Positions 1 through 64,000 of a stretch of DNA of 64,000 bases are shown one piece after another. Position 1 is the stretch's first letter; every line of letters begins with the position of its first letter. Origin of the DNA: Thermoplasmatota archaeon (GTDB lineage: Archaea; Thermoplasmatota; Penumbrarchaeia; Penumbrarchaeales; Penumbrarchaeaceae); NCBI GenBank assembly GCA_048569615.1, contig JBLIRK010000001.1, forward strand, positions 18,896 to 82,895, written 5' to 3'. Under the pieces are notes generated by a model. That model saw only the letters and a program-made list of their open reading frames with translations. It was not told where the DNA came from and searched no databases. The position numbers and the translations under genes were made by a program.

Positions 1-47
1 TGCATAAAGAGTATTTCCCATCGTCAGAGTTCCGAAGGGGTAAATAT

Positions 48-2180
48 ATGAGGTTTCGAACTTCTGCATTGATCGTCCTGTTGATGTTGACAGCGATACT
101 GCCGTACACGACAGGGAGGGCGGACTCAGTGAGTTTCGGAGGGGGGCCGAACAGGGTGGAGCTGGATTTTGAATTGCTGATGAACATAGACCTTCCCGAT
201 GGTAACTATGTCACAGACCTGGAATTCTCTTACATGGGCGACATGCTTGCGGTCGGATGCGGTGATAAGATCGTGTACATCTACGATACCGATGAATGGA
301 CCCGTATAGCCAACCTCACAACGACATATCCTGTCTTGGATGTGGACTGGTGCCCACAGCAGCATATGGACCTTTTCGCAGTATCAACCGGACGTCAGTT
401 TCCACCTAACGGGACCGTGGAGATATACTCCACATCCAGCTGGAATCAGGTCGAGATACTAGATTACCCTAAGGAAGTCATGAGCATCGATTGGTCGCTG
501 AACGGGTCCTTACTTGCGGTCTCATCCGGGAATCCTCTTGTCATATTGAATACTGCTGATTGGACGGTGATGAAGTCCTTCGATCTTGGCCTTTATTATT
601 CCACGGCGGTAAATTGGGATCCATCCGGGGATTACTTCGCTCTAAGCAAGTTCTCCTCAACCGAAGGTTCGATGGTGGAGGTCTACAATCTCAACAACAA
701 TTGGGGACTTGTCGACCAATTCGGACATTTTCCATATCAAGTGGATGTCCTTAGCAGCGAAACCAGTCTCAAGTACCTTGCCTTCGGCAACCTTTCGTTG
801 AATGTCGTCAACATGGCAAATGGGGACTCTGTTTATTCAGAACCCAACGACGGGACCAAGAGAATCGTCGATGTCCTGTGGCACAGGAACATGGCGCTTA
901 TGGCGGTCATGAACCAGACGGTGCTGGAATTCCGCTATGCCCTTACAAGTGAGCTGATCCATACCGTGGACATGGGCGGATTTCCGAGATCGATATCATG
1001 GAGCTACAATTATTCATATATTGCCGCCGGAATGGGTGGGACTGTAGCACTATTCTATTGCGACCAGAGCGGCTCCGGAACTGTGGACGAGGATTCCGAC
1101 GGGGATGGAGTGATAGATGAATTGGATGACTTCCCTGACGATGTTTCGGCATCCGAGGATATGGATGGAGACGGGCACCCCAACAGATGGAATCCCGGAT
1201 ATGACCAAAGTGATTCGACTACAGGGCTGACGATAGACATGTTCCCTTCGGACCCCACGGAATGGAACGATTCGGACGGGGATGGCGTTGGCAACAATTC
1301 GGACAAGTTCCCGGAGGACCCCTCGGAATGGAATGATACCGACGGGGATGGAATAGGCGACAATTCGGATCCTTTTCCAAACGGCGATCCGACGGAAATT
1401 GATAGGGACGGAGATGGTGTTTCGGATGACGAGGACGAATTCCCCGATGACCCCAATGAATGGGATGACACCGATAATGATGGGATCGGAGACAACTCCG
1501 ATGATTTCCCGACGGACCCTGCGGCTTCCGAGGACACCGACGGAGACGGCTATCCGGACAGCTGGAATCCGGGCCGATCAGGGAACGACTCCACCACGGG
1601 ACTGGAACTTGATATGTTTCCATACGACGAATATGAATGGTCCGACAGCGACATGGACGGCAGGGGAGACAACTCCGATGCTTTTCCGGACAATCCCTAT
1701 GAATGGTCCGATACTGACGGCGATGGCTCGGGAGACAACTCCGATGATTTCCCAGGCGATCCGGCGGCATCTGTGGATTCGGACAGTGACGGATATCCCG
1801 ATTTCTGGAATCCGGGGAAGTCCGAAAAGGATTCAACGACGGGGCTGAAACTCGACAGATATCCCAGGGATCCCAAGAACCAACCTCCCCGATCCTTCTG
1901 GTCCTCTCCCGGTGTAATTGTACCGATAATTCTATTTAGCCTTCTGGCCTTCCTTCTGATCGCCGCCTTTCTGGTTGTGAGGGCCAGGGACCAGGGGAAG
2001 ACGGCCCTTCCCCGGGAAGACGCGGAGCTCGAAAGATACCGCAGGGAAATACTCCTTGACAGGAACGGGACGGATTACGATCTTTCCCGGGAGGAGATCA
2101 AGGATCTCCTCAAAAAGAGAAGAATGGAGGGAGAGATCTCGGAGGAAACATACGATCTCGCCCTGGAATCCATACAGTGA
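48..2180 (+). CDS. Secreted, C-terminally membrane-anchored protein: N-terminal beta-propeller (WD40-like), then tandem thrombospondin type-3-like Ca-binding repeats (DxDxDGxGDxxDxFP), a TM helix and a charged cytoplasmic tail
   Basis: Signal peptide MRFRTSALIVLLMLTAILPYTTG. About 12 DxDGDG(I/V)GDNSD(D/K)FP repeats plus an ~80-aa super-repeat (..DGDGYPDxWNPG..STTGL.LDMFP..). C-terminal TM IVPIILFSLLAFLLIAAFLVV followed by a K/E/R-rich tail. Confidence 0.6.
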   Translation: MRFRTSALIVLLMLTAILPYTTGRADSVSFGGGPNRVELDFELLMNIDLPDGNYVTDLEFSYMGDMLAVGCGDKIVYIYDTDEWTRIANLTTTYPVLDVDWCPQQHMDLFAVSTGRQFPPNGTVEIYSTSSWNQVEILDYPKEVMSIDWSLNGSLLAVSSGNPLVILNTADWTVMKSFDLGLYYSTAVNWDPSGDYFALSKFSSTEGSMVEVYNLNNNWGLVDQFGHFPYQVDVLSSETSLKYLAFGNLSLNVVNMANGDSVYSEPNDGTKRIVDVLWHRNMALMAVMNQTVLEFRYALTSELIHTVDMGGFPRSISWSYNYSYIAAGMGGTVALFYCDQSGSGTVDEDSDGDGVIDELDDFPDDVSASEDMDGDGHPNRWNPGYDQSDSTTGLTIDMFPSDPTEWNDSDGDGVGNNSDKFPEDPSEWNDTDGDGIGDNSDPFPNGDPTEIDRDGDGVSDDEDEFPDDPNEWDDTDNDGIGDNSDDFPTDPAASEDTDGDGYPDSWNPGRSGNDSTTGLELDMFPYDEYEWSDSDMDGRGDNSDAFPDNPYEWSDTDGDGSGDNSDDFPGDPAASVDSDSDGYPDFWNPGKSEKDSTTGLKLDRYPRDPKNQPPRSFWSSPGVIVPIILFSLLAFLLIAAFLVVRARDQGKTALPREDAELERYRREILLDRNGTDYDLSREEIKDLLKKRRMEGEISEETYDLALESIQ
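1080..1863 (+). repeat. Intragenic tandem repeat array encoding thrombospondin type-3-like acidic Ca-binding repeats (about 2.5 copies of an ~240-nt super-repeat, each holding three short DxDxDG units)
   Basis: Repeated protein motifs DSDGDGVGNNSDKFPEDPSEWNDTDGDGIGDNSDPFP, DTDGDGYPDSWNPG and DSTTGLxLDMFP are visible two to three times. Antisense ORFs 1055..1537 and 1219..1836 are low-complexity artefacts of the repeat. Confidence 0.6.
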
Positions 2181-2208
2181 AAGCCACCCCTGAGGAGAGA
2201 GGCCGGAC

Positions 2209-2757
2209 ATGGACTCGGGAGACAAGGTCCTCGGACATGACACAAGGAGAGCAATCTTCACCCACATTCTACTCTACCCGGGCGTTCAGTTCACGGTCCT
2301 GAAGCGGATCTTCGACCTCACGGAAGGAACGCTGAGGTACCACCTTAGATACCTGGAAAAGAATGAGCTGATCAGGGAGGAACTGGATGAAGGCAAGAAG
2401 ACCTATTACCCATGCGACCGCTCCTTCGTCCCGGAGGGGGAGAAAGGGTCCGCAACTTCAAGGGAGAGCTCGAAGGCGAAGGAGCGTTTGGTAAATACCA
2501 TAAGAAGGTACCCAGGGATAAGGCAGAAGGACCTCGCTAAGAGAACCCGGATGAACAGGTTCACCCTGATGTACAACGTCAACAAGCTGATATCCGACGG
2601 TCTGGTCAAGAAGTACTATGTGGGTAGGGAGGTCTGCTATGAGTACATATCCAGGGAGACGCTGAAAAGGGAGATCATCAGGAGGGCCACCATAGACCTG
2701 CTGAACGGAAAGATCCGGGAGGAGACCTACAGGAGGCTCATGGAGAGACTTGATTAG
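2209..2757 (+). CDS. Transcriptional regulator with two winged-helix (ArsR/MarR-like) DNA-binding domains
   Basis: Two wHTH-like segments: ..FTHILLYPGVQFTVLKRIFDLTEGTLRYHLRYLEKNELI.. and ..VNTIRRYPGIRQKDLAKRTRMNRFTLMYNVNKLISDGLV.. Gene is 29 nt downstream of the preceding CDS. Confidence 0.5.
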   Translation: MDSGDKVLGHDTRRAIFTHILLYPGVQFTVLKRIFDLTEGTLRYHLRYLEKNELIREELDEGKKTYYPCDRSFVPEGEKGSATSRESSKAKERLVNTIRRYPGIRQKDLAKRTRMNRFTLMYNVNKLISDGLVKKYYVGREVCYEYISRETLKREIIRRATIDLLNGKIREETYRRLMERLD

Positions 2758-2759
2758 GA

Positions 2760-3173
2760 TCATTTCTTCTTGATGGATATCCGCTTCTCTTCCTTTGTGG
2801 GGGCCACCTTGAAATACGATCTGTGAAAGTTTCTCTGCTTGAACGACTGAAGGGCCCTGTAAACAATGTCCTCTCCGGTCAATCCGGGATTCTGGGAATC
2901 TATGTAATCGAAGGAAAGGTGCGCAAGGCCCGTCCTCAGATAAGCAGTGAGCTTTTCCTGCGATGCCCCTTTCTTGTGAAGGATCATGAGCCAGTCCCGG
3001 AGCTTCTTCTCTCCTTTCTTGAAGTTCTCATCCGAAAGCTTTCCCCCGTAGCGCCTCATGTAGCTGTTGAGCATCGAATGAACCGTACTGTAATCACCTT
3101 TGAACTGCTTCGGAAGGACACCGTCGCTGATCAAACGATCGTCAAGCCTTGCAACTATCCTGGTATCTGCCAA
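2760..3173 (-). CDS. Hypothetical basic protein (137 aa)
   Basis: Intact ORF with no recognisable motif. It converges on the regulator gene with only 2 nt between the stop codons. Confidence 0.35.
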   Translation of the reverse strand: MADTRIVARLDDRLISDGVLPKQFKGDYSTVHSMLNSYMRRYGGKLSDENFKKGEKKLRDWLMILHKKGASQEKLTAYLRTGLAHLSFDYIDSQNPGLTGEDIVYRALQSFKQRNFHRSYFKVAPTKEEKRISIKKK

Positions 3174-3273
3174 AAAGGAACCCCCGTTTTCAGAATAATG
3201 ATGTTATTTAATTTATTGGTTTTGCAGGTCTCCATCAAGTTTATTTATCTTGGACCAATGGTCCCGTGATACC

Positions 3274-5112
3274 ATGAGGATAGCCTCTCTCATCTACGAC
3301 AGGTGCCAGCCCAGGAAATGCGGGAAGGAATGCTACAACTTCTGCCCCAGGGTCAGGGCCGGAGATGAGATCTTCTCCTTCGATTCCAAGAACAAGCCGA
3401 TCATCGATGAGGATCTCTGCGTGGGATGCGGCATATGCGTCCACAAATGCCCATTCGATGCCATCAGGATAACGAACCTTCCCGAGGAGCTCGAGGAAGA
3501 TGTGATACACCAGTTCGGCCCCAACGGTTTCCGGCTGTTCAGGATCCCATACCCCCAGGAAGGGCGGGTGCTGGGGCTACTTGGCTCAAACGGGATCGGC
3601 AAGACAACGATACTCAACGTGCTCTCGGGAACTATGCTCCCGAACTTCGCGCTTGGCATAGAAGGGGACAAGGACGAAGGGCATGAACCGAAGGCATTCG
3701 GCTCCAAGAGGCTTGACAAGGACGAGGAGGAGAAGGCTCCGGAGAACTGGGAGGATGTGATGGGCAGGTTCTCTGGCACCGGACTGTACGAGCATTTCGA
3801 AAAGGTCGCCCACGATAAGCTCATTCCGGCATTGAAACCCCAATATGTGGATTCCATTCCGAAGGCGTTCAAGGGAAAGGTCCGGGAGCTCCTCGACAAC
3901 ATCAATCCGGAGAAGACAGAGGACCTCGCGGAAGCTTTGGAGCTCAACCATATAATGGACCGGACCCTGGACAAGCTCTCGGGGGGGGAACTCCAGCGCG
4001 TTGCCATCGCGGCCACCCTGTTGAAGGAGGGCAATTTCTACTTCTTCGACGAGCCGTCGTCCTATCTGGACATCAGGCAGAGACTGAAGATCTCCCAGAT
4101 GATCAGGGAGCTTGGGGATGTAAAGCAGGTAATGGTGGTGGAGCACGACCTTGCGATCCTTGACTTCCTAGCCGACAACATCTCCCTCATGTACGGGGAG
4201 CCCGGAGGTTTCGGTGTTGTGGCCAAGCCCATGACCGTCAAGCAGGCCATCAATGTGTTCCTCGACGGCTACATGAGGGTGGAGAACGTCAGGTTCAGGG
4301 ACAAGCCTGTGGAGTTCATGGACCATCCGCCGAGAACGGACTGGGTCGGTGGAGACCTGCTGACCTTCCCCGCACTGGAGAAGAGGTTCCCTTCCTTCAC
4401 CTTCAGGTCAGAGAGAGGGACCATCCATATGGGAGAATCGGTGGGGTGCGTCGGTCCTAACGCCACCGGGAAATCCACGTTCGTCAAAATGCTGGCGGGA
4501 GAGGAGAAACCGGACAAGGGGTACATTGAGACCCCTTTCAAGATCTCCTACAAACCGCAGTATATCAGGCATGATTTCGAAGGGTCCGTCAGGGATTATC
4601 TCATAATCGAGCTCATGGAGGCCTTCGGATCGGGTTTCTACAAGGCGGAGCTGGAAGGGCCGTTGGGCCTGAAGCATCTCTATGACAAGGAGATGGCAAA
4701 GCTATCGGGAGGAGAGCAGCAGAGGGTCGCTGTGGCCCGCGCACTCGCCAAGGAGGCCGATCTCTACCTGCTTGACGAACCTTCGGCATACCTGGATGCA
4801 AACCAGAGGATGGAAGTTGCGAAGATAATACGGAGGGTCATAGAGAAGAGGGGGCGATCAGGTCTCATCGTCGACCACGACGTGTATTTCATCGACCTTG
4901 TTTCGGATACATTGATGGTCTTCAGAGGGGAGCCCTCCGTTGAAGGTTACTCCGTGGGCCCGCTGGAGCTGAGGCAGGGAATGAACCTATTCCTCAAGGA
5001 CGTGGGGATCACATTCAGACGGGACATGGAGACGAAACGCCCGAGGATCAACAAACTGGGCTCCCGCCTGGACGAGGAACAGAGAAGGAAGGGCGAATAT
5101 TACTACGCCTGA
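3274..5112 (+). CDS. abcE1: ABCE1 / RNase L inhibitor-type ribosome recycling ATPase, with an N-terminal double 4Fe-4S domain and twin ABC ATPase cassettes
   Basis: CQPRKCGKECYNFCP and CVGCGICVHKCP ferredoxin-like clusters. Two Walker A motifs (GSNGIGKTT, GPNATGKST), two ABC signatures (LSGGELQRV, LSGGEQQRV) and two Walker B motifs (FFFDEPSSYLD, YLLDEPSAYLD). Start set at the ATG giving MRIASLIYDRCQP; the track start 3250 is TTG. Confidence 0.93.
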   Translation: MRIASLIYDRCQPRKCGKECYNFCPRVRAGDEIFSFDSKNKPIIDEDLCVGCGICVHKCPFDAIRITNLPEELEEDVIHQFGPNGFRLFRIPYPQEGRVLGLLGSNGIGKTTILNVLSGTMLPNFALGIEGDKDEGHEPKAFGSKRLDKDEEEKAPENWEDVMGRFSGTGLYEHFEKVAHDKLIPALKPQYVDSIPKAFKGKVRELLDNINPEKTEDLAEALELNHIMDRTLDKLSGGELQRVAIAATLLKEGNFYFFDEPSSYLDIRQRLKISQMIRELGDVKQVMVVEHDLAILDFLADNISLMYGEPGGFGVVAKPMTVKQAINVFLDGYMRVENVRFRDKPVEFMDHPPRTDWVGGDLLTFPALEKRFPSFTFRSERGTIHMGESVGCVGPNATGKSTFVKMLAGEEKPDKGYIETPFKISYKPQYIRHDFEGSVRDYLIIELMEAFGSGFYKAELEGPLGLKHLYDKEMAKLSGGEQQRVAVARALAKEADLYLLDEPSAYLDANQRMEVAKIIRRVIEKRGRSGLIVDHDVYFIDLVSDTLMVFRGEPSVEGYSVGPLELRQGMNLFLKDVGITFRRDMETKRPRINKLGSRLDEEQRRKGEYYYA

Positions 5113-5125
5113 TCTCTCTCAAATA

Positions 5126-5755
5126 TCAATATGGCGGTTGCCTCGGATGCTGGGGGGAGTAACCAGGTTGTTGGCCGTATGTTTGCTGGTATGATTGCTG
5201 GGGAGCGTGGCCGGGTTGTTGCCCGTACAATTGCTGGTAGGTCTGTTGCGCCGGACCCGGCTCAGGTTGAGGAGGGACCGGGGCCGGTTTCTTCTTTTTC
5301 TTCAGCAAGCCCACCAAGAAAAGTACTATTCCGAGTATCAGGAGAATACCCATGAAACTTCCGCAGCAGCAACTCGGACCCCAGACTGCAGCGGAAGAAT
5401 AATCGGCGGAAGCTTCTGGACCCAATTCCCTGTATTCGATCTCCACAACTATCCTGTCCCCCTCATTACCTAAGTCCTGGGAGGAAAGGAAATTGTTATC
5501 ACACCCCTCGAATTTGTATGAATAAATGCTTACACCCAATAAAGAGGTCTCATCCTCTTCGGCAATTTTCCCGTGAAAAGTTTCCTTGTCCCCTCGGCTG
5601 GAGGACTCTACCCAATCATCATACTCCTTCTCTGCATTCTTTGGAAACATCCAAAAACCTGGAGGAAGCACAAAGCTCAATATTATCACTAAAAATATCC
5701 CTACAATGGCTATTATCCCGATTATCAATCCTGCTGTCTTTAATTTGCTCATCAA
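5126..5755 (-). CDS. Membrane protein with two TM segments and a Pro/Gln/Tyr-rich low-complexity C-terminal tail
   Basis: N-terminal TM LIIGIIAIVGIFLVIILSFVL. A CCCGSFMGILLILGIVLFLVGLL segment followed by KKKKKP. Tail repeats QQTYQQLYGQQPGHAPQQSYQQTYGQQPGYSPQHP. Confidence 0.5.
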   Translation of the reverse strand: MMSKLKTAGLIIGIIAIVGIFLVIILSFVLPPGFWMFPKNAEKEYDDWVESSSRGDKETFHGKIAEEDETSLLGVSIYSYKFEGCDNNFLSSQDLGNEGDRIVVEIEYRELGPEASADYSSAAVWGPSCCCGSFMGILLILGIVLFLVGLLKKKKKPAPVPPQPEPGPAQQTYQQLYGQQPGHAPQQSYQQTYGQQPGYSPQHPRQPPY

Positions 5756-5851
5756 ATCCCCCTCATATCTTGATAATAAATGGAATAATACAATAAATAA
5801 CTTTCATAAAAATCCCCTTTAAAATGTTAGGTATCCATTTGTGCTTGGTTA

Positions 5852-7618
5852 TCAAGGAGCAAGAGCGCAGAGGAGGTCGGATTCCAATCCCGCGGAGGAA
5901 GGTATCCTTCCTCTTTCCAGGGTCCTCAGAACATCCGACAGAGCGACCATGGACTGGATCGCCCGGATACCCTTTACGGTGTCGGCCTTGTCCGGATACG
6001 AGAGCAGCTGCTCCTTTCCGAGCCCCGTCAGCTCCGATGTGTAGCCCTGGACCAGGGAGTTCCTTATCCTCTCCTGCCACAGCGATCCTACCAGGGAGAG
6101 CTTGTAGATGTACTTGAAGGGCAGCTCCCTTCGCTCCATGACCCTCAGAACGGAGAAATCCTCCATCATCTCCGCATATCCTCCCTTGGCAAGGTTGTAA
6201 TCAAGGAAGAGGAGCTGGAGCTGCCTGCTCTCGTAGGGGAGGTCAGGATTGGAAAACAGCTGTCTGGCCGTCAGATACCTCGCCTTCATGAAGGAGTTCA
6301 TCAGCATGGATAGGTCCTTAAGGGGAAGGAACTTCTCCAGCTTCTCCTTCTCCACCCCGTAGAAATCCCATCCGAAGCCGTTCAGGATGTACCCTCCTTC
6401 GGAGTTGTGTTCTATCTTCTCAAGCCTGCAGTCCAGGGCAACGGGAAGGATAGGCGCTCCCCTGAATGACCTGATGGAGCCGAGCCTGGACCTCAGCTGT
6501 TTCTCCGATTTCATGAAACTGGTCCTGAACATATCCAGGGACAGCTCGTCCATCCCGTCCACCCTCGCGGGAATGACAGTCCTCTTGAGTGGTTTTAACC
6601 TCCTTCCGGTCTTTGGATTGACCACCTGCTTGTCCCCCAGGAGTCTGACGAATTCCCTCTTCAACTCCCCGAGATAATATGAGGAAGTACCTATGGCGGT
6701 CCCGATGTCCTCGATGTCCATGCGTGAGGGGGAGAACAGCTCGACGATATCCGTTCCAACCCTCTTGTGTCCCTCGGAATGGTGGAAGTCCTCCATGACA
6801 AGGCAGGAGTGAAGGGATCCAAGCATCCTGCCGAGCTCCACCGCCCTCCTGAAGGAGGTCCTATCCTTGGATAGCGACAGCTGAACCAGGAACCTCCTTG
6901 CCTTGTCCCCGTCCAGTTCGAGGAATGCTTTGGAGATATCTCCAAGGTCCTTCAGGAATGTCCTGAACGAGGGCTGGACCGAGCCGGTCTCTCTGGTGAG
7001 CTTCAACCAGGGCATTACCCTTCCTTTCCGCTCCCACATAGACATTCCAAGCAGTCTTGGAACGTGGTGACAGCCCATCGAATTGATCCTGGCATGCATG
7101 AAATATCCCATGGGGCTCTGTGCGAGTTTCCGGGACACCGAGAGCAGATACCTGTAACGATCAACCGTAATCCTGATCCCCAGGTCCCCGTTCTCCTTCA
7201 GGACCTCCAATCTGCTGCTCTCGGACCCGATATCCTCCTGATATCCCCCATCCCATATTCCGAAGGTCTGGTACTTGAGTCCGGAGCTCCCTGGATAATC
7301 TAGAGTATAACCGCTGTTGAAAAGGGAGAGCTGTGAAAGAACAAAGATCCTCAGGGCTCTGCTGTCAAGGTCGGATATCTCATCGCTGCCGGATCGGTCG
7401 AGCCAGATGTTCATATGATTCCCGCCGGACCCTACAAGAACCAGGCTTCCGCCCCCGTCGGGCAATTCGGCTTTCCCGAGGATCTCGACGGGATCGCGGT
7501 CGGAGAAATACCCAGAACTGGATGCGATATCCAGGGCTATTTCTCCGGCAGGCCCGATCGAATCTTCATCTTCTTCCAGCTCCGATACCTCCATTTCAGT
7601 CTGATTGACACTACCCAT
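5852..7618 (-). CDS. Large conserved hypothetical protein (588 aa), cytoplasmic, no recognisable motif
   Basis: Long intact ORF with balanced composition, an acidic N-terminus, and no TM or signal peptide. I do not recognise the family. Confidence 0.45.
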   Translation of the reverse strand: MGSVNQTEMEVSELEEDEDSIGPAGEIALDIASSSGYFSDRDPVEILGKAELPDGGGSLVLVGSGGNHMNIWLDRSGSDEISDLDSRALRIFVLSQLSLFNSGYTLDYPGSSGLKYQTFGIWDGGYQEDIGSESSRLEVLKENGDLGIRITVDRYRYLLSVSRKLAQSPMGYFMHARINSMGCHHVPRLLGMSMWERKGRVMPWLKLTRETGSVQPSFRTFLKDLGDISKAFLELDGDKARRFLVQLSLSKDRTSFRRAVELGRMLGSLHSCLVMEDFHHSEGHKRVGTDIVELFSPSRMDIEDIGTAIGTSSYYLGELKREFVRLLGDKQVVNPKTGRRLKPLKRTVIPARVDGMDELSLDMFRTSFMKSEKQLRSRLGSIRSFRGAPILPVALDCRLEKIEHNSEGGYILNGFGWDFYGVEKEKLEKFLPLKDLSMLMNSFMKARYLTARQLFSNPDLPYESRQLQLLFLDYNLAKGGYAEMMEDFSVLRVMERRELPFKYIYKLSLVGSLWQERIRNSLVQGYTSELTGLGKEQLLSYPDKADTVKGIRAIQSMVALSDVLRTLERGRIPSSAGLESDLLCALAP

Positions 7619-7739
7619 GAGGGATATGGGGATGGTAGCTCATTCAATTTAATAAATGTGATATGGTTTTTCAAAGGTTCGGGTTCGAGGATCTGTCTTC
7701 AGGAATCAGATATATAAGTATTGAGCACTTCACCGCTCC

Positions 7740-8504
7740 ATGGAGGATGTCCTCAAGGAACTGATAGACGGCAGCATAACGCTTGAAGAAGCCCTGAAGG
7801 AGCTGGAGTTGCGGATGTACGGGGAGTTCTCCCACAACATCGATACGGGAAGGGACCACAGGACTGGGATTCCCGAGGTCGTACATGCCGAAGGGAAGAG
7901 AATCCCTCACCTGATAAGGATAATGCAGGATTTCATAGACCGGAAGGGCAGGGTTCTGGTATCCAGGTTGGAAAAGGGAACCTGGGAGAGCATAAGGGGC
8001 GGGATCCAAGAGCGGTACCCGGACCATTTCGTCGAATATGACGAGGATGCCTCGTTCCTGATTGTTCGCTCCCGCTCCTTTGAGATCCCGCGAAGCGGCG
8101 GCAAGGTGGGAATCCTGACCGCGGGAACCTCCGACATACCGGTGGCGAAGGAAGCAGAGATCACGTCAAGGGAGATGGGATGCAGTGTCAAGGCATATCA
8201 TGACGTGGGGGTCGCAGGCGTACACAGGGTCATGGCTCCACTTAAGGAGCTGATCGCATGGGAAGCGGACGTTCTGATAGTCGCCGCGGGAAGGGAAGGA
8301 GCCCTTCCGACCCTTGTATCCGGACTTGTGAAGGTCCCCGTCATCGGACTGCCCGTATCCACAGGTTACGGCATCCACGGAAAAGGGGAAACAGCCCTCT
8401 TCGCGATGCTGCAGTCCTGCTCACCCATCGCGGTCGTCAACATAGATGCGGGCTTCGTGGCCGGGGCGGTCGCATCGAGGATAGCGTCGGGCTGCCACAG
8501 GTAG
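7740..8504 (+). CDS. larB: PurE-like (NCAIR mutase-related) protein of the LarB family, a nickel-pincer nucleotide cofactor biosynthesis carboxylase/hydrolase
   Basis: About 250 aa. C-terminal PurE-like fold motifs: GKVGILTAGTSDIPVAKEA, VIGLPVSTGYG and SPIAVVNIDAGFVAGAVASRI. The N-terminal ~100-aa extension is typical of LarB rather than true PurE. Confidence 0.65.
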   Translation: MEDVLKELIDGSITLEEALKELELRMYGEFSHNIDTGRDHRTGIPEVVHAEGKRIPHLIRIMQDFIDRKGRVLVSRLEKGTWESIRGGIQERYPDHFVEYDEDASFLIVRSRSFEIPRSGGKVGILTAGTSDIPVAKEAEITSREMGCSVKAYHDVGVAGVHRVMAPLKELIAWEADVLIVAAGREGALPTLVSGLVKVPVIGLPVSTGYGIHGKGETALFAMLQSCSPIAVVNIDAGFVAGAVASRIASGCHR

Positions 8505-8555
8505 CCTTTTAATAGGAGTTACCATTTACCAAGCCTCCCTCATCCAGGTGCTCAA

Positions 8556-9437
8556 ATGTCCCCAGAAGAGATCCCTCAGGAATTAATGAAGGAGCTCTCG
8601 GATTCTGAAAAGAGACTCAAAGGACTACTCGATAAAAGGGACCACTTCAACGAGGAAGCGAAGGTCATAAGGGAGATGAGGGACGACCTGCACAAGAAGA
8701 GGAAGGGCATCCTGGAACAGATACAGGACATCAGGGCCAAAAGGGGGCAGATCCTGGAGGAGCTCAAGAGCGCCAAGAGCAGGAGGGACGCCTACAACCA
8801 GAGGGTCAGGGATCTTCTCGGAATCAAGAGGCGGACGGATCAGGACATGAAGGAGAGGGACCCCTTCGAGGATATCAGCACCCTGGAGATCGAGCTGAGA
8901 AAACTGGAAGAGACCTATCAGACAAAGGCCCACTCCCTTGAAAAGGAGAGGGAGATAGTCAAGTCCATTGAAGAGAAGAGGAAGAAGCTGGAGAAACTCC
9001 AGGCCAAGGAGGTTACCTTCAAGGCGGAAAGGGTCCAGGCCCAGACCAAGGAGGATGAGATCACCGAGTACAGGAGGCTGGCGGATCAGGAGCACTCCAA
9101 TGTCAAGGAGCTATTCAACAAGCTCCAGGAGATCAACGAGAAGCTGGACGAATACTCGCCGACCCTCGACCACCTCAGGAAGGAGGGCGACAAAAGGCAC
9201 GAGGAGTTCCTCAAGACGAGAGAGCATGCCGATTCCTACCATCAGAAGGCCATGGATCTCAGAGAAAAGGTCCTCCAGCTGAGGCAGGAGAGGGACAAAC
9301 TGAAGAAGGATGCGAGGGAACTCATCGAGGATCAGAACAAGAAGGTAAGGGATGAACTGGAGGATGAGGGAAAGCTCGATGAGGCGGCCGACAAGGCCGT
9401 CGACCTGCTCCTGAAGAAGGGAAAGATCTCACTTTGA
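8556..9437 (+). CDS. Archaeal coiled-coil protein (COG1340-like), paralogue of 58577..59476
   Basis: Almost entirely charged heptad-like sequence (K/E/R/L/Q). The C-terminus ..LLLKKGKISL resembles ..KYKRGEKLSLEEL in the paralogue. Confidence 0.55.
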   Translation: MSPEEIPQELMKELSDSEKRLKGLLDKRDHFNEEAKVIREMRDDLHKKRKGILEQIQDIRAKRGQILEELKSAKSRRDAYNQRVRDLLGIKRRTDQDMKERDPFEDISTLEIELRKLEETYQTKAHSLEKEREIVKSIEEKRKKLEKLQAKEVTFKAERVQAQTKEDEITEYRRLADQEHSNVKELFNKLQEINEKLDEYSPTLDHLRKEGDKRHEEFLKTREHADSYHQKAMDLREKVLQLRQERDKLKKDARELIEDQNKKVRDELEDEGKLDEAADKAVDLLLKKGKISL

Positions 9438-9589
9438 CCAGTGAACGGTATAGAAACGGATGAAAGAATGCCAAAGGTCCAATAAGTATAAATAATACCA
9501 CTATCACAAAATATATGAGAAAAAAAGGAAGGGTCCAAGGGATGCGTCAACGACCGGGAAGATGATGGAAAGTACGGAGTGATGAATGA

Positions 9590-10456
9590 ATGAATATCAG
9601 GTTCGGTCCAGCAGGTATACCGCTCTCATGCAAGGGAAGAACCCTCAAGGACGGTATCGAAGACATACACGCACTGCAGCTGGATTCAATGGAGGTACAG
9701 CTACTCCGGCCCCTCAGGGAGATCCCGGAGGACCTAGGTCTTATCAAGGAGCTAGGTGAGGAGCTTGATGTCAAACTCTCTGTCCACGCACCCTATTACA
9801 TGGACCTTCTGGGTGACGAGAACTATCTTCAGAGGTCACTTGACAACATCATCTGGAGCGGTGAGGTCGCTCAGACACTCGGAGCGGACATCCTAGCCAT
9901 CCATGTCGGAATGTATCACAACCACGAACCCGAGGAAGCCCTGGAGATGGCGGTGAGGCAGGTCAGGTGGATCCGGGACAGGTTCAAGAAGCTGGGATAC
10001 GACATCACCATCGGACTCGAAACATCCGGGAGGCAGAAGGTCTTCGGATCCCTGGACGAGATCCTGACCATCAACAAGAGGGTCCAGAGGACCATACCGG
10101 TCCTGAACATCCCCAACCTTCATGCCAGGGAAGGAGGCTCCCTCAGGGAGCCCGAGGACTTCCACCAGCTCTTCCAGAGGGTCCACGACACCATTGGCAT
10201 AAATGACTTCTACATACACTTCTCCGGTGTGGAGCACGCCGACGGCGACAAGATAATGGCAACCCCGATCAAGAAGGGAGATCTGCGGTTCGATCCCATG
10301 GCCGAGATGATGCTTGACAAGGAGGATTGGACTTACAGGATCATCTCCGAATCCCCACTCTTGGAGCATGATGCGGTCTATATGAAGCTCATCCTGGACA
10401 GGATAATGCAGAGAAGGATACAGAAGGAGGAGAAGCAGAAGGCAAAAACCCCCTGA
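9590..10456 (+). CDS. Xylose-isomerase-like TIM-barrel protein, AP endonuclease family 2 (endonuclease IV-like)
   Basis: MNIRFGPAGIP start, HAPYY, and ..LAIHVG../..GLETSG../..IHFSG.. segments are consistent with the metal-binding beta-strand ends of the Nfo/xylose-isomerase TIM barrel. Confidence 0.55.
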   Translation: MNIRFGPAGIPLSCKGRTLKDGIEDIHALQLDSMEVQLLRPLREIPEDLGLIKELGEELDVKLSVHAPYYMDLLGDENYLQRSLDNIIWSGEVAQTLGADILAIHVGMYHNHEPEEALEMAVRQVRWIRDRFKKLGYDITIGLETSGRQKVFGSLDEILTINKRVQRTIPVLNIPNLHAREGGSLREPEDFHQLFQRVHDTIGINDFYIHFSGVEHADGDKIMATPIKKGDLRFDPMAEMMLDKEDWTYRIISESPLLEHDAVYMKLILDRIMQRRIQKEEKQKAKTP

Positions 10457-10541
10457 CCTTTCACTTCAGTCTCCAAAACATATATCAAAGACCTTCGGAT
10501 ATTACCAGAAAGAAGACACCTCAAGGGCACGGAGGAATAAG

Positions 10542-11363
10542 ATGGCGAAGAAGAAGACGTGGGGAATCGTCGGAGCCGTGGTACTGGCTGCAATCTTGCT
10601 GCTGGCCGGATGGGTCTTCGTCGGCTCCGACATCGTGGATTCCATCACCGGCAAGAAAAAGGAGGGAGGAGGGGACGGAGGGAATCAGACCGAACCCGAT
10701 CTGAACAAGCTCCCAACCGCCATACTCGAGGCTGACAACGACTTCATCAGGGAGGGCGAAATAGTCAACTTCGATGCGAACGAATCCTTCGACATAGACA
10801 AGAACGAGAGCCTCAGCGGCAACGGCATCTTCTTCTACGAATGGAACTTCAAGGACGGCTCAGACATAGAGCTGCTCCAGAACAGTACGAACTCGCATAT
10901 ATTCTCCAGGCAGGGAATTTTCAACGTGACGGTAAAGGTCTATGATGAGGATGGAGGATCGGACACGGCAATGGTGGCGATAACAGTGGTTCCCCAGGAC
11001 ACACCCATCAATGCGGTGGAGATCCTTATAGGACAACCGCTGATCCCCGGAGTGGGCGTCGTTCCCAATTCAACCGAGGTCAACTGGACGCTGAAGGAGA
11101 ACGCCAAGAAGATGAACATATCCATCGGGATCAGCGGGTACAACTTCCAGGATAGGAGGGACACCACCGTGGATGTAGTTCTCTACAATCCCTACGAGAA
11201 GATACTCAGGAACAGGACCGTGGAGGTCACCGGACAGAGGGTCATCGAATGGGATCTGGAAGAGGATGAGATACAGGTTCCGGACGAATACTACCTCTAC
11301 ATACAATGCTTCGAGGGTGCCGCCTACATCACGGTTCAGGGTCTCGTTTCATACGTTGAATGA
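10542..11363 (+). CDS. N-terminally membrane-anchored extracellular protein with a PKD domain
   Basis: TM WGIVGAVVLAAILLLAGWVFVG. PKD signature ..VNFDANESFDID...YEWNFKDGS....HIFSRQGIFNVTVKVYDEDGGSDTAMVAITV. Confidence 0.55.
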   Translation: MAKKKTWGIVGAVVLAAILLLAGWVFVGSDIVDSITGKKKEGGGDGGNQTEPDLNKLPTAILEADNDFIREGEIVNFDANESFDIDKNESLSGNGIFFYEWNFKDGSDIELLQNSTNSHIFSRQGIFNVTVKVYDEDGGSDTAMVAITVVPQDTPINAVEILIGQPLIPGVGVVPNSTEVNWTLKENAKKMNISIGISGYNFQDRRDTTVDVVLYNPYEKILRNRTVEVTGQRVIEWDLEEDEIQVPDEYYLYIQCFEGAAYITVQGLVSYVE

Positions 11364-12652
11364 TCAAGGACAGGAAAGTGATGGCCCGGAAGTGGAAGGT
11401 TAACCTTGCCATCGCATCGGTCCTGGCATTTTCGATCTATCTGGGTTTCGGTCTAATTCTCCCACTGTTCCCTCTGTATGTGGAGCTGCTGGGGGGTGGA
11501 GGGCTCGAGATCGGTCTCCTCCTTGCATCCTTCATGTTCACCAGGGCCTTCCTGGCAAGGCCCTTCGGGAGGCTATCGGACCGGATCGGGAGGAAGAAGG
11601 TCATCGTCACAGGGATGTTCCTCTATGCTATTCTGGCCTACCTGTTTACGATCCCAACCCAGTGGTGGGGGCTGTTCTTCGTCAGGATCATGCAGGGGAC
11701 AGCCTCCGCAATGGTCTGGCCTGTTGGGGAAGCCCTTGTAGTTGACTCTGCACCTCCGGAAAAGAGGTCCAGGGCCATATCAACATACATCTTCCTGACC
11801 AACCTCGGGATCGTAGCCGGTCCTCTTCTGGGCGGATTGATCCTGTTCCTATCGCAGAACGTTATGGGCTGGTCGCTTCTGACATCGTACAAGACTCCGT
11901 TCTACTTCACCAGCGGCATCTCCCTAGTTGGAGCGCTCATCGGGCTTTTCTTCCTGAAGGATGTGCTCTCCAAGGTCAAGGATGTCAAGGCCATGAGGCA
12001 AAAAGAAAGGGAGGCACTCTCGAAGTTGAAACCCTGGATGAGGAGGTCGCTTAACATGCTCTTCATGAACTCCTTCTTCGAGGGATTCTCTTGGTCGATG
12101 GCTTCTGTCGTAGCGGTCCTGTTCATGGCCCTCAACTTCGGAATGGACGCAACACAGTTCTCTATCCTTTTCGGAGTCGCCCAGGGTCTGGGTCTTCTCG
12201 TTATCGTTCCCTCCGGGGTGCTTTCGGATAAGGTGAGGAAGAAACCCTTCGTGGTTCACGGAAGCCTGTGGTCCAGGATCTCCACCATCATCCTTGCGTT
12301 CTCCCCGCTGATGCCCATAGGAGTATGGATCGCAGTCCTCACCTATTCGGGGAAGGAGGTGGGCAGACAGGTGGCTCAGCCGGCCACCAGGGCTCTGCAG
12401 GCGGACCTCTCACCTGTGAGGATAAGGGGCAGGCTCATCGGTACCATACAGGCCTTCTCGAACATCGGAGCGGTCCTTGGACCCATACTCGGTGGTTATA
12501 TATGGGACCTTACGAAGAACAGGTATTTCGATGTCTATATATTGGACCTCCCCGGCTACTCGATCCCGTTCCTCATATCTGCGCTCATGGGAATAATCGC
12601 GGCCCTTCTGGTGCTGAGATACGTTATCGAGCCTAAAAAGAGAGTTGGTTAA
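11360..12652 (+). CDS. Major facilitator superfamily transporter (12 TM)
   Basis: Twelve hydrophobic segments. MFS loop 2-3 motif GRLSDRIGRKKV, and a second-half motif near ..LSDKVRKKP. Gene overlaps the upstream gene by 4 nt. Confidence 0.8.
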   Translation: MIKDRKVMARKWKVNLAIASVLAFSIYLGFGLILPLFPLYVELLGGGGLEIGLLLASFMFTRAFLARPFGRLSDRIGRKKVIVTGMFLYAILAYLFTIPTQWWGLFFVRIMQGTASAMVWPVGEALVVDSAPPEKRSRAISTYIFLTNLGIVAGPLLGGLILFLSQNVMGWSLLTSYKTPFYFTSGISLVGALIGLFFLKDVLSKVKDVKAMRQKEREALSKLKPWMRRSLNMLFMNSFFEGFSWSMASVVAVLFMALNFGMDATQFSILFGVAQGLGLLVIVPSGVLSDKVRKKPFVVHGSLWSRISTIILAFSPLMPIGVWIAVLTYSGKEVGRQVAQPATRALQADLSPVRIRGRLIGTIQAFSNIGAVLGPILGGYIWDLTKNRYFDVYILDLPGYSIPFLISALMGIIAALLVLRYVIEPKKRVG

Positions 12653-12836
12653 GAAAAGGGCCCTATGGAACAGATCTTCCATTCATTCGTTCCCGTGCTC
12701 CCCGGTAAGCAAGAAATTTATCATCCTAAGTCCTTTCCTCATTTGGACGAAGTTGGCAATCAAATTTACCTGATTAGTAGAATAATCATTTCATAGATTT
12801 TAAAACGATGAAGCGATGGAATTATATGTATATCTT

Positions 12837-12857
12837 TACCATGGTGTTACCATGGTG
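12837..12857 (+). promoter_or_regulatory. Putative operator: tandem direct repeat TACCATGGTG-T-TACCATGGTG, each unit holding a CCATGG palindrome, just upstream of the RHH antitoxin start
   Basis: Exact 10-nt repeat seen in the sequence at 12837-12846 and 12848-12857. An AT-rich TATATGTATATC (12824-12835) lies about 30 nt upstream of the GTG start at 12863. Confidence 0.4.
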
Positions 12858-12862
12858 ATACG

Positions 12863-13102
12863 GTGACATCAATAAATGTGAAGATCACCCAAAGAATGGA
12901 TGATAGGATCGATGAATTCCTTGAAACTCACCCATACTATATGAATAAAAGTGAAATGGTCCGAGATGCAATCAGGCATCTGATCGAAGATGAAAGCAGG
13001 CTTTCCACAGAAACCATCAAGGTCATTGAGAAAGGTAAAGAACAGGTGGAGAAGGGCAAGGGTAGAACCTTGGAAGAAGTGGAGCTGGAACTGAATGACT
13101 GA
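12863..13102 (+). CDS. Ribbon-helix-helix (CopG/RelB-like) antitoxin
   Basis: N-terminal beta-strand INVKITQRMDDRIDEF, then two helices (MNKSEMVRDAIRHLIED). Overlaps the downstream toxin gene by 8 nt. GTG start. Confidence 0.65.
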   Translation: MTSINVKITQRMDDRIDEFLETHPYYMNKSEMVRDAIRHLIEDESRLSTETIKVIEKGKEQVEKGKGRTLEEVELELND

Positions 13103-13351
13103 AATCCTATTCACTGATCCGGCCTTCGATCAATTCAAAGGATTAGAGAAGGACGTTAGGAAAAGAATTTCGTCTAAATTGAAGGAAATAAAAGGATGGC
13201 CTGACCATCATCTCAAACCCTTGAAAGGAGTTCCGTATTTTAGTCTTAGGATAGGAGATTACCGAGCGATCATTGATTGGAGAAAAGATAGAGATGAACT
13301 ATGAGTGGTCGCAGTGGGCCATCGAAGGAACATCTACGAAAGAGAGCTTTG
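13095..13351 (+). pseudogene. relE: RelE/ParE-family toxin interrupted by an in-frame TGA at 13302-13304. The 69-aa product lacks the conserved C-terminal ..V(L/V)AVGHRxxIYE segment, which sits in-frame just after the stop.
   Basis: The ..KPLKGVPYFSLRIGDYRAIIDWRKDRDEL* reading frame continues as VVAVGHRRNIYEREL*. This matches the canonical RelE C-terminus carrying the catalytic Arg/Tyr. Confidence 0.6.
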
Positions 13352-13430
13352 AAAAAGAACTCTTCCGGAAAAACGATCTAACTAGCAAAAGATGTTCAAA
13401 AAGGGATTGGAATAAAAGTCCAGGTAAGAT

Positions 13431-14024
13431 TTGCTGAAAAAACAGGTTTTAAAAAACCGCCCCTTTTGGACCATTCATTCGAAATGGATATATAATTGCT
13501 GCCTTCTGGGTTTTATCATGGCCATTGATACCTGGTGGATCGCCTCGGAGCTCATGATGGTCGCAGCACTGGTCATCTTCCTTGTCGCCATGTTCATGAT
13601 ACCCTCCAAAGACAAGGTCAGATCGAGGGAGGCGGGAACCGGGCCGAGCAGGGCTGTTCCGTACCTCATCATCGGGACCTTCTTCTTCCTTGTACTTATG
13701 GGGATCTTTGCCTTCTTGATGGTAAAGGACTACTGGGTCGTTCTTGTCACCGACGCCATACTCATCGTAAGCGCGGGCATGGTCTCCATCGACTACTACA
13801 CGACCCGAAGGCTTTTCAGGTCCATGGGGCACGAGATTCACCACAATGTCGAGGTCGCCCATGGTCACGTACATCCTCAGCATAATCACCATCATGGGCA
13901 CATTTACCCGCATCAGGCAGGCACCATGACAGTGGAATGTCCGCAGTGCGGGGGCCACATAACGATCCCCGAAGGGTCGCATCAGATCACATGCCCATAC
14001 TGCGGAATATCAGGCACCATATGA
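13431..14024 (+). CDS. Membrane protein (4 TM) with a His-rich segment and a C-terminal cytoplasmic zinc ribbon
   Basis: TM helices, then HNVEVAHGHVHPQHNHHHGHIYPHQ, then CPQCGG..(16 aa)..CPYCG. Confidence 0.5.
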   Translation: MLKKQVLKNRPFWTIHSKWIYNCCLLGFIMAIDTWWIASELMMVAALVIFLVAMFMIPSKDKVRSREAGTGPSRAVPYLIIGTFFFLVLMGIFAFLMVKDYWVVLVTDAILIVSAGMVSIDYYTTRRLFRSMGHEIHHNVEVAHGHVHPQHNHHHGHIYPHQAGTMTVECPQCGGHITIPEGSHQITCPYCGISGTI

Positions 14025-14027
14025 ATT

Positions 14028-17000
14028 CTAAAGGGGATTCTTGCAGTCGGGACAGAGGAACCATCCTTTCTTCACCCTGGAGCCGCAGGTCGGACATGTC
14101 GTTTCCTGCGGTTCCGGCTCGGGGGCGGACCTCTTAGGGGGAAGATGCTCCCTCCTTTCCTCCCTGGAAGCGGAAAGGGATGCCGCATGCCCTCCAGGAT
14201 GCAATCCATGCCTTTCTCCCCCGCCAAGATGGTGGGTCCGGTCCTCATCGTAATATTCCTCCTCCGCGGGCTTGGCCCTCCTCCTGAACACGAAGAAGAG
14301 TATTGCCGCGAGCAGTATGATCAAAGCAATGACCACCAGTACGACGTACAATCCAATGTTCCCTCCAGAGCCGTTATCGTCATCATCATCGCCAATCTTC
14401 GGCTCCTCGTATTTCTGAAGGGTGAATGTAACTTTCACCTCATCGGATCGTCCGTAGTCGTCCTGCAGCCAGACAGTGACGTTCTTCATGCCGTAGGAAT
14501 CGAAGGTGTAGTTGAGGTCCCACCCTGTCTCCTCCCCCTCATCATCCATCTGCCAGTGGCATGCATAGCGCTCCCCGAAGAAGTTCAGCTTGGGCTCCTG
14601 CCACAGGTGAACGCGCAGACCCTCGATCTTCATCGGGGTCACGGAATGGTCGTCGTAGAGCGAGAACTGCGGGTCCGGCCCGGGGACCGGGAAATCCTCG
14701 GGTTTCAGGATGATATCAACGGATGCAGAGGCGGTGTTCCCGCCCGAATCCATGACCTCTATGACGATCCTTATCGTCACCTCATCCGGGTATGTCTCCC
14801 TCCAGATCAATGGGTCCCGGATTTCGAACCTCAGCTCCCCCGTGTCGAGGTTGAAGGTCCAGTCCGTTCCCTCAACAAGGCCAGCAAAGGGAAGCTGATC
14901 GACAATAGGATCGGTCTCCCCGTCGATCTCGTCCTCCATATTGCAGCGGAATGATAACGTCTCGTCGGGGTCAATATCCCTCGCTATCGGCCTGATAACG
15001 ATGGTATCACCCTGGAAGAACTCCTCGTCGATCTCCGGGAATTCTATGGTGGGATCATCCTGGGCGTTCTCCAAGGATATTAAGACCTCAAGGCGGACCT
15101 TTCCGTCGAAACCCCCGTCATCGATCTCGAATACCATCTTCTCCCTGCCGTTCTTGACATCGTCGTTGGTAGGGGTCATCGTTGCATATCCGGTATTAAC
15201 ATCGACCTCCGGATCCTTATCCCAATTATCTCCGCCGTAATATGTGAATGCCAACGGCTGCTTCTCCGCCTCCGTTTCGGGGTCCTCGGCATCGATCTCG
15301 AGTTCGAACTGCTCATCCTCCACGGCGAAGACCTTGTCGATAAGGTCTAGCTTGAGCAGATATGGGTCCTTATTTTCGGGAACGTAGTTCTTGCCGTCTA
15401 TGATCACCTTCAGGACGATAGGGGGATCGTTCTCGGGCTCCACCACGATCTCCTCCGTTGTCTCCGCAAAGGAATGCGCATCAAATCCCCTGAGCCTTAT
15501 CTCCTCGTTCCCGTTCTGGTTCGGTTTTGGAGTTATAAGAGCGTTCCATCCCCCACCGTTGACCTTCTTGATATCTATATGGAGCAATTCGGTGTCTGAC
15601 GAGCTGTACCAATCGTTCCTGCTCTCATTCCATATCTGGAAACCCACGAAGGATAGCTCGTTGTCCCTGAACATGCCTCCTCCGGAGTGGTATTCCAGAG
15701 GGATGTAAACGGTAGGTTCATCCTCGCCGATGGGCTCGATCCCCGGATAGTTGTCATCGACATAGACCGGCTCGTCGTTCCAGACCTCGAAGGCGTCATT
15801 TACATCGATGGGTCCGGTCCATCTCATAGTGCGTATGGAATTTACTGGGATAGTATCCGAAGCGTTGAACCTTATGTCATGCGGAGAGTACTGCTCACCT
15901 ATGTCCTCGCCGAGGGCGGAATAGCTGTAAACCTTGCCGTCCGTGAAATCGTCATCCCCGGTGTCAGCCTCGTACTGGATCATGTCTATGACCTTCATGG
16001 AAAGGGTATCCGGATCGATCAGGAGCTCAAGGAGCTTCGGGGGGTCGTTGTCGGCGTCCGTATAGGTGACATTGATGGTGAACTCGGTCCCGTAATGGCC
16101 TCCAGTCTCGTCATCCGGCCAGTCGGAGCTAACTTCGATATCCGAAAGGGTGGGCGGATTGTTCGGGAGCTCCTCGATAACGTTGACATCCACTGTGTAC
16201 TCGGACCAGCAGGTCCAGAAGGGATAATAGGACTGTGTAGGCACCCCATCCTCCACCTGGTACGTGGCGGGTTCCGCCAACAGCCCGAGATAAGCTTCCC
16301 TTTCGTTCGATTCGGGATATATGCTCTTCAGGCGGTAGCCCAACGTCTGGTTCTCGTTGGCGACGAAGATGCCCCCCGCAATGAAGAAGCTTAGGATGTG
16401 GTGGTAGTAGTACCACAGGTCATCATCGTTGTTCCAGATGCCGTCATCCCCCGCGTCCCTCCATACGAAGAAAACATGGAGCCAGTCATCCCATCTCCTG
16501 CCGTTCAGCGAATCGCCGGAATAAAAACCCTGCCCGTCGGTCCTATTGATGCGAACCGTGATGTTCCACAGCTTGGTGGGATCCGAACCTCCGATCCTGT
16601 ACCAATCAACAGGCTGGTAAGTCGAATGTATGTATTTCTCCCCGAGAGGAATCACCGTTGTGGCAGTTTCCCTCGTATTGGAGGCGCTATCGGTATCCTG
16701 GGTCTGCCTCGTATCGATCTCCAGGGAGTACTTCATAGTGAATGCTCCCCTTGAAGGAGCCCCTTGCCTGGTGTAAGAATTGAAGGATATGGCGACATAG
16801 TACCAACCTATCTCGGTGAGTCCGTTGGCCCACCCGTCCGGGTCCTCATCGCCAACGGAGTTCTCGGGGGTGACGAAATTGAAGCTCCAGTTATCCCTGT
16901 AGGTCCATCCGTCCCCATCGTCGTGATCGTCGAAGGATGATTCCATCCCGCCCATGTTGACAACCTGCCCCCAGGGATCTATGAATATCACGGAAAGATA

Positions 17001-17612
17001 GATCAGATCCGCATGATCGACGGTCATATTCCCCCCTTCATCGGTCTCCAGCTCGTAGAGCCCTGTGTACAGATCATTGCCGTCGGTGAGGTCGTTTATG
17101 GTCAGGGATACATTGTGAACCCCTCCAGGAGCATTGGCGGTCTCGTCGATGTCGTTCAGGGAGAACTTGAACCAGTCCCTGATATCGCTTGTACCGGCCG
17201 GATCGTAGTTCAGCGTTCCGTCGATGACCTCGACGGCGTTTGTCATCTTGGAGCCGTTTGGGAAATCGTGAATGTCCCGCTCCTTCTCCTCGTCGGAGGC
17301 CCTTGTCCTTTCATCTTCCATTTCCAGGACCGAGTAGCATCCGGACGGAGCCTCCCTCATGGAGATGCCCTTCACTCCGGTGCTCCTTACACCTTCGGAG
17401 AACAGTGCTCCCCTCTCTTGTTTCACGATCTCGGAAAGAACAACGGACTCCCCGGGTGAGAGGGCAAACAGACCGGGATTCGTACCGTCGGGAATTGACG
17501 AATCATCCGATCTTTCAACTTCAATATCCGGCCCTCTTCCTGTAGCAACAGCCGTTAAGCCCGGCACAATAAGAAGCAAAGCAGCCAAGAAGAACTTCAT
17601 TTTAGATTTCAT
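14028..17612 (-). CDS. Very large (1194 aa) secreted surface protein with a C-terminal TM anchor and an ~90-aa cytoplasmic tail ending in a zinc ribbon
   Basis: Signal peptide MKSKMKFFLAALLLIVPGLTAVATG. Acidic ectodomain rich in D/N/T/W. TM LYVVLVVIALIILLAAILFFVF, then RRRAKP... and CPTCGSRVKKGWFLCPDCKNPL. Confidence 0.6.
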   Translation of the reverse strand: MKSKMKFFLAALLLIVPGLTAVATGRGPDIEVERSDDSSIPDGTNPGLFALSPGESVVLSEIVKQERGALFSEGVRSTGVKGISMREAPSGCYSVLEMEDERTRASDEEKERDIHDFPNGSKMTNAVEVIDGTLNYDPAGTSDIRDWFKFSLNDIDETANAPGGVHNVSLTINDLTDGNDLYTGLYELETDEGGNMTVDHADLIYLSVIFIDPWGQVVNMGGMESSFDDHDDGDGWTYRDNWSFNFVTPENSVGDEDPDGWANGLTEIGWYYVAISFNSYTRQGAPSRGAFTMKYSLEIDTRQTQDTDSASNTRETATTVIPLGEKYIHSTYQPVDWYRIGGSDPTKLWNITVRINRTDGQGFYSGDSLNGRRWDDWLHVFFVWRDAGDDGIWNNDDDLWYYYHHILSFFIAGGIFVANENQTLGYRLKSIYPESNEREAYLGLLAEPATYQVEDGVPTQSYYPFWTCWSEYTVDVNVIEELPNNPPTLSDIEVSSDWPDDETGGHYGTEFTINVTYTDADNDPPKLLELLIDPDTLSMKVIDMIQYEADTGDDDFTDGKVYSYSALGEDIGEQYSPHDIRFNASDTIPVNSIRTMRWTGPIDVNDAFEVWNDEPVYVDDNYPGIEPIGEDEPTVYIPLEYHSGGGMFRDNELSFVGFQIWNESRNDWYSSSDTELLHIDIKKVNGGGWNALITPKPNQNGNEEIRLRGFDAHSFAETTEEIVVEPENDPPIVLKVIIDGKNYVPENKDPYLLKLDLIDKVFAVEDEQFELEIDAEDPETEAEKQPLAFTYYGGDNWDKDPEVDVNTGYATMTPTNDDVKNGREKMVFEIDDGGFDGKVRLEVLISLENAQDDPTIEFPEIDEEFFQGDTIVIRPIARDIDPDETLSFRCNMEDEIDGETDPIVDQLPFAGLVEGTDWTFNLDTGELRFEIRDPLIWRETYPDEVTIRIVIEVMDSGGNTASASVDIILKPEDFPVPGPDPQFSLYDDHSVTPMKIEGLRVHLWQEPKLNFFGERYACHWQMDDEGEETGWDLNYTFDSYGMKNVTVWLQDDYGRSDEVKVTFTLQKYEEPKIGDDDDDNGSGGNIGLYVVLVVIALIILLAAILFFVFRRRAKPAEEEYYDEDRTHHLGGGERHGLHPGGHAASLSASREERREHLPPKRSAPEPEPQETTCPTCGSRVKKGWFLCPDCKNPL

Positions 17613-17733
17613 CCCTTTCCCTCCTCATGTCTGCAATTATATTGATTCTTACAGTTTATAATGGTTTTTTAAAAATGGTCTTCAAAGATGTCATGACTTG
17701 TGACCTTATTTTGCCTATATTTTTTAGTTTTAG

Positions 17734-17741
17734 TTTATATA
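17734..17741 (+). promoter_or_regulatory. Candidate archaeal TATA box (TTTATATA) about 100 nt upstream of the RRM gene, implying an ~75-nt 5' leader
   Basis: Exact TTTATATA at 17734-17741 in an AT-rich intergenic region. Nearest downstream start is ATG 17843. Confidence 0.35.
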
Positions 17742-17842
17742 CTAGGAGGGATTTCGCTCAGATACCGGGTCGATGCCGAGGACCCGTCGTGGGAAACCCA
17801 TGTCCAAGGTCTGGGTTCCACTTTAGGTAGGAGATGTGTTAA

Positions 17843-18121
17843 ATGAACATATATGTGGGGAACCTCCCCTTCAGGACAACCGAGGAAGAGCTTGGGGAGC
17901 TCTTTGCCAAATTTGGAGCCGTGGAATCATCCAAGATCGTTTACGACCGCGAGACGGGAAGGTCCCGTGGATTCGGGTTCGTCGAGATGAAGAACGACGA
18001 CGAGGCCAAGGAGGCCATCGAGAATCTCGACCAGCATGATTTCCAGGGACGAGCCTTAAAGGTCAATGAAGCAAAACCCAAGCCCCCAAGGAGAGAGGGC
18101 GGGTCCGAAAGAGCCTGGTAG
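17843..18121 (+). CDS. RRM-domain RNA-binding protein (bacterial Rbp/glycine-rich RNA-binding protein type)
   Basis: RNP-2 NIYVGNL and RNP-1 RGFGFVEM in canonical spacing. Short basic C-tail. Confidence 0.85.
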   Translation: MNIYVGNLPFRTTEEELGELFAKFGAVESSKIVYDRETGRSRGFGFVEMKNDDEAKEAIENLDQHDFQGRALKVNEAKPKPPRREGGSERAW

Positions 18122-18135
18122 GTCCGAAAGGTGTC

Positions 18136-19419
18136 CTATTCCGATGGGGTTTCCCCGCTATCAGTACGGTCCTTGAAATCGACCTCCTTTTCGATTACGA
18201 AGGATCCTATGTAGTCGCACCTCTTGCAGTGATAGACATATCCAGTTATGAAACCAGACTCGTAATAGAGTTCGGTACCACCGCATTCGGGGCATTGATG
18301 CACTATCATCCTGCCGGAGCCTCCGGGCATATTTTCCAGCTGTGCGCCGATCTCCTCAGCCTCTTCCCTGCCGATGAGGTCGCGTCCCCTGGTGAGGCCG
18401 GGTTTATGTCCCTTCTCGATCTCCTCGGTTTCGGCCCTCCTCATACTTGACACTGTGATCTTGGATAGCTCGAAGTAGAGCTTTCCCAGATCCTCCTCCG
18501 GCCCGAACAGTACTATATCCCTGTTCTCGTCATTGATGATCATGGCCGGCTCATCCCGGCCGATCTTGAAATAGACCACGGCCGCAGCAAATAATGTGAT
18601 CATGGCGACGACGGCTCCAATGAAGAGGTCGAGCTGTGTGTTGGTATGGTAGTATTCAGGACCCCACTCGATCTTGATCCTGTGCTCCCCGGCGGCAATT
18701 CCGTCGGGCAGCCTTATAATGATCCTGCACCCCTTGTCGTTCACGCTTTCTCCGCTCTGCATGTTCCTGGCATCGCCCAGCTCCATTCTGTCCAGCAGGA
18801 TATCATAGGATGTCTTTCCGGTGTTAAAATCCTTGACGGTTAATGAAAAGCTCTCCCTTTCCGCCACCTTTCTCTGGTCATCCAGCACCACCATCTCGAC
18901 GTACCTGACAGTATGTCTGCTCCCGGAATCGAAGGTGATCCTGAGATGGCTGATGCCCTTGATCTTCAATTCATTCGCATCTCCCATCCACATTATGTTC
19001 AGGTCCAGACTCCGGGGGATGCTCTCCTCGATGGAGATAACGTCCCAGTAATCCTCGGCGTTGTATTCAACGCTGTTTTCCAGGTTAATATAATTCGAGC
19101 TTCCGGAGAATAAATATATCGGCGATAGGGGAGCTCCGGTTTCGTTTACGAAGGGTCTGAGATTATTCTGAGAGAGCTCCAGATAGGGGTCCGATTCGTC
19201 CTCGCTTCCGAAGAGGTATTGAACCGCAGCGAACAGGACCACCCCGGCCATGATGATGACAAACAGTATTATTATGACCTTGAGTGTCGGCATCCTCCTC
19301 CTCTTTCCCAGAGTGGCCCCCCTAACCCTGACCTCCTCACCGTCCAGAAGGAATCTTTTTCCCTTCAGCCGGACCTTCACTTCCCTGTCCTCCCTGATAA
19401 GGTCCATCTCGATCTTCAT
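18136..19419 (-). CDS. Bitopic or polytopic membrane protein with an extracellular middle domain and a C-terminal cytoplasmic zinc ribbon
   Basis: TMs VIIILFVIIMAGVVLFAAVQYLF and LFIGAVVAMITLFAAAVVYF. C-terminus HQCPECGGTELYYESGFITGYVYHCKRCDY. Start overlaps the upstream LarC-like gene by 4 nt. Confidence 0.5.
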   Translation of the reverse strand: MKIEMDLIREDREVKVRLKGKRFLLDGEEVRVRGATLGKRRRMPTLKVIIILFVIIMAGVVLFAAVQYLFGSEDESDPYLELSQNNLRPFVNETGAPLSPIYLFSGSSNYINLENSVEYNAEDYWDVISIEESIPRSLDLNIMWMGDANELKIKGISHLRITFDSGSRHTVRYVEMVVLDDQRKVAERESFSLTVKDFNTGKTSYDILLDRMELGDARNMQSGESVNDKGCRIIIRLPDGIAAGEHRIKIEWGPEYYHTNTQLDLFIGAVVAMITLFAAAVVYFKIGRDEPAMIINDENRDIVLFGPEEDLGKLYFELSKITVSSMRRAETEEIEKGHKPGLTRGRDLIGREEAEEIGAQLENMPGGSGRMIVHQCPECGGTELYYESGFITGYVYHCKRCDYIGSFVIEKEVDFKDRTDSGETPSE

Positions 19420-20192
19420 CTATCGCCCACCTCGTATATTGCTAGGGTATTGGAGAAACCACCGTCGTAGACGCGACTCCCGGCTCCGGACCCGACCCTC
19501 CTCCAGGTATCGGGAATCGTGCCCGGAACCTCGCCTTCCTGCAGCCATATCTCGACAAGGGTGTTTACCGCCGCCATTCCAGTGGGTGTTGCGAGTTCGC
19601 CCTCGACCGGGCCGGTCCTCCATGTCACGGACCTCAGCATGTGCCTTACCGCGGGAACAGGTATGTCGTAGATGCCGTGGGCGGTCGTGATCACACCCTT
19701 TCCCAGGGAAACTGGAGTGGCTTTCACCCAGTATCCGTCCACCTCGAGATCGTCGCAGAATTTGGCGATCCCGAGAACGTCAACCAGGGTGTCGGGGGTT
19801 CCAGCCTCGTGCAAGTGGACATCCCGAATTGAGGCCTCGTTGTGTACCGCAGCCTCGGCCTCCAGAATGTTCATGAGCATCCTTCTTGAAAGCCTCCTCG
19901 TCCTGTCGTTGAGGTCCATGATTTCCATACCCTTCTCCAGGTAACCGAGCATCTCGCTGCCGCTGCAGGTCCGTTTTTCCAGTTCGTCCCATTCTACATG
20001 GAGTTTTCTGGCAACTATACCGTTCCTGGAATCCGTATGAGCAACGATCCTCGTGGGGCTCTGGACCGACGCGGCCTCCTCAAGTATCTTGATATTCTCT
20101 TTCCCAACGGTGGACCTCATCGACCAGTCGACCAGGGCGGAAAGGAGCATGTCCCCCGAAACGCCGCAGCGGAGGTCGAAGAACAGGTCCAT
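19416..20192 (-). CDS. larC: LarC N-terminal domain (DUF111/UPF0272) homologue, a nickel-insertion (CTP-dependent) protein of the nickel-pincer cofactor pathway, covering the N-domain only
   Basis: Signature N-terminus MDLFFDLRCGVSGDMLLSALVD (GxSGDMxLxAL). Its 258 aa corresponds to the LarC1 portion. No LarC2-like domain is adjacent. Confidence 0.55.
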   Translation of the reverse strand: MDLFFDLRCGVSGDMLLSALVDWSMRSTVGKENIKILEEAASVQSPTRIVAHTDSRNGIVARKLHVEWDELEKRTCSGSEMLGYLEKGMEIMDLNDRTRRLSRRMLMNILEAEAAVHNEASIRDVHLHEAGTPDTLVDVLGIAKFCDDLEVDGYWVKATPVSLGKGVITTAHGIYDIPVPAVRHMLRSVTWRTGPVEGELATPTGMAAVNTLVEIWLQEGEVPGTIPDTWRRVGSGAGSRVYDGGFSNTLAIYEVGDR

Positions 20193-21029
20193 TTACCTCT
20201 TCCTCCTCCTCGCCGATCTGGAAACAGGCTCCTGGACAGGCTCCTCCTTTTTCTTCCCCGACCTTCTGATCATTATTGCGGCAACTAAAACGACCGCCGC
20301 TCCGGAGGCAAGGAGGATAACCAGAATCGCAGTGTTCCCGTTCCCGTTCTCCCCGTTGTCACCTTCATATTTATATTTCGAGAAAGGCAGCTGGAGCCAC
20401 GAATGGAATCCCTTGTTGCCGCAGTAGATCGTAAGGGTGGAATCAAGCTCGTCCTCCCTTGAGAGGGTGATCCTGATCCTGCCCCCCTCCTTTCCATCGA
20501 ATTTCTCCAGCTCGGAAATGTCAACCTGAATGGTCCCCTCCTTCACCCGGGGCTCCGAATCAGCAAGCCCCCCTATCTCGAAATAGAGCTCCTGGTCGTA
20601 GTCTCCGTCATGCTGGTAGTCCAGCTCTATCCTGACCCCGAGTCTGTAATTGAGGTCCGGCTGGAGGTCCGGGGCTATGGCGGAGATGGTGAAATTGTAC
20701 CGCAGCTGCAGCGTAGAGTTGGGTTCGAACTGCAAGAAATTGCTGTTGGGGTCCTGGGGATAGAAAAGCATCACGGTATCGTTCCCGCTCCCCTTCTGGA
20801 AGAGGGTCTTCCTGTATCCGAGGTCGTCGAAGCTGTCGTTGTAGTACTTCCCCTCAGGAGGGTGGAAATAGAGGTAGGTATCGTCCTGCACCGGGGACCT
20901 CCTGATATAGAGATGAAGAGGCTCCCCTTCTTTTACGGTCAGACCCGCCGGCTGAGCACCCGAAACCATCATGGGGAGAATGCATAGAATCAGTACCCCC
21001 GCCATTGCTTCCGTTTTCCTTATTTTCAT
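20193..21029 (-). CDS. Secreted protein with a C-terminal TM anchor and an Arg/Lys-rich tail
   Basis: Signal peptide MAGVLILCILPMMVSGAQP. TM AILVILLASGAAVVLVAAIMI, then RRSGKKKEEP...RRRKR. Confidence 0.45.
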   Translation of the reverse strand: MKIRKTEAMAGVLILCILPMMVSGAQPAGLTVKEGEPLHLYIRRSPVQDDTYLYFHPPEGKYYNDSFDDLGYRKTLFQKGSGNDTVMLFYPQDPNSNFLQFEPNSTLQLRYNFTISAIAPDLQPDLNYRLGVRIELDYQHDGDYDQELYFEIGGLADSEPRVKEGTIQVDISELEKFDGKEGGRIRITLSREDELDSTLTIYCGNKGFHSWLQLPFSKYKYEGDNGENGNGNTAILVILLASGAAVVLVAAIMIRRSGKKKEEPVQEPVSRSARRRKR

Positions 21030-21042
21030 TATATCTCCTCCT

Positions 21043-21891
21043 TCACCTGATGCATTCGTTTACCGGGATGAGCACACCGCTCCGGTCCCTGTGACCCTTT
21101 CCGAACTCCTTCAATTCCCTCACATGCCCATCGGTGAACACGGGACCGTCCATGCAGACGCGCTTCCCGGACACGGAGCAGGAATCGCAAATGCCGATAC
21201 CGCATTTCATGTATCGCTCCAGGGAGAACTGGCCTCTGACAGAGTACTCCTCCAGTATGGGCAGGACGGCCTTCATCATCATCTCCGGACCGCATGTCAG
21301 GACCAGGGTCCTGTCTCTGATCTCGAGCTTGTCAAGCTCTTCCCTCAACAGATCGGTCACGAAGCCTTTCTCACCTGCGGACCCGTCATCGGTGGAGAGC
21401 CTGAACCTGCCGGAGATATTCCTCCACCTCTCTTCAAAGAGCAGCAGTCCCTTTGACCTGGCCCCTACAAGGTTGAGTGTCTCGATGCCCCGATTCTTCG
21501 CCTCCTCCATTGCGAGCACCGTGGAGGCGCCCCCAACTCCCCCGGACACCCCTATGATCAAGTCTATGTCCGCCGGTTCCGGTATGAGAAAACCGTTCCC
21601 GTAGGGACCCCGTATTCCTATCTTGGCCCCCCTTTCTAGGGAGCAGATGGCATTTGTGGCTTCCCCCACGTCCTGAACTGTTATGCCCAGCTTGAAAGGA
21701 GCCGAGAGCTTGTATGATACGGACATGGGCACCTCGTCGATCCCGGGCACCCAGACCATCAGGAACTGACCGGGAGCCATGCTCTCCCACTTCCCGTGGT
21801 CCCGGGGAGAAAGGAAGATCGTGCCGATGTCTTCGGCCTCCTTCCTGGTCTCCACCACTTCCAGGACCTCCATCCTTCCGGGGGACCTCAT
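21043..21891 (-). CDS. pyrK: Dihydroorotate dehydrogenase electron-transfer subunit (FAD/NAD-binding, C-terminal 2Fe-2S)
   Basis: Ferredoxin-reductase-like fold. C-terminal CGIGICDSCSV cluster motif. 4-nt overlap with pyrD. Confidence 0.85.
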   Translation of the reverse strand: MRSPGRMEVLEVVETRKEAEDIGTIFLSPRDHGKWESMAPGQFLMVWVPGIDEVPMSVSYKLSAPFKLGITVQDVGEATNAICSLERGAKIGIRGPYGNGFLIPEPADIDLIIGVSGGVGGASTVLAMEEAKNRGIETLNLVGARSKGLLLFEERWRNISGRFRLSTDDGSAGEKGFVTDLLREELDKLEIRDRTLVLTCGPEMMMKAVLPILEEYSVRGQFSLERYMKCGIGICDSCSVSGKRVCMDGPVFTDGHVRELKEFGKGHRDRSGVLIPVNECIR

Positions 21892-22826
21892 TCCTCCACC
21901 TCCAGAGCAGCCCCGACCACATCTTCGATTGATGACAGGTCATTTTGTTCAAGATAGGAGACAAACCCCTTCCTGATGCTGTTGAATATATCCAGGTCGG
22001 ACCAGGTTACAGCCGTCCCTATCTGGACGGCTGATGCTCCCGCCATCAGATACTGGAGCGCATCCTCCCATCCGGAGATTCCACCCGCCCCTATGACCGG
22101 TATTTTGATCTCCGGCGATCGGCATATCTCGAATACGCACCTGATCCCTATGGGCCTCAAAGCCGGTCCGGAAAGACCTCCCGTCAGATTGGTCAAGATC
22201 GGCGCCCCGGTATGGATGTCGATCTCCATGGCGGGCATGGTATTCACCGCCACTATGCCGTCCGCCCCTGCTTCCTGGGCCGCCTCGGCAAGGGACAGGA
22301 TGTTTGAAGTTGCAGGTGTGAGCTTGAAGAACAATGGCAAGTCTATCCTGGACCTGACCTCCATTATGAGCTCGTCTATGACCTCCGGGTCCTGCCCGAA
22401 CTGGAGCCCGAGGCCCTTGGCATTGGGGCAGGAGCCGTTGATCTCCACCGCGTCCACGCCTATCTCCTGGGCCCCCTTTGCAGCGAGTCCGTATTCCTCG
22501 ATGGTGGAACCGAATACCGATCCGATGACGGGGGCCCTGCTTCCGATAAGCTTCCGGTACTCCTTGATCTCGGAGCCGTATTCCTTGATGCCGGGATTCG
22601 GCAGGCCCATGGCGTTTATGAGACCGAAGGGAAGCTCCACTATGCAGGGATTGGGATGACCCTCCCTGGATTCTAGGCTGAGGGATTTCGTGACCACTGC
22701 TCCGGCCCCTCTTTTCACTGCTTCCGCCATGGAGGCCCCGGTCTCGTCTGCGATCCCGGAGGCCAGCATCAGCGGGTTCCTCAGCTTGAGTCCGGCTATC
22801 TCGGTTTCCAGTGATGGAGCGGCCAT
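21888..22826 (-). CDS. pyrD: Dihydroorotate dehydrogenase catalytic subunit (class 1B)
   Basis: MAAPSLETEIAGLKLRNPLMLASG..., ..GAGAVVTKS.., ..SCPN.., ..AVNT.., ..GGI.G... Start set at the internal ATG 22826. Confidence 0.9.
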   Translation of the reverse strand: MAAPSLETEIAGLKLRNPLMLASGIADETGASMAEAVKRGAGAVVTKSLSLESREGHPNPCIVELPFGLINAMGLPNPGIKEYGSEIKEYRKLIGSRAPVIGSVFGSTIEEYGLAAKGAQEIGVDAVEINGSCPNAKGLGLQFGQDPEVIDELIMEVRSRIDLPLFFKLTPATSNILSLAEAAQEAGADGIVAVNTMPAMEIDIHTGAPILTNLTGGLSGPALRPIGIRCVFEICRSPEIKIPVIGAGGISGWEDALQYLMAGASAVQIGTAVTWSDLDIFNSIRKGFVSYLEQNDLSSIEDVVGAALEVEE

Positions 22827-22957
22827 TTTAACCTCTGGACCATGAATGTATCGATATTTTATGATTATCTTTTCATGAAGTGGGCTGTCGGTAATGGATT
22901 GGCCTGTAGGATTTATATGGTGCTCCCCCATAACCTTCGGGATATGGGGGATTCTCG

Positions 22958-23578
22958 ATGAACAGGTTTAAGAAGTTCCTTTGGACCACCCTGATAGGAG
23001 GATTGGGGGTAATACTGCCGCTGGCCATCATTGCCTGGGTCTTTTACTGGATCTATTCGCTGATCCTTGACCTTGTGAGTCCCATTTCGGAGCCTTTGGG
23101 ACACTATATAGGTGTGAGCATTTCACTTGCGGGCATCCTGACGGTCATCATAATACTTACCGCCTCCTTTCTGCTGGGAATGGCGCTCAAGACGGAGCTG
23201 GGATACCTTTTCCATAGCAGACTTGAGGGAAAGTTCCTGAAGAAGATCCCGGGATATACCGTCACGAAGGAGGTGATCCTCCACTTCTCGGGGGAGGAGG
23301 AGGTTCCCTTCTCGGCTGTTGCCATGTGCAGCCCATTCGGGGACGGGAACGTGCTCATGACAGGTTTCATAACCGACAGGCATGCGGTCAACGGCTACGT
23401 CACGGTCTTCGTCCCGACCGGTCCCAATCCGACATCGGGAAATATCTACCATCTGCCGGTGGACAAGGTGGTGGAAATCGAGGCTTCAGTGGAAAGGGGT
23501 ATAAAGAGCGTAGTAGGTTGTGGTGCGGGTACCAAGCCCCTCATGCAGGATTACCATGCAAAGTTACATGGGAGCTGA
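22958..23578 (+). CDS. DUF502-family membrane protein
   Basis: N-terminus MNRFKKFLWTTLIGGLGVILPLAIIAWVFYWIY, and a second TM. Size and pattern fit COG2928/DUF502. Confidence 0.55.
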   Translation: MNRFKKFLWTTLIGGLGVILPLAIIAWVFYWIYSLILDLVSPISEPLGHYIGVSISLAGILTVIIILTASFLLGMALKTELGYLFHSRLEGKFLKKIPGYTVTKEVILHFSGEEEVPFSAVAMCSPFGDGNVLMTGFITDRHAVNGYVTVFVPTGPNPTSGNIYHLPVDKVVEIEASVERGIKSVVGCGAGTKPLMQDYHAKLHGS

Positions 23579-23582
23579 GAAT

Positions 23583-24077
23583 ATGGAGTGGTCAAAAGCC
23601 CATCCGGACATAAAGATCAGAAAGGCCGTTCCCAAGGATGCTGCGAAGCTCGCGGACTTCAGGGTCGGTTTCCTCAACGAATTCTTCGAGCACCCTGCCG
23701 ATGAGGAATCTGAGAGGCTCAGGGAGAACATCGCTCTCTATTACAGGGAGCACCTCGACAAAGGGGACTTCATCGCGCTTATCTGCGAGAAGGATAAAAA
23801 GCTGATAGCGTCCATCGGCATGATAATCCGTACTATGCCCCCGGTGTACGGGAACCTGATGAACGGAAAGCTCGGTTATCTGCTGAACATCCACACCCTA
23901 CCCGCATACCATGGTATGGGCATAACTGGGGAGCTCACGAGAATAATGGTCCAGGAAGCTAGGGAGCTGGATCTGGGATACATACATCTCCACACCGGAC
24001 TCGACGCGGTAAGGATCTACCAGAAGATGGGGTTTAAGGAGGTCACCGCAACGGAGCTCCGAATGGACCTGAAATGA
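23583..24077 (+). CDS. GNAT-family N-acetyltransferase
   Basis: Acetyl-CoA-binding motif A region ..LLNIHTLPAYHGMGITGELTRIM.. (Q/RxxGxG/A-like). About 165 aa. Confidence 0.7.
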   Translation: MEWSKAHPDIKIRKAVPKDAAKLADFRVGFLNEFFEHPADEESERLRENIALYYREHLDKGDFIALICEKDKKLIASIGMIIRTMPPVYGNLMNGKLGYLLNIHTLPAYHGMGITGELTRIMVQEARELDLGYIHLHTGLDAVRIYQKMGFKEVTATELRMDLK

Positions 24078-24179
24078 AGATCGTCAATTTCTCATCTCCT
24101 TCGTTGGCTCGCATTTTTATCATATTTTGAAATGTTTCCAATAATAAAGTTAATAACCCTAATACTTCTCACATTGCAC

Positions 24180-26330
24180 TTAAAAGTACCAATAGCTGTA
24201 GTCATCTTCTTCTACGGAGTTGGGTAGGTCGGTCTTACTGATCTCCATGAGAGAAGACAGCGATGTTGCTTTGACCATATTATAGGAAACCGTGTAGAGT
24301 GCATCATCGATGTAGAAGGATCTGTAGATCGTAGTAGGTCCGTATTCATCCCACCATCGACGACCTGTGATCCTGTCATCATCAGAATGGGTAATTTTAC
24401 CTCTGAGTTGAAATCCATTCTCCGGTGTCACATCGAAAACATACGCCCCTTCCCATGCAAATTCCCCGTAAGTGTTAGGGCTTACCTGGTATTTCGATAC
24501 CTCCAGTTCATACAGCTCTACGGGAATGACAAGCAGATTCCTGTGAAGACTGAACAAGAAAGCATGGGGATCATTCTGTGCAAGAGAGTAGGTTCCCCTG
24601 TCTCCTATGATATACTTTGATATCTCCTTGGGATTATTCACGTCCGTTACATCGAAAAGAGAGAGCTTGACACCCTGGAACCATGAAAATGTCCCTTCCT
24701 CGGCCAGGACCGTATCAAGACCAAGTCCAATCACATGATCATCATCATACGGATGGAGGTAATCGGAATAGCCAGGTATCTTCAATTCTCCGAGGATTAT
24801 CGGTAAGTAAGGATTGGAGAGATCGATAACAAAGAACGGATCAACTTTATCAAAGGTGACCAGATAAGCTCTTTCACCCATGAACCTGGCAGAGTATATC
24901 CTCTCTCCCGGGGCAATGTCCTTTATGCTTCCAACTATTTCGAGATCCATGTTAAGGACATAGATATGATTCCTTGCATCTCCCTCATCATACCTTGAAA
25001 CGTGACCTGTCGTTGTGGCTATTCGAAAATGATCATCATACTCTCCCATCGAGAACCTGTTCAATATATACCCCGGAACCTCGCCGCTGGCTCTGAAATT
25101 GATATAACCGCGATAGATCGATATCCTGTGTATTGCAGTCCTTTCCACATTGACATTCGTCCTATCATTGAATTCTTCCTCCTTTCCCTGCCATTGGTCA
25201 TAGAACGAGTCCATTTCCTGACGGGTAAGGTTATCCAAATAATCCCCCATAATATTGTCAATCCTTCCGATCCTTTCCGACCTGGAAAGGTCCATGTCCT
25301 TCGTTTCCTCTATAGGTATCTTTACTTCATCCGGAAGTATCGGAACCATGACCTCATCGATCTTCATCTCGATCTCCTCCACCCAGCTGATCATTTTGGT
25401 ATGGGTGATGTAAATATTGTCGAGGGAAACGTAGACCTCGGAAGACTTTCCGATCAGCATCATCCGGGTGTTCGGCGGTTCAGTGATCGAATTGATGTTA
25501 ATGGAGGTTATGCCGGTGAAGATGTAGCTTGTATCATATATGTCCGCATAGGAGATCTCATCGGCAGGAGCGGGCAGATCTGATTCATTATCTATGAGAC
25601 CGGTGTACCTCCTGGAAATTACGTAGTAATGTTCGCCTATGACCCTGGAAGTCACGTAGCTCCCTTCTATGACATCCTCCCTCAATAAAGTGGGGGTGTT
25701 CCTATCTTCGATCCGATATACATTTATGAGTATCTCGGGTTTTTCATAATGATCGTAAAAATACCAATCGTAGTAGTAATAATCGTTTCCCCTTGTCCCC
25801 ATAACGATCAGTTTATCTCCGCTCAGATAGATTTCATTTATACTGAAATCATCCATTTCAATTGTTGATACAATGCTCATTTCCTCGGCGGGATAGACGT
25901 CAAGGATGTAAACGCTCTTCCTGTCATTGGATACTATGAAAGCGTGATCACCATCGTTCTTTACAACATCCCCTTCATCAACTCCGCTCTCCTGGTTGTT
26001 TGTCGTTGAATAATCCCGAGCATCTCCCATGGATGGATCTGCTATGCAATAACAGCAATCGGCATAAGAGTCTATATAATCACGATAATAACTGGAACTG
26101 TAAAGGTTCTTATAAGTCCAATAACTGCCTTCCAGATCATCTTTCTCTTTGATGAATGATTGGAAATCATTGAAAGATCCAAAGGTTTGGAAGTCGGTCT
26201 CTTCATCACGTGGAATGATCATTTGATCCGGACTATACCTCGGGTCCTGGTCCTGAATCGATATTCCGCCTATTAGGATCGAACTGACGACCATGACCAA
26301 GACGCATGTGGAGACGATCTCTTCCTTCAT
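24180..26330 (-). CDS. Secreted beta-propeller repeat protein (716 aa)
   Basis: Signal or anchor sequence STCVLVMVVSSILIGGISI. Repeated ~45-aa units rich in Y/D/G/V through the body. No C-terminal TM. Confidence 0.5.
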   Translation of the reverse strand: MKEEIVSTCVLVMVVSSILIGGISIQDQDPRYSPDQMIIPRDEETDFQTFGSFNDFQSFIKEKDDLEGSYWTYKNLYSSSYYRDYIDSYADCCYCIADPSMGDARDYSTTNNQESGVDEGDVVKNDGDHAFIVSNDRKSVYILDVYPAEEMSIVSTIEMDDFSINEIYLSGDKLIVMGTRGNDYYYYDWYFYDHYEKPEILINVYRIEDRNTPTLLREDVIEGSYVTSRVIGEHYYVISRRYTGLIDNESDLPAPADEISYADIYDTSYIFTGITSININSITEPPNTRMMLIGKSSEVYVSLDNIYITHTKMISWVEEIEMKIDEVMVPILPDEVKIPIEETKDMDLSRSERIGRIDNIMGDYLDNLTRQEMDSFYDQWQGKEEEFNDRTNVNVERTAIHRISIYRGYINFRASGEVPGYILNRFSMGEYDDHFRIATTTGHVSRYDEGDARNHIYVLNMDLEIVGSIKDIAPGERIYSARFMGERAYLVTFDKVDPFFVIDLSNPYLPIILGELKIPGYSDYLHPYDDDHVIGLGLDTVLAEEGTFSWFQGVKLSLFDVTDVNNPKEISKYIIGDRGTYSLAQNDPHAFLFSLHRNLLVIPVELYELEVSKYQVSPNTYGEFAWEGAYVFDVTPENGFQLRGKITHSDDDRITGRRWWDEYGPTTIYRSFYIDDALYTVSYNMVKATSLSSLMEISKTDLPNSVEEDDYSYWYF

Positions 26331-26459
26331 TTCACTCCTCTCCCGGATACCAATTGGTTTCCCGGTTATAAATGAAGTGTGGAACAGATTTTACCGGTCT
26401 ATTTTAAAAAGACCTGTCCAATGCAAATGAGATGTTTCAGTTTAAGCGCAGATCCTATT

Positions 26460-26957
26460 TTAGCCGAATATGACCTGGAGCTTGAAACCGTCGGTTAAAA
26501 AATGTGTGATGATGATAACCCCTATCGCCATCATCGCTATCTTAACCGTAGGGTGGAAATTCTGCTTGACAAATGGGGCCATGAAGAACAGAAAGCTGAG
26601 CATCAATACGCCCATCGTGAAGAGTATGTCGGCGGTGTTCTGAAAGATATTTATTATGTTGTTATACCTCTCCAATGCATCCATATATTCATCATGGTCC
26701 CAATAATCGTTGGAACTTGGGGGGCTTGGATAATTTGATGCACCCATTACTATCACTGCAACCAGGATTAAAATGAACGGGAAGAAGAACAATCTCTTAT
26801 AGTTCCGCGTCAAGAAATCCCGATCTTGGAAATTTTCATTGGGGGGTGTTGATGGCGGATTCTCCCACCTGACACTCCTGCCTTCGATTGGATTAACCTT
26901 CCTTTTTCTAACTACTTTTCCATTTTCCACTTCATTCTCCTCATACATGGGATCCAC
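26460..26957 (-). CDS. Membrane protein (3 TM), hypothetical
   Basis: Three hydrophobic helices. No motif. Confidence 0.4.
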   Translation of the reverse strand: MDPMYEENEVENGKVVRKRKVNPIEGRSVRWENPPSTPPNENFQDRDFLTRNYKRLFFFPFILILVAVIVMGASNYPSPPSSNDYWDHDEYMDALERYNNIINIFQNTADILFTMGVLMLSFLFFMAPFVKQNFHPTVKIAMMAIGVIIITHFLTDGFKLQVIFG

Positions 26958-27171
26958 CTCTATCCTTGGCCGTTAAATAGATGGCTTTTCAATACAATTA
27001 TTATTTGTGGAATGATTTTTGTCGACTAATATAATATACCAAACCTATCCAATCCGAAATGGAACGAAAAAAACTCCTTACAAATTTCTTTCCAGTGGGA
27101 ACTATCTTTAATATCGCATTCAAATAATGATAATCTAGAGTATTATTCAGATAGAAATATGTATCAAGTTC

Positions 27172-28119
27172 GTGGATGTTTTCTCGGGGAAGTTGAAAAC
27201 AATGTCGAGAGCTGTTTCATTTCTTCTCATCGGTGTTTTAATGATTTCTATTTTAAACATCGAAAACAACGTTATAATTGGAGACGCCGACGCCGCTCCG
27301 GCGGAGGACCCCTCCTTCGTTATCGTGATCGAGGACATTTACGATCCCGAATTGAGATCCGACCCCTACATCCTGGAAGGAACGATGGTGGGAGCAGTGC
27401 ATATGGATTATTCCTGGGATGATGAGAGTATCCAATACCTGATCGTTGAGCTGTCGGTCTTTTGCGAAGGTTTCTCCTGCTGGATCGAACCGGATGAGAT
27501 ATTTTTCAGCAGAGCACAGAAGTTACAACGCTTCACGGTGATCATCGAGGCTCCCCTGAGCACTTCATCGAAGCTAACCAACGAGCTGAAGTTGGAGGGG
27601 AGCTGGCATTCGGATCCCGGAGAGCGTACCGGAACGATAGCTCCCGAGACCGTTCCCTTCAATGTGAAGGAGCACTACCACCACGAATTGGAGCCTGTTG
27701 ATACTTACGCCGAAGCGGATATTGGCGACACCGTGACTTTTCGATGCCTTATGATAAACAGGGGAAACGGGGATGACGTGGTGAGGGTGTATATAGTCAA
27801 TGATTATGTTTTCGAGGACCTGGGATGGACCATTGAGATAATCAACGGGACAGACCTCATCCCGGAGGGTGAGCGCAGGGAGCTGAAAGTAAAAATAACA
27901 ACCAGCAAAGCAACTCCCTCTGGTGTACATACAATGAGGCTCAGGATCGTCTCCAATGAGGCGGAGTCCAAGGGCGAAATAAGCTATGTGGTCGACCAGA
28001 ACCTCACTGTCAAGATAGGTGAAAATAAAGAATACTTAGCCTTCGGAACCCTGCCCATTATTTTTAGTCTCCTTTTCCTTCTAGGATCGTCCTCATTCAT
28101 TATTAGGAGGAGAAGATAG
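27172..28119 (+). CDS. Secreted protein with a C-terminal TM anchor ending RRRR
   Basis: Signal peptide VSFLLIGVLMISILNI. TM LAFGTLPIIFSLLFLLGSSSFII, then RRRR. Confidence 0.45.
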   Translation: MDVFSGKLKTMSRAVSFLLIGVLMISILNIENNVIIGDADAAPAEDPSFVIVIEDIYDPELRSDPYILEGTMVGAVHMDYSWDDESIQYLIVELSVFCEGFSCWIEPDEIFFSRAQKLQRFTVIIEAPLSTSSKLTNELKLEGSWHSDPGERTGTIAPETVPFNVKEHYHHELEPVDTYAEADIGDTVTFRCLMINRGNGDDVVRVYIVNDYVFEDLGWTIEIINGTDLIPEGERRELKVKITTSKATPSGVHTMRLRIVSNEAESKGEISYVVDQNLTVKIGENKEYLAFGTLPIIFSLLFLLGSSSFIIRRRR

Positions 28120-28280
28120 ATATTAATTGTATTCCTGATACGATTCCAAAGATGCCAACTGAACCCTATCATATGGAGTGACCAATACACATACCATTGA
28201 AAAACGAAAATGAACATCTCTTCCTGGATAGAACCTTTCGGTTATCACCAAAAAGCAGGACATGCAGTATTGGAATCTTC

Positions 28281-28643
28281 TCATTTCTTTCGGGGGGTCA
28301 TCCTACCGATATTGACCATTTCCTCCGCATAGGACTGCCTTCCGTTCTTCTTAATCATCTCCAATGCGGAGCCCCTGTCGGAGCCGAATATCAATGAAAA
28401 CGCCTTCGCCATCAAATTGTTCAACTGCTTGCACTCATACGGATCCGAGAATTCCCTGCAGTCCGCACATGTATGGTAACCGTGGTCGATGCAGCAGGAC
28501 CTGATCTTGCACCATGATGCTTTCTCATTCCCTGCGCATCCCTGGCATCTACCTTTCTTGAACTTCCCGCATTCACCGCAGTACAGTCCGCAGTAGGCCA
28601 CAAGGTCCTTATTCGGTTTTACCGGCACCATGTCGATCGCCAT
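28281..28643 (-). CDS. Cys-rich DUF3795-like protein (putative metal/FeS-binding)
   Basis: YCGLYCGECGKFKKGRCQGCAGN...WCKIRSCCIDHGYHTCADC. Confidence 0.55.
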   Translation of the reverse strand: MAIDMVPVKPNKDLVAYCGLYCGECGKFKKGRCQGCAGNEKASWCKIRSCCIDHGYHTCADCREFSDPYECKQLNNLMAKAFSLIFGSDRGSALEMIKKNGRQSYAEEMVNIGRMTPRKK

Positions 28644-28709
28644 TGATAGTTCCCAAGGTGTTATTTAAACAAGAATTCGGAGGGGAGCACTCCGAATGTG
28701 AAATACAAT

Positions 28710-29363
28710 TCACAATTTCCTTCTGAGGAGATAGGCCCAGTTGTGGAACATCTCTCCATCCTCTGGGTCCACCCCTCCGACGAAAAGAAGCGAATCCATT
28801 AATTCGAAACCGGATATTTCGGCAACTTTTTCGACGTAGCCCCTACCGTGCAGTATAACCTTTCTCCCCCATTCGGTATCCATGTTCTCGATCCCGTCCC
28901 CAACGGGACCTCCGTCTTTCCCGCACATGGTGGTGAAGACGAATGTTCCTCCGGTTTTGATCACTCTTGCTGCTTCCCTGAAGATGAAGGAAAGGTCCTC
29001 GAAGAAATGGAGGACGCCGTGGGCCAAGCCATGATGGAAGAAACCATCATCATACGGCAATGGGTCCTTTGAGATGTCGAGAACCTTCAGCTCTTTGGCA
29101 AAATCCTTCCTTTCGCATTGAAACAGCATTTCCCTTGATATGTCGACTCCATATACTTCAAGACCGTATCTGCCATACCTCTGCGAGGACAGGCCTGTTC
29201 CTATGCCTATGTCCAGGAGCCGCTCCCCCGGTGAGAGTCTGTCGAACTGCAGTCCGAAGAGAACATTGCCTCCAAACGACCTGTATTCCGAGGTCATATC
29301 GTCGTAGGATTCGGCGAAGCTTCCTTTCAACTCCTCTTCGGGCATACCCATGTCGATGGACAA
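28710..29363 (-). CDS. Class I SAM-dependent methyltransferase
   Basis: Motif I LLDIGIGTGLSS. Post I acidic residue region ..VYGVDISREML.. Motif II/III region. Confidence 0.75.
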   Translation of the reverse strand: MSIDMGMPEEELKGSFAESYDDMTSEYRSFGGNVLFGLQFDRLSPGERLLDIGIGTGLSSQRYGRYGLEVYGVDISREMLFQCERKDFAKELKVLDISKDPLPYDDGFFHHGLAHGVLHFFEDLSFIFREAARVIKTGGTFVFTTMCGKDGGPVGDGIENMDTEWGRKVILHGRGYVEKVAEISGFELMDSLLFVGGVDPEDGEMFHNWAYLLRRKL

Positions 29364-29371
29364 GGACCACC

Positions 29372-29851
29372 TTAAAATTGACTGATGATCTTAACGACCG
29401 CTTCAAACGGGAGCTGGCTCTTCATCGATATCTCATCCGTATCGTAACCCTCCTCATGGAGCCTCTTGACAACATTCTCGATTGGCTCTCCAACTTCAAT
29501 TACGTAGCCGTCCGGGTCGAGGAACCTCATATTTCTCTGCCCCCATGCCTCTTCCTTTATGGTATGGATGAATTCCACGCCATTCTCGAGGAGCCTGTCC
29601 TGGACCTCCTCGATATCGTCGGATTCGAAATAGAGCTCCACTGATTTGATCTCCCCATCATCACCAAATCTCCCTGGCTCACCGAAGACGATCTCGGAGG
29701 CCCTTTCCCTGTCCCAGAGTGATATCGAATCCCTGAAGGCGATGTTCGCTCCGAAGTCGTACTGGACCTCGAGCCCTATCAGCTCCTCGTAGAACTTCCT
29801 GGAAATCGAAATATCGCTAACGGTTATGACCGGCATCTCGAATTTCATCAT
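29372..29851 (-). CDS. VOC/glyoxalase-bleomycin-resistance family protein
   Basis: Paired beta-alpha-beta-beta-beta modules (..VITVSDISISRKFYEELIGLEV..). Confidence 0.6.
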   Translation of the reverse strand: MMKFEMPVITVSDISISRKFYEELIGLEVQYDFGANIAFRDSISLWDRERASEIVFGEPGRFGDDGEIKSVELYFESDDIEEVQDRLLENGVEFIHTIKEEAWGQRNMRFLDPDGYVIEVGEPIENVVKRLHEEGYDTDEISMKSQLPFEAVVKIISQF

Positions 29852-29864
29852 ACATGCTCACCAT

Positions 29865-30359
29865 TCATCCGATCGGTGCGTGTATCTCGGTGAGCAGCTC
29901 CTCCGGGGGAACCTCCCGGGGGCTGTTCCAGTACAGTTCCCTCAGATCTCCCTTGAGCTCCTTTCCGTTCTCCGCCATCCACGCGAACAATCTGCTGTAT
30001 GCCGGACCCATGGAATCATAGGGGCCTTTATGAACCATCTTCGCGACCGTGCCCCCCGGGAGCTCGTAGCATTTTATCTCATCCGTCTCCGGAGCGATGT
30101 CTCCGGCGATGGGAAAAGCAGCTTCCAGGTCCGCGTTGTTCTCCGCCATTGCCTTCATAGCCTCCTCCTCGGACCTCTCGTGGCTCACGAAGATGGCGGG
30201 TCCCTTGAGCTGGATGTTGTTCGCCATCGCGTGATGTACAAGCGACATGAAAAGGTTGGGTATCTCGTGATATCCTCCCGTCTTCCTGATCCCGATGACC
30301 TTTATCGATTCCACTTCAATGATCTCTATCTCTCCCATTTGCTCACCACTATCCATCAA
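29865..30359 (-). CDS. GyrI-like small-molecule-binding domain protein
   Basis: ..IEIIEVESIKVIGIRKTG....ELPGGTVAKMVHKGPYDSMGPAYSRLFAWMAENG.., typical of the GyrI/SbmC/AraC-effector fold. Confidence 0.6.
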   Translation of the reverse strand: MMDSGEQMGEIEIIEVESIKVIGIRKTGGYHEIPNLFMSLVHHAMANNIQLKGPAIFVSHERSEEEAMKAMAENNADLEAAFPIAGDIAPETDEIKCYELPGGTVAKMVHKGPYDSMGPAYSRLFAWMAENGKELKGDLRELYWNSPREVPPEELLTEIHAPIG

Positions 30360-30433
30360 TGCAATTCATTATAAAAACAAGACCTGTGGGGAGGGAGATC
30401 GAAGTAAAACGAAAGTAAGTATCATTATAAAAT

Positions 30434-30880
30434 TCAATACGCTGAACTATATGATTTCGCTATGATATCTTTTTCCCAGACGACCTTGTTCTCGTCAATA
30501 TTGATTATTATTACCGAATATGTCTCGCCCTGGGTTAGGGCTGGAAGTCCGGTTGCGATTGTGAGAGTATCTCCGGCGTTCGAGGTTGTAGTGTCAGTCA
30601 GAGTCGTTGTATCAATCTTGATATCATAGTCTCCCCAGTTGATCTGTCCATATACGATCTCTATTTCGATCATGTCAGCCGTATTTGGTCCGGATACATC
30701 CGCATAGAGATTAACCTTAATGCCTAAGGTTTCAACCTCATCTTCCTCATGATGATAAGGTTCAGAAATTAGAAAAGCAACAAAGCATCCAATGAAAAAG
30801 AATGTAACGAATGAGAAAACCATCGGACATGATATATTCCCTACTTTCTCTTCATTATCGATATATTTCATACTAGACAT
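30434..30880 (-). CDS. Paralogue A of a small N-terminally membrane-anchored protein family associated with the rSAM/SPASM gene
   Basis: MSSMKY...TM FSFVTFFFIGCFVAFLI; core ..KVNLYADVSGPNTADMIEIEIVYGQINWGDYDIKIDTTTLTDTT..; C-terminus ..NKVVWEKDIIAKSYSSAY. About 75% nt identity to paralogue B over the 3' half. The track start 30988 was rejected. Confidence 0.6.
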   Translation of the reverse strand: MSSMKYIDNEEKVGNISCPMVFSFVTFFFIGCFVAFLISEPYHHEEDEVETLGIKVNLYADVSGPNTADMIEIEIVYGQINWGDYDIKIDTTTLTDTTTSNAGDTLTIATGLPALTQGETYSVIIINIDENKVVWEKDIIAKSYSSAY

Positions 30881-30930
30881 GATATTTACCGAATTAATAT
30901 GAATAAATATATACCTTCCCCTTTTATAAA

Positions 30931-31092
30931 TCAAGGATTTGATAATTCTGGTCTGTACACTGGCGTTCCATACATAGATTGGCCCCAAAGGAATACATAT
31001 GTTATTGAAAATCCGATAAGGAATCCCAACACCGCGCTAGAGATGATGAGTATCCAATTACCGACACTCATAGAAGTGAAATAACTGAACAT
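30931..31092 (-). CDS. Unannotated 53-aa small membrane peptide, paralogue of 31622..31768, with a conserved C-terminal YGTP[IV]YRP motif
   Basis: Hand translation: MFSYFTSMSVGNWILIISSAVLGFLIGFSITYVFLWGQSMYGTPVYRPELSNP. ATG start, TGA stop. Aligns with the other peptide over NWILIISSAVLGFLIGF/QWIILISTALVSFSIGF and MYGTPVYRP/HYGTPIYRP. Confidence 0.45.
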   Translation of the reverse strand: MFSYFTSMSVGNWILIISSAVLGFLIGFSITYVFLWGQSMYGTPVYRPELSNP

Positions 31093-31157
31093 TAATATAT
31101 CTTTTACTATTATAGTTAATATTCAACGATAATGGAAAAAAATTTTAACTTTCTCTG

Positions 31158-31595
31158 TCAATATGAAGAAACATATGATTTTGCAATGATATCTTTTTCC
31201 CAAACGACCTTGTTCATAACTATATCTATTATTTTAACATTGTATTCATCGCCCTGAGTGAGTGTCAGCCCAGTGCTGATGACCAGGGTCTCACCAGCGG
31301 TTGTAACGGTGGTATTTGTCAAGGTTGTCGTTCCTACTATGATCCGGTAGTCTCCCCATTCAATCGTCCCGGAAATAACCTCTATTTCAATCTTGTCTGC
31401 CCCTGCTATCTCTGTATCCTCGTAGAGATTGACTTTGATATTCAAAGGACGATGAAAAGGTTCAGATCCATCTTCCCATGGAAACACTATAACTCCTAAT
31501 ATAAATCCACCGATAAAAGATAATATTATTACTATTACAAATGCTATGGCCATCCATGGTGTCCAGATCCTTTCTCTTTCATAAACATCGACCAT
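31158..31595 (-). CDS. Paralogue B of the small membrane-anchored protein family
   Basis: TM MAIAFVIVIILSFIGGFILGVIVF. Core ..KVNLYEDTEIAGADKIEIEVISGTIEWGDYRIIVGTTTLTNTT.. C-terminus ..NKVVWEKDIIAKSYVSSY. Confidence 0.6.
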   Translation of the reverse strand: MVDVYERERIWTPWMAIAFVIVIILSFIGGFILGVIVFPWEDGSEPFHRPLNIKVNLYEDTEIAGADKIEIEVISGTIEWGDYRIIVGTTTLTNTTVTTAGETLVISTGLTLTQGDEYNVKIIDIVMNKVVWEKDIIAKSYVSSY

Positions 31596-31621
31596 ATATC
31601 AATCCCCAATTTTTCATTTTA

Positions 31622-31768
31622 TTATTTTATCGCTGGACGATATATCGGTGTACCATAGTGTTCCTCTGGCATATTGCTCGATAAGGCTATGAATGCGGCA
31701 CATGCGAATCCAATGGAAAAGCTAACCAACGCGGTTGATATCAATATTATCCACTGTGCTAACTTCAT
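31622..31768 (-). CDS. Unannotated 48-aa small membrane peptide immediately downstream of the rSAM/SPASM gene (candidate precursor peptide)
   Basis: Hand translation: MKLAQWIILISTALVSFSIGFACAAFIALSSNMPEEHYGTPIYRPAIK. ATG start, TAA stop. It lies 69 nt after the rSAM stop and 26 nt before paralogue B. Confidence 0.45.
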   Translation of the reverse strand: MKLAQWIILISTALVSFSIGFACAAFIALSSNMPEEHYGTPIYRPAIK

Positions 31769-31837
31769 GTATATACATACAATAATGGAAATTTATATCT
31801 ATCTAAGAGCTTTTACGAATGAATATTTTTAATATTA

Positions 31838-33190
31838 TTAATTATTCCTTGATATTTCATATAAGCATAGATCATTGTGTTTTAAATCCGTACCCTGGGT
31901 TACCATCGAGGTCACACATCCTCCCCTGCATGTTACCGAGTACTTGCATTTGGCGCAAAAGCCATCAAGTTCCCTTTCCTTCCTGTTGAAGGAGAATGTG
32001 TTTATGTTCCGCCATAGATCGAAAAAATCATGTGTCCTGATATTGCCGACAACGAAATTGTCGGGTTGTATGGGGCATCCTTTAATTTCCCCTTCAGGAC
32101 CTATTGCTGCATGATTCAATCCTGCCATGCAACCTTTCCATTCATGATCTCTTAGGTCATGATTGGAATGGTAACCGAGGCTGTCTCCCACGAAAACCTT
32201 GCATTTCCCTTCTAATTGATGTCTGAACTCTGATACCTTGTCAGCAAGTTTTACATATTCCCCCTTGCTCAAAGACATCTCGCTGGAGAGATTTCCCAAG
32301 GGGATTGCATAGAATATCTCCCAGGATGTTATCTTTTTTTGGATAATGAGTTCCTTGATATTATCAAGATCATCGAAGTTCTTCTTTGAGATGGAGGTCG
32401 TTACTCCGAAAGGGATTTTGTATTTTCGAAATAACGATATCGTATTCATGACCTTTTCGAAAACTCCCTCCATATTTCTAAAATCATCATGTACTTTACC
32501 TACTCCATCCAGACTTATGTGTATATTGAACGTATCCAATTCTTTTATCTTCGTGGCCATTTCATCATCAATCAATGTTCCATTGGTTGTTATGCCTACT
32601 TCGATACCGCTTTTCCTCGCTTCACCTAGGATCTGGAAGATGTCTGGTCTTATGAAGGGCTCCCCTCCAGATACATTTATTATGAACACTCCATTTTCAG
32701 CCCAGCCCTTCACGCAATCGATAGCCTCTGTAGTGGAGAGTTCTCTTTTTCTCTTCACATTGTCCCTGTTGGCGCAATGCGAGCATCGGAGGTTGCACTC
32801 ATTTGTGATGATCCAAGAGAGCTGATTTGGTGCTGAAAGAAATGGGTATTTTTCCTTACTTTTAAAGTATTTTGATTGAGGAATTTCTTTATCCATCTCG
32901 ATGAATCCAGATCCCTGAAGGACTGCAATCGAATTTAGGAAAAACACAGCATCGACAAAACGCGAACCCACTTTCTTCTCTTTATATAATTCGAATAGCT
33001 CTTCAATCGTTTTCTTCCCATCAATCAAAAATAGTATATCACTGATCTCCTCCCCGACATGGAGTAAGAATAGGTCTTCAGGATTGAAAATTGTATGACC
33101 AAATGATTCCTTTCTTATCTTAAGTTCTTTTTTTTGGGGGATCGAACTTGAATATTCCATTAGAAGTATCTTTTCAAACATTGTTATCAT
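31838..33190 (-). CDS. Radical SAM enzyme with an N-terminal PqqD-like RiPP-recognition element (RRE) and a C-terminal SPASM (auxiliary 4Fe-4S) domain
   Basis: rSAM cluster motif ITNECNLRCSHCANRD (CxxxCxxC). GGEPF. C-terminal Cys-rich SPASM region ..KGCMAGLNHAAIGPEGEIKGCP...FCAKCKYSVTCRGGCV.. N-terminal ~120 aa: ..GHTIFNPEDLFLLHVGEEISDILFLIDGKKTIEELFELYKEK.. resembles PqqD/RRE. Confidence 0.85.
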   Translation of the reverse strand: MITMFEKILLMEYSSSIPQKKELKIRKESFGHTIFNPEDLFLLHVGEEISDILFLIDGKKTIEELFELYKEKKVGSRFVDAVFFLNSIAVLQGSGFIEMDKEIPQSKYFKSKEKYPFLSAPNQLSWIITNECNLRCSHCANRDNVKRKRELSTTEAIDCVKGWAENGVFIINVSGGEPFIRPDIFQILGEARKSGIEVGITTNGTLIDDEMATKIKELDTFNIHISLDGVGKVHDDFRNMEGVFEKVMNTISLFRKYKIPFGVTTSISKKNFDDLDNIKELIIQKKITSWEIFYAIPLGNLSSEMSLSKGEYVKLADKVSEFRHQLEGKCKVFVGDSLGYHSNHDLRDHEWKGCMAGLNHAAIGPEGEIKGCPIQPDNFVVGNIRTHDFFDLWRNINTFSFNRKERELDGFCAKCKYSVTCRGGCVTSMVTQGTDLKHNDLCLYEISRNN

Positions 33191-33205
33191 CTATCTTTTT
33201 ATTTT

Positions 33206-33682
33206 TTAATCTCCCCACCCGTAACTGGCGTAGACGTAATCCCTCCAGACCAGGTCGTCCCAGTAATCATATATGGTTACCTCGTAGTATTCATCGGATT
33301 CTATATCCATATCGTAGATATGGAAAACCATCTCGTCTCCGGAATATGACCAGTAGTCGTAATAGGTGTCGGGATGGACCCTTTCGTTACCGACATAGAC
33401 CTGATAGTCGCTCCAGTAGATCCTTCCGTAATAAACGTATATGACCAGTGTGTCATCCTCGGAATAGAGGTTGGCATTAATATCCCAGTCTTCCCCGTAA
33501 TAATCATCATCGTAGCTCTCCTCCCAGGGATCATCGGGAAATGCGACATAAACCACTATTACGGACACCACGATCCCTGAAACGAAAAATGCCGGAAGCA
33601 GGAAGAAGAAGACCTTCAGCCACATTGGGTCCTGCCCACCAGATTCCCTCTCCATGGAAAGAGCATCGAAAGGATAGTTCAA
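33206..33682 (-). CDS. Paralogue C (divergent) of the small membrane-anchored protein family, with an ectodomain extremely rich in Tyr/Asp/Trp
   Basis: TM LKVFFFLLPAFFVSGIVVSVIVVYVAF. ..INANLYSEDDTLVIYVYYGRIYWSDYQVYVGNERV.. aligns to ..KVNLYxD...IEIE...G.I.WGDY.I.. of A/B. C-terminus ..LVWRDYVYASYGWGD resembles VVWEKDIIAKSY. Confidence 0.55.
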   Translation of the reverse strand: MNYPFDALSMERESGGQDPMWLKVFFFLLPAFFVSGIVVSVIVVYVAFPDDPWEESYDDDYYGEDWDINANLYSEDDTLVIYVYYGRIYWSDYQVYVGNERVHPDTYYDYWSYSGDEMVFHIYDMDIESDEYYEVTIYDYWDDLVWRDYVYASYGWGD

Positions 33683-33697
33683 ATAGCTTTCCGAAAT

Positions 33698-36600
33698 CTA
33701 TGCCGCCCTGGTCCTGGCCAGAAGGTCCTCCCTTGCCGTCCTTATAACGAAGTTAAGCCTGTTGTAGAGGTTGACCTCCGATGTGCCGGGATCCATATCC
33801 AGATACAGGACATTGAGGTCTGGATATTTCTTCTTCAGGGCCTTCTCAACCCCTTTCCCGATGATATGGTTCGATATGCATCCGAAGGGCTGAACGCATA
33901 TTACGTTGTTTACATCATCCTCGGCGAAGGCACCGATCTCCCCGGGTATGAGCCATCCCTCACCGAACTGGTCAACAAGGCTGACGACGTCCCTGGACTT
34001 CTTTGCCAGGGACCCGACGTAGTGGTTCCTTCTGTAGTACTTGAACTTGGCCCTGACCTTCTCGTACATCCTCATGTAGTATCTGGCGATCCACTCCTCG
34101 GGATAGGAGAGCACCGTCTTCAATCCTCTATTACCGGTATCGTTATCGGCATGGAACCTTACGTTCAAATATTCCTGGGCGAAGAAATCAGTGATAGGAG
34201 GCACTATCACATCGATGCCCTGCTCCACCATGTAATCGACGATGAAGAAATGTCCGAAGGGATTGTACTTGGCATAGATCTCTCCCACCAGGCCTATGGT
34301 CGGATGCTCCTCATCGTCCGTTTCCACCCGGTTGAACTCGAGAACCGCCTGCTCCAGGAGCTCCGGGAGCTCCCCCTCCCTCCCGAACTCTATCGCCCTG
34401 CCCGCCATCTGTATGTACTTGTCGGAAAGATCCGAGGCCTCGCCCTTGTTGATCTCCCTGACGGCAGTGGAATAGTACATCTGCATCACTGCATCCGCAA
34501 ACAGGACGCCGTGGAGACCCTGGAGCACCATTTTCCTCTTGTTTATCCTGAATCCCGGCTGGTAGTTGAGCTGCTTGCTGGACATGGACAGCGTTATCAC
34601 CGGCACATCCTCGAAACCGGCCGATACGAGTCCCTTCTGCAGGAGAGAGAGGTAGGAGGAGGCACGGCATTGGCCTCCCGTCTGGGTTATCCCTGCGGCA
34701 ACGTCCCTTTGATCGTACCTGCCGGAAAGTAGAGCCTTGAGGATATCACCGATGACTATCACCGCCGGATAGCATATCTCGTTGTTGCAGTACTTCAAAC
34801 CGACTTCCACCGATTCCCTGTCAGGAGGAGGAAGCACCTCCAGGTCGTATCCCAATGAAGAGAACGATGATATCAGGAGGGGGGAGTAGAACCTGGAGAA
34901 GAAGGGAGCGATTATCTTCCTTTTCCTGTCCTGGATCGTATAGGCCGGCGTGACCTTTCTTTTCATGGGCCGGAACCTCTTCCCGAGCCCCCTTATCTCC
35001 AGGGACTCCATCATGGACCTGAGCCTCAACCGTATAGAGCCGGGGGAGCTCACCTCGTCGATCCTCAGGAGAGTGTGGTTCTTGCCCGCCTCGGCAAGCA
35101 AGGTCCTGGCCTCATCGCAAACGAGCGCATCCGGACCGCAGCCGAAGGAATTCAACTGAACTACCTCGACGTTGTCCTGCTCCTTTGCCCACTGGACCGC
35201 TTTGTATACCCTGTTGGGATACTGCCACTGGGTGAGCACTCCCACATCGGCAAGGGTTCTGTCGGAAACGGGAACCGAATCCTCGGTGATCACATCCGCT
35301 CCCAGACCTGCCAGCATCTCCGTGAGCTTGTGGTTGATGAGGTGATCGATATGATAGGGTCTTCCCACCAGAAGGACCACCAGCCTTTTTTCCTTTTTAG
35401 CCTCCGAGATGATCCCAAGGGCCTTCTCCCTCACGCTCTCCTTGTAGGATATCTGCTCCCGCAAAGCCTTCTCGAAGGCTTCCCTTGCCTTCTTTCCCTC
35501 CACCCCGAGGCCCTTGAGGTACTTCATGCAGCCTTTCCTGAGCAATCTCCTGTCCTTGAATGAGATAGTTGGAGAATCGAAGGGTATTCCCAGACGCTCC
35601 TCAGGATCCAAGGCGCTTCTTACAACATCGGAGTAGCCGGAAACGACAGGGCAGTTGAATGAATCCAGCTGACCCTCGAACTCCTGCTCCTCGAACAACA
35701 CCATCGGTAAGAATATCCTGTCAACCTTCATCTCCGCAAGTTTCTTTACGTGGCCGTTGACGAGCTTTGCGGGGAAACAGATGTTCTCCGACATCGTGCT
35801 CCTTGTCCCCAGCTCGTTTATCTCCGGGGTGGATGGAGGAGAGAGGACGAACTCGAAACCGCTCTCCCGAAGAAGAGTGGCCCAGAAGGGGAAGTTCTCG
35901 TATATGTTCAGGACCCTCGGTATTCCTATCCTTCCAAGGGGGAGTCCTTCCGGTGAAAGCTTGCGGTCGAAGAGTAGATCGAGCTTGATATCGGCCAGGT
36001 TGCAACCCTTTCTCGTACCCGTTCCTGCGTTATTGAAGATCTTCTCGCACTTGTTCCCGGTGTAGAAGAGCTTGCCGTTCCCGAAGGTGAACTGGGTGAC
36101 AGTGCAGCTGTTCCGGCAGCCGCCGCATCTGATGAAACACGCGGTATTCTCCGTTGCCATGTCAAGACTGCCGAAACCGACAAATGTGGATGCCTGGGCA
36201 TCCTTTGAATACGAATCCGCTGCGGTCAAAGCCGCTCCGTATGCTCCCATGAGCTCAGGTGAATCGGAGCAGATCAGTTCCTTTCCGAGTAACAGCTCGA
36301 ATGCCCTGTGAACGGCAGGATTCCTGAACGTGCCCCCTTGGACTACGATATTATCACCAAGAACATCCGGGTCCTTGATCTTCAGGACCTTGTAAAGGCA
36401 GTTCTTCACCACAGAGAACGCCAATCCTGCCGAGATATCCGGGACCGAGGCCCCCTCCCTCAATGCCTGCTTCACTTTGGAGTTCATGAAAACGGTGCAT
36501 CTTGTGCCCAGGTCGTAGGGTCTTTTGGATTCGCAGGCCATCCTGGTAAAATCCTCGACGCTCTCTCCGAGGTTGTTGGCGAATGTCTCTATGAACGAGC

Positions 36601-37975
36601 CGCATCCGGAGGAGCAGGCCTCGTTTATCTCAATATCATTTATCACGCCCGCATGGATAAAGATGGCCTTCATGTCCTGACCGCCTATGTCGAGGATGAA
36701 GCTCGCATCATCCGCGAACTCCCTCGCGGCCCTGAAATGGGCCAGGGTCTCGACCATTCCGATATCCAAGCCGTAGGCGGCCCTGATCAGGTCTTCGCCG
36801 TAACCCGTCACAGCTGTCTTGGCCACATCAAGCGCTATTCCAACCTCGCAGGCCCTTTCATCAAGCTCTTCCAGGCCCTTCCTGACCGTCCCTATGGGAT
36901 CGCCGCCGTTGGGGGAGTAGAAGCTGAATGCAATGCCGCCTTCTCCATCCGCCAGGACGATTTTTGTCGTTGTGGATCCGGAATCTATTCCAAGGAAGCA
37001 TTTTCCATCCTTCAGGTCACCCACCTCCACGGTCCTTACTATCGGCCTCATCCTCCTCGAATCCCATTCCAGGAACTCGTTACGGTCCCCGAAAAGCGGG
37101 TCCAGCCTGCTGCCCAGGAAGTCGTTCGAATCGGGCTCTCTTCCCAGTTTGTCCTCTAATTCGGAGACAGTTACCTCCATTCTATCTATGTCATCGTACA
37201 TTGCCGTCCCCAGGGCCGGAAACAGCTCCGGATGCTTCGGGTCCGCGACATCCGCTTCCGGGACCTCCAGGACCTCTAGGTAATATCTCCTCAGTTCCGG
37301 CAGGAAGGTGAAGGGTCCTCCGCAGAACAGGACCTTTGGTCTGGGATCATATCCCCTCGACAGGCTTGAAACAGTCTGAAGGGCAACAGAATGGAAGATG
37401 GATGATGCAATCTCCTCCTTCGATATCTTCCTAGCCATTAGGTTTTGTACATCGGTCTTTGCGAAGACGCCGCATCTGGATGCCATGCTGTGATGTCTTT
37501 CGGCCTTCTTCGCCAGGTCGTTAAGGTCAACGAGGGATACATTCAGAAGTGTCGCCATCTGGTCTATGAAAGCCCCCGTGCCTCCAGCGCAACTTCCGTT
37601 CATTCTGATATCTATCCTCATCCTGTCATCGAAGAAGATCATCTTGGAATCTTCCCCTCCAACGTCTATGAGGGTCCTCACATCCGGATGGCGCCTCCTC
37701 ACCACCTCAGCCGCGGCGACAACTTCCTGAACGAAGGGGATCCCGTACCTCTCGGAAACGCCGAAACCGGCGGAGCCCGTGACAGATATGCTGAGCCTGG
37801 TATCTCCAAGCTCCAGTTTTGCATCTTCCAGCATGTCGATCAGTGTCTTGGATACCTGGGCGTTATGCCTTCTGTAATCCCTGTATAGAATTCCATTTCC
37901 ATGGTCCAGGACCACGATCTTGGCTGTTGTGGACCCAAGATCTATGCCGGCCCTCAACGCCTTTTGATCTGCCAA
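33698..37975 (-). CDS. Giant fusion protein: two BadF/BadG/BcrA/BcrD (HgdC-type) acetate/sugar-kinase-fold ATPase domains plus a C-terminal HgdB/D-component-like (DUF2229) domain ('CoA-substrate-specific enzyme activase' family)
   Basis: GIDLGSTTAKIVVLD and FLGIDSGSTTTKIVLADGEG phosphate-1 motifs. Cys pairs typical of the bridging [4Fe-4S] site. Long C-terminal domain. 1425 aa, no internal stops. Confidence 0.75.
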   Translation of the reverse strand: MADQKALRAGIDLGSTTAKIVVLDHGNGILYRDYRRHNAQVSKTLIDMLEDAKLELGDTRLSISVTGSAGFGVSERYGIPFVQEVVAAAEVVRRRHPDVRTLIDVGGEDSKMIFFDDRMRIDIRMNGSCAGGTGAFIDQMATLLNVSLVDLNDLAKKAERHHSMASRCGVFAKTDVQNLMARKISKEEIASSIFHSVALQTVSSLSRGYDPRPKVLFCGGPFTFLPELRRYYLEVLEVPEADVADPKHPELFPALGTAMYDDIDRMEVTVSELEDKLGREPDSNDFLGSRLDPLFGDRNEFLEWDSRRMRPIVRTVEVGDLKDGKCFLGIDSGSTTTKIVLADGEGGIAFSFYSPNGGDPIGTVRKGLEELDERACEVGIALDVAKTAVTGYGEDLIRAAYGLDIGMVETLAHFRAAREFADDASFILDIGGQDMKAIFIHAGVINDIEINEACSSGCGSFIETFANNLGESVEDFTRMACESKRPYDLGTRCTVFMNSKVKQALREGASVPDISAGLAFSVVKNCLYKVLKIKDPDVLGDNIVVQGGTFRNPAVHRAFELLLGKELICSDSPELMGAYGAALTAADSYSKDAQASTFVGFGSLDMATENTACFIRCGGCRNSCTVTQFTFGNGKLFYTGNKCEKIFNNAGTGTRKGCNLADIKLDLLFDRKLSPEGLPLGRIGIPRVLNIYENFPFWATLLRESGFEFVLSPPSTPEINELGTRSTMSENICFPAKLVNGHVKKLAEMKVDRIFLPMVLFEEQEFEGQLDSFNCPVVSGYSDVVRSALDPEERLGIPFDSPTISFKDRRLLRKGCMKYLKGLGVEGKKAREAFEKALREQISYKESVREKALGIISEAKKEKRLVVLLVGRPYHIDHLINHKLTEMLAGLGADVITEDSVPVSDRTLADVGVLTQWQYPNRVYKAVQWAKEQDNVEVVQLNSFGCGPDALVCDEARTLLAEAGKNHTLLRIDEVSSPGSIRLRLRSMMESLEIRGLGKRFRPMKRKVTPAYTIQDRKRKIIAPFFSRFYSPLLISSFSSLGYDLEVLPPPDRESVEVGLKYCNNEICYPAVIVIGDILKALLSGRYDQRDVAAGITQTGGQCRASSYLSLLQKGLVSAGFEDVPVITLSMSSKQLNYQPGFRINKRKMVLQGLHGVLFADAVMQMYYSTAVREINKGEASDLSDKYIQMAGRAIEFGREGELPELLEQAVLEFNRVETDDEEHPTIGLVGEIYAKYNPFGHFFIVDYMVEQGIDVIVPPITDFFAQEYLNVRFHADNDTGNRGLKTVLSYPEEWIARYYMRMYEKVRAKFKYYRRNHYVGSLAKKSRDVVSLVDQFGEGWLIPGEIGAFAEDDVNNVICVQPFGCISNHIIGKGVEKALKKKYPDLNVLYLDMDPGTSEVNLYNRLNFVIRTAREDLLARTRAA

Positions 37976-38144
37976 GGTCTATCGACTCTCCTGCCGAATG
38001 CGTAATCCTGACTACCTTATCACGTTTATGGTTTTCCACAATCCACGATATAGTGTCATATGAAATTGTTGAACAACACCTCGCTCAGCCGTCAATGGAA
38101 AAAGAAATAATCCCATGAACCAATGGATATCCGAGGGAGCTCAT

Positions 38145-38597
38145 ATGAAGAAATATAAGAGGATCCTGGTGCCCGTTGACGGCTCTAAGCTATCATGGCT
38201 TGCCTTCGAGCAGGGTTCGTCACTGGCAAAGCTTGTGGACGGGAATGTATCCATAATGCATGTTATCGAGATTCACTACGAAGCCTATCCCATGCCTGAG
38301 GGGGTGAGCGTCCTCACCGCTGCAACCCTGCTCAGATCGGAAACCGAGGAGCATGTGAAGAAGCTCATGGAAGAATACCAAGAATACGCTCAAAAGGAGG
38401 GAGTGAGGACAAAGGTCCTCGTGAAGGAGGGGCATGTGGCAAACGAGATAATAAACGAATCCAAGGGATACGACGTGGTCATCATGGGAACCCAGGGCAG
38501 GAACATGCTAACCTCCCTGCTTCTGGGCAGCACCGCCGAAAAGGTGGTGCGCCACGCACACTGCCCCGTGATGCTGGTGAGGGAAAAGATGGAGTAG
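38145..38597 (+). CDS. Universal stress protein (UspA family)
   Basis: KRILVPVDGSKLS....VVIMGTQGRNMLTSLLLGSTAEKVVRHAHCPVMLV. Start set at the internal ATG. Confidence 0.8.
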   Translation: MKKYKRILVPVDGSKLSWLAFEQGSSLAKLVDGNVSIMHVIEIHYEAYPMPEGVSVLTAATLLRSETEEHVKKLMEEYQEYAQKEGVRTKVLVKEGHVANEIINESKGYDVVIMGTQGRNMLTSLLLGSTAEKVVRHAHCPVMLVREKME

Positions 38598-38600
38598 GCC

Positions 38601-39416
38601 TTACAGGAACAACAATAAACTGAGCGCCATCACTCCCATCCCCGCTATCAATCCGTAGATCGACAGATGATGCTTCCCGAACTCCCTTGCCGTGGGGAGC
38701 AGCTCGTCGAGCGATATGAATACCATGATCCCTGCCACGGCTGCAAACACTATACCGAACACCAGGTCGTTGAAGAGCCATAAGAAAATGAAGAACCCCA
38801 GCAGGGCGCCGACAGGTTCCGATATCCCCGAGAGGAAGGAATAGAAGAACGCCTTCTTCCTGTTCCCTGTTGCGTAGTAGATGGGAATCGATACAGCTAT
38901 CCCTTCCGGAATGTTATGGATAGCGATGGCTATTGCGATCGGTACACCAAGGGTCAGATCCTTCAAAGCGGAAGCGAATGTCGCAAGTCCCTCTGGGAAA
39001 TTATGTATGCCGATTGCAAGTGCGGTGAACATCCCCATTCGGTATAGCTTCCTGAACTTCTTCGATTCCTTGCTCTTCTGCATATCCTCGATCCTGTGGA
39101 CCTCGTGGGGATTCTCGAAGGACGGGACCACCTTGTCGATGAGGGCTATTACAAGGATGCCTAGGAAGAACGAAAGGACCGTTGCCCAGGTGCCGTAGGC
39201 TTCGCTGCCGAGATCCTCGACCAGCGCGTCCTTTGCCTTGAAGAAGATCTCCACGAAGGAGACGTATATCATCACACCGGCCGAGAATCCAAGGGCCATG
39301 GACAGGAAGCTTGTATTGGTCCTCTTGGAGAAAAAGGCGAGAGCGCTGCCTATGCCCGTTGCAAGACCCGCGAAAAGGGTCAGACCGAAGGCTATCAGCA
39401 CTGTCGTCAGTTCCAT
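38601..39416 (-). CDS. zupT: ZIP-family divalent metal (zinc) transporter
   Basis: 8 TM. Conserved HNFPEG and HNIPEG motifs. ..[15 protein letters not shown].. Confidence 0.9.
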
Positions 39417-39473
39417 TCCGATGCTCCGTTATCCGAACTCCCCGTATTCGTATAAATCGTTTTCACCACATTA

Positions 39474-41126
39474 TCAAGGATACTTCGCCCTCTTCCTTCT
39501 CCTTGCCAGGGAGAATACCGATATTATGACCACAACGACCAGGGCTATCACCCCGAGTGCGATGCCTCCGTATTTCATTATCGAGTACTCGTCCATTGAG
39601 ATGGCGGGCTCTGTGGGCTCCGGGGTCGGTTCTTCCTGTACCTTGCCGCTCCCGTGCCCCGCATAATCGAAGATCAGCTCGATCACCATATCCTCCACAT
39701 CCTCCTCGAAGAGGAATGCCGGATCTGCATCCGCAAGCATCACGAAGACCTCGAAATTCACATCTAGCCCCATCTCCATAAGCTCCCCCAGATCTCCACG
39801 TAATGTGAGCCTGCTCCCGGACCTTTCGACTGTCGTATACCAGAAATCACCGCTTGCGAAAATGCTGTTTGAGGCAAGGGCGTTGTTAGGTTCATACTGG
39901 AGTATGGAGCCGTCCTCGATATCCTCCTTGTAGTAGTTCCTCTGATTGTGGCTGTCATCGGCTAGTATGTATGCAGTGGCTCCAGTCCATCCTCTCACAG
40001 GGCCTCCGGTGTTTATCTCGATGACAAGATCCTCCCCGTCCCTCCGGACATCCATGGTCCTTACATCCACCTGGGGATTTCTCCCTATGTTATAGTTCAT
40101 CATATCCCAGGTAGCTCTGATATAGACCTCGTCGCCCTTGTCGTCGGTGTAGGACCTCCTGCAGAGGTCCGCGTCGAGCAGCTCGATGGGAATTTCCGGC
40201 TCGTCGTCGTCAGGCGGCAATATGTCATCATCATCAGCCGGAGGCGGGACAGGTGCCGAACCCATGGTAATCGTAAACACCGCATTGTGGAGCTCCCTGG
40301 TCCTTTGGGCGTCATAAAGCTGAAGTTCGAGCCCCACCTCCGCTTCCTCCTCCGCATAGGAAGCATCAAGGTAAAGGGTGAGCTCCCCCAGCTTCTCTCC
40401 GTATTCCCCGGTGTATTCGATGTCATGCTCTATATCGATGTCCTCCCTTGCTGCATCGCCGATCCCTTCAATATCAACCGAAAGCTCTGCATCATAAACG
40501 TTCCCGTTGTTGAGGATGTCGATGGAATACTCCAGCTCCTCTCCAATTTCGATGTAGACGGCATGCTCCGATTCATCAAAACCAGCGGAGACAACGGGTG
40601 AGATGAAAAGCGGAGAGGAACCCGCAGGTGTTGTTCCGCCCATTATCCCCGGGGAATAGGACCATCTTCCAAAGATCGATATCCAGTTTTCACCGGCAGG
40701 TACATCCTTATCCAGTCTTAGCTGCAAAGTGTAGTTCTGGGTCCGGGTCTCCCCTGGCATCATTTCCCGGAACACCATCTGTTCGGGTGTGAACTGATAT
40801 TCGATTTCCAATTCGCCGTAGATATCGTTCGCTATACCGGCAAACAAGACCACGATTAACTCCTGGACCATCACGGGAAACCGGGAGCTCACTTCCACTG
40901 ATCCCTCAACGGTGATGGTCGTGGTCTTCACAGCCGGTGAGTCCTCATCGAAATAATGGATCCCGGTTGACAAATCCAGTGGAGCATCCTCCCGATACCC
41001 GGGATAATCAAGGACCACTGAGATTGTTATCTCCGGAGTCCCTACGGCCTCAGATTCATTGTTAAATACTGGAATGGCGGCGATCACGATCAATATCAAG
41101 ACAGTGGCTGCAGCGGCTCTCCTCAT
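39474..41126 (-). CDS. Secreted protein (550 aa) with a C-terminal TM anchor and an RRRKRAKYP tail
   Basis: Signal peptide MRRAAAATVLILIVIAAIPV. Acidic ectodomain. TM GIALGVIALVVVVIISVFSLA. Confidence 0.5.
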   Translation of the reverse strand: MRRAAAATVLILIVIAAIPVFNNESEAVGTPEITISVVLDYPGYREDAPLDLSTGIHYFDEDSPAVKTTTITVEGSVEVSSRFPVMVQELIVVLFAGIANDIYGELEIEYQFTPEQMVFREMMPGETRTQNYTLQLRLDKDVPAGENWISIFGRWSYSPGIMGGTTPAGSSPLFISPVVSAGFDESEHAVYIEIGEELEYSIDILNNGNVYDAELSVDIEGIGDAAREDIDIEHDIEYTGEYGEKLGELTLYLDASYAEEEAEVGLELQLYDAQRTRELHNAVFTITMGSAPVPPPADDDDILPPDDDEPEIPIELLDADLCRRSYTDDKGDEVYIRATWDMMNYNIGRNPQVDVRTMDVRRDGEDLVIEINTGGPVRGWTGATAYILADDSHNQRNYYKEDIEDGSILQYEPNNALASNSIFASGDFWYTTVERSGSRLTLRGDLGELMEMGLDVNFEVFVMLADADPAFLFEEDVEDMVIELIFDYAGHGSGKVQEEPTPEPTEPAISMDEYSIMKYGGIALGVIALVVVVIISVFSLARRRKRAKYP

Positions 41127-41223
41127 TTGTCTACCCGCTTGGGTAATTGCACCCAGATGTAATAATATTACTGCGAATATGGGCCTGGCATAAGCTGCTC
41201 CATGAAAATGAAAAGGAATAAAC

Positions 41224-41733
41224 TCACTGGTGCTCTTCCCTTTCCAGGACCCTGACGGCGTCGCCCTTGATGGTGACGGGTATTGAGACCATGGCCTCGA
41301 AGAGCTCCACGGTGATCTCTTCCTTGGCTGTGTCGATCTGCTTCACCCTGGCCTTCTCTCCCTTGAACGGACCGTTGATGATCTCCACTATGTCGCCTTC
41401 CGTGATATCGGCGACAATTGGTTTGGGCGAGAGGTAGTGCTCTATCTCGTTCAGCGATATGTCCTTGTCACCGCCTACCAAACCCCTGACATACTGCATA
41501 CCCTTGAGGAGGTCCTCTATGGCCTTGGTGTTCTTCTCTCCCTCGATCAGAACATATCCTCTCAGCTTTGTCGGGGCAATGATCGCAGTTATGTTCGCCC
41601 CCTTCCTCTTGGCCTTGGTCCCAAGATTCTCTGCCACGGTCTTTTCATGGCCAAGTGCGGTCTTGATAGCAAATATTGTGTGGGGGAAGTCCGCAACTTC
41701 TGAATCCCCGCCCCCCTGCTCTTCTTCTGTCAA
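41224..41733 (-). CDS. spt5: Transcription elongation factor Spt5 (NusG homologue) with NGN and KOW domains
   Basis: ..TIFAIKTALGHEKTVAENL...GYVLIEGE...GDIVEIINGPFKGEKARVKQID... The track start 41763 is a GTG that overlaps secE by 19 nt. Start moved to the TTG just after the secE stop; this is uncertain. Confidence 0.8.
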   Translation of the reverse strand: MTEEEQGGGDSEVADFPHTIFAIKTALGHEKTVAENLGTKAKRKGANITAIIAPTKLRGYVLIEGEKNTKAIEDLLKGMQYVRGLVGGDKDISLNEIEHYLSPKPIVADITEGDIVEIINGPFKGEKARVKQIDTAKEEITVELFEAMVSIPVTIKGDAVRVLEREEHQ

Positions 41734-41744
41734 ACTATCACCTA

Positions 41745-41996
41745 CTAGAGTGCAAAGGCCCACTCGATGAATTCGGGGAAGTACTCCCAGATAAGATAGA
41801 TCGCAAATCCCAGTCCCCCGATGATGACTATCCCTATGCCGGTGATGATCAGGGTCTTGGAATACTCCTCACTGGTGGGCTTCCGGGCCATCTTCAGGAC
41901 CCTTCCATACTTGCCTTTTCCAGTGTTCTTTATCCTGGATTCGATCTTTGACTGCCATTTCCAGGATCCGGTCCAGGTCTTCTTCAGAAGGTCCAT
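41745..41996 (-). CDS. secE: Preprotein translocase subunit SecE (Sec61-gamma)
   Basis: About 80 aa. ..ARKPTSEEYSKTLIITGIGIVIIGGLGFAIYLI.. single TM. Conserved position directly upstream of spt5. Confidence 0.7.
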   Translation of the reverse strand: MDLLKKTWTGSWKWQSKIESRIKNTGKGKYGRVLKMARKPTSEEYSKTLIITGIGIVIIGGLGFAIYLIWEYFPEFIEWAFAL

Positions 41997-42010
41997 GTAC
42001 TATTCTCCGC

Positions 42011-43216
42011 TCATCTTATGAAATCAATTCCGAAACGGTCGGTTCCGACCTTCTTCAATGATTTGCCGAAAATCTGTTTCGATTTGACACCGGTTATCAC
42101 AAGCATGACCCTGATGGTATCCCTCAGCTCGGGATCGATCTGGGCTCCCCATATTATCCTTGCCATGGGATTGACCCTCTTGTGGATCTCCTCTGCGACG
42201 AGTTCTGCCTCTGAGACAGTCATGCTCTCCCCGCCGGATACGTTTACCAAGGCTCCGGTAGCGTCGCCGATATCCACTTCCAGCAGGGGCGAATCAAGTG
42301 CAGCATTTACAGCCTTCATCGCCCTGTCGTCGTCATCGGACTCGCCGATACCGATCATCGCCACTCCTCCGCCCTTCATGATGGTCTTGAGGTCGGCAAA
42401 GTCCAGGTTGACCAGTCCGACCTTTGTGATGATCTCGGTTATGCCCTTTATTGATCTCATCAGTATCTCGTCAGCCACCTTGAAAGCCGCATTCAGGGGA
42501 AGCCTTGGGACTATCTCCAGTAGCTTGTCGTTGGGTATGACTATCACTGTGTCCGTGAATTCCTGAAGCTTGTCAAGCCCGTATTCCGCATTCTGCATCC
42601 TTACAACACCTTCTGCAGAAAAGGGCTGGGTGACTATCGCTATTGTCAGGGATCCAACTTCCTTGGCGATCCTGGCGACCTCTGGGGCGGATCCTGTACC
42701 GGTCCCACCGCCGAGACCGGCGGTAACGAAAACGATATCGGATCCCATCAGGGAGGTCCTTATCTCGTCCTCTGCCTCCCTGGCGGCTTCACTCCCAATC
42801 TGAGGTACTGAACCGGCTCCGAGTCCCCTGGTCGATCTCCTGCCTATGAGGATCTTGTGGGGTGCGTGGACAGTGAGAAGGTGTTGTGCATCGGTATTGA
42901 GGGCGAAAATATCAGCTCCAACTATCCCCTCCTCGACGACCCTGTTGATCGTATTGCATCCAGCACCGCCGCAACCGACGATCTTGATGTTGGTTTTCAG
43001 ACTTGCAAGAACTCTGCGAAGTTCCTCGTCTTCGGGATTGGCCCCTGATATCTGCTCATCCACGGGAACCCTCTCAACGGACTGCTGGGAGGGCATCTCC
43101 CTCTGCAGTTTTGCAGCGAAACCACCGCCCGTGGGTCTCTGTGGTGCTGCCTGGGGCGCATCGCCCCGGCCCTTCTTTTCTTCGCGCTCTAGGACGCCCT
43201 TTATGATGGATTTCAT
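42011..43216 (-). CDS. ftsZ: Cell division GTPase FtsZ
   Basis: Tubulin signature [37 protein letters not shown]. Confidence 0.93.
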
Positions 43217-43366
43217 TTTTCCTACCCCCGGTCAATTCCGATATTTAAGCTATTCGCCCTTTTTAACTATTAGCCCCTTAAAGTTTAATCTATATAAAAA
43301 TGTTATCAGGTTGGCTCCGATCAATGATACCAGCCAGACACCTTTGCCATTCGCCATCTATACTGC

Positions 43367-43660
43367 TCACTCCTTGGTTCCCTTCAGGACCAGTATATCG
43401 GACTGTCCACCGTCTATCACGCCGAAGGTCGATATGGAGAAGGGTTTGCCGCTTGCAGCGCCAAGCTCCTGATTGTTCCCCTCGTAGGTGTAGATAGGGA
43501 CCTTCTGGTCCTTCAGCTCCTTCAGGTCCTCATCGGGACAGTTCTTTGCAACTATGACCATCTTGACCTTCTTCTTCTTTATCTGTTTCATGGTCTCCTT
43601 GAATCCCAAGGTGACCTTTCCTGTTTCCTGAACGTTCCTCAGCGCTCTCTTGATATCCAT
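43367..43660 (-). CDS. rpl30e: Ribosomal protein L30e
   Basis: 97 aa. ..ALRNVQETGKVTLGFKETMKQIKKKKVKMVIVAKNCPDE...GKPFSISTFGVID.. Confidence 0.9.
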   Translation of the reverse strand: MDIKRALRNVQETGKVTLGFKETMKQIKKKKVKMVIVAKNCPDEDLKELKDQKVPIYTYEGNNQELGAASGKPFSISTFGVIDGGQSDILVLKGTKE

Positions 43661-43671
43661 GGATATACCTC

Positions 43672-45867
<2,196 letters not shown>

Positions 45868-48531
45868 TTACTGCACCTCCCTCACTGCCATGCTTATGAT
45901 GTCATCGTAGTCGATTGGATCGGAACGAACGGACCTTGTCGGGTCCACACCATCCTCCCCGTACATGAACTGGACCACAACCCCGCTTGTGTTGCGGACG
46001 GTCCTGTCCGGCAGGACCTTCAGGTCCTCGAGGGCGTTGATCAGCCTCCTCTGCATGTAACCCGACCTGCTTGTCCTGACGGCTGTGTCCACAAGTCCCT
46101 CCCTTCCACCCATAGAGTGGAAGAAATATTCGGTGGGTGTCAGACCCTTCTTGTAGCAGGATTTGACGAAGCCCTTGGCTGCAGCGCCAAGATCGTCCGG
46201 TTTGAAATGGGGTAGGGTTCTCTTTTGATATCCCCTATGGATCCTCTCACCCCTGACTGCCTGTTGCCCGATGGACCCGGACATCTGCGAGAGGTTCAGC
46301 ATTGAGCCCCTTGCTCCGGACCTCGCCATGATGACGGCCGAGTTCTTCAGTCCGAGATACTTGGAAGCGATCTGCCCTGCAGTGTCCCTGGCCCTACCCA
46401 GTGTCCTCATGGCCTCCACTTCAAGGGTTTCCTTCAGGGACCTTCCAGGAAGCGATTCAAGGAAGCCGGAATTGTATTTCTTAACATAGTCGTCCACCCT
46501 GGCCTCGGCATCGTCCAGTGTTTCCGCGATCCTGAGTTTCGCCTCCTCGGGAATATCCTCCTCGTCTATGCCCGTGGAGAATCCGAGGACCATGATGGAG
46601 GCTATTCCCATCCTGGTGGCGTCATCCAGGAACTGCCGTCCCCTGTCAGTGCCGTGGTCCCTCACGATCTTCTCGAGCAGTTTTCCCTTGAAGGCCCCGA
46701 TGGACTTCTCGTCTATTGGGCCCGTGACCAGAACGGACCTTCCCTCATCATCTGTATCGATCCTGACCCAGGAATCCTCCTTCGGATCGTCATCCGGACC
46801 ACCGTAGATCGCCGATGGATATTCAAGATGAAGCCCGGGGGGTAGTATCATGGAGAAGATGGTCTTGCCTCCCCAGAAAGGCACGCCGTTCCCTGAAACC
46901 TCATCCGGATCGGGCAGGGCTCCCTGGAAAGAGGTCCGTGACAGCATGTGGTATGCCTGCTCCCTGGTGAACATCGGGTTCTTGTGGGTGAGCAGGAATA
47001 CTCCCGAAATGTGATCGTGTATCGCCCCTATGACGGGACCGCCGAACCTGGGGGAGAGGATGTGCTCCTGCACCCTCATTATTATCTTGGCCTCGGCCCT
47101 GGCCTCCTCTCCCTGCAGGCAGTGGAGGTTCATCTCATCACCGTCGAAATCCGCGTTGTAGGGTGGACAGTCGGGAAGGTTCAACCTGAAGGTCTTTCCT
47201 CCCATGACCCTGACCTCATGGGCCATCATTGACATCCTGTGGAGGGAGGGCTGCCTGTTGAATAGGACTATGTCACCGTCCATCAGATGCCTTTCCACAA
47301 CAAAACCGACCTGCACCTTCTCCACGAGGGTATCCTTGTTCCTGTCGGTGATCCTGAGCCTCTGACCGTCGGGCCTGATGATGTAATTGGCTCCCGGATG
47401 CACCTCTGGACCCCTGAGGACGAAGTTCTTTGCGATCTCGTAATTGAACTCGTTGACCCTTATGGGAACGGTGAGCTCCATGGCGATGGGCATCGGAACA
47501 CCGACCTCGTTTATGGATATGTAGGGATCCGGAGAGATAACGGTCCTTGCTGAGAAGTTGACCCTCTTCCCAGAGAGGTTCGATCTGAACCTCCCCTCCT
47601 TGCCCTTGAGCCTCTGGGCCAGGGTTTTAAGGGGCCTTCCGGATCTGTGTCTGGCCGGGGGTATGCCCGAGGTCTGGTTGTCGAAATAAGTGGTAACATG
47701 GTATTGAAGGAGCTCCCAGAGGTCCTCAACGATAAGCTGGGGAGCGCCGGAATCCCTGTTCTCCTGGAGGCGCTGGTTTATCCTGAGCACATCCACGAGC
47801 TTGTGTGTGAGGTCGTCCTCGGAGCGGTCCCCCGATTCGAGGGTTATCGATGGCCTGACAGTGACAGGAGGAACCGGAAGGGATGTCAGTATCATCCATT
47901 CCGGCCGGGCGACCTCGGGATTCAAACCAAGCAGCGGGAGGTGATCGTCGGGTATCCTCTCGAGCCTCTCGCGAATCTCCTTGGGTGTCAGCTTATGTCC
48001 TTCCTCCCTGAAGGTCGTCGGTTTGTCCAGGGTGATGTTTTTGGTCATCTCACCGCAGTCGGGGTGGGGGCACTGCTGAATCCCCATCGCGTCGGTCCTC
48101 ATGGAGGTGGATATGGCCTGGAAAGGGAAGGGATTCAAGGCTATTTCGCCGATTTCCCTCAATTTCTGTGAGTATTCCTTGATCTTGTCAGTCGGGAGTT
48201 TTATCCTTCCGCAGGTCCTGCATGTTGCCGAGAGCAGCTCCTTGATGAGCTTCGTGTAGCCCTCGTGGATCACCGGCATGGCAAGATCGATATGTCCGAA
48301 ATGCCCCGGACATTCATCGACCTTCCTCCCGCAGGTCTTGCACTTAAGCCCTGGCTCTATGACCCCGAGCCTCGGGTCCATGAGGCCCATATCTATGGGG
48401 AACCCATCATCATCGTATGTATCCGCCGTGATTATCTTTGTGGCGGACATCTTCCTTATCTCTTCGGGGGAAAGCAGGGCGAACTGTATCTTTCCGATCT
48501 TCTTTGGTATGTACTGGTAGCTTACCATCAT
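45868..48531 (-). CDS. rpoA1: DNA-directed RNA polymerase subunit A' (Rpo1N)
   Basis: Zinc ribbon CKTCGRKVDECPGHFGHIDL. ..NADFDGDEMN.. catalytic motif. Start set at MMVSYQYIPKK just after the rpoB stop. Confidence 0.93.
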   Translation of the reverse strand: MMVSYQYIPKKIGKIQFALLSPEEIRKMSATKIITADTYDDDGFPIDMGLMDPRLGVIEPGLKCKTCGRKVDECPGHFGHIDLAMPVIHEGYTKLIKELLSATCRTCGRIKLPTDKIKEYSQKLREIGEIALNPFPFQAISTSMRTDAMGIQQCPHPDCGEMTKNITLDKPTTFREEGHKLTPKEIRERLERIPDDHLPLLGLNPEVARPEWMILTSLPVPPVTVRPSITLESGDRSEDDLTHKLVDVLRINQRLQENRDSGAPQLIVEDLWELLQYHVTTYFDNQTSGIPPARHRSGRPLKTLAQRLKGKEGRFRSNLSGKRVNFSARTVISPDPYISINEVGVPMPIAMELTVPIRVNEFNYEIAKNFVLRGPEVHPGANYIIRPDGQRLRITDRNKDTLVEKVQVGFVVERHLMDGDIVLFNRQPSLHRMSMMAHEVRVMGGKTFRLNLPDCPPYNADFDGDEMNLHCLQGEEARAEAKIIMRVQEHILSPRFGGPVIGAIHDHISGVFLLTHKNPMFTREQAYHMLSRTSFQGALPDPDEVSGNGVPFWGGKTIFSMILPPGLHLEYPSAIYGGPDDDPKEDSWVRIDTDDEGRSVLVTGPIDEKSIGAFKGKLLEKIVRDHGTDRGRQFLDDATRMGIASIMVLGFSTGIDEEDIPEEAKLRIAETLDDAEARVDDYVKKYNSGFLESLPGRSLKETLEVEAMRTLGRARDTAGQIASKYLGLKNSAVIMARSGARGSMLNLSQMSGSIGQQAVRGERIHRGYQKRTLPHFKPDDLGAAAKGFVKSCYKKGLTPTEYFFHSMGGREGLVDTAVRTSRSGYMQRRLINALEDLKVLPDRTVRNTSGVVVQFMYGEDGVDPTRSVRSDPIDYDDIISMAVREVQ

Positions 48532-48539
48532 CTCACCCC

Positions 48540-51500
48540 CTAACGCAGGTCCTCCAGGTGCAGCCTCATGGCGACGCACATCGACTTCAACTCGTCCATT
48601 AGCAGCTTGAATGCATAGCTTGTCTGGACGGGATGGATGTTCCCCGTTTCACCGCATACGGGGCATCTGAGGGCTCCCCTCTTGTCCAGCATCGCAACGT
48701 TGCCGCATTTGGGATTGCCGCAGACGAACTCTATGGTCCCATCCGATTCGTCAAGCAACCTGTCCTTGATAACCATTGATACACCATGGGCTATCAGACA
48801 ATCCCTTTCCATCTCACCGAATCTCAGACCTCCCTGTCTTGACCGTCCCTCGGTCGGCTGCCTCGTGAGGATCTGTACCGGACCCCTCGATCTCACATGC
48901 ATCTTGCCCGAGACCATGTGGTGCAGCTTCTGGTAGTAGATGACCCCCTTGAAGATCTCGGCACGCAGCTTTTCCCCGGTGAAGGGATTGTACATCACTT
49001 CCTTGCCTGTCGGCTTGAAACCTACCTCGAGAAGCTGCTTCCTTATCCTATCTTCGGGCTCCCCTGAGAAGGCAGTCCCGTCTATGGTCCTTCCCTGCAT
49101 CGAACCGACCTTCCCGCCGATCATCTCCAATACATGGGCAACGGTCATACGGGATGGAATGGCGTGGGGATTTGTAACGAGGTCCGGAATTATCCCCTCC
49201 TCATTGAACGGCATGTCCTCCGGATCGGCGATCAATCCGATGACACCCTTCTGACCATGCCTGGAGGCGAACTTGTCACCGACCTCGGGTATCTTCTCAC
49301 TCCTGACCGTGACCTTCACCAGCCTCAGACCGTTCTCCGATTCTGTTATCATCACGGTATCCACATAGCCGGATTCCCGCGGTCTGACGGTGAGGGAGGT
49401 CTCCCTCCTCCTTCTCGGTGTCAGGAAGTCCGTGTGCTCCTCGAGGAACCTGGGTGGAGATGTCCTGCCTATGAGCACATCCTTCCCCAGGACCTCGAAC
49501 TCGGGCGAGATTATGCCGTCCTCGTCCAGGTTGTTGTAGGCTTCCTCGGACCTGGAGCCCATGACGTCGGGAGCGGGGATCTCGATCCTGTCCTCCTGAC
49601 CTCCTGGATACCTCCTCTCCTCTACGGGATAGGACCTTATGAAGGTGGACCTGCCCAGACCTCTGTCGATGGATGCCCTGTTAAAGATCAGCGCATCCTC
49701 CATGTTGTATCCCTCGAAGGAGAGCACTGCCACGACGAAGTTCTGACCTCCGGGCCTCTTATTGAAATTTACGAAATCCATGGTCTTCGTCTGCACCAGG
49801 GGCCTCTGGGGATAGTGGAGCAGATGTGCTCTTGTGTCGCACCTTATCCTGTAGTTTGAGGCTCCGAGACCAAGTGACTGCTTTGCCATTCCAGCTCCCA
49901 TGGTGATCCTGGGAGAGGAGTTGTGGTGCGGGTAGCAGACGAGCCCTGAACAGGTTCCGAGAATTACCATGGGATCGATCTCCATGTGCGTATGCTCGGT
50001 TGTAACGTGACCCTCGTCCACGGCAATGAAGAGGTCCTCCTCCTCCTCCGCATCGATCCATTCGATGATGCCCTGCTGGATCAGGTCCTCCCAGTTTATC
50101 TTTCCCTCGTTGAGTGAGGCCCTCATCCTATCAGTGATCTTTGTCTGGCCTTTATCCATGACGAACAGAGGCCTTCTGACCCTGCCGTCGTCGCAGTTTA
50201 TTATGACCGAATTTATCTGGGAATTGAATCTGACGTTTATCTCGTGGGACTTCTCCTGCGGCATTGCGAGGAAGCCCTGTCTCCTCCTTCTCCTTACGGA
50301 TTCCACAAGTCCCTGGGGGTCATGATGGATCCCAATTAGATTGCCATTGAGGTAAACCCTTGCTTCGTCGGTCAGCTCCTTTTCGATCCTCCTAACGCCC
50401 ATGTCGAAGAGGGTGGATTCGAGCTTTCTCTCGTCGTATCCCTCAGATATGTCCACAATGAGGGCGAGGTTCTTCACGAGACCGCAGTTCTGACCCTCGG
50501 GTGTCTCGTTGGGGCAGAGCCTTCCCCACTGCGTGGGATGGAGGTCCCTAGCCTCGAAATGGGGCTGGGACCTGGTCAGTGGAGATGTGATCCTTCGAAG
50601 GTGAGATATGGTGGACATATTGCACGTCCTGTCCAGAAGCTGGGAAACACCGTCCCTTCCCCCGACCCAGTTTCCCGTGGCCAGGGCATGGATTATCCTC
50701 TGTGAGAGAACGTCTGGACGGATGGCCGATCCCACCCTCAGCTTTCTCTTCCTGGTTATGGTCCTCTCCAACTGATACTTTAGGTCCTTCATCAACGAGG
50801 TAAAAGCAACCCGGAACAGGTCCTCCATCAGGTCGCCAGCAAGGGAGATCCTCTTGTTTGCATAGTGGTCCTTGTCGTCGGGATCCCTCTGGCCAAGCTT
50901 AAGCTCAAGGACCGACCTTGCTATCCTCCCCAGGTAGATGGCCTTCTTGATCCTCTGGTCCCTGTGGTCACCCAGGTGAGGGAGCAGGGACTTGTCGATT
51001 ATCGATTCCACCTTCTTCTCCCTGAATTCCTTCGCCTGTCCCGTTGCGAACTTCTTCTCCAGGTAGTTCAATGCATCCTCGATGGTGTTCACACCGTATG
51101 TCGCCGAGCATTCCTCGAGATTTGCGAAGATGACATTGTTCATCCTCTCATCCGAGACAATGGCCTTGGCAATGTCCTCGTCCGCATCCATCCCCAGTGC
51201 CTTCATAAGGATTACCAAAGGTATCTGGGTGGGGGCCGCCGGAACGGAGACCATCAATATCCCGTCCTTCTTGAGCTCAACCGAGGTCAGGGCCCTGAAG
51301 CCCTCCCTCTGGGAGAATACCTTGGCCACCGCCATGGGTGTTCCGTATTTCTCTTCCCACTCGACGAGGACCCTGTTTGGTGAGAGGTCCTCCAACGATA
51401 TTAGGGAGCGCTCAGTCCCGTTGATTATGAAATAGCCGCCGGGATCAAGGGGGTCCTCACCCATCTCCTGGAGCTTTCTGTAGTACTGGTCGTCGGTAAG

Positions 51501-51953
51501 GTTCCTGTCCTGGCTCATCATGTCCATGTGGAGGTTGCATCTCTTGGACTTGACCATTATCGGGAGGTCTCCGATCTTGACCTTCTCGGGCTCCCTGTCG
51601 ATACCGTTCTCGATTATCGTGAACTCCAGGAAGATGGGGGCGGAATAGGTAAGGTCCCTGAGCCTTGCTTCCATGGGAGTGAGCTCGTGTGTGGCTCCGT
51701 TTGCCTCCTTCACTATGGGAGTACCCACGGTGATCCTTCCGAGCTTGATATCCACACTGTCCTCGTCCAGCTTGTCGACATCAAGCCTGATTATTCCCCT
51801 CTCGTTCTCAACCTCTCCTATCCGGATGGAATCAATTATCCTCTGCATCCTGGACCTTGGATTGTCGTGTGTAGGGAGGAAATCGTTGAAGCTTGCAAGC
51901 TGATGGTTGATTATGTTCCTGCTTTTAAAGAAGGATTCCACTACCTCTTTCAA
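48540..51953 (-). CDS. rpoB: DNA-directed RNA polymerase subunit B (unsplit Rpo2, 1137 aa)
   Basis: ..GDKFASRHGQKGV.., C-terminal zinc ribbon CGNPKCGNVAMLDKRGALRCPVCG. A single ORF spans the B''+B' equivalents. Confidence 0.95.
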   Translation of the reverse strand: MKEVVESFFKSRNIINHQLASFNDFLPTHDNPRSRMQRIIDSIRIGEVENERGIIRLDVDKLDEDSVDIKLGRITVGTPIVKEANGATHELTPMEARLRDLTYSAPIFLEFTIIENGIDREPEKVKIGDLPIMVKSKRCNLHMDMMSQDRNLTDDQYYRKLQEMGEDPLDPGGYFIINGTERSLISLEDLSPNRVLVEWEEKYGTPMAVAKVFSQREGFRALTSVELKKDGILMVSVPAAPTQIPLVILMKALGMDADEDIAKAIVSDERMNNVIFANLEECSATYGVNTIEDALNYLEKKFATGQAKEFREKKVESIIDKSLLPHLGDHRDQRIKKAIYLGRIARSVLELKLGQRDPDDKDHYANKRISLAGDLMEDLFRVAFTSLMKDLKYQLERTITRKRKLRVGSAIRPDVLSQRIIHALATGNWVGGRDGVSQLLDRTCNMSTISHLRRITSPLTRSQPHFEARDLHPTQWGRLCPNETPEGQNCGLVKNLALIVDISEGYDERKLESTLFDMGVRRIEKELTDEARVYLNGNLIGIHHDPQGLVESVRRRRRQGFLAMPQEKSHEINVRFNSQINSVIINCDDGRVRRPLFVMDKGQTKITDRMRASLNEGKINWEDLIQQGIIEWIDAEEEEDLFIAVDEGHVTTEHTHMEIDPMVILGTCSGLVCYPHHNSSPRITMGAGMAKQSLGLGASNYRIRCDTRAHLLHYPQRPLVQTKTMDFVNFNKRPGGQNFVVAVLSFEGYNMEDALIFNRASIDRGLGRSTFIRSYPVEERRYPGGQEDRIEIPAPDVMGSRSEEAYNNLDEDGIISPEFEVLGKDVLIGRTSPPRFLEEHTDFLTPRRRRETSLTVRPRESGYVDTVMITESENGLRLVKVTVRSEKIPEVGDKFASRHGQKGVIGLIADPEDMPFNEEGIIPDLVTNPHAIPSRMTVAHVLEMIGGKVGSMQGRTIDGTAFSGEPEDRIRKQLLEVGFKPTGKEVMYNPFTGEKLRAEIFKGVIYYQKLHHMVSGKMHVRSRGPVQILTRQPTEGRSRQGGLRFGEMERDCLIAHGVSMVIKDRLLDESDGTIEFVCGNPKCGNVAMLDKRGALRCPVCGETGNIHPVQTSYAFKLLMDELKSMCVAMRLHLEDLR

Positions 51954-52029
51954 AGGACCACCTCGAACTCTTCATACATTCTCTTAACTGCTGGAAACGG
52001 GTTAGCGGGGTTCATCTTTTCATACTCCA

Positions 52030-52281
52030 TCAGATCGTGGATCGCTCTTCTACAACAAGGCGGTAGTAAAGGGATGTTCCTGCGGTTGGGCTCTGTCTCT
52101 CGACCTGGATCACATCCCCGGATTTGGCGTTCAGAGCTTTGGCGCAGGGATCCATCATCAGTATCTTGGGCAGCTGGGCTTTGGTGATAGAATACTTCTC
52201 CAGGAGCTTCTCCACCTCCTCCTCCGGTATAATCGTATGTCTCGGAACGAGGTAGTTCTCCATTACATTGAACCTGGGCAT
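52030..52281 (-). CDS. rpoH: DNA-directed RNA polymerase subunit H (Rpo5)
   Basis: 83 aa. ..HYLVPRHTIIPEEEVEKLLEKYSITKAQLPKI...DPCAKALNAKSGDVIQVER.S.TAG.SLYYRLVV. Directly upstream of rpoB. The longer overlapping track ORF 51950..52468 was rejected. Confidence 0.85.
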   Translation of the reverse strand: MPRFNVMENYLVPRHTIIPEEEVEKLLEKYSITKAQLPKILMMDPCAKALNAKSGDVIQVERQSPTAGTSLYYRLVVEERSTI

Positions 52282-52339
52282 TTGGCGGCCTCCGATGGTA
52301 GCGGGTCGTGCTCGAGCTCGGACACTGGGAAAACGGACT

Positions 52340-52456
52340 TGGCGGGTCCGAGGGGATTCGAACCCCCGGCCATCTGGTTAAAAGCCAGACGCTCTTTCTA
52401 GGGAAGATGGCGGACACTAAACCACCATTCAACCTACCTAGCTGAGCTACGGACCC
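52340..52456 (-). tRNA. tRNA-Lys (anticodon UUU) with an encoded CCA and a putative ~40-nt non-canonical intron in the D-arm
   Basis: Minus strand: GGGTCCG-TA-GCTC-AGCTAGGTA-[40 nt]-GAGC-G-TCTGG-CTTTTAA-CCAGA-TGGCC-GGGGG-TTCGAAT-CCCCT-CGGACCC-G-CCA. The acceptor and anticodon stems pair perfectly. Intron coordinates are about 52395..52434. Confidence 0.6.
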
Positions 52457-52517
52457 AGAATTTGCCAATTCCCACTACCCGATGCGGTCAAGACGGTGTC
52501 GTGCATAAGGCCTCTAT

Positions 52518-52525
52518 TATATAAA
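52518..52525 (-). promoter_or_regulatory. Candidate archaeal TATA box (TTTATATA on the minus strand) upstream of tRNA-Lys and the rpoH-B-A'-A'' operon
   Basis: The minus strand reads AAAGATTTATATAATAGAGG. It sits about 65 nt upstream of the tRNA 5' end. No plus-strand gene is nearby. Confidence 0.35.
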
Positions 52526-52756
52526 TCTTTTCAATATTTCACCCCTCACTGGGACATGACGTGGAATATGTGCTCTTTCGGGATTTAACTTATACACGTA
52601 TGTAGATGAGAAACCTCAGGACAACGCAAACCTTAAATGGAATACACCCGAATCGATGATTGCCCGAACTCGATGCGGTTTTAACTACGAGGGGAGCCGG
52701 AATATTCTGGGGATTGTACCGTTTATCAGATTGGATTGACCTTGCAGCATGCTGCC

Positions 52757-53884
52757 TCAAACATAACCCGGATAATGGATGTTCTGGCCTGGGATCGCCA
52801 CGCCCTTGCCTTCCTCAACGAAACCTATCCTTCTTCCTCCGGCATCCTTCAATCTGACCAGAGCTTCATCGGCATGGTCCGGATGTACGGCAATGCACAT
52901 ACCCAATCCCATGTTGAAGGTCTGGTGCATCTCATTCTCCTCGATCCCCCCAAGCACCTGTAACAATCTGAAGACAGGAGGGACTGGGAGTGGTGTTGCC
53001 ACAACATATTTCAATCCGTCCTTCATCCTGCAGACGTTGCGGATCCCGCCCCCGGTGATGTTCGACATTCCCTGAACAGCCCCCTTCGGAAGCGCCCTGA
53101 TGAGCGGGATCACATCCTTAACGTATATCCGGGTCGGAGTAAGCAGGATTTCCCCCAGGATGGATGAACCGTCCGAGGCGGCCCATTCCTCAACCTCCTT
53201 CATGTACCCGGGGAACCTCCTCTTACCACTCCACTCCTTGCTTGATACGACCTCTGCCAGCGGGCTTACGTAAGACAGAGAGTTGTCCATGATGACCTTT
53301 CTCACGAGAGAGAAACCGTTGGAATGCAGACCGGTTGACGGAAGACCTATCAGAATGGTCCCAGCCCCTATGCTCTCTCCCGTTATCAGGTCTTCTTTCT
53401 TCACGTATCCTAGGCAGGTCCCTGCAAGATCCAGGTGCTTGACGATCTCCGGAAGGGAGGCCGTCTCTCCTCCGACAATGGAGAGATTGCTCTGCCTCGC
53501 CCCTTCATTGAGGCCGATACCTATCTCTCTGAGGATCCCAGGATCCGGGGACTCGGCGGCTATGTAATCCACGAAGGCCAGTGGTTCGGCTCCGATGCAG
53601 ATCATGTCATTTACGTTCATTGCCATGCAGTCGATCCCAACCGTATCCCACTTCTGCAGGACCTTGGCAATGATGAGCTTGGAGCCCACGCCGTCGGTGC
53701 AAAGGGAGAGATAGTGATCTCCAAGGTCTATCAATCCGGTGAAACCCCCCTCGAGATCGGCCATCTTCCCGAATCCTTCCCTTCTGAACTTCAACGCAGA
53801 GATGAGCCCTCTTATGGCTCTGCCCTCTCCTTCTATGTCCACACCGGCTTCCGCATAGGTAGAGCCCTTCTCTTCCGGATCCAT
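52757..53884 (-). CDS. purM: Phosphoribosylformylglycinamidine cyclo-ligase (AIR synthetase)
   Basis: ..YAEAGVDIEGEGRAI....GGFTGLIDL....CTDGVGSKLIIA...DTVGIDCMAMNVNDMICIGAEPLAFVDYIA.. Confidence 0.85.
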   Translation of the reverse strand: MDPEEKGSTYAEAGVDIEGEGRAIRGLISALKFRREGFGKMADLEGGFTGLIDLGDHYLSLCTDGVGSKLIIAKVLQKWDTVGIDCMAMNVNDMICIGAEPLAFVDYIAAESPDPGILREIGIGLNEGARQSNLSIVGGETASLPEIVKHLDLAGTCLGYVKKEDLITGESIGAGTILIGLPSTGLHSNGFSLVRKVIMDNSLSYVSPLAEVVSSKEWSGKRRFPGYMKEVEEWAASDGSSILGEILLTPTRIYVKDVIPLIRALPKGAVQGMSNITGGGIRNVCRMKDGLKYVVATPLPVPPVFRLLQVLGGIEENEMHQTFNMGLGMCIAVHPDHADEALVRLKDAGGRRIGFVEEGKGVAIPGQNIHYPGYV

Positions 53885-53906
53885 TTTTTCACATCCTTCA
53901 TGGAAA

Positions 53907-54797
53907 TCAATAGGTCAGCACCTTGCATCCCTTTTCGGTTACATATACCGTATGCTCCCACTGGGAGACCATCCCGCCGGAGACCTCCCTCAATATGGGA
54001 TATGAATAGACGGAGCCGGCCCGTACAAGGCCTTTAAGGGGCCTATCGGACCTGTCCATGCTATGATCAAGCCATCTCTCGGAGAATGGAAGTCTGGGCT
54101 TTCCCTCCTGGATCAACTTCATTGCCCTCTCCTGATCGTCCTTCAGCCTGCCTCTGGGCCTGACAAACCTGTAGATGTTGGACCTCTTCCAGGATTGGAC
54201 CTCTCCCACCCCGGTGGTCGCAAAGGGCTCAATTGCCACCACGGTACCTCCGGGTATGTACTCCCTCCCCCTATCGTCGTAATTGGGAACGGAGAGACCG
54301 GCATGAAGGTTGTACCTCTCTATGGAGTGACCGGTGAGGTTGACTATCGGCTTGAAGCCCATGGAGTTCATCGTGCGCTCGACTATGGATCCGATCGTGG
54401 AGAGCGCGATACCCGCCCTTACGACCTCCAATGCGGATTCAAGTGCCCTCTTGGAAGCCTGGACAAGGTCTGAATGGGTCGTTGTTCCCACCTCAACGGT
54501 CTTGGCCGTATCCCCTATCCTTCCATCGATATGGGCCCCGACGTCGACCTTTACGAGATCTCCCAATTTGAACCTGGTCTTCTCACTCGGTCTGGGAGTG
54601 TAATGAGCGGCAACCTCGTTGACAGCAATGTTCGTCGGGAATGCCACTTCGGCTCCCTGCTCCAGGATGAAGGATTCAACGGTTTCCACGACTTCCAGAT
54701 ATGTGATCCCCTCCTCCACCATTCCAACGCCGAGATCCCTGGCCTTGGAGGCAATGGAGCCTGCATCCTTCCACAACTGAAGCTCCTCATCGTCCAT
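53907..54797 (-). CDS. map: Methionine aminopeptidase, type 2 (archaeal)
   Basis: ..AFPTNIAVNEVAAHYTP...VKVDVGAHIDGRIGD...TGHSIERYNLHAG... Confidence 0.9.
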   Translation of the reverse strand: MDDEELQLWKDAGSIASKARDLGVGMVEEGITYLEVVETVESFILEQGAEVAFPTNIAVNEVAAHYTPRPSEKTRFKLGDLVKVDVGAHIDGRIGDTAKTVEVGTTTHSDLVQASKRALESALEVVRAGIALSTIGSIVERTMNSMGFKPIVNLTGHSIERYNLHAGLSVPNYDDRGREYIPGGTVVAIEPFATTGVGEVQSWKRSNIYRFVRPRGRLKDDQERAMKLIQEGKPRLPFSERWLDHSMDRSDRPLKGLVRAGSVYSYPILREVSGGMVSQWEHTVYVTEKGCKVLTY

Positions 54798-55407
54798 TGG
54801 TCTCCCCCATTATATCATGAATATTAACCTTTCCTTCCCTTAGCATCCTGATATTCCTGTCCGTTAGGTCGATAATGGCAGAGGGTGAGCCGCTTATCGA
54901 GTCGTTGTCCCCTATGATGAGGAGATCTCCCCTGAATTGATCATCCAGTTCCTCGGCGGTAATGATATTCTCCGATCCGTGAAGGTTCGCGCTTGTAAGA
55001 CCCAAAGGTCCCGCTTCAGCACACAACGGGATGAAGACAGGGTGCCTCGGCACCCTCACCGCAATGGTTCCTTTCCGTACAACCAGGGGATCGAGATCCT
55101 CCTTCGCTTCGAGTACGAATGTCACGGGTCCCGGAAGGTTGTCTCTCAGTGTGGTCTTCTGCCATCGGTGGACCCTTGCTATCTCGTCCACCATATACAA
55201 TGCTCCGACCGCTACCGGGAGTGTAAGCTCCTTCGGCCGGTTCTTGATCTTAAAAACCGCCTCTAGGGTCCCTGGGCTCGATACGGGGGCGGCGATCCCG
55301 TAGATCGTATCGGTGGGTAAGATAACCGGCCTGCTCTTCCAAAACTCTAGCAGTATCTCCTCAACGATCACAGTCTGATCTTCCCTGTTCCAACTGATTA
55401 CCGTCAC
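54787..55407 (-). CDS. tsaC: L-threonylcarbamoyladenylate synthase (YrdC/Sua5 family, YrdC domain only)
   Basis: ..VILPTDTIYGIAAP...KNRPKELTLPVAV....TSANLHG.. Confidence 0.8.
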   Translation of the reverse strand: MTVISWNREDQTVIVEEILLEFWKSRPVILPTDTIYGIAAPVSSPGTLEAVFKIKNRPKELTLPVAVGALYMVDEIARVHRWQKTTLRDNLPGPVTFVLEAKEDLDPLVVRKGTIAVRVPRHPVFIPLCAEAGPLGLTSANLHGSENIITAEELDDQFRGDLLIIGDNDSISGSPSAIIDLTDRNIRMLREGKVNIHDIMGETNGR

Positions 55408-55457
55408 GGTCCTTCATCCCGGAGAGCTTATATCTATTGTTTGGAACACCGGTTGTC

Positions 55458-56471
55458 TCATTTCCTTTCCAGAAGGAGAAGATGGTCCCTTTCCTTGACC
55501 TTCATGCTGTCCAGCTCATCGAAGCTGTGGACCTTGTCCTTGCGGACAATACCGATGACAACCGCTCCCTTGAGCTTCTTCGGAAGGGCGCCCAGCTCGT
55601 CGGGTCTTGCCTCCCTCTCGCTAATGTACATGCCGGCGCTTGCGGTCATCACGTCCTCCAGAAGGTGGACCACATTTGGCTGCGTGGTCGCTGTCGCCAT
55701 AAGGTTGCCGGATGTGACCGCAGGTGCTATTATTACCTCCACGCCCGATTTCTTCAGGAGCTTGATGTTCTCGAGCTCCGTTACCCTGGATATTATCCTG
55801 ATGCCGGGATTGAGATACCTGGCCGTAAGTGCGATAAGGATGTTCGAATCGTCCTTCCTCGTAGCTATTATCAGCGAGGACGCCTTCTTTACAACCGCAT
55901 CTTCCAGTATCCCTTCCTTGGTGGCATCGCCGTTGATGGAAACGTACCCCTCCTCGGCCGCCTTCTGGGCCGCCTCGGGATCTGTTGTTATCACCACGAT
56001 GTTGCTCTTCTTGTTGCCCTTTGCCACGAGCTCCCTGGCCGCCGATTCCCCCGTTGTTGAGAAACCGGCGATGATGGTATGCCCGGAAAGCCTCTTCTGG
56101 ATCGCCTTCATCATGAACGCCTCCCTGTACCTCTCGAAAATGAACTGATAAGCCGTTCCTACTATCACGAACCACATTGCCGCCCTGCCGAAGGTGATGA
56201 AAACGGTGTCGATGATCCTCGCATCCTGGGTGACCGGAACGATGTCACCGTACCCGGTGGTGGTGATGGATACCACAGTGAAATAGACGGCATCGAGGGG
56301 GGATATCCTGTCGTCCCTGGAATCCTCGTATCCCGAGCGGTCCAGGAACACTATCGTCGAAATGGCGGCTATGACCAGAAGGAGAGCTCCGAACCTGATG
56401 AGCACCGTCTTCAAGGTCGCTCTTCTCTTCTTGTAAATGAAGTTCGCCTTCTCCCTCAGAGGCCCTGCCAA
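55458..56471 (-). CDS. MthK-like potassium channel: 2-TM pore domain with a TTGYGD selectivity filter fused to an RCK/TrkA-N domain
   Basis: ..YFTVVSITTTGYGDIVP.. RCK GxGxxG-like HTIIAGFSTTGESAA. Confidence 0.85.
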   Translation of the reverse strand: MAGPLREKANFIYKKRRATLKTVLIRFGALLLVIAAISTIVFLDRSGYEDSRDDRISPLDAVYFTVVSITTTGYGDIVPVTQDARIIDTVFITFGRAAMWFVIVGTAYQFIFERYREAFMMKAIQKRLSGHTIIAGFSTTGESAARELVAKGNKKSNIVVITTDPEAAQKAAEEGYVSINGDATKEGILEDAVVKKASSLIIATRKDDSNILIALTARYLNPGIRIISRVTELENIKLLKKSGVEVIIAPAVTSGNLMATATTQPNVVHLLEDVMTASAGMYISEREARPDELGALPKKLKGAVVIGIVRKDKVHSFDELDSMKVKERDHLLLLERK

Positions 56472-56569
56472 GATGCTCCCCCGTTAATATCCAGTAAACG
56501 GAAAGGCTCCCCTGATTTAAAAAAGTAGTTGGAAAAAAAGAATGATTTTTAATGGATGCTTGATCTTTC

Positions 56570-58567
56570 CTACTGGTCGGCGTCCCCGTTGTGCCAGGGA
56601 TCGAAATCACCCTGACCGCCGCTTGGGTCTATGGCGGGCCGGAAGGCCGGGTCGCCGTAAACAGCGAAGAAGGTTACCTCGTACCAGTCCACCTCCCCGT
56701 TGGGTTTCATGGGAGAAGGCTGGTTGTTTGGAGGATATCTGATATACCGGTTCTCGGACCACTGCACAGCCTTTCCGACAGTCCCGTGGTCCCCCGGGTG
56801 GTTCAGGATACCGTCCCAGACAAATGCATACCATGCATCGTTGTGGTCCCACTGGTGGTCGTCTATGAAAGGCAGATACTCGGCCGGGATCGAGGTCAGG
56901 TCCTGACCGATATTGGAGAAGCTCACCTCGGTTGCCCCGACCAGAACCGCGGGACCGGCAGAGAGATAGTTGAGCGTGAAGAGCTTGTCGAAGGCGACAT
57001 CGTTTGCCGGGTCCGTTCCGGGACCGTGTCCGTATATCTTTCCGTTGAGACAGCTCACGAAGAATGCCACCTGGGGCGGTATATCCATATTGGCTGCGTC
57101 CGAGTACCTGAGCTGGTGCTCCTCTCCGTTGGGTCCGTAAACCCTGATGCCGTACAACGACCCAGTATCCGATCCGTGCCCCCTGTATGCAACATATCCC
57201 GAGACCTCGCAGATCTCGGAGATGTCGTTCTCCATGGAATTAATGACCCCGTCGAAGAACTTGTTCCCGGTATTGAACGGGCCCACGTAGTCGTAGGAGA
57301 ATCCCGCATCCTCGTAGTCGTTGCAAATCCACCTTCCCGGTGTTGCCTGCATCCTCTCGTAGGTTATCTCGAAACCGGAAAAGGACGCACCGTGCTTCTT
57401 CCACTCCTTCTCGTGGGTGCCCCCTGCAACATCGCGGTACTCCGCCGCCACCGTATCCGAGTAATCGTCGAAGAGGTAGGTCTTGAGAAGCTGGTTCGAT
57501 GCCAACGATGCATCATACTGGATTATCCTTCCAACCGCGGCATCCATCTGGGAGTCGTCTGTGTCGAGGAAGCCGTAGATCACATCGGAGTTGACGATAT
57601 CGCCTTCCATCCCCCCGGACCTGACAAGGAACTGGGGTATCGCAGGGGCGGACCCTGCAAGGGTTATGTACTCAGCAGGTCCGAACTCCGTATTAATCTG
57701 TTTCATCTTCTCATGCACGCCGACAGCTCTCCTGTTGGGGGAGAGCTCCATATCGAGCTCCCATTCGACACTGTCCACGGGGGTCGTATTGGTGATGACG
57801 AAGGCATCGTGATATGCCGCCATCTGGGCGGCCATGACTGACATGTCCGGTGTGAAGAAGGCGTCGTCGTATGTATCGTAATCAGGTGTTCCGCGGATCG
57901 ATTCCACGGAATGGTCCCTGGGATTGGCCACGATGACATAGTCAGCCGTGAGGTCCATGGTTCTGAGCTCGGCCCACACCTGCTCCTGGCTGTTGAAGGT
58001 CGACCCGCCCTTCATCATTCCCAGGTTGTTCTTCTTGGCATAGACCGTGGACCAGAGCGCCTCCTCGTAGGATGCAACGGTCATCATCCCGCTGAACCCC
58101 TTGAACCTGGCAGATACGCCATTTATGAGCGGATAGACGTTCTCCTCCTTGATCGGGGAAACACCGACATCCCCCAGCTGTGTATTTAATCGGGTGAGCG
58201 TGCCTTCTTCGTTGGTGAATAGGATCTTTTCCCTGTCCGTCTTCAAATTTGACAGCGTGAACTGCAACTGCCTCGAGAGCCCGCCCTCGGGATCGCAGAT
58301 GACCAGAGGGTGGTATTCTCCGCCGTGGAACTGAACTGTCGTCAGGGTCGCGATCGAGAGCTGCTCCTCCTCCGAGGAAGGATAGTCGGTGATGATCATG
58401 AAATCCGCCGGGAGTTCGATATCAGGCAAGTACTTCCATTCCTTCTCCTTCTCCTCCCTTGACATGATATACAGAGCTAATCCGCCGATCAGGATGATCA
58501 CCGCTGCGGCCGCGAATGCTATCCTGAACATAGAAGGCTTGGAAAGCTTCTTAACGGAATTCTCCAT
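56570..58567 (-). CDS. N-terminally membrane-anchored extracellular clan-CD cysteine peptidase-like protein (C25/gingipain or C11-like)
   Basis: TM FRIAFAAAAVIILIGGLALYIM. Candidate catalytic His in ..GYVAYRGHGSDTG.. and Cys in ..VAFFVSCLNGKIYG.. after hydrophobic strands, as in clan CD. Confidence 0.45.
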   Translation of the reverse strand: MENSVKKLSKPSMFRIAFAAAAVIILIGGLALYIMSREEKEKEWKYLPDIELPADFMIITDYPSSEEEQLSIATLTTVQFHGGEYHPLVICDPEGGLSRQLQFTLSNLKTDREKILFTNEEGTLTRLNTQLGDVGVSPIKEENVYPLINGVSARFKGFSGMMTVASYEEALWSTVYAKKNNLGMMKGGSTFNSQEQVWAELRTMDLTADYVIVANPRDHSVESIRGTPDYDTYDDAFFTPDMSVMAAQMAAYHDAFVITNTTPVDSVEWELDMELSPNRRAVGVHEKMKQINTEFGPAEYITLAGSAPAIPQFLVRSGGMEGDIVNSDVIYGFLDTDDSQMDAAVGRIIQYDASLASNQLLKTYLFDDYSDTVAAEYRDVAGGTHEKEWKKHGASFSGFEITYERMQATPGRWICNDYEDAGFSYDYVGPFNTGNKFFDGVINSMENDISEICEVSGYVAYRGHGSDTGSLYGIRVYGPNGEEHQLRYSDAANMDIPPQVAFFVSCLNGKIYGHGPGTDPANDVAFDKLFTLNYLSAGPAVLVGATEVSFSNIGQDLTSIPAEYLPFIDDHQWDHNDAWYAFVWDGILNHPGDHGTVGKAVQWSENRYIRYPPNNQPSPMKPNGEVDWYEVTFFAVYGDPAFRPAIDPSGGQGDFDPWHNGDADQ

Positions 58568-58576
58568 GGGAACACC

Positions 58577-59476
58577 TCATTTCATCTCGCCGGACTCCAT
58601 GACCAAGCTCAGCTCCTCAAGAGATAGCTTTTCACCCCTTTTGTACTTTGCCACCGCATCCTGGGCCTTCCTGTTCATGTCGGACCTCATCCTCTCCTTG
58701 GGGGTCTTCTTGAACTCCTTCTTCCACTCGTCTATCTCGCGGTAGAGGTTCTGGATCTTCTTTCTCCTCTCCCATACCTGTTTCTTCATGGTCTTGAGCT
58801 GCTTCACGGCCTCGATGTATGCCTTGTGTTTGTCCTGGGCCTGCTTCCTCACATCGTCCCTCTGGGACCAGAGATCCCTTGCCTCTACCAATCCCTCGTG
58901 GGACTGCTCCTTGAGCTCCCCGATCTGTGATTCCATCTCCGTTAGCTCTTTGTTGTACTTGGCGAGGTCCACTTCCTTGACCTTAATGATCTCCTGGTGG
59001 ATGGTGTCGGCCCTGGCCTTGACGACGAGCCGGTCCCTGAGCTCGAAGAGATACTGGTAAAGGAACAGCTCGTTCTTGAGGTTCACATCGGAGGTCAGAA
59101 GGTTCTCCTTGGTGGAGCGGTAATTCTCCAGGAGCCTGTCCAGGGTGCCCCTGCTCGCTTCATTGTGGATGTCGCGGAGCTTCCTGAGCTCTCCTATTTT
59201 CTGGAGGTAGGGCTGCATCTCCTTGAATACCTTCTTTTTCTCCTCGTTGGTCTCTTCGATGTTATCCCAGTAGTCCTTCCTCTCCTTCATTATCTCCTTT
59301 GGCTTCCTGGAGAGTTCCTGTACCTTCTCGTTTAGCTTGTCCCTGCTCTCCTTCAGCGAATCAACCTCGGTGATCTTGTTCTGAACGCGCACCTGGATGA
59401 TGTCCGCCTCTTCCATTATTTCGGAGATCTTCTCCCTGATATCCCTTATCTTCTGGGCTATCTCGAAGTTCTGCAT
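58577..59476 (-). CDS. Archaeal coiled-coil protein (COG1340-like), paralogue of 8556..9437
   Basis: Charged heptad-rich 299 aa. C-terminus KYKRGEKLSLEELSLV. Confidence 0.55.
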   Translation of the reverse strand: MQNFEIAQKIRDIREKISEIMEEADIIQVRVQNKITEVDSLKESRDKLNEKVQELSRKPKEIMKERKDYWDNIEETNEEKKKVFKEMQPYLQKIGELRKLRDIHNEASRGTLDRLLENYRSTKENLLTSDVNLKNELFLYQYLFELRDRLVVKARADTIHQEIIKVKEVDLAKYNKELTEMESQIGELKEQSHEGLVEARDLWSQRDDVRKQAQDKHKAYIEAVKQLKTMKKQVWERRKKIQNLYREIDEWKKEFKKTPKERMRSDMNRKAQDAVAKYKRGEKLSLEELSLVMESGEMK

Positions 59477-60759
59477 CAGGCACCACCCCCCTCATCTGTC
59501 GGAGCCTTTTCCTCATCCAAGACCCCGGTACTTCGATCATCGCCCTGACCTCCGGATCCCCCCGACTCCTTGTGCTCAGCTTCGGGCATCTGGCCTGTGG
59601 CTTCACTCCGTCCGGCGTCCTTCGGCCCACTTGATCTGACATTGTGCCTTCTCCGATCCCGCGGCTCGCTCCTTTCCTTCGGCTGATCCTTCTCGGCCTG
59701 TTTCTCTTCCTGCTCTCCCTGCTGGCTCTCATCCCTCTCCTTGAATATCGAGAGAAGGAACTCGCGTATCTGGTCGAGGCTCCTTTTCGAATCCTCCTCG
59801 TCCTGCTTGGAAGCAGTCTCGATCTGATTTGACCAGAATGTGTGCATCTCCTTGTGAAGGTCGATCCTTCTCTTCAGCCATCCTTTCTTGGATTCCCTTT
59901 CCCTCAGCTGCTTCTTTGCATCGATGAACTTTCCATGGTGTTTCTGGCTCTCCTCGACATTCTCGAGCATCGCCCTATGGTAGTCCTCTATCTGCATCAG
60001 ATTGCTCCCCATCTCCTCCTGGATCTCAGTGAGCCTGGTCTTGATCTCCTCGGGGGTTAATCCATCGGATATGGACCTCATCTTATCCATGGTGTCCCTC
60101 AACTCGTCCAGAAGCCTCCTTTCGGTCTCGATGGTAATGGCTTCGGTCTCGAGCTTCCATTCCAGGTCTCTGGAGAACTGCGAGTACATGGCCACATCCT
60201 TTCTGTGGGACTTCAGCTTCTCCTCCTTTTCCAGAAGGTCGAAGAACTCGTTCCTGAGCTCCTTGTTCCTGTCCTTCAGGGACTTCCTGCACCCTTTCAG
60301 CTTCGCCACTTCCTCGTTTATCTCGTCCCTCTTGGACTTCTCCTCGTCCTTTACCTCGTCGGCCTCCACGGGCTCGGATGCCATTTTGTTCAATTCATCG
60401 GAGAAATTCTGGACAAGTTCCGAATGCTTCCTGACGAGAGCTTCCACAATGCTTCTGCGGTCGAGGAATTCGAATCCCTCCAGGGGATCCCTGGACTCGA
60501 AGGGAGCGAATTCGGGGGTGTCCTTGCTCTCTTTCTGCTCAGCAACCTCGCTCCCCGGACCCTCTCCGGCTTTTCCGCTCGGCGAAGCAACCTCCGCATT
60601 CGCAGGCGGAGCAGGATCCTGCGGTCCGCCGGGTGAGCCGGTACTTTCAGGCGCAGTTGTTTCCTGTTCTGTTTTTTCTGGCGCATGAGTTTCTGGTTCA
60701 ACCTCTGGACCTTCTTCTGCCGGGGGCAGATGTTCATTCTCGATCTCATCTTTGTTCAT
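59476..60759 (-). CDS. Coiled-coil protein with an acidic/Pro-rich low-complexity N-terminus and a basic C-terminal tail
   Basis: N-terminus ..PEVEPETHAPEKTEQETTAPESTGSPGGPQDPAPPAN.. Long K/E/R-rich helical body. 1-nt overlap with the downstream gene. Confidence 0.5.
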   Translation of the reverse strand: MNKDEIENEHLPPAEEGPEVEPETHAPEKTEQETTAPESTGSPGGPQDPAPPANAEVASPSGKAGEGPGSEVAEQKESKDTPEFAPFESRDPLEGFEFLDRRSIVEALVRKHSELVQNFSDELNKMASEPVEADEVKDEEKSKRDEINEEVAKLKGCRKSLKDRNKELRNEFFDLLEKEEKLKSHRKDVAMYSQFSRDLEWKLETEAITIETERRLLDELRDTMDKMRSISDGLTPEEIKTRLTEIQEEMGSNLMQIEDYHRAMLENVEESQKHHGKFIDAKKQLRERESKKGWLKRRIDLHKEMHTFWSNQIETASKQDEEDSKRSLDQIREFLLSIFKERDESQQGEQEEKQAEKDQPKERSEPRDRRRHNVRSSGPKDAGRSEATGQMPEAEHKESGGSGGQGDDRSTGVLDEEKAPTDEGGGA

Positions 60760-60777
60760 GGGGGGATCCGCTCCTGT

Positions 60778-62373
60778 TCATTCATATCCAAGCAGGTCAT
60801 CGGAGTTCTCGTTCCAGTAATTATAAGGGGAATACTGCTGACTCTGTGATTCCGACATCTCGTTGAGGAGTCCCGATTGGTAATGGCCGAACCTTTCCTT
60901 GATCTGTTCCTCAGCGGACTTGCTCTTCTTCACCGCCAACTCCACATGGCGGGATGTGATCAATTCAGAGCCCTCGGCCTTTGCAATGTCGCCGGCCGCC
61001 CTGATGACGCCCCCCATGTCCCTTAATCTAAGGGTAAGGGATCTCTTCTTCCTGTCGAATCTCAGTGCTCTTCTCCTTGCTTCCTTTAAAAGTGAATCGA
61101 TCCCGGTCCTGTCCACATGGGGGATCCTTCCATCCATGCGGACCTCCTGGGAAATGAACTGAACGAACTTCATCCTGTTCCGGTTGTTATCCGGCATTGT
61201 TGTCTCCACGAGCACCTCGTAACCCGAACCCGTAATCCTTGACCTGAGTGGGGATATGATATGAGGTAGGTCCTGAATGTTGCAGGCCCCCACGAATACG
61301 AAATCGCAGGGGACGCCGTCCACCTTGACGCTCGCCCCCGCACTCTGGGGATTCCTGCCGGATATGGAAAAATGCTTCTCCTGCATAGCGGTCAGAATGA
61401 ACCTCTGCAGGTGCCCCAGCTGGGGGAGCTCATCTATGAAAAGGACACCCTCGTGTGCCTCGTGTATCGCCCCGGGGACGACCCTCTCATACGGAGGTGT
61501 TCCAAGCCCCTTGTGGCCGCCGTAAGGATCATGACGCACGTCTCCGAGAAGCTCCGTCTCAGAGGCCCCCGTGGCCATTATGAAGGTATTCCTCTTGAGG
61601 GGTATCAGGACCTTTTTTGGGGAGCTCTTCTCCTTCTCTCGCCTGGCTTGCAGGGCTTTCTCATCCACGACCCTTATCTTTGGACCCGACGCCTCGTAGA
61701 CCACGACCTCCTCCTTTCCATCGACCAGCCGGGTCGTCTGTACCCTAGCCTTGTCCGCTCCCAGCTGGTTCAGGGTAACCTTCAGGATATCCTCTATACC
61801 CTGGAGCATATTGTTCATGTTCATGTCCACCCTGGCCACCTTGGGGGAGCTGGATGGGGTCTTATAGGCATTGCAGTTCGGGCATATGGTTTGGTCCCGG
61901 GGTGAATACGTTCCGCATTTGGAGCAGCGGTATCCCAGCTTCTCCGCAACCTCGACCGGAGCGTCCACGGGAGATATCAGATGCTCCCGGGTCAGTTTGC
62001 TCCTCTGATCCTCCTCCTCGACCTCATCCTTTGTCCGTGTCTGAATGAAGGGTCTTTCGGGGGATTCCGGATTAGAGACAACATAGACCTGGACATTGGG
62101 TGTCGGAAGATGGGCGGCCAATGCCTGGGCGATCATTGATTTGCCAGTTCCGGGAGGACCCACAAGCAGCAGATGTCTTCTCTGGTAGGCGGCAACCTTG
62201 GCCAGCCCGATAATTTCATCCTGTCCGATAACCCGGGAAAGCGGATCCGGAGGGATGATGATCTGGGACGTGTCCGACATATCGTTCAGGTCGAATCCCC
62301 TCTCCGGGTCGAGGGTGATTTCCCCATCGGTTCCTTTCCTTCCGCTTCCCTGTTTTCGTTTCGGTCTCTTCAT
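60778..62373 (-). CDS. Lon-related AAA+ ATPase (LonB-type ATPase module) with an inserted zinc ribbon, no TM segments and no recognisable Ser-Lys protease domain
   Basis: Walker A LLLVGPPGTGKSMIAQALAAHLP. Insertion with CSKCGTYSPRDQTICPNCNAYK. LonB-like ..HDPYGGHKGLGTPPYERVVPGAIHEAHEGVLFIDELPQL.. No GPSAG-type protease motif in the C-terminal ~150 aa. Confidence 0.6.
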   Translation of the reverse strand: MKRPKRKQGSGRKGTDGEITLDPERGFDLNDMSDTSQIIIPPDPLSRVIGQDEIIGLAKVAAYQRRHLLLVGPPGTGKSMIAQALAAHLPTPNVQVYVVSNPESPERPFIQTRTKDEVEEEDQRSKLTREHLISPVDAPVEVAEKLGYRCSKCGTYSPRDQTICPNCNAYKTPSSSPKVARVDMNMNNMLQGIEDILKVTLNQLGADKARVQTTRLVDGKEEVVVYEASGPKIRVVDEKALQARREKEKSSPKKVLIPLKRNTFIMATGASETELLGDVRHDPYGGHKGLGTPPYERVVPGAIHEAHEGVLFIDELPQLGHLQRFILTAMQEKHFSISGRNPQSAGASVKVDGVPCDFVFVGACNIQDLPHIISPLRSRITGSGYEVLVETTMPDNNRNRMKFVQFISQEVRMDGRIPHVDRTGIDSLLKEARRRALRFDRKKRSLTLRLRDMGGVIRAAGDIAKAEGSELITSRHVELAVKKSKSAEEQIKERFGHYQSGLLNEMSESQSQQYSPYNYWNENSDDLLGYE

Positions 62374-62417
62374 CCTTTCACCGAACTGTCCTATGGTATT
62401 CCACTATGTGGCATCTT

Positions 62418-63752
62418 TCACATGTTTAGGTCGCTCTTTGAAAGTACGAGCACACCTTCAGGCTCCTTGGTGAGGTTGCCCTTTTTGGAGCCGACCAGGT
62501 ACTTGACCTTCTGTTCGAAGGCGATATCCAGGAGCCTCTGTGAGATTATCCCGTCGAATACGACCGCATGTATCTCGGACGGCGGTGTTTTCAGGGTATC
62601 CGCAAGCTGCCTTACCGCCAGCTCCTGGACCACCTCGCCGTTCTCGTTCAAAAGCATCGCTTTCAAGGTCCCGGATAGGGTCTTAAGGATGTCCTTGTAT
62701 CTGGTCATCTCGGCTCCCATCTGATCGGATTCCTGCTTGGGTTTGCCTGTAACCGCCTTGATGGGAGGTTTCTCCGGTGCCGGCGGCTGAACCGGTTCCT
62801 TCTGCTCCGGCTCCTTCTTCTTCTCCTGCTCCTTCTTGTACGGCTGTTCCGGCCTTAGTTCCTTCTTCTCCTCCTCGACATGCTTCTTCTCGGTCCTGGG
62901 AATGTCGAAGCGGAGATCGTTCATCTCCATGTACTGCTCCACGGGTATCTTGTTCCTGAGGGCCTTTATTATCTGCTTCTGGGTGAGCTCCTCGACCTCG
63001 AGGGATTTCGGAGCCCTGGCAACGAAATCTATCTCCGCCACCTGGAAGAGTTCCTTCAGGATGAGCTCGCCGCCCCTGTCGCCGTCGACGAAGGCTGTAA
63101 CAACCTTCTCATTGGAGAGCTTCTGAATGGTGACCGGGACGTTGGTACCTCCGATGGCCACCGTGTTCTTTATACCGTACTTCAACAGGTTGATCACGTC
63201 CGATCTACCTTCCACCAGAATTATCGCATCGGATGTGTCCACATTCGGCCCCGCGGGGCATTTGTCCTCGCCGTAATTGACAACTTCATCTATCTGGACC
63301 GCCTGTCTGACCGAGTCGGTAAGGTCGAGGCCTCCGGTCTTCGTCTGGTCCAGGAGTCTGCTCAGAAGCTCCTTGGCCCTGTCCACTATCTTCTGCTTCT
63401 TCTTTATCCTGACATCGTCTATCTTTTCGATGGAGATCTTCGCCCTGCAGGGTCCGATCCTGTCGATGGTCTCCAGGGCGGCCGCGAGTATGGCGGTCTC
63501 AACCTGGTCCAGACTTGAGGGGAGCAGTACCGTCCCTTCGGATTTGCCCTTCTTCGAGTTAATATCCACTTCTATCCTGCCCATCCTCCCCGTCTTCTGG
63601 AGATCCCTGAGGTCCAGTTCATCACCGAGCAGACCTTCGGTCTGGCCGAATATGGCCCCGACCACATCGGGTTTCTCCACCACGCCGTCCGCCACAAGTT
63701 TTGCCTCTATGAGGTATTTTGTCGTTGCTGGATCGAGATTCATTTGATACAC
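62418..63752 (-). CDS. dnaG: Archaeal DnaG primase (TOPRIM)
   Basis: ..KYLIEAKLVADGVVEKPDVVGAIFGQTEGLLG.. archaeal DnaG N-terminus. TOPRIM ..ILVEGRSDVINLLKYGIKNTVAIGGT...DGDRGGELI.. Confidence 0.9.
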   Translation of the reverse strand: MYQMNLDPATTKYLIEAKLVADGVVEKPDVVGAIFGQTEGLLGDELDLRDLQKTGRMGRIEVDINSKKGKSEGTVLLPSSLDQVETAILAAALETIDRIGPCRAKISIEKIDDVRIKKKQKIVDRAKELLSRLLDQTKTGGLDLTDSVRQAVQIDEVVNYGEDKCPAGPNVDTSDAIILVEGRSDVINLLKYGIKNTVAIGGTNVPVTIQKLSNEKVVTAFVDGDRGGELILKELFQVAEIDFVARAPKSLEVEELTQKQIIKALRNKIPVEQYMEMNDLRFDIPRTEKKHVEEEKKELRPEQPYKKEQEKKKEPEQKEPVQPPAPEKPPIKAVTGKPKQESDQMGAEMTRYKDILKTLSGTLKAMLLNENGEVVQELAVRQLADTLKTPPSEIHAVVFDGIISQRLLDIAFEQKVKYLVGSKKGNLTKEPEGVLVLSKSDLNM

Positions 63753-64000
63753 CTTCTTTTTAATTGATTTTCAGGTTGCTTCGAAAAGGTAATACCGATG
63801 ACGAAGACCAGATAGGCCAAGGATCCATTCCTTCCATTTCCTCTGCGGAACCAACTCTTTTGCCCTGCCCCAAACGGAGCCGGGTTAGGATGATTGGTGA
63901 TCGTGATGTGATTTTATCATGGTCCAACCCGTCAAGGTAGGTACCTTTTCAACCTTGGATGATGGATTTTCTATAAATAGGTTTCCAAGGGGTATTATAT

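Follow-up and report, generated by a model that had tools for sequence, protein, structure and literature searches.

A predicted D-loop intron in the rpoH-linked tRNA-Lys(UUU) gene of Thermoplasmatota

Background

The locus studied here raises the question of whether a tRNA-Lys(UUU) gene of a Thermoplasmatota archaeon is interrupted by an intron within its D-arm, and, if so, how the transcript of such a gene might be processed. The sequence lies within a window of 64,000 nucleotides, by which we mean the whole stretch of DNA that was analysed (GCA_048569615.1 JBLIRK010000001.1:18896-82895). An earlier note, prepared from this sequence alone, had proposed a tRNA-Lys(UUU) with a 40-nt insert at a non-canonical position of the D-arm, immediately upstream of the RNA polymerase operon, and had regarded such introns as uncommon in Euryarchaeota.

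Position 20/21 of the tRNA is a listed site of non-canonical introns (PMC4090602), and splicing of introns in the D-loop is known from A. pernix and M. kandleri (PMC3241643, PMC5829648). The view that non-canonical introns are uncommon in euryarchaea agrees with the tRNAscan-SE 2.0 counts, which over 144 euryarchaeal genomes comprise 25 of them and 520 canonical introns (Table S7 of PMC8450103). There is nevertheless a precedent in the Methanomassiliicoccales, for which the same table has 6 non-canonical introns in 3 genomes (alongside 11 in Methanosarcinales and 4 in Methanocellales, all three being α'2 lineages), including one tRNA gene with two introns. The table gives counts only, and not isoacceptor or site, and contains no euryarchaeal tRNA gene with three introns (PMC8450103).

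Results and discussion

An interrupted tRNA-Lys(UUU) gene upstream of rpoH

Read on the minus strand from 52456 to 52340, the 5' part of the segment comprises GGGTCCG, TA, GCTC and AGCTAGGT, then AGGTTGAATGGTGGTTTAGTGTCCGCCATCTTCCCTAGAA, and then A and GAGC; the 3' part comprises G, TCTGG, CTTTTAA, CCAGA, TGGCC, GGGGG, TTCGAAT, CCCCT, CGGACCC, G and CCA. The acceptor stem GGGUCCG/CGGACCC consists of seven Watson-Crick pairs and the anticodon stem of five pairs closed by the loop CUUUUAA, while the two halves of the D-stem (GCUC/GAGC) are kept apart by the D-loop and the 40-nt insert. The acceptor, anticodon and T arms had all been described as perfect; this is correct for the first two, but in the T-stem (GGGGG/CCCCU) the pair 49:65 is G-U in the window and A-U or G-C in its relatives. 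The result is a cloverleaf with stems of 7, 4, 5 and 5 bp and UUU in a 7-nt loop with U33, as befits a tRNA-Lys(UUU). In the minimum free energy (MFE) fold of the 117 nt (-51.8 kcal/mol) this cloverleaf carries the insert as an extra arm. The parts of the gene are as follows:

52340..52456, minus strand: tRNA-Lys(UUU) precursor gene, 117 nt, with encoded CCA at 52340..52342 (from the sequence, the MFE fold, a partial Rfam match and 16 genomes)
52436..52456, minus strand: predicted exon 1, tRNA positions 1-20, with the acceptor 5' strand, U8 A9, GCUC and the D-loop AGCUAGGU (from the BHB rule applied to the fold)
52396..52435, minus strand: predicted 40-nt intron AGGUUGAAUGGUGGUUUAGUGUCCGCCAUCUUCCCUAGAA, between Sprinzl positions 20 and 21 (without it, ARAGORN calls tRNA-Lys(ttt) and the D-arm is that of the intron-less orthologues)
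52340..52395, minus strand: predicted exon 2, with A21, the D-stem strand GAGC, the anticodon arm, variable loop, T arm, acceptor 3' strand, G73 and CCA
52380..52382, minus strand: anticodon UUU, in the loop CUUUUAA (from ARAGORN on the spliced sequence)

We consider it highly probable, at roughly 0.9, that this segment is a functional tRNA-Lys(UUU) gene with a single archaeal endonuclease-type D-loop intron between positions 20 and 21. When the insert is removed in silico, the cloverleaf is restored and ARAGORN identifies the spliced sequence as tRNA-Lys(ttt), a call that it does not make for the unspliced precursor. An independent view of the product comes from the Thermoplasmata loci L045 and L048-L051, where an ordinary ARAGORN tRNA-Lys(ttt) is found 16-18 nt upstream of rpoH; the D-arm of the intron-less genes in L049-L051, GCTCAGCTAGGTAGAGC, is exactly the one that splicing of the window gene would yield. 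At the level of sequence comparison, the orthologous D-arm and the ARAGORN call together confirm which tRNA the gene encodes as well as the predicted splice product. The original reading of a tRNA-Lys(UUU) with a 40-nt non-canonical D-arm intron is thus borne out by in-silico splicing, by the identical D-arm of the intron-less orthologues, and by the presence of the gene in 16 related genomes, among which the intron hairpin varies in a compensatory manner (see below). The juxtaposition of the tRNA and rpoH, also remarked upon earlier, is real and not specific to this genome: it is conserved in Thermoplasmatota, and tRNA-Lys(UUU) precedes rpoH in two DPANN loci, one of Nanoarchaeota and one of Woesearchaeota.

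A relaxed bulge-helix-bulge motif at the predicted splice sites

A manual search for a bulge-helix-bulge (BHB) motif, which the earlier note had advised, recovered a 4-bp CUAG/CUAG helix with a GUA bulge at the 5' site, AAA at the 3' site and a flanking helix h', in a relaxed, HBh'-like arrangement:

52438..52441, minus strand: 5' strand of the central BHB helix H (C16 U17 A17a G18), partner of 52398..52401, invariant in 17 genomes
52398..52401, minus strand: 3' strand of the central BHB helix H, the intron CUAG
52435..52437, minus strand: 5' bulge G-U-A, flanked by H and h', with the predicted cut between 52436 and 52435
52395..52397, minus strand: 3' splice-site triplet A-A-A, with the predicted cut between 52396 and 52395, opposite unpaired A14 and G15 (52443, 52442)
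52433..52434, minus strand: 5' strand of helix h', GG, partner of CC at 52402..52403, with an irregular continuation into the hairpin (from the register test)
52402..52403, minus strand: 3' strand of helix h', CC (from the register test)
52422..52428, minus strand: 5' arm of the intron hairpin, AUGGUGG, partner of 52407..52413 (from covariation)
52407..52413, minus strand: 3' arm of the intron hairpin, CCGCCAU (from covariation)

In precursor numbering, the self-complementary CUAG at 16-19 pairs with the CUAG at 56-59 to form a helix H of exactly 4 bp. On its 5' strand, H is followed by the bulge G20 U21 A22, then by h' (G23:C55, G24:C54) and by the hairpin 29-35/44-50, and on its 3' strand by A60 A61 A62 and the D-stem. 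The 5' splice site accordingly has the typical form of a 3-nt bulge (G-U-A) flanked by H and h', the latter running G:C, G:C, A:U and onwards. The 3' site departs from the strict hBHBh' form, in that A14, G15 and the A-A-A triplet together form a 2x3 internal loop, with an interrupted outer helix h. As A14 and G15 are unpaired opposite AAA, the motif is relaxed and close to the HBh' class rather than strict hBHBh'.

In archaeal BHB motifs each cut falls after the second base of the bulge. This rule places the cuts between U21 and A22 and between A61 and A62 of the precursor, and the intron at 52435..52396. However, the cut registers 21/62, 22/63 and 23/64 give an identical mature RNA, and this equality of products explains the ambiguity of the boundaries within the CTAG repeat noticed earlier. 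The ambiguity is genuine, but the repeat also constitutes the 4-bp central helix, and the boundary derived from the BHB rule lies one base 5' of the one given before, with the same product. At the predicted mature junction AGCUAGGU is directly followed by AGAGCG, which may likewise be written as AGCUAGGU followed by AGAGCGUCUGG.

The fold of the 117 nt in the BHB conformation has an energy of -47.7 kcal/mol, compared with -51.8 kcal/mol for the MFE structure, and is thus only 4 kcal/mol costlier. The 7-bp hairpin in the insert (ATGGTGG/CCGCCAT) that had been pointed out earlier is present, with one U-G pair among its seven. Within the 40 nt of the intron there are no C (RUGAUGA) or D (CUGA) boxes of a box C/D guide, and no Rfam family other than tRNA matches the intron or the whole window at E <= 1. 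An alternative pairing of the intron returned by RNAalifold (a 5-bp CUAGG/CCUAG followed by AGG/CUU) was rejected: it is broken in L011 and L013, and the compensatory change at 27:52 together with the register test on 94 introns, both described below, favours the BHB conformation. A pairing of GGGAA in the leader with UUCCC in the 3' portion of the intron was also discarded, as it amounts to 5 bp only, competes with h' and is unsupported by L011 and L013.

In the processing pathway that we propose, the D-loop bases C16-G18 (CUAG) would pair with the CUAG near the 3' end of the intron and so form the 4-bp central helix of the BHB. The 5' splice site would lie in the G-U-A bulge, after the U, followed by h' (GG/CC and beyond) and the variable hairpin, and the 3' splice site after the second A of the A-A-A triplet, which separates the central helix from the D-stem. 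The splicing endonuclease EndA would be expected to cut at both sites, and an RtcB-type ligase to join the exons into a 74-nt tRNA plus the encoded CCA, with the D-arm GCUC-AGCUAGGUA-GAGC.

Conservation and covariation in related genomes

The RpoH protein encoded next to the tRNA gene (52281..52030) shows 100% identity to one that is labelled 'MAG: Methanomassiliicoccales archaeon'. In a one-genome-per-species collection the nearest relatives are Thermoplasmatota MAGs, several of them labelled EX4484-6 or ex4484_6, and metagenome contigs with the same tRNA sequence as these MAGs encode an RpoB that is 92-95% identical to that of the window. Judging from these matches, the window probably belongs to the EX4484-6 class, which has recently been named Ca. 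Penumbrarchaeia and of which an enrichment has been described (PMC12220078).

The same interrupted gene is present, 49-68 nt before the rpoH start codon, in every one of the 16 related genome loci with sufficient upstream sequence (L001-L004, L007-L017 and L021, whose RpoH shares 64-81% identity with that encoded in the window). In the resulting alignment of 17 sequences there is little or no variation in the exons and the BHB core, and the intron measures 38-41 nt. Exon 1 is invariant save for C13U in L003 and U21C in L004; the middle base of the 5' bulge is C in L004, and that of the 3' triplet is U in L003, L010, L015 and L016, which leaves the product unchanged.

As the BHB core is invariant in the 17 genomes, it furnishes no covariation evidence of its own. 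In the alignment as a whole (A2), 96.4% of the cells are paired as against 92.7% in column shuffles (reached in 0 of 500), and the covariation score is 0.128 as against 0.060 (again 0 of 500), with the proviso that the sequences are related and the shuffle counts consequently overstate the significance. Two further observations are independent of kinship, namely a control with the 3' partners displaced by one, two or three columns, in which pairing falls to at most 56%, and the occurrence of multiple pair types. Thus, in the intron hairpin, pair 30:50 appears as AU in 8, CG in 5 and UA in 2 sequences, and substitutions in both partners are seen at 34:46, 35:45 and 27:52 too. In exon 2, the T-stem pair 91:107 of A2 appears as GU, AU and GC, and 71:83 likewise shows compensatory or wobble changes.

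Wider occurrence in metagenomes and additional introns

A scan of metagenomes with the intron boundary pattern AGCTAGGYAGG-N20-45-CCCTAGAWAGAGC gave at least 120 matches; as the pattern fixes the core sequence, the scan is silent on variation in the core and on lineages with a different core. All 120 listed matches are tRNA-Lys(UUU), and among the matches listed rpoH and an unsplit rpoB of the Thermoplasmatota type follow wherever the contig extends. The RpoB proteins of the listed contigs are 62-73% identical to those of the window clade and 54-61% identical to those of Thermoplasmata, versus only 36-50% identity to references from Bathyarchaeia, Nitrososphaerota, Methanosarcinales and DPANN. 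For the largest metagenome group, the proteins matched by RpoH carry the labels 'Thermoplasmata archaeon', 'Euryarchaeota archaeon RBG_19FT_COMBO_56_21' and, with some 65% identity, 'Methanomassiliicoccales archaeon'. By these sequence criteria, the same D-loop intron, in the same gene and at the same locus, is present in several Thermoplasmatota lineages. Many of the genes carry further introns:

D-loop intron only: 22 loci (the window, 16 genomes and 5 contigs among the matches listed)
D-loop and T-loop (59/60) introns: 97 loci among the matches listed
D-loop and anticodon-loop (37/38) introns: 11 loci among the matches listed
All three introns: 3 loci among the matches listed (L088, L096, L121)

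Removal of all introns in silico results in an ARAGORN tRNA-Lys(ttt) for both L062 and L088. As the T-loop or the anticodon loop is also interrupted in many of the listed contigs, a working tRNA would require splicing there.

The collection also permitted a test of the register of h' on 94 distinct introns of 31-44 nt. The positions at offsets 0 to 2 are paired in 100, 100 and 95% of them, offset 2 being AT in 85 and GC in 4, and offset 4 is paired in 83% with six pair types; with the register shifted by one, pairing is much worse.

Leader, promoter and the rpoH operon

The surroundings of the gene contain the following elements:

52457..52494, minus strand: 5' leader, 38 nt, GUCUUGACCGCAUCGGGUAGUGGGAAU..., nearly invariant across the clade, which may pair with the trailer
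52517..52525, minus strand: TATA-like box TTTATATAA, located 61-69 nt before the tRNA, its position conserved in the upstream alignment
52282..52339, minus strand: trailer/spacer, 58 nt, containing a short T-tract at about 52331..52334 (GTTTTC) as well as GGAGG, the ribosome-binding site of rpoH
52030..52281, minus strand: rpoH, 83 aa, PF01191, first gene of the rpoH-rpoB-rpoA'-rpoA'' cluster

The box TTTATATAA, about 65 nt upstream, is probably the promoter of the gene. It is the sole A/T box before rpoH, as the spacer from the CCA end to the rpoH ATG has none; this makes it likely that tRNA-Lys is co-transcribed with rpoH-rpoB-rpoA'-rpoA''. The spacer between tRNA and rpoH is 58 nt in the window as opposed to 16-18 nt in the intron-less Thermoplasmata. 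Within the clade the leader is nearly invariant whereas the trailer is variable, and in a fold of leader, precursor and trailer the whole leader is paired with approximately the first 33 nt of the trailer. The leader duplex has an average energy of -26.3 kcal/mol with the clade's own trailers as against -19.0 kcal/mol with those of other lineages, two sets that differ in base composition, and the z-scores of the leader-trailer shuffles are only -0.1 to -2.4. Other lineages have conserved leaders of their own, which are unrelated and mostly without leader-trailer pairing. The idea that the leader-trailer helix itself contains a BHB, by which the whole tRNA would be excised as in rRNA operons, was rejected as the predicted duplex lacks two 3-nt bulges 4 bp apart.

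These observations bear on whether the intron is spliced and yet, along with the leader, retained for an additional role, such as coupling the expression of the RNA polymerase operon to the processing of the tRNA or timing it thereby, giving rise to a stable circular RNA, or guarding the gene against integrating elements. Such a role, which would add to the main reading, strikes us as unlikely, even if several features are in line with it: among the matches listed the intron keeps its site even though RpoB identity between the lineages is down to 62-73%, in the window clade there is hardly any variation in the intron bases beyond the minimal motif (AGGAUG... and ...UCUUCC) or in the 38-nt leader, the leader is able to pair with the trailer over its full length, and a promoter-like box is lacking between tRNA and rpoH. 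Against this, the loop sequence of the hairpin and the length of the intron (31-44 nt) vary freely, the leaders of other lineages are unrelated and for the most part without leader-trailer pairing, and the intron-less Thermoplasmata retain the tRNA-rpoH order, implying that the arrangement is independent of the intron. Passive retention would moreover suffice, since an essential tRNA gene can be rid of its intron only by a precise deletion. In viral contigs, no tRNA has the intron pattern, the single chance match there lying inside a large ORF, and these contigs show no match to the 3' part of tRNA-Lys.

Alternative fates of the insert and detection by tRNA tools

Alternatively, the insert might stay in the RNA, the locus being a decaying pseudogene or the source of a mature tRNA with an enlarged D-arm. 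The 3' site, which is not a clean bulge, and the poor performance of α'2 EndAs on D-loop introns in vitro point in this direction. Yet across the 17 genomes the exons are under strong purifying selection, with wobble and compensatory changes in their stems, and the splice motif is invariant. In sister lineages the anticodon loop and the T-loop are interrupted as well, which would be intolerable in a mature tRNA, and no further tRNA-Lys was seen in the compared loci of the EX4484-6-type genomes. We thus regard retention of the insert as very improbable, and the spliced tRNA-Lys(UUU) as the preferred reading.

The interrupted gene fares poorly with general tRNA detection tools. ARAGORN in its default mode reports no tRNA anywhere in the 64-kb window, and in its intron mode it reads the precursor as a tRNA-Ala(ggc) with a 40-nt intron. 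The Rfam tRNA model (RF00005) matches 52350..52425 on the minus strand with 35.9 bits, above the gathering score of 29 (E = 7.8e-4 over the full 64 kb), but the match spans model positions 7-64 only and aligns intron bases as a false D-arm. The chance that either output is the correct gene model, be it the tRNA-Ala(GGC) of the ARAGORN intron mode or the Rfam partial tRNA confined to positions 7-64, is negligible, given that both ignore the acceptor stem GGGUCCG/CGGACCC or put the anticodon in a stem, that the bases they need vary freely among relatives whereas the tRNA-Lys exons do not, and that the intron-less orthologous gene is a tRNA-Lys(UUU). A canonical tRNA with other boundaries, the outcome that the earlier note had named as contrary to its proposal, is therefore not credibly called by either tool, both outputs being contradicted by the orthologues.

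The splicing endonuclease and comparison with known systems

The proposed splicing sits uneasily with what has been reported on euryarchaeal EndA. According to reviews, euryarchaea with an α4 or α'2 EndA have strict BHB introns at 37/38 only (PMC4090602, PMC4033280). The 'Cluster II' euryarchaea are said to encode α'2 EndA only (PMC5829648), and the EndA of T. acidophilum is of the α'2 type with a 'narrow' specificity (PMC6379350). In vitro, the wild-type α'2 EndA of A. fulgidus hardly cleaves a BHB intron in the D-loop, even when it is well formed, and is inefficient at excising the M. kandleri D-loop intron of the HBh' type (PMC3241643, PMC5829648). An α'2-type EndA is expected in Thermoplasmatota. 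The window itself has no EndA among its 53 ORFs (Pfam tRNA_int_endo), and tblastn with M. jannaschii EndA (checked against PDB 1A79) and the C-terminal domain of the A. fulgidus enzyme found none in the compared loci.

The closest parallels are the genes of A. pernix and M. kandleri, which also have a D-loop intron, excised by way of a BHB or HBh' motif to which D-loop bases and intron both contribute, the motif of M. kandleri being likewise a relaxed HBh' (PMC5829648). They differ from the present case in three respects. Their EndA is of the (αβ)2 type, while the window lineage belongs to a euryarchaeal group reported to have α'2 only; the isoacceptors are Thr and Glu, as opposed to Lys(UUU); and the intron of the window is fixed at one locus over a class-level clade and beyond. 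The Methanomassiliicoccales introns in the tRNAscan-SE 2.0 counts belong to the same phylum, and the BHB models of that tool were built for such introns; in contrast to Table S7, which has no euryarchaeal gene with three introns, at least 3 such genes occur in the Thermoplasmatota metagenome loci. In this respect they resemble those of Thermoproteales and Thaumarchaeota, where up to three BHB introns per gene are found in the D-, anticodon- and T-loop, as in L088, L096 and L121. In those groups, however, many isoacceptors are affected and the introns have apparently been transposed among genes, whereas here they are seen only in the rpoH-linked tRNA-Lys(UUU), partly by design of the search. 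With canonical 37/38 introns, including the box C/D intron of tRNA-Trp in Haloferax, the window intron would be expected to share the EndA logic of two 3-nt bulges 4 bp apart and subsequent ligation; it differs from them in its position, its interrupted outer helix h and its lack of C/D or recognisable guide motifs.

Conclusions

The kind of feature described here is already known, as both D-loop introns at 20/21 and non-canonical introns in Methanomassiliicoccales are on record. What appears to be new, as far as we could find in the searchable literature, is the fixation of the intron in the rpoH-linked tRNA-Lys(UUU) across several Thermoplasmatota lineages, the additional introns in the same tRNA-Lys gene, up to three in all, and a relaxed 3' site not easily reconciled with the reported specificity of α'2 endonucleases.

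A broader scenario, which we consider unlikely, is that in the non-Thermoplasmatales Thermoplasmatota the range of EndA might have been broadened independently of the known specificity loops L1-L3 so as to process the one to three introns with relaxed motifs in the rpoH-linked tRNA-Lys(UUU), and that tRNA, lineage-specific conserved leader and intron might together form a processing-dependent 5' module setting the output of the RNA polymerase operon.

The finding also has consequences for genome annotation. With ARAGORN missing the gene and Rfam recovering it in part, Thermoplasmatota genomes can seem to lack tRNA-Lys(UUU). In a 2014 comparison of Methanomassiliicoccales, tRNA-Lys was not reported in M. 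luminyensis, and missing sequence was blamed (PMC4153887); by analogy with the present locus, an intron-split tRNA-Lys gene may be a plausible alternative reason for this absence. The tRNA-Lys-rpoH unit also offers a testable case of a tRNA that would be co-transcribed with the RNA polymerase operon. Finally, the fixation of a D-loop intron with a relaxed 3' site in a class-level clade, joined in the wider phylum by introns in the T-loop and anticodon loop of this gene, suggests that either the EndAs of this lineage differ from those studied so far, or the rule derived in vitro is not general.

Surroundings of the tRNA-Lys(UUU) gene

The interrupted gene is flanked by two segments with different degrees of conservation among the 17 genomes (the window and 16 related Thermoplasmatota genomes):

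52457..52494, minus strand: tRNA 5' leader of 38 nt, beginning GTCTTGACCGCATCGGGTAGTGGGAAT, near-invariant across the 17 genomes
52282..52339, minus strand: tRNA trailer, variable across these genomes, unlike the leader

In the predicted fold the whole leader is paired with approximately the first 33 nt of the trailer, and statistical support for this predicted pairing is weak to moderate. Two tool results on the precursor (52340..52456, minus strand) were set aside as artefacts, namely the ARAGORN intron-mode call of a tRNA-Ala(ggc) with a 40-nt intron, and a false D-arm in the Rfam tRNA alignment that is made of the intron bases GUGGUUUAGUG.

Additional introns in other Thermoplasmatota

Metagenome loci that match the intron boundary pattern (L055-L174) supplied the multi-intron examples (e.g. 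L062, L058, L111, L088, L096, L121), and show that the rpoH-linked tRNA-Lys(UUU) of other Thermoplasmatota is interrupted by additional introns. Among the matches listed, D-loop introns are accompanied by T-loop (59/60) introns in at least 97 loci and by anticodon-loop introns in at least 11, while at least three combine all three positions; the tabulation in a 2021 survey of 144 euryarchaeal genomes contains no three-intron tRNA gene (PMC8450103). The sole match of the boundary pattern on viral contigs (L175, 3245..3305, minus strand) was rejected as an intron-bearing tRNA, as it lies within a 3488-aa ORF and is a chance match; the pattern by itself is therefore not fully specific.

Other genes in the window

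A Sua5/TsaC-family gene (54787..55407, minus strand) lies 2.3 kb upstream of tRNA-Lys(UUU). This family produces the threonylcarbamoyl-AMP required for t6A37, and the t6A substrates include tRNA-Lys(UUU); the nearness of the two genes is probably a coincidence. Elsewhere, 17843..18121 (plus strand) encodes a 92-aa protein comprising a lone RRM_1 RNA-recognition motif (E = 2.7e-25), a domain not known to be common among archaea. The region 24001..34000, with a G+C content of 0.40-0.49 versus ~0.53 in the rest of the window, codes for a beta-propeller protein, a methyltransferase, a glyoxalase-like protein, a radical-SAM/SPASM protein and several family-less ORFs, and may represent acquired DNA.

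Linkage to the RNA polymerase operon

The RNA polymerase cluster includes the RpoA'' gene:

43672..45867, minus strand: RpoA'' ORF, 731 aa

This is about twice the usual RpoA'' length. The Pfam Rpb1 domain-5 match is stretched and restricted to residues 348-673, which points to a sizeable extension at the N-terminus together with an insertion. The placement of tRNA-Lys(UUU) immediately 5' of rpoH is kept in Thermoplasmatota and two DPANN loci (window 52030..52525, minus strand; Thermoplasmata loci L045 and L048-L051, with an intron-less gene; L025 and L053). A TATA-like box at 52517..52525 (minus strand) is the only such box ahead of both genes, which suggests that tRNA-Lys and the RNA polymerase operon share a transcript.

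Follow-up and report, generated by a model that had tools for sequence, protein, structure and literature searches.

We were interested in what an ATPase of the LonB clade could be doing when it carries neither a protease domain nor a membrane anchor, and in which partner it might work with. Such a protein, of 531 residues, is encoded at 60778..62373 on the minus strand of a 64,000-nucleotide stretch of DNA from a Thermoplasmatota archaeon (the window) and is identical to NCBI MFW3145239.1. The initial annotation had described a LonB-like ATPase with an HDPYGG signature, followed by two coiled-coil proteins (here CC1 and CC2), and all three open reading frames lie exactly where it had placed them (CC1, 59476..60759, and CC2, 58577..59476, both on the minus strand). 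Profile and structure matches agree on the LonB assignment. Against the NCBIfam model of archaeal LonB (TIGR00764), the protein scores E = 5.8e-103 (345 bits, under the cutoff of 516.6), with residues 260-495 as the best-scoring stretch. The match to LonB from T. onnurineus (3k1j, deposited as ATP-dependent protease Lon) reaches E = 1e-83 in two aligned blocks, residues 32-112 and 261-493. The AF2 model (pLDDT 85) finds 3k1j and 4zpx as its best Foldseek matches, and the AAA+ core shares 45–50% identity with genuine LonB proteases.

The protein bears the motif sequence GDVRHDPYGGHKGLGTPPYERVVPGAIHEAHEGVLFIDE, and its ATPase and pore-loop motifs, located by translation and alignment, show little or no variation across 48 diverse members of the family. 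G72, P74, G75, G77 and K78 of Walker A (GPPGTGKS, residues 72-79, 62137..62160), D314 and E315 of Walker B (VLFIDE, residues 310-315, 61429..61446), and N365, R377, S378 and R379 within the segment from sensor-1 Asn365 to the PLRSR arginine finger (residues 365-379, 61237..61281) are invariant. The core of pore loop 1, defined by alignment to 3k1j and 4zpx (HDPYGG, residues 281-286, 61516..61533; all four motifs on the minus strand), keeps H281, P283 and G285 throughout and Y284 in at least 90% of the sequences; Tyr284 pairs with the Phe of HDPF in T. onnurineus LonB, and the substrate-contacting segments of the two proteins are nearly identical. The sensor-1 and arginine-finger roles are probable ones, assigned by analogy to N473 and R484 of EcLonA, whose roles are given in PMC9569914. 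Judged from its sequence, the protein is a complete LonB-type AAA+ unfoldase module, with Walker A and B, sensor-1, arginine finger, sensor-2 region and pore loop 1.

Compared with LonB, the ATPase lacks both the S16 protease domain and the membrane anchor, and instead possesses a ribbon/β-domain and a C-terminal tail. The first of these lies in an insertion between Walker A and Walker B (residues 113-260, 61594..62037, minus strand), which does not align to T. onnurineus LonB and falls where the membrane anchor is found in LonB (PMC9569914). Its AF2 secondary structure runs in the order helix, Cys4 ribbon, disordered linker, three-stranded β unit and helix. No transmembrane segment was found in the insertion, where the maximum Kyte-Doolittle mean over 19 residues is 0.33. 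The zinc ribbon, CSKCGTYSPRDQTICPNC (residues 150-167, 61873..61926, minus strand), had already been proposed as the replacement of the LonB transmembrane insertion. Its four cysteines, C150, C153, C164 and C167, are invariant in the 48 diverse sequences, which include members from Thorarchaeota, Micrarchaeota and Altiarchaeales.

The absence of a protease motif, also claimed at the outset, is borne out by a Pfam profile scan, in which the ATPase gave no match to Lon_C (PF05362) and longer LonB relatives, run as a positive control, matched at 1e-30 to 1e-37. The stretch after the LID domain comprises just 45 residues. Among the genes downstream of the inspected family loci, which vary by lineage, no Lon_C was found either. 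The protein is a LonB-clade AAA+ ATPase without a protease domain, degenerate or otherwise; neither such a remnant nor membership of another AAA+ clade, the two outcomes that the initial annotation had named against itself, was found. Among 600 stretches from species-level genomes, at least 580 hold pattern-confirmed relatives, 80 of which we inspected in detail. The family has a cultured member in Aciduliprofundum boonei (ADD09201.1 and WP_008084136.1) and extends to Thorarchaeota, Altiarchaeales, Micrarchaeota and Anstonellales. These soluble LonB paralogues make up a large archaeal family of strong conservation, apparently unstudied so far. A truncated LonB pseudogene, or a LonB with its protease half in a separate gene nearby, could be read from the score below the TIGR00764 trusted cutoff and from the match, which stops at position 402 of the 608 in the model, with nothing matched beyond. 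However, hundreds of species share this architecture of 470–540 residues (55–80% identity), in which the catalytic residues never vary; conservation extends to the C-terminus, and no adjacent Lon_C gene occurs in any inspected context. Decay or splitting is effectively refuted by these conservation data.

As for the partner, the gene immediately upstream encodes an archaeal DnaG, a Toprim protein of 444 residues (62418..63752, minus strand; 541 bits to NCBIfam NF003108, cutoff 300, together with Toprim Pfam matches), and is the first gene of the unit. The initial annotation had mentioned it only in passing, although dnaG lies directly upstream of the ATPase gene and co-directional with it in 76 of the 79 testable species genomes. 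The median gap is 5.5 nt, and many junctions overlap by 4 or 1 nt. The pairing recurs in all five contig contexts and at 51 further metagenomic loci. Two contexts from Thorarchaeota show the order dnaG-ATPase-pelota with gaps of 0–128 nt; in a third, an OsmC gene lies between dnaG and the ATPase gene in an otherwise unchanged order. On one contig from Altiarchaeales, dnaG shares the strand of the ATPase gene and precedes it by about 4 kb. The pairing is found throughout Thermoplasmatota, in Thorarchaeota and at a few other sampled loci, and no neighbour family other than dnaG is found again from lineage to lineage. The deeply conserved partner gene of the ATPase, across several archaeal phyla, is dnaG and not the coiled-coil genes.

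At some Thermoplasmata loci, the neighbours of dnaG also include Gins51 and a small Toprim gene, which gives the neighbourhood a flavour of DNA replication rather than proteolysis. Together with the obligate dnaG partnership, these genes could be taken to mean that the hexamer moves along DNA or RNA in partnership with the Toprim primase, in a pairing likened to bacterial DnaB-DnaG, and that the ribbon binds nucleic acid. Zinc ribbons are frequent nucleic acid binders, and RuvB, ComM and MCM appear among the remote structural neighbours in Foldseek. We consider such a nucleic-acid motor very unlikely, given the 45–50% identity of the AAA+ core to genuine LonB proteases. Pore loop 1 (GDVRHDPY/F), like the loop after it, hardly differs from its counterpart in T. 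onnurineus LonB, and the pore loops have gained no basic residues. The helicase-type structural matches, with E values of about 1e-7 and a TM-score of about 0.25, fall far short of the LonB match at 1e-35.

The C-terminal tail (residues 487-531, 60781..60915, minus strand) stands in place of the S16 protease domain. It contains conserved SPYxYWN and DD segments, becomes disordered over residues 515-531 (pLDDT < 50 in the AF2 model) and ends in Gly-Tyr-Glu-COOH (60781..60789, minus strand), a tripeptide resembling a full or partial HbYX motif, with which proteasome activators dock. Of 120 family clusters, 115 have Tyr as the penultimate residue; the residue after it is free, and the linker before the motif varies. 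An aromatic residue at -2 is present in 72 of 80 species genomes. Terminal variants at the same position, GY-x, MF-x, MY-x, YFF and SYM, all keep that aromatic: MF-x and MY-x occur in Methanomassiliicoccales-type and Methanomethylophilus-type members, YFF in Thorarchaeota, GYV in Altiarchaeales and SYM in other lineages. By sequence, most family tails (small/hydrophobic-Tyr/Phe-X-COOH) count as HbYX under the operational definition of PMC3493965, which asks for Phe or Tyr at -2 and, before it, a residue that is small or hydrophobic. In contrast to the textbook motif, most members have Gly at -3, a "partial HbYX" like that of Rpt1. According to the title finding of PMC12352868, an occupied hydrophobic (Hb) pocket is enough to open the gate; on that account, GY-x tails might bind without opening the gate.

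Our preferred reading, to which we tentatively assign a probability of about 0.45, is a stand-alone, DnaG-coupled unfoldase whose substrates go on to a distinct partner, with the 20S proteasome as the most plausible one. The ATPase would form a hexameric ring as LonB does, with the zinc-ribbon/β-domains crowning the substrate-entry face at the site of the LonB membrane anchors. These domains would recognise a client or adaptor, for which DnaG or a ribonucleoprotein bound to it is the likeliest candidate, although neighbouring genes need not encode a complex. ATP hydrolysis would thread the polypeptide past the Tyr284 pore loops, and the six disordered tails, leaving the ring at its exit face, where LonB carries its own protease, would dock it onto the partner, most plausibly in the α-ring pockets of the 20S proteasome. 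The putative docking would have parallels in the HbYX tails of PAN and Cdc48 and in HslU with HslV. PMC3493965, whose screen covered classical AAA proteins only, reports PAN to be missing from all Thermoplasmata. Among the 26 window ORFs scanned, we found no gene for the 20S proteasome, PAN or a canonical LonB.

The same operon could also encode a protease-independent remodeller, which we regard as a somewhat unlikely but substantial alternative. The ring would then act as a segregase or chaperone for DnaG assemblies, such as those of the RNA exosome cap, of stalled ribosomes and no-go decay, or of the primase and replisome, and the aromatic tail would bind DnaG or another non-proteolytic partner. 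This would suit a dnaG-ATPase operon that is tight, spans phyla and frequently has overlapping starts and stops, as well as the entry of pelota into it in Thorarchaeota. The aromatic tail covaries with dnaG adjacency, in a comparison confounded by phylogeny (115 loci adjacent and 5 not with the aromatic; 5 adjacent and 15 not without it), and a DnaG-binding tail would explain the covariation just as well. Gly at -3 is a poor Hb residue, and the conserved SPYxYWN and DD segments besides the last three residues hint at a larger or different tail interface. A precedent exists in the archaeal AAA ATPase Cdc48a, which associates with the RNA nucleases RecJ3/4-aRNase J (PMC10470531). However, docking into α-ring pockets has its hallmark in a motif fixed at the very end of the chain, with an aromatic at -2 and any residue in last place (PMC3493965), and the tail is located exactly at the protease site of LonB. 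The loss of the fused protease with full retention of the LonB translocation loops suggests that a threaded substrate needs a destination.

Downstream, the initial annotation had tentatively joined the ATPase, CC1 and CC2 into an AAA+ remodelling machine with filament-like partners and a role in chromosome biology or division. CC1 (427 residues) is an acidic protein of net charge -35 whose conserved helical core is flanked by ends of low complexity. CC2 (299 residues) is modelled by AF2 as a long antiparallel coiled-coil hairpin (pLDDT 88; helices 3-108 and 133-255, about 105–120 residues per arm) that resembles SMC arms; its Foldseek matches are only generic SMC-arm-like ones (E > 1e-3). Weak matches to SMC and Rad50 coiled coils also occur. 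The ATPase-CC1 gap is 18 intergenic nt rather than the 19 reported, and the 1-nt overlap of the CC1 stop with the CC2 start (TGATG) is confirmed. The overlap is kept in the five orthologous loci with both boundaries resolved, suggesting a CC1-CC2 heterocomplex. Yet the order ATPase-CC1-CC2 is confined to the closest relatives (loci L003-L006 and L009-L014, ATPase at least 67% identical), which are also the only ones with CC1 orthologues, and since their whole neighbourhood is syntenic, it carries no independent weight. About 90% of the sampled family lacks such downstream genes; in other Thermoplasmatota, unrelated genes (PurS, GNAT, methyltransferase) follow the ATPase. CC2 has just 32 detectable homologue clusters, all at least 49% identical except for one weak match (24%).

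The description of both proteins as COG1340-like, with a third paralogue at 8556..9437, gained no support from our comparisons. In our Pfam scan, only that third protein clearly belongs to DUF7121 (44.9 bits); CC2 reached 15.1 bits (gathering cutoff 29) and CC1 gave no match, and profile-profile probabilities of 4–23% reveal no detectable homology among the three. Orthologues of CC1 and CC2 are nevertheless assigned to DUF7121 by the precomputed matches of a newer Pfam release, so a relationship may still hold. With FtsZ encoded elsewhere in the window, unlinked to the ATPase, and a membrane-anchored peptidase in the same block, we judge a coiled-coil machine unlikely.

This peptidase, a C25 (gingipain-like) homologue (56570..58567, minus strand; PF01364, 63.7 bits) with an N-terminal membrane anchor (19-residue hydropathy 2.61 at residue 16), follows CC2 after a 9-nt gap with a GAGGTG motif and co-occurs with CC1 and CC2 in relatives. 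All three follow the ATPase only in the clade of the window, EX4484-6-like Thermoplasmatota, and are a clade-specific block inserted in the dnaG-ATPase unit, outside the conserved core machine. The initial annotation had overlooked both the conserved aromatic tail and this last gene of the unit. From dnaG through the ATPase, CC1 and CC2 to C25, the gaps are 44, 18, -1 and 9 nt, and a Shine-Dalgarno-like motif precedes each internal gene (AGGAG for CC1). Oligo-T is an archaeal termination signal, and the T7 and T6 runs at 56519..56539 (minus strand), the sole intergenic oligo-T on the coding strand from 56300 to 64000 in our sequence scan, probably terminate the five-gene unit.

The gene for the LonB-type ATPase (60778-62373, minus strand, 531 residues) is the second of five tightly packed genes on the minus strand. 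It is preceded by dnaG (62418-63752) and followed by the two coiled-coil genes CC1 (59476-60759, 427 residues) and CC2 (58577-59476, 299 residues) and, as the fifth and last gene, by the gene for a C25-like peptidase (56570-58567), a gingipain-family homologue with an N-terminal membrane anchor. The intergenic spacings are, in that order, 44, 18, -1, and 9 nt. As archaeal signals differ from bacterial ones, the junction sequences and T-runs were inspected directly. Shine-Dalgarno-like motifs (GGTGA, AGGAG, and GAGGTG) precede the internal genes with the exception of CC2, the start of which overlaps CC1 within TGATG. Between 56300 and 64000, noncoding oligo-T runs on the coding strand are found only 31-51 nt past the stop codon of the peptidase gene. 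Because of this position of the oligo-T runs and the tight packing, we infer a single five-gene transcription unit extending from dnaG to the peptidase gene. The peptidase, which was absent from the initial annotation, accompanies CC1 and CC2 also in related genomes. The first gene encodes a genuine archaeal DnaG, with a score of 541 bits against the equivalog model NF003108 (cutoff 300) and matches to Toprim_4, Toprim, and Toprim_2 accounting for the central Toprim domain.

The ATPase matches the archaeal LonB model TIGR00764 with an E-value of 5.8e-103 and 345.5 bits, which is under the cutoff of 516.6 bits, and the best-scoring stretch stops at position 402 of the 608 model positions. The LonB structure from Thermococcus onnurineus (3k1j) aligns over two separate stretches, 32-112 and 261-493, with an E-value of 1e-83, and the LonB_AAA-LID domain (PF20436) scores 23.7 bits (cutoff 22.4). 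We modeled the protein with AlphaFold2 using 48 sequences as input (mean pLDDT of 85). A Foldseek search with the model returned the LonB structures 3k1j and 4zpx at the top (E-value of 6.5e-35, TM-score of 0.88-0.89 against the isolated ATPase domain), then LonC (4fw9, the second-best structural match, about 1e-13), with RuvB, ComM, and MCM far behind. The classical AAA clade was ruled out, as the best matches are Lon-family proteins; the PAN and Cdc48 models cover only the Walker A segment with E-values of about 2e-3. All catalytic motifs are invariant or nearly so, including Walker A (GPPGTGKS), Walker B (VLFIDE), sensor-1 (N365), the arginine-finger segment PLRSR, the sensor-2 region TLRLRD, and the pore-loop-1 core HDPYGG, in which Tyr284 is the alignment counterpart of the phenylalanine in the HDPF of LonB. 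Residues K78, D314, E315, N365, and R379 are unchanged in all 48 sequences compared. Judged by these motifs, the protein is predicted to be a functional AAA+ ATPase and not a degenerate one like LonC.

The protease domain is missing. A Pfam scan found no match to Lon_C (PF05362) in the ATPase, whereas longer relatives gave Lon_C at 1e-30 to 1e-37 with the same library as a positive control, and beyond the LID domain the protein has just 45 more residues. A hidden, degenerate, or split protease was also considered and rejected: Pfam and NCBIfam searches revealed none, and the downstream genes, which vary by lineage, include no Lon_C. The insertion between Walker A and Walker B (residues 113-260) occupies the site at which LonB carries its membrane-anchoring insertion with transmembrane helices (PMC9569914). 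In the ATPase, this insertion is hydrophilic (maximum KD19 of 0.33) without the LonB-type membrane anchor, and the protein is therefore presumably cytosolic. In the AlphaFold2 model, the insertion consists of a helix, a Cys4 ribbon, a disordered linker, a three-stranded β-unit, and a second helix, and the ribbon cysteines (C150, C153, C164, and C167) are invariant. The initial annotation, which had described a LonB-like ATPase with a zinc ribbon and without a protease domain, was thus right in this respect; the profile search that it had proposed for the C-terminus detected no degenerate protease domain, and the protein does not belong to a different AAA+ clade.

Thousands of database proteins match the ATPase. 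The best 120 of them comprise 491-549 residues with at least 57% sequence identity, none with Lon_C, and those with named sources come from Thermoplasmatota or related archaeal metagenome-assembled genomes (MAGs). Among the 600 pattern-matching stretches listed from one-genome-per-species contigs, at least 580 were confirmed as relatives. The 80 relatives inspected belong to Methanomassiliicoccales, Methanomethylophilaceae, DHVE2/Aciduliprofundum, Proteinoplasmatales, and EX4484-6-type MAGs. An exhaustive HMMER search and a profile search extended the family to remoter protease-less relatives of 440-540 residues in Thorarchaeota, Altiarchaeales, Micrarchaeota, and Anstonellales. The Cys4 ribbon is present in all 120 distant relatives examined and the HDPY/F-G motif in 119 of them. 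Two database relatives of about 442 residues (P0137 and P0150) have kept the zinc ribbon and lost both the Walker B Asp-Glu pair and the HDPYG pore loop; both probably represent paralogues without activity, and their loss of motifs indicates that decay within the family is detectable where present. We also scanned eight unusually long relatives for Rosetta-stone fusions with Toprim or DnaG and found none with Toprim; these proteins are canonical LonBs with Lon_C, contain inteins, or carry N-terminal extensions without any other Pfam match.

The proteins are already public under generic or misleading names. Current labels are "ATP-binding protein," "AAA family ATPase," "Lon protease family protein," "ATP-dependent (Lon) protease," and "peptidase," of which the protease labels mislead because the protease domain is missing. 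The orthologue from the cultured Aciduliprofundum boonei (ADD09201.1/WP_008084136.1) is labeled "AAA ATPase central domain protein" or "ATP-binding protein." An incomplete literature search, which can give absence of evidence only, found no description of protease-less zinc-ribbon LonB homologues, of a linkage between dnaG and Lon, or of the ATPase tail.

The neighbor conserved along with the ATPase is dnaG. It lies directly 5′ of the ATPase gene and co-directionally in each of the five contigs looked up. The same arrangement was seen in 76 of the 79 species genomes that could be tested (median gap of 5.5 nt, with many overlaps of -4 or -1) and in 51 of 80 metagenomic loci that had been retrieved with a profile of distant members. 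Thorarchaeota show the order dnaG, ATPase, and pelota in three contexts, two of them tight (L173 and L174, gaps of 0-128 nt) and one (L089) with an OsmC gene separating dnaG from the ATPase gene. In Altiarchaeales, dnaG is on the strand of the ATPase gene but 4 kb upstream of it; in one unassigned lineage, the order is a Toprim gene, a 90-residue ORF, the ATPase gene, and Hjc; and dnaG is not near the ATPase gene in Micrarchaeota-type loci. When we clustered the ORFs around 164 loci, dnaG (126 loci) was the sole neighbor recurring across lineages; GNAT, PLD, UPF0020 methyltransferase, M50 peptidase, Gins51, and a small Toprim protein appeared in subsets only. By this conserved gene order, the ATPase gene and dnaG form an ancient operon.

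Several of the subset neighbors have arrangements of their own. A GNAT acetyltransferase gene is convergent to the ATPase gene in 69 loci. In Thermoplasmata, an M50 peptidase gene lies near the ATPase gene in 18 loci, a gene for a small Toprim-only protein (about 130 residues) just 5′ of dnaG in 30 loci (e.g., at L016:3284-4639), and a divergently oriented Gins51 gene at the same place in 18 loci. The three Thorarchaeota contigs (L089, L173, and L174) have a gene for an M50 peptidase with a PDZ domain about 4.4 kb downstream on the opposite strand. In seven Micrarchaeota-type loci (L090, L094-L097, L101, and L114), the ATPase ends in G(P/S)ETA/V or SGTA without an aromatic residue, and dnaG is consistently missing within 6 kb upstream.

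The two coiled-coil genes have a much narrower distribution. The initial annotation had proposed a AAA+ remodelling machine composed of the ATPase and two filament-like partners. However, CC1, CC2, and the C25 peptidase gene are found 3′ of the ATPase gene only in the closest relatives (L003-L006 and L009-L014, with at least 67% identity of the ATPase). Since the entire region from Trm56 and ArsR through Sua5 and M24 peptidase is syntenic in these relatives, the arrangement counts as a single evolutionary observation. Elsewhere in the phylum, the genes downstream of the ATPase include PurS, a convergent GNAT, and the UPF0020 methyltransferase, among others, and CC2 has only 32 homologue clusters. 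The gene order on which the proposal rested is thereby confined to one clade, and the coiled-coil partners can be a clade-specific elaboration at best.

In the predicted model of CC2 (pLDDT of 88), helices 3-108 and 133-255 pair into a long antiparallel hairpin, for which Foldseek found in the PDB only generic antiparallel coiled coils such as SMC arms, all with E-values above 1e-3. CC1 has a net charge of -35 and low-complexity ends of variable length around a conserved helical core. The 1-nt overlap of CC1 and CC2 is kept in the five orthologous loci with both ORF boundaries resolved, and this conservation suggests co-translation and perhaps a heterocomplex. Both proteins had been regarded as COG1340-like, with a third coiled-coil paralogue in the window. 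The third gene (8556-9437, plus strand) is a genuine DUF7121/COG1340 gene with 44.9 bits, unlinked to the ATPase locus and flanked by an AIR-carboxylase-like gene and a gene for a xylose-isomerase-like TIM-barrel protein. The proposed paralogy is less clear. Against PF23435.1 (DUF7121), which has a cutoff of 29, CC1 gives no match and CC2 reaches 15.1 bits, and comparisons among the three proteins were not significant by BLASTP and reached hhalign probabilities of at most 23%; however, precomputed matches to PF23435.3 in a newer Pfam release list DUF7121 for orthologues of both CC1 and CC2. JGI labels these orthologues "coiled-coil DUF342 family." Like COG1340/DUF7121 proteins, CC1 and CC2 are charged helical archaeal proteins. 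DUF7121 was mentioned by no paper in our literature search, and COG1340, which has no known function, appeared once in a relevant context as an archaeal coiled-coil cluster of unknown function (PMC1322226) and in three other matches on unrelated topics.

Residues 515-531 of the ATPase, which are disordered in the AlphaFold2 model, form a C-terminal tail ending in GYE. The penultimate residue is tyrosine in 115 of 120 family clusters, and the final residue is free (E, Q, G, R, V, or W). Methanomassiliicoccales-type and Methanomethylophilus-type tails end in MF-x or MY-x, those of Thorarchaeota in DYFF or DYFL, those of Altiarchaeales in GYV or GYI, and those of another clade in RSYM, so that the variants MF-x, MY-x, YFF, GYV, and SYM have an aromatic residue at position -2 throughout. 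Other conserved segments of the tail are SPYxYWN and DD. An aromatic residue fixed one residue from the free carboxylate is the behavior expected of a terminus-anchored docking motif, a reading suggested by the fact that flanking residues change while the aromatic position holds. In archaeal AAA proteins, the HbYX motif has been defined operationally by Phe or Tyr at -2, preceded at -3 by a small or hydrophobic residue and followed by any final residue (PMC3493965). By this sequence criterion the family tail qualifies, although glycine at -3 in most members makes it a "partial HbYX" only, as in Rpt1. PAN has been reported missing from all Thermoplasmata in a survey that examined only classical AAA proteins (PMC3493965), so that the Lon-type family would have escaped it.

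Leaving the LID domain, the tail would emerge on the side of the ring that carries the protease in LonB, a geometry right for docking onto another peptidase as in HslU/HslV. HslU (ClpY) is a stand-alone HCLR-clade unfoldase with an I-domain between Walker A and B, and its C-terminal tails insert into the proteasome-type peptidase HslV and thereby activate it. By analogy, HslU may be the closest guide to how the family works, even though it belongs to another subfamily, the ATPase being unmistakably Lon-type, and its I-domain is unrelated to the insertion of the ATPase. ClpX is likewise a AAA+ unfoldase without a protease that uses a Cys4 zinc domain for recognition of substrates and adaptors and docks on a separate peptidase. 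However, its zinc domain is N-terminal and not inserted, its subfamily differs, and it docks by IGF loops and not by C-terminal tails. Archaeal LonB (MEROPS S16 subfamily B; T. onnurineus, 3k1j and 4zpx) shares with the ATPase the AAA+ module, the LID domain, the long pore-loop-1 with GDVRHDP followed by an aromatic residue, and an insertion at the same site between Walker A and Walker B. Unlike LonB with its S16 Ser-Lys protease and transmembrane anchor, the ATPase has neither, and instead possesses the Cys4 zinc ribbon with the β-unit, the disordered aromatic-X tail, and the operon with dnaG. PAN, Cdc48/VAT, and AMA (PMC3493965) are also ring ATPases with a flexible tail, and the last three residues of the family fit the same definition; they are classical AAA proteins, whereas the ATPase is of the Lon branch, has glycine at -3 in most members, and lacks the N-terminal coiled-coil/OB domain or double-psi-barrel N-domain of that group. 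LonC from Meiothermus taiwanensis (4fw9; PMC3391209) is a Lon-family member that has likewise lost one of two activities, in the opposite direction: it kept the protease with a dead ATPase, whereas the present family has an intact ATPase and has lost the protease.

Taken together, the protein is shown to be a soluble paralogue of LonB that keeps the unfoldase module intact, carries a zinc ribbon in its insertion, lacks the protease, and ends in a conserved aromatic tail. The ATPase would assemble as a hexamer, the zinc-ribbon and β-domains at the entry face would recognize DnaG or DnaG-bound clients, the polypeptide would be threaded through the pore, and the tails would dock onto a separate partner, for which the 20S proteasome is the most plausible candidate. 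We give roughly one chance in five to the full proposal of a widespread, previously unrecognized archaeal module in which DnaG recruits a soluble LonB-derived unfoldase and HbYX-like tails dock the 20S proteasome. The main rival reading has the same motor operating without any protease and remodelling DnaG assemblies. The aromatic tail covaries with dnaG: among loci with the aromatic residue, dnaG is adjacent in 115 and not in 5, and among those without it, adjacent in 5, near in 2, and not in 15. This covariation, confounded by phylogeny, would be compatible as well with a DnaG-binding tail. A scan of 26 ORFs of the window, including the largest, detected no gene for PAN, 20S, or canonical LonB.

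For the ATPase, a setting in RNA and ribosome quality control is attractive because of the pelota operon in Thorarchaeota and the known role of DnaG in the exosome cap (PMC4227792). A setting in replication is kept open by the Gins51 and small Toprim neighbors in some Thermoplasmata. If the full proposal of a DnaG-recruited, proteasome-docking unfoldase holds, RNA decay and ribosome rescue would be physically coupled to protein degradation, as the dnaG-ATPase-pelota operon hints, giving archaea a counterpart of Cdc48-dependent ribosome-associated quality control and the PAN-less Thermoplasmatota a second proteasomal ATPase. The family bears on whether archaeal DnaG acts as an exosome subunit, a primase, or both, and on how the proteasome is fed in PAN-less archaea, where Cdc48 is the only factor implicated to date (PMC3493965). 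Both questions gain a concrete handle, cheap to test, from a conserved unfoldase with translational coupling to dnaG across whole phyla and a tail resembling that of proteasome activators. The family is a large one with an unusually clean genomic signal, and the hypotheses lend themselves to direct tests. The unfoldase would bring a Lon-derived member into the group of proteasomal or partner-docking AAA+ motors and show Lon evolving toward HslU and ClpX, from a fused to a detachable unfoldase.

Several other features of the window were noted. Three large ORFs on the minus strand, 5852-7618, 14028-17612, and 39474-41126 (588, 1194, and 550 residues), have no Pfam match at E-values of 1e-5 or below; at 1e-3 in NCBIfam, the first two have no match and the third only one of 20 bits (cutoff 70). 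The only structured RNA found in the window is a tRNA (52350-52425). In a 1425-residue protein (33698-37975, minus strand), a DUF2229 CoA-enzyme-activase domain is fused to two BcrAD/BadFG ATPase modules. The region 24000-34000, with a GC content of 0.40-0.44 against about 0.53 elsewhere in the window, may be a horizontally acquired island and contains a gene for a PF09826 β-propeller protein of 716 residues (24180-26330). The ORF of rpoA2, encoding RNA polymerase A″ (43672-45867, minus strand, 731 residues), matches TIGR02389 at residues 356-723 only; on the N-terminal side, its frame stays open for about 355 further residues, beginning right after the rpoA1 stop codon at 45868.
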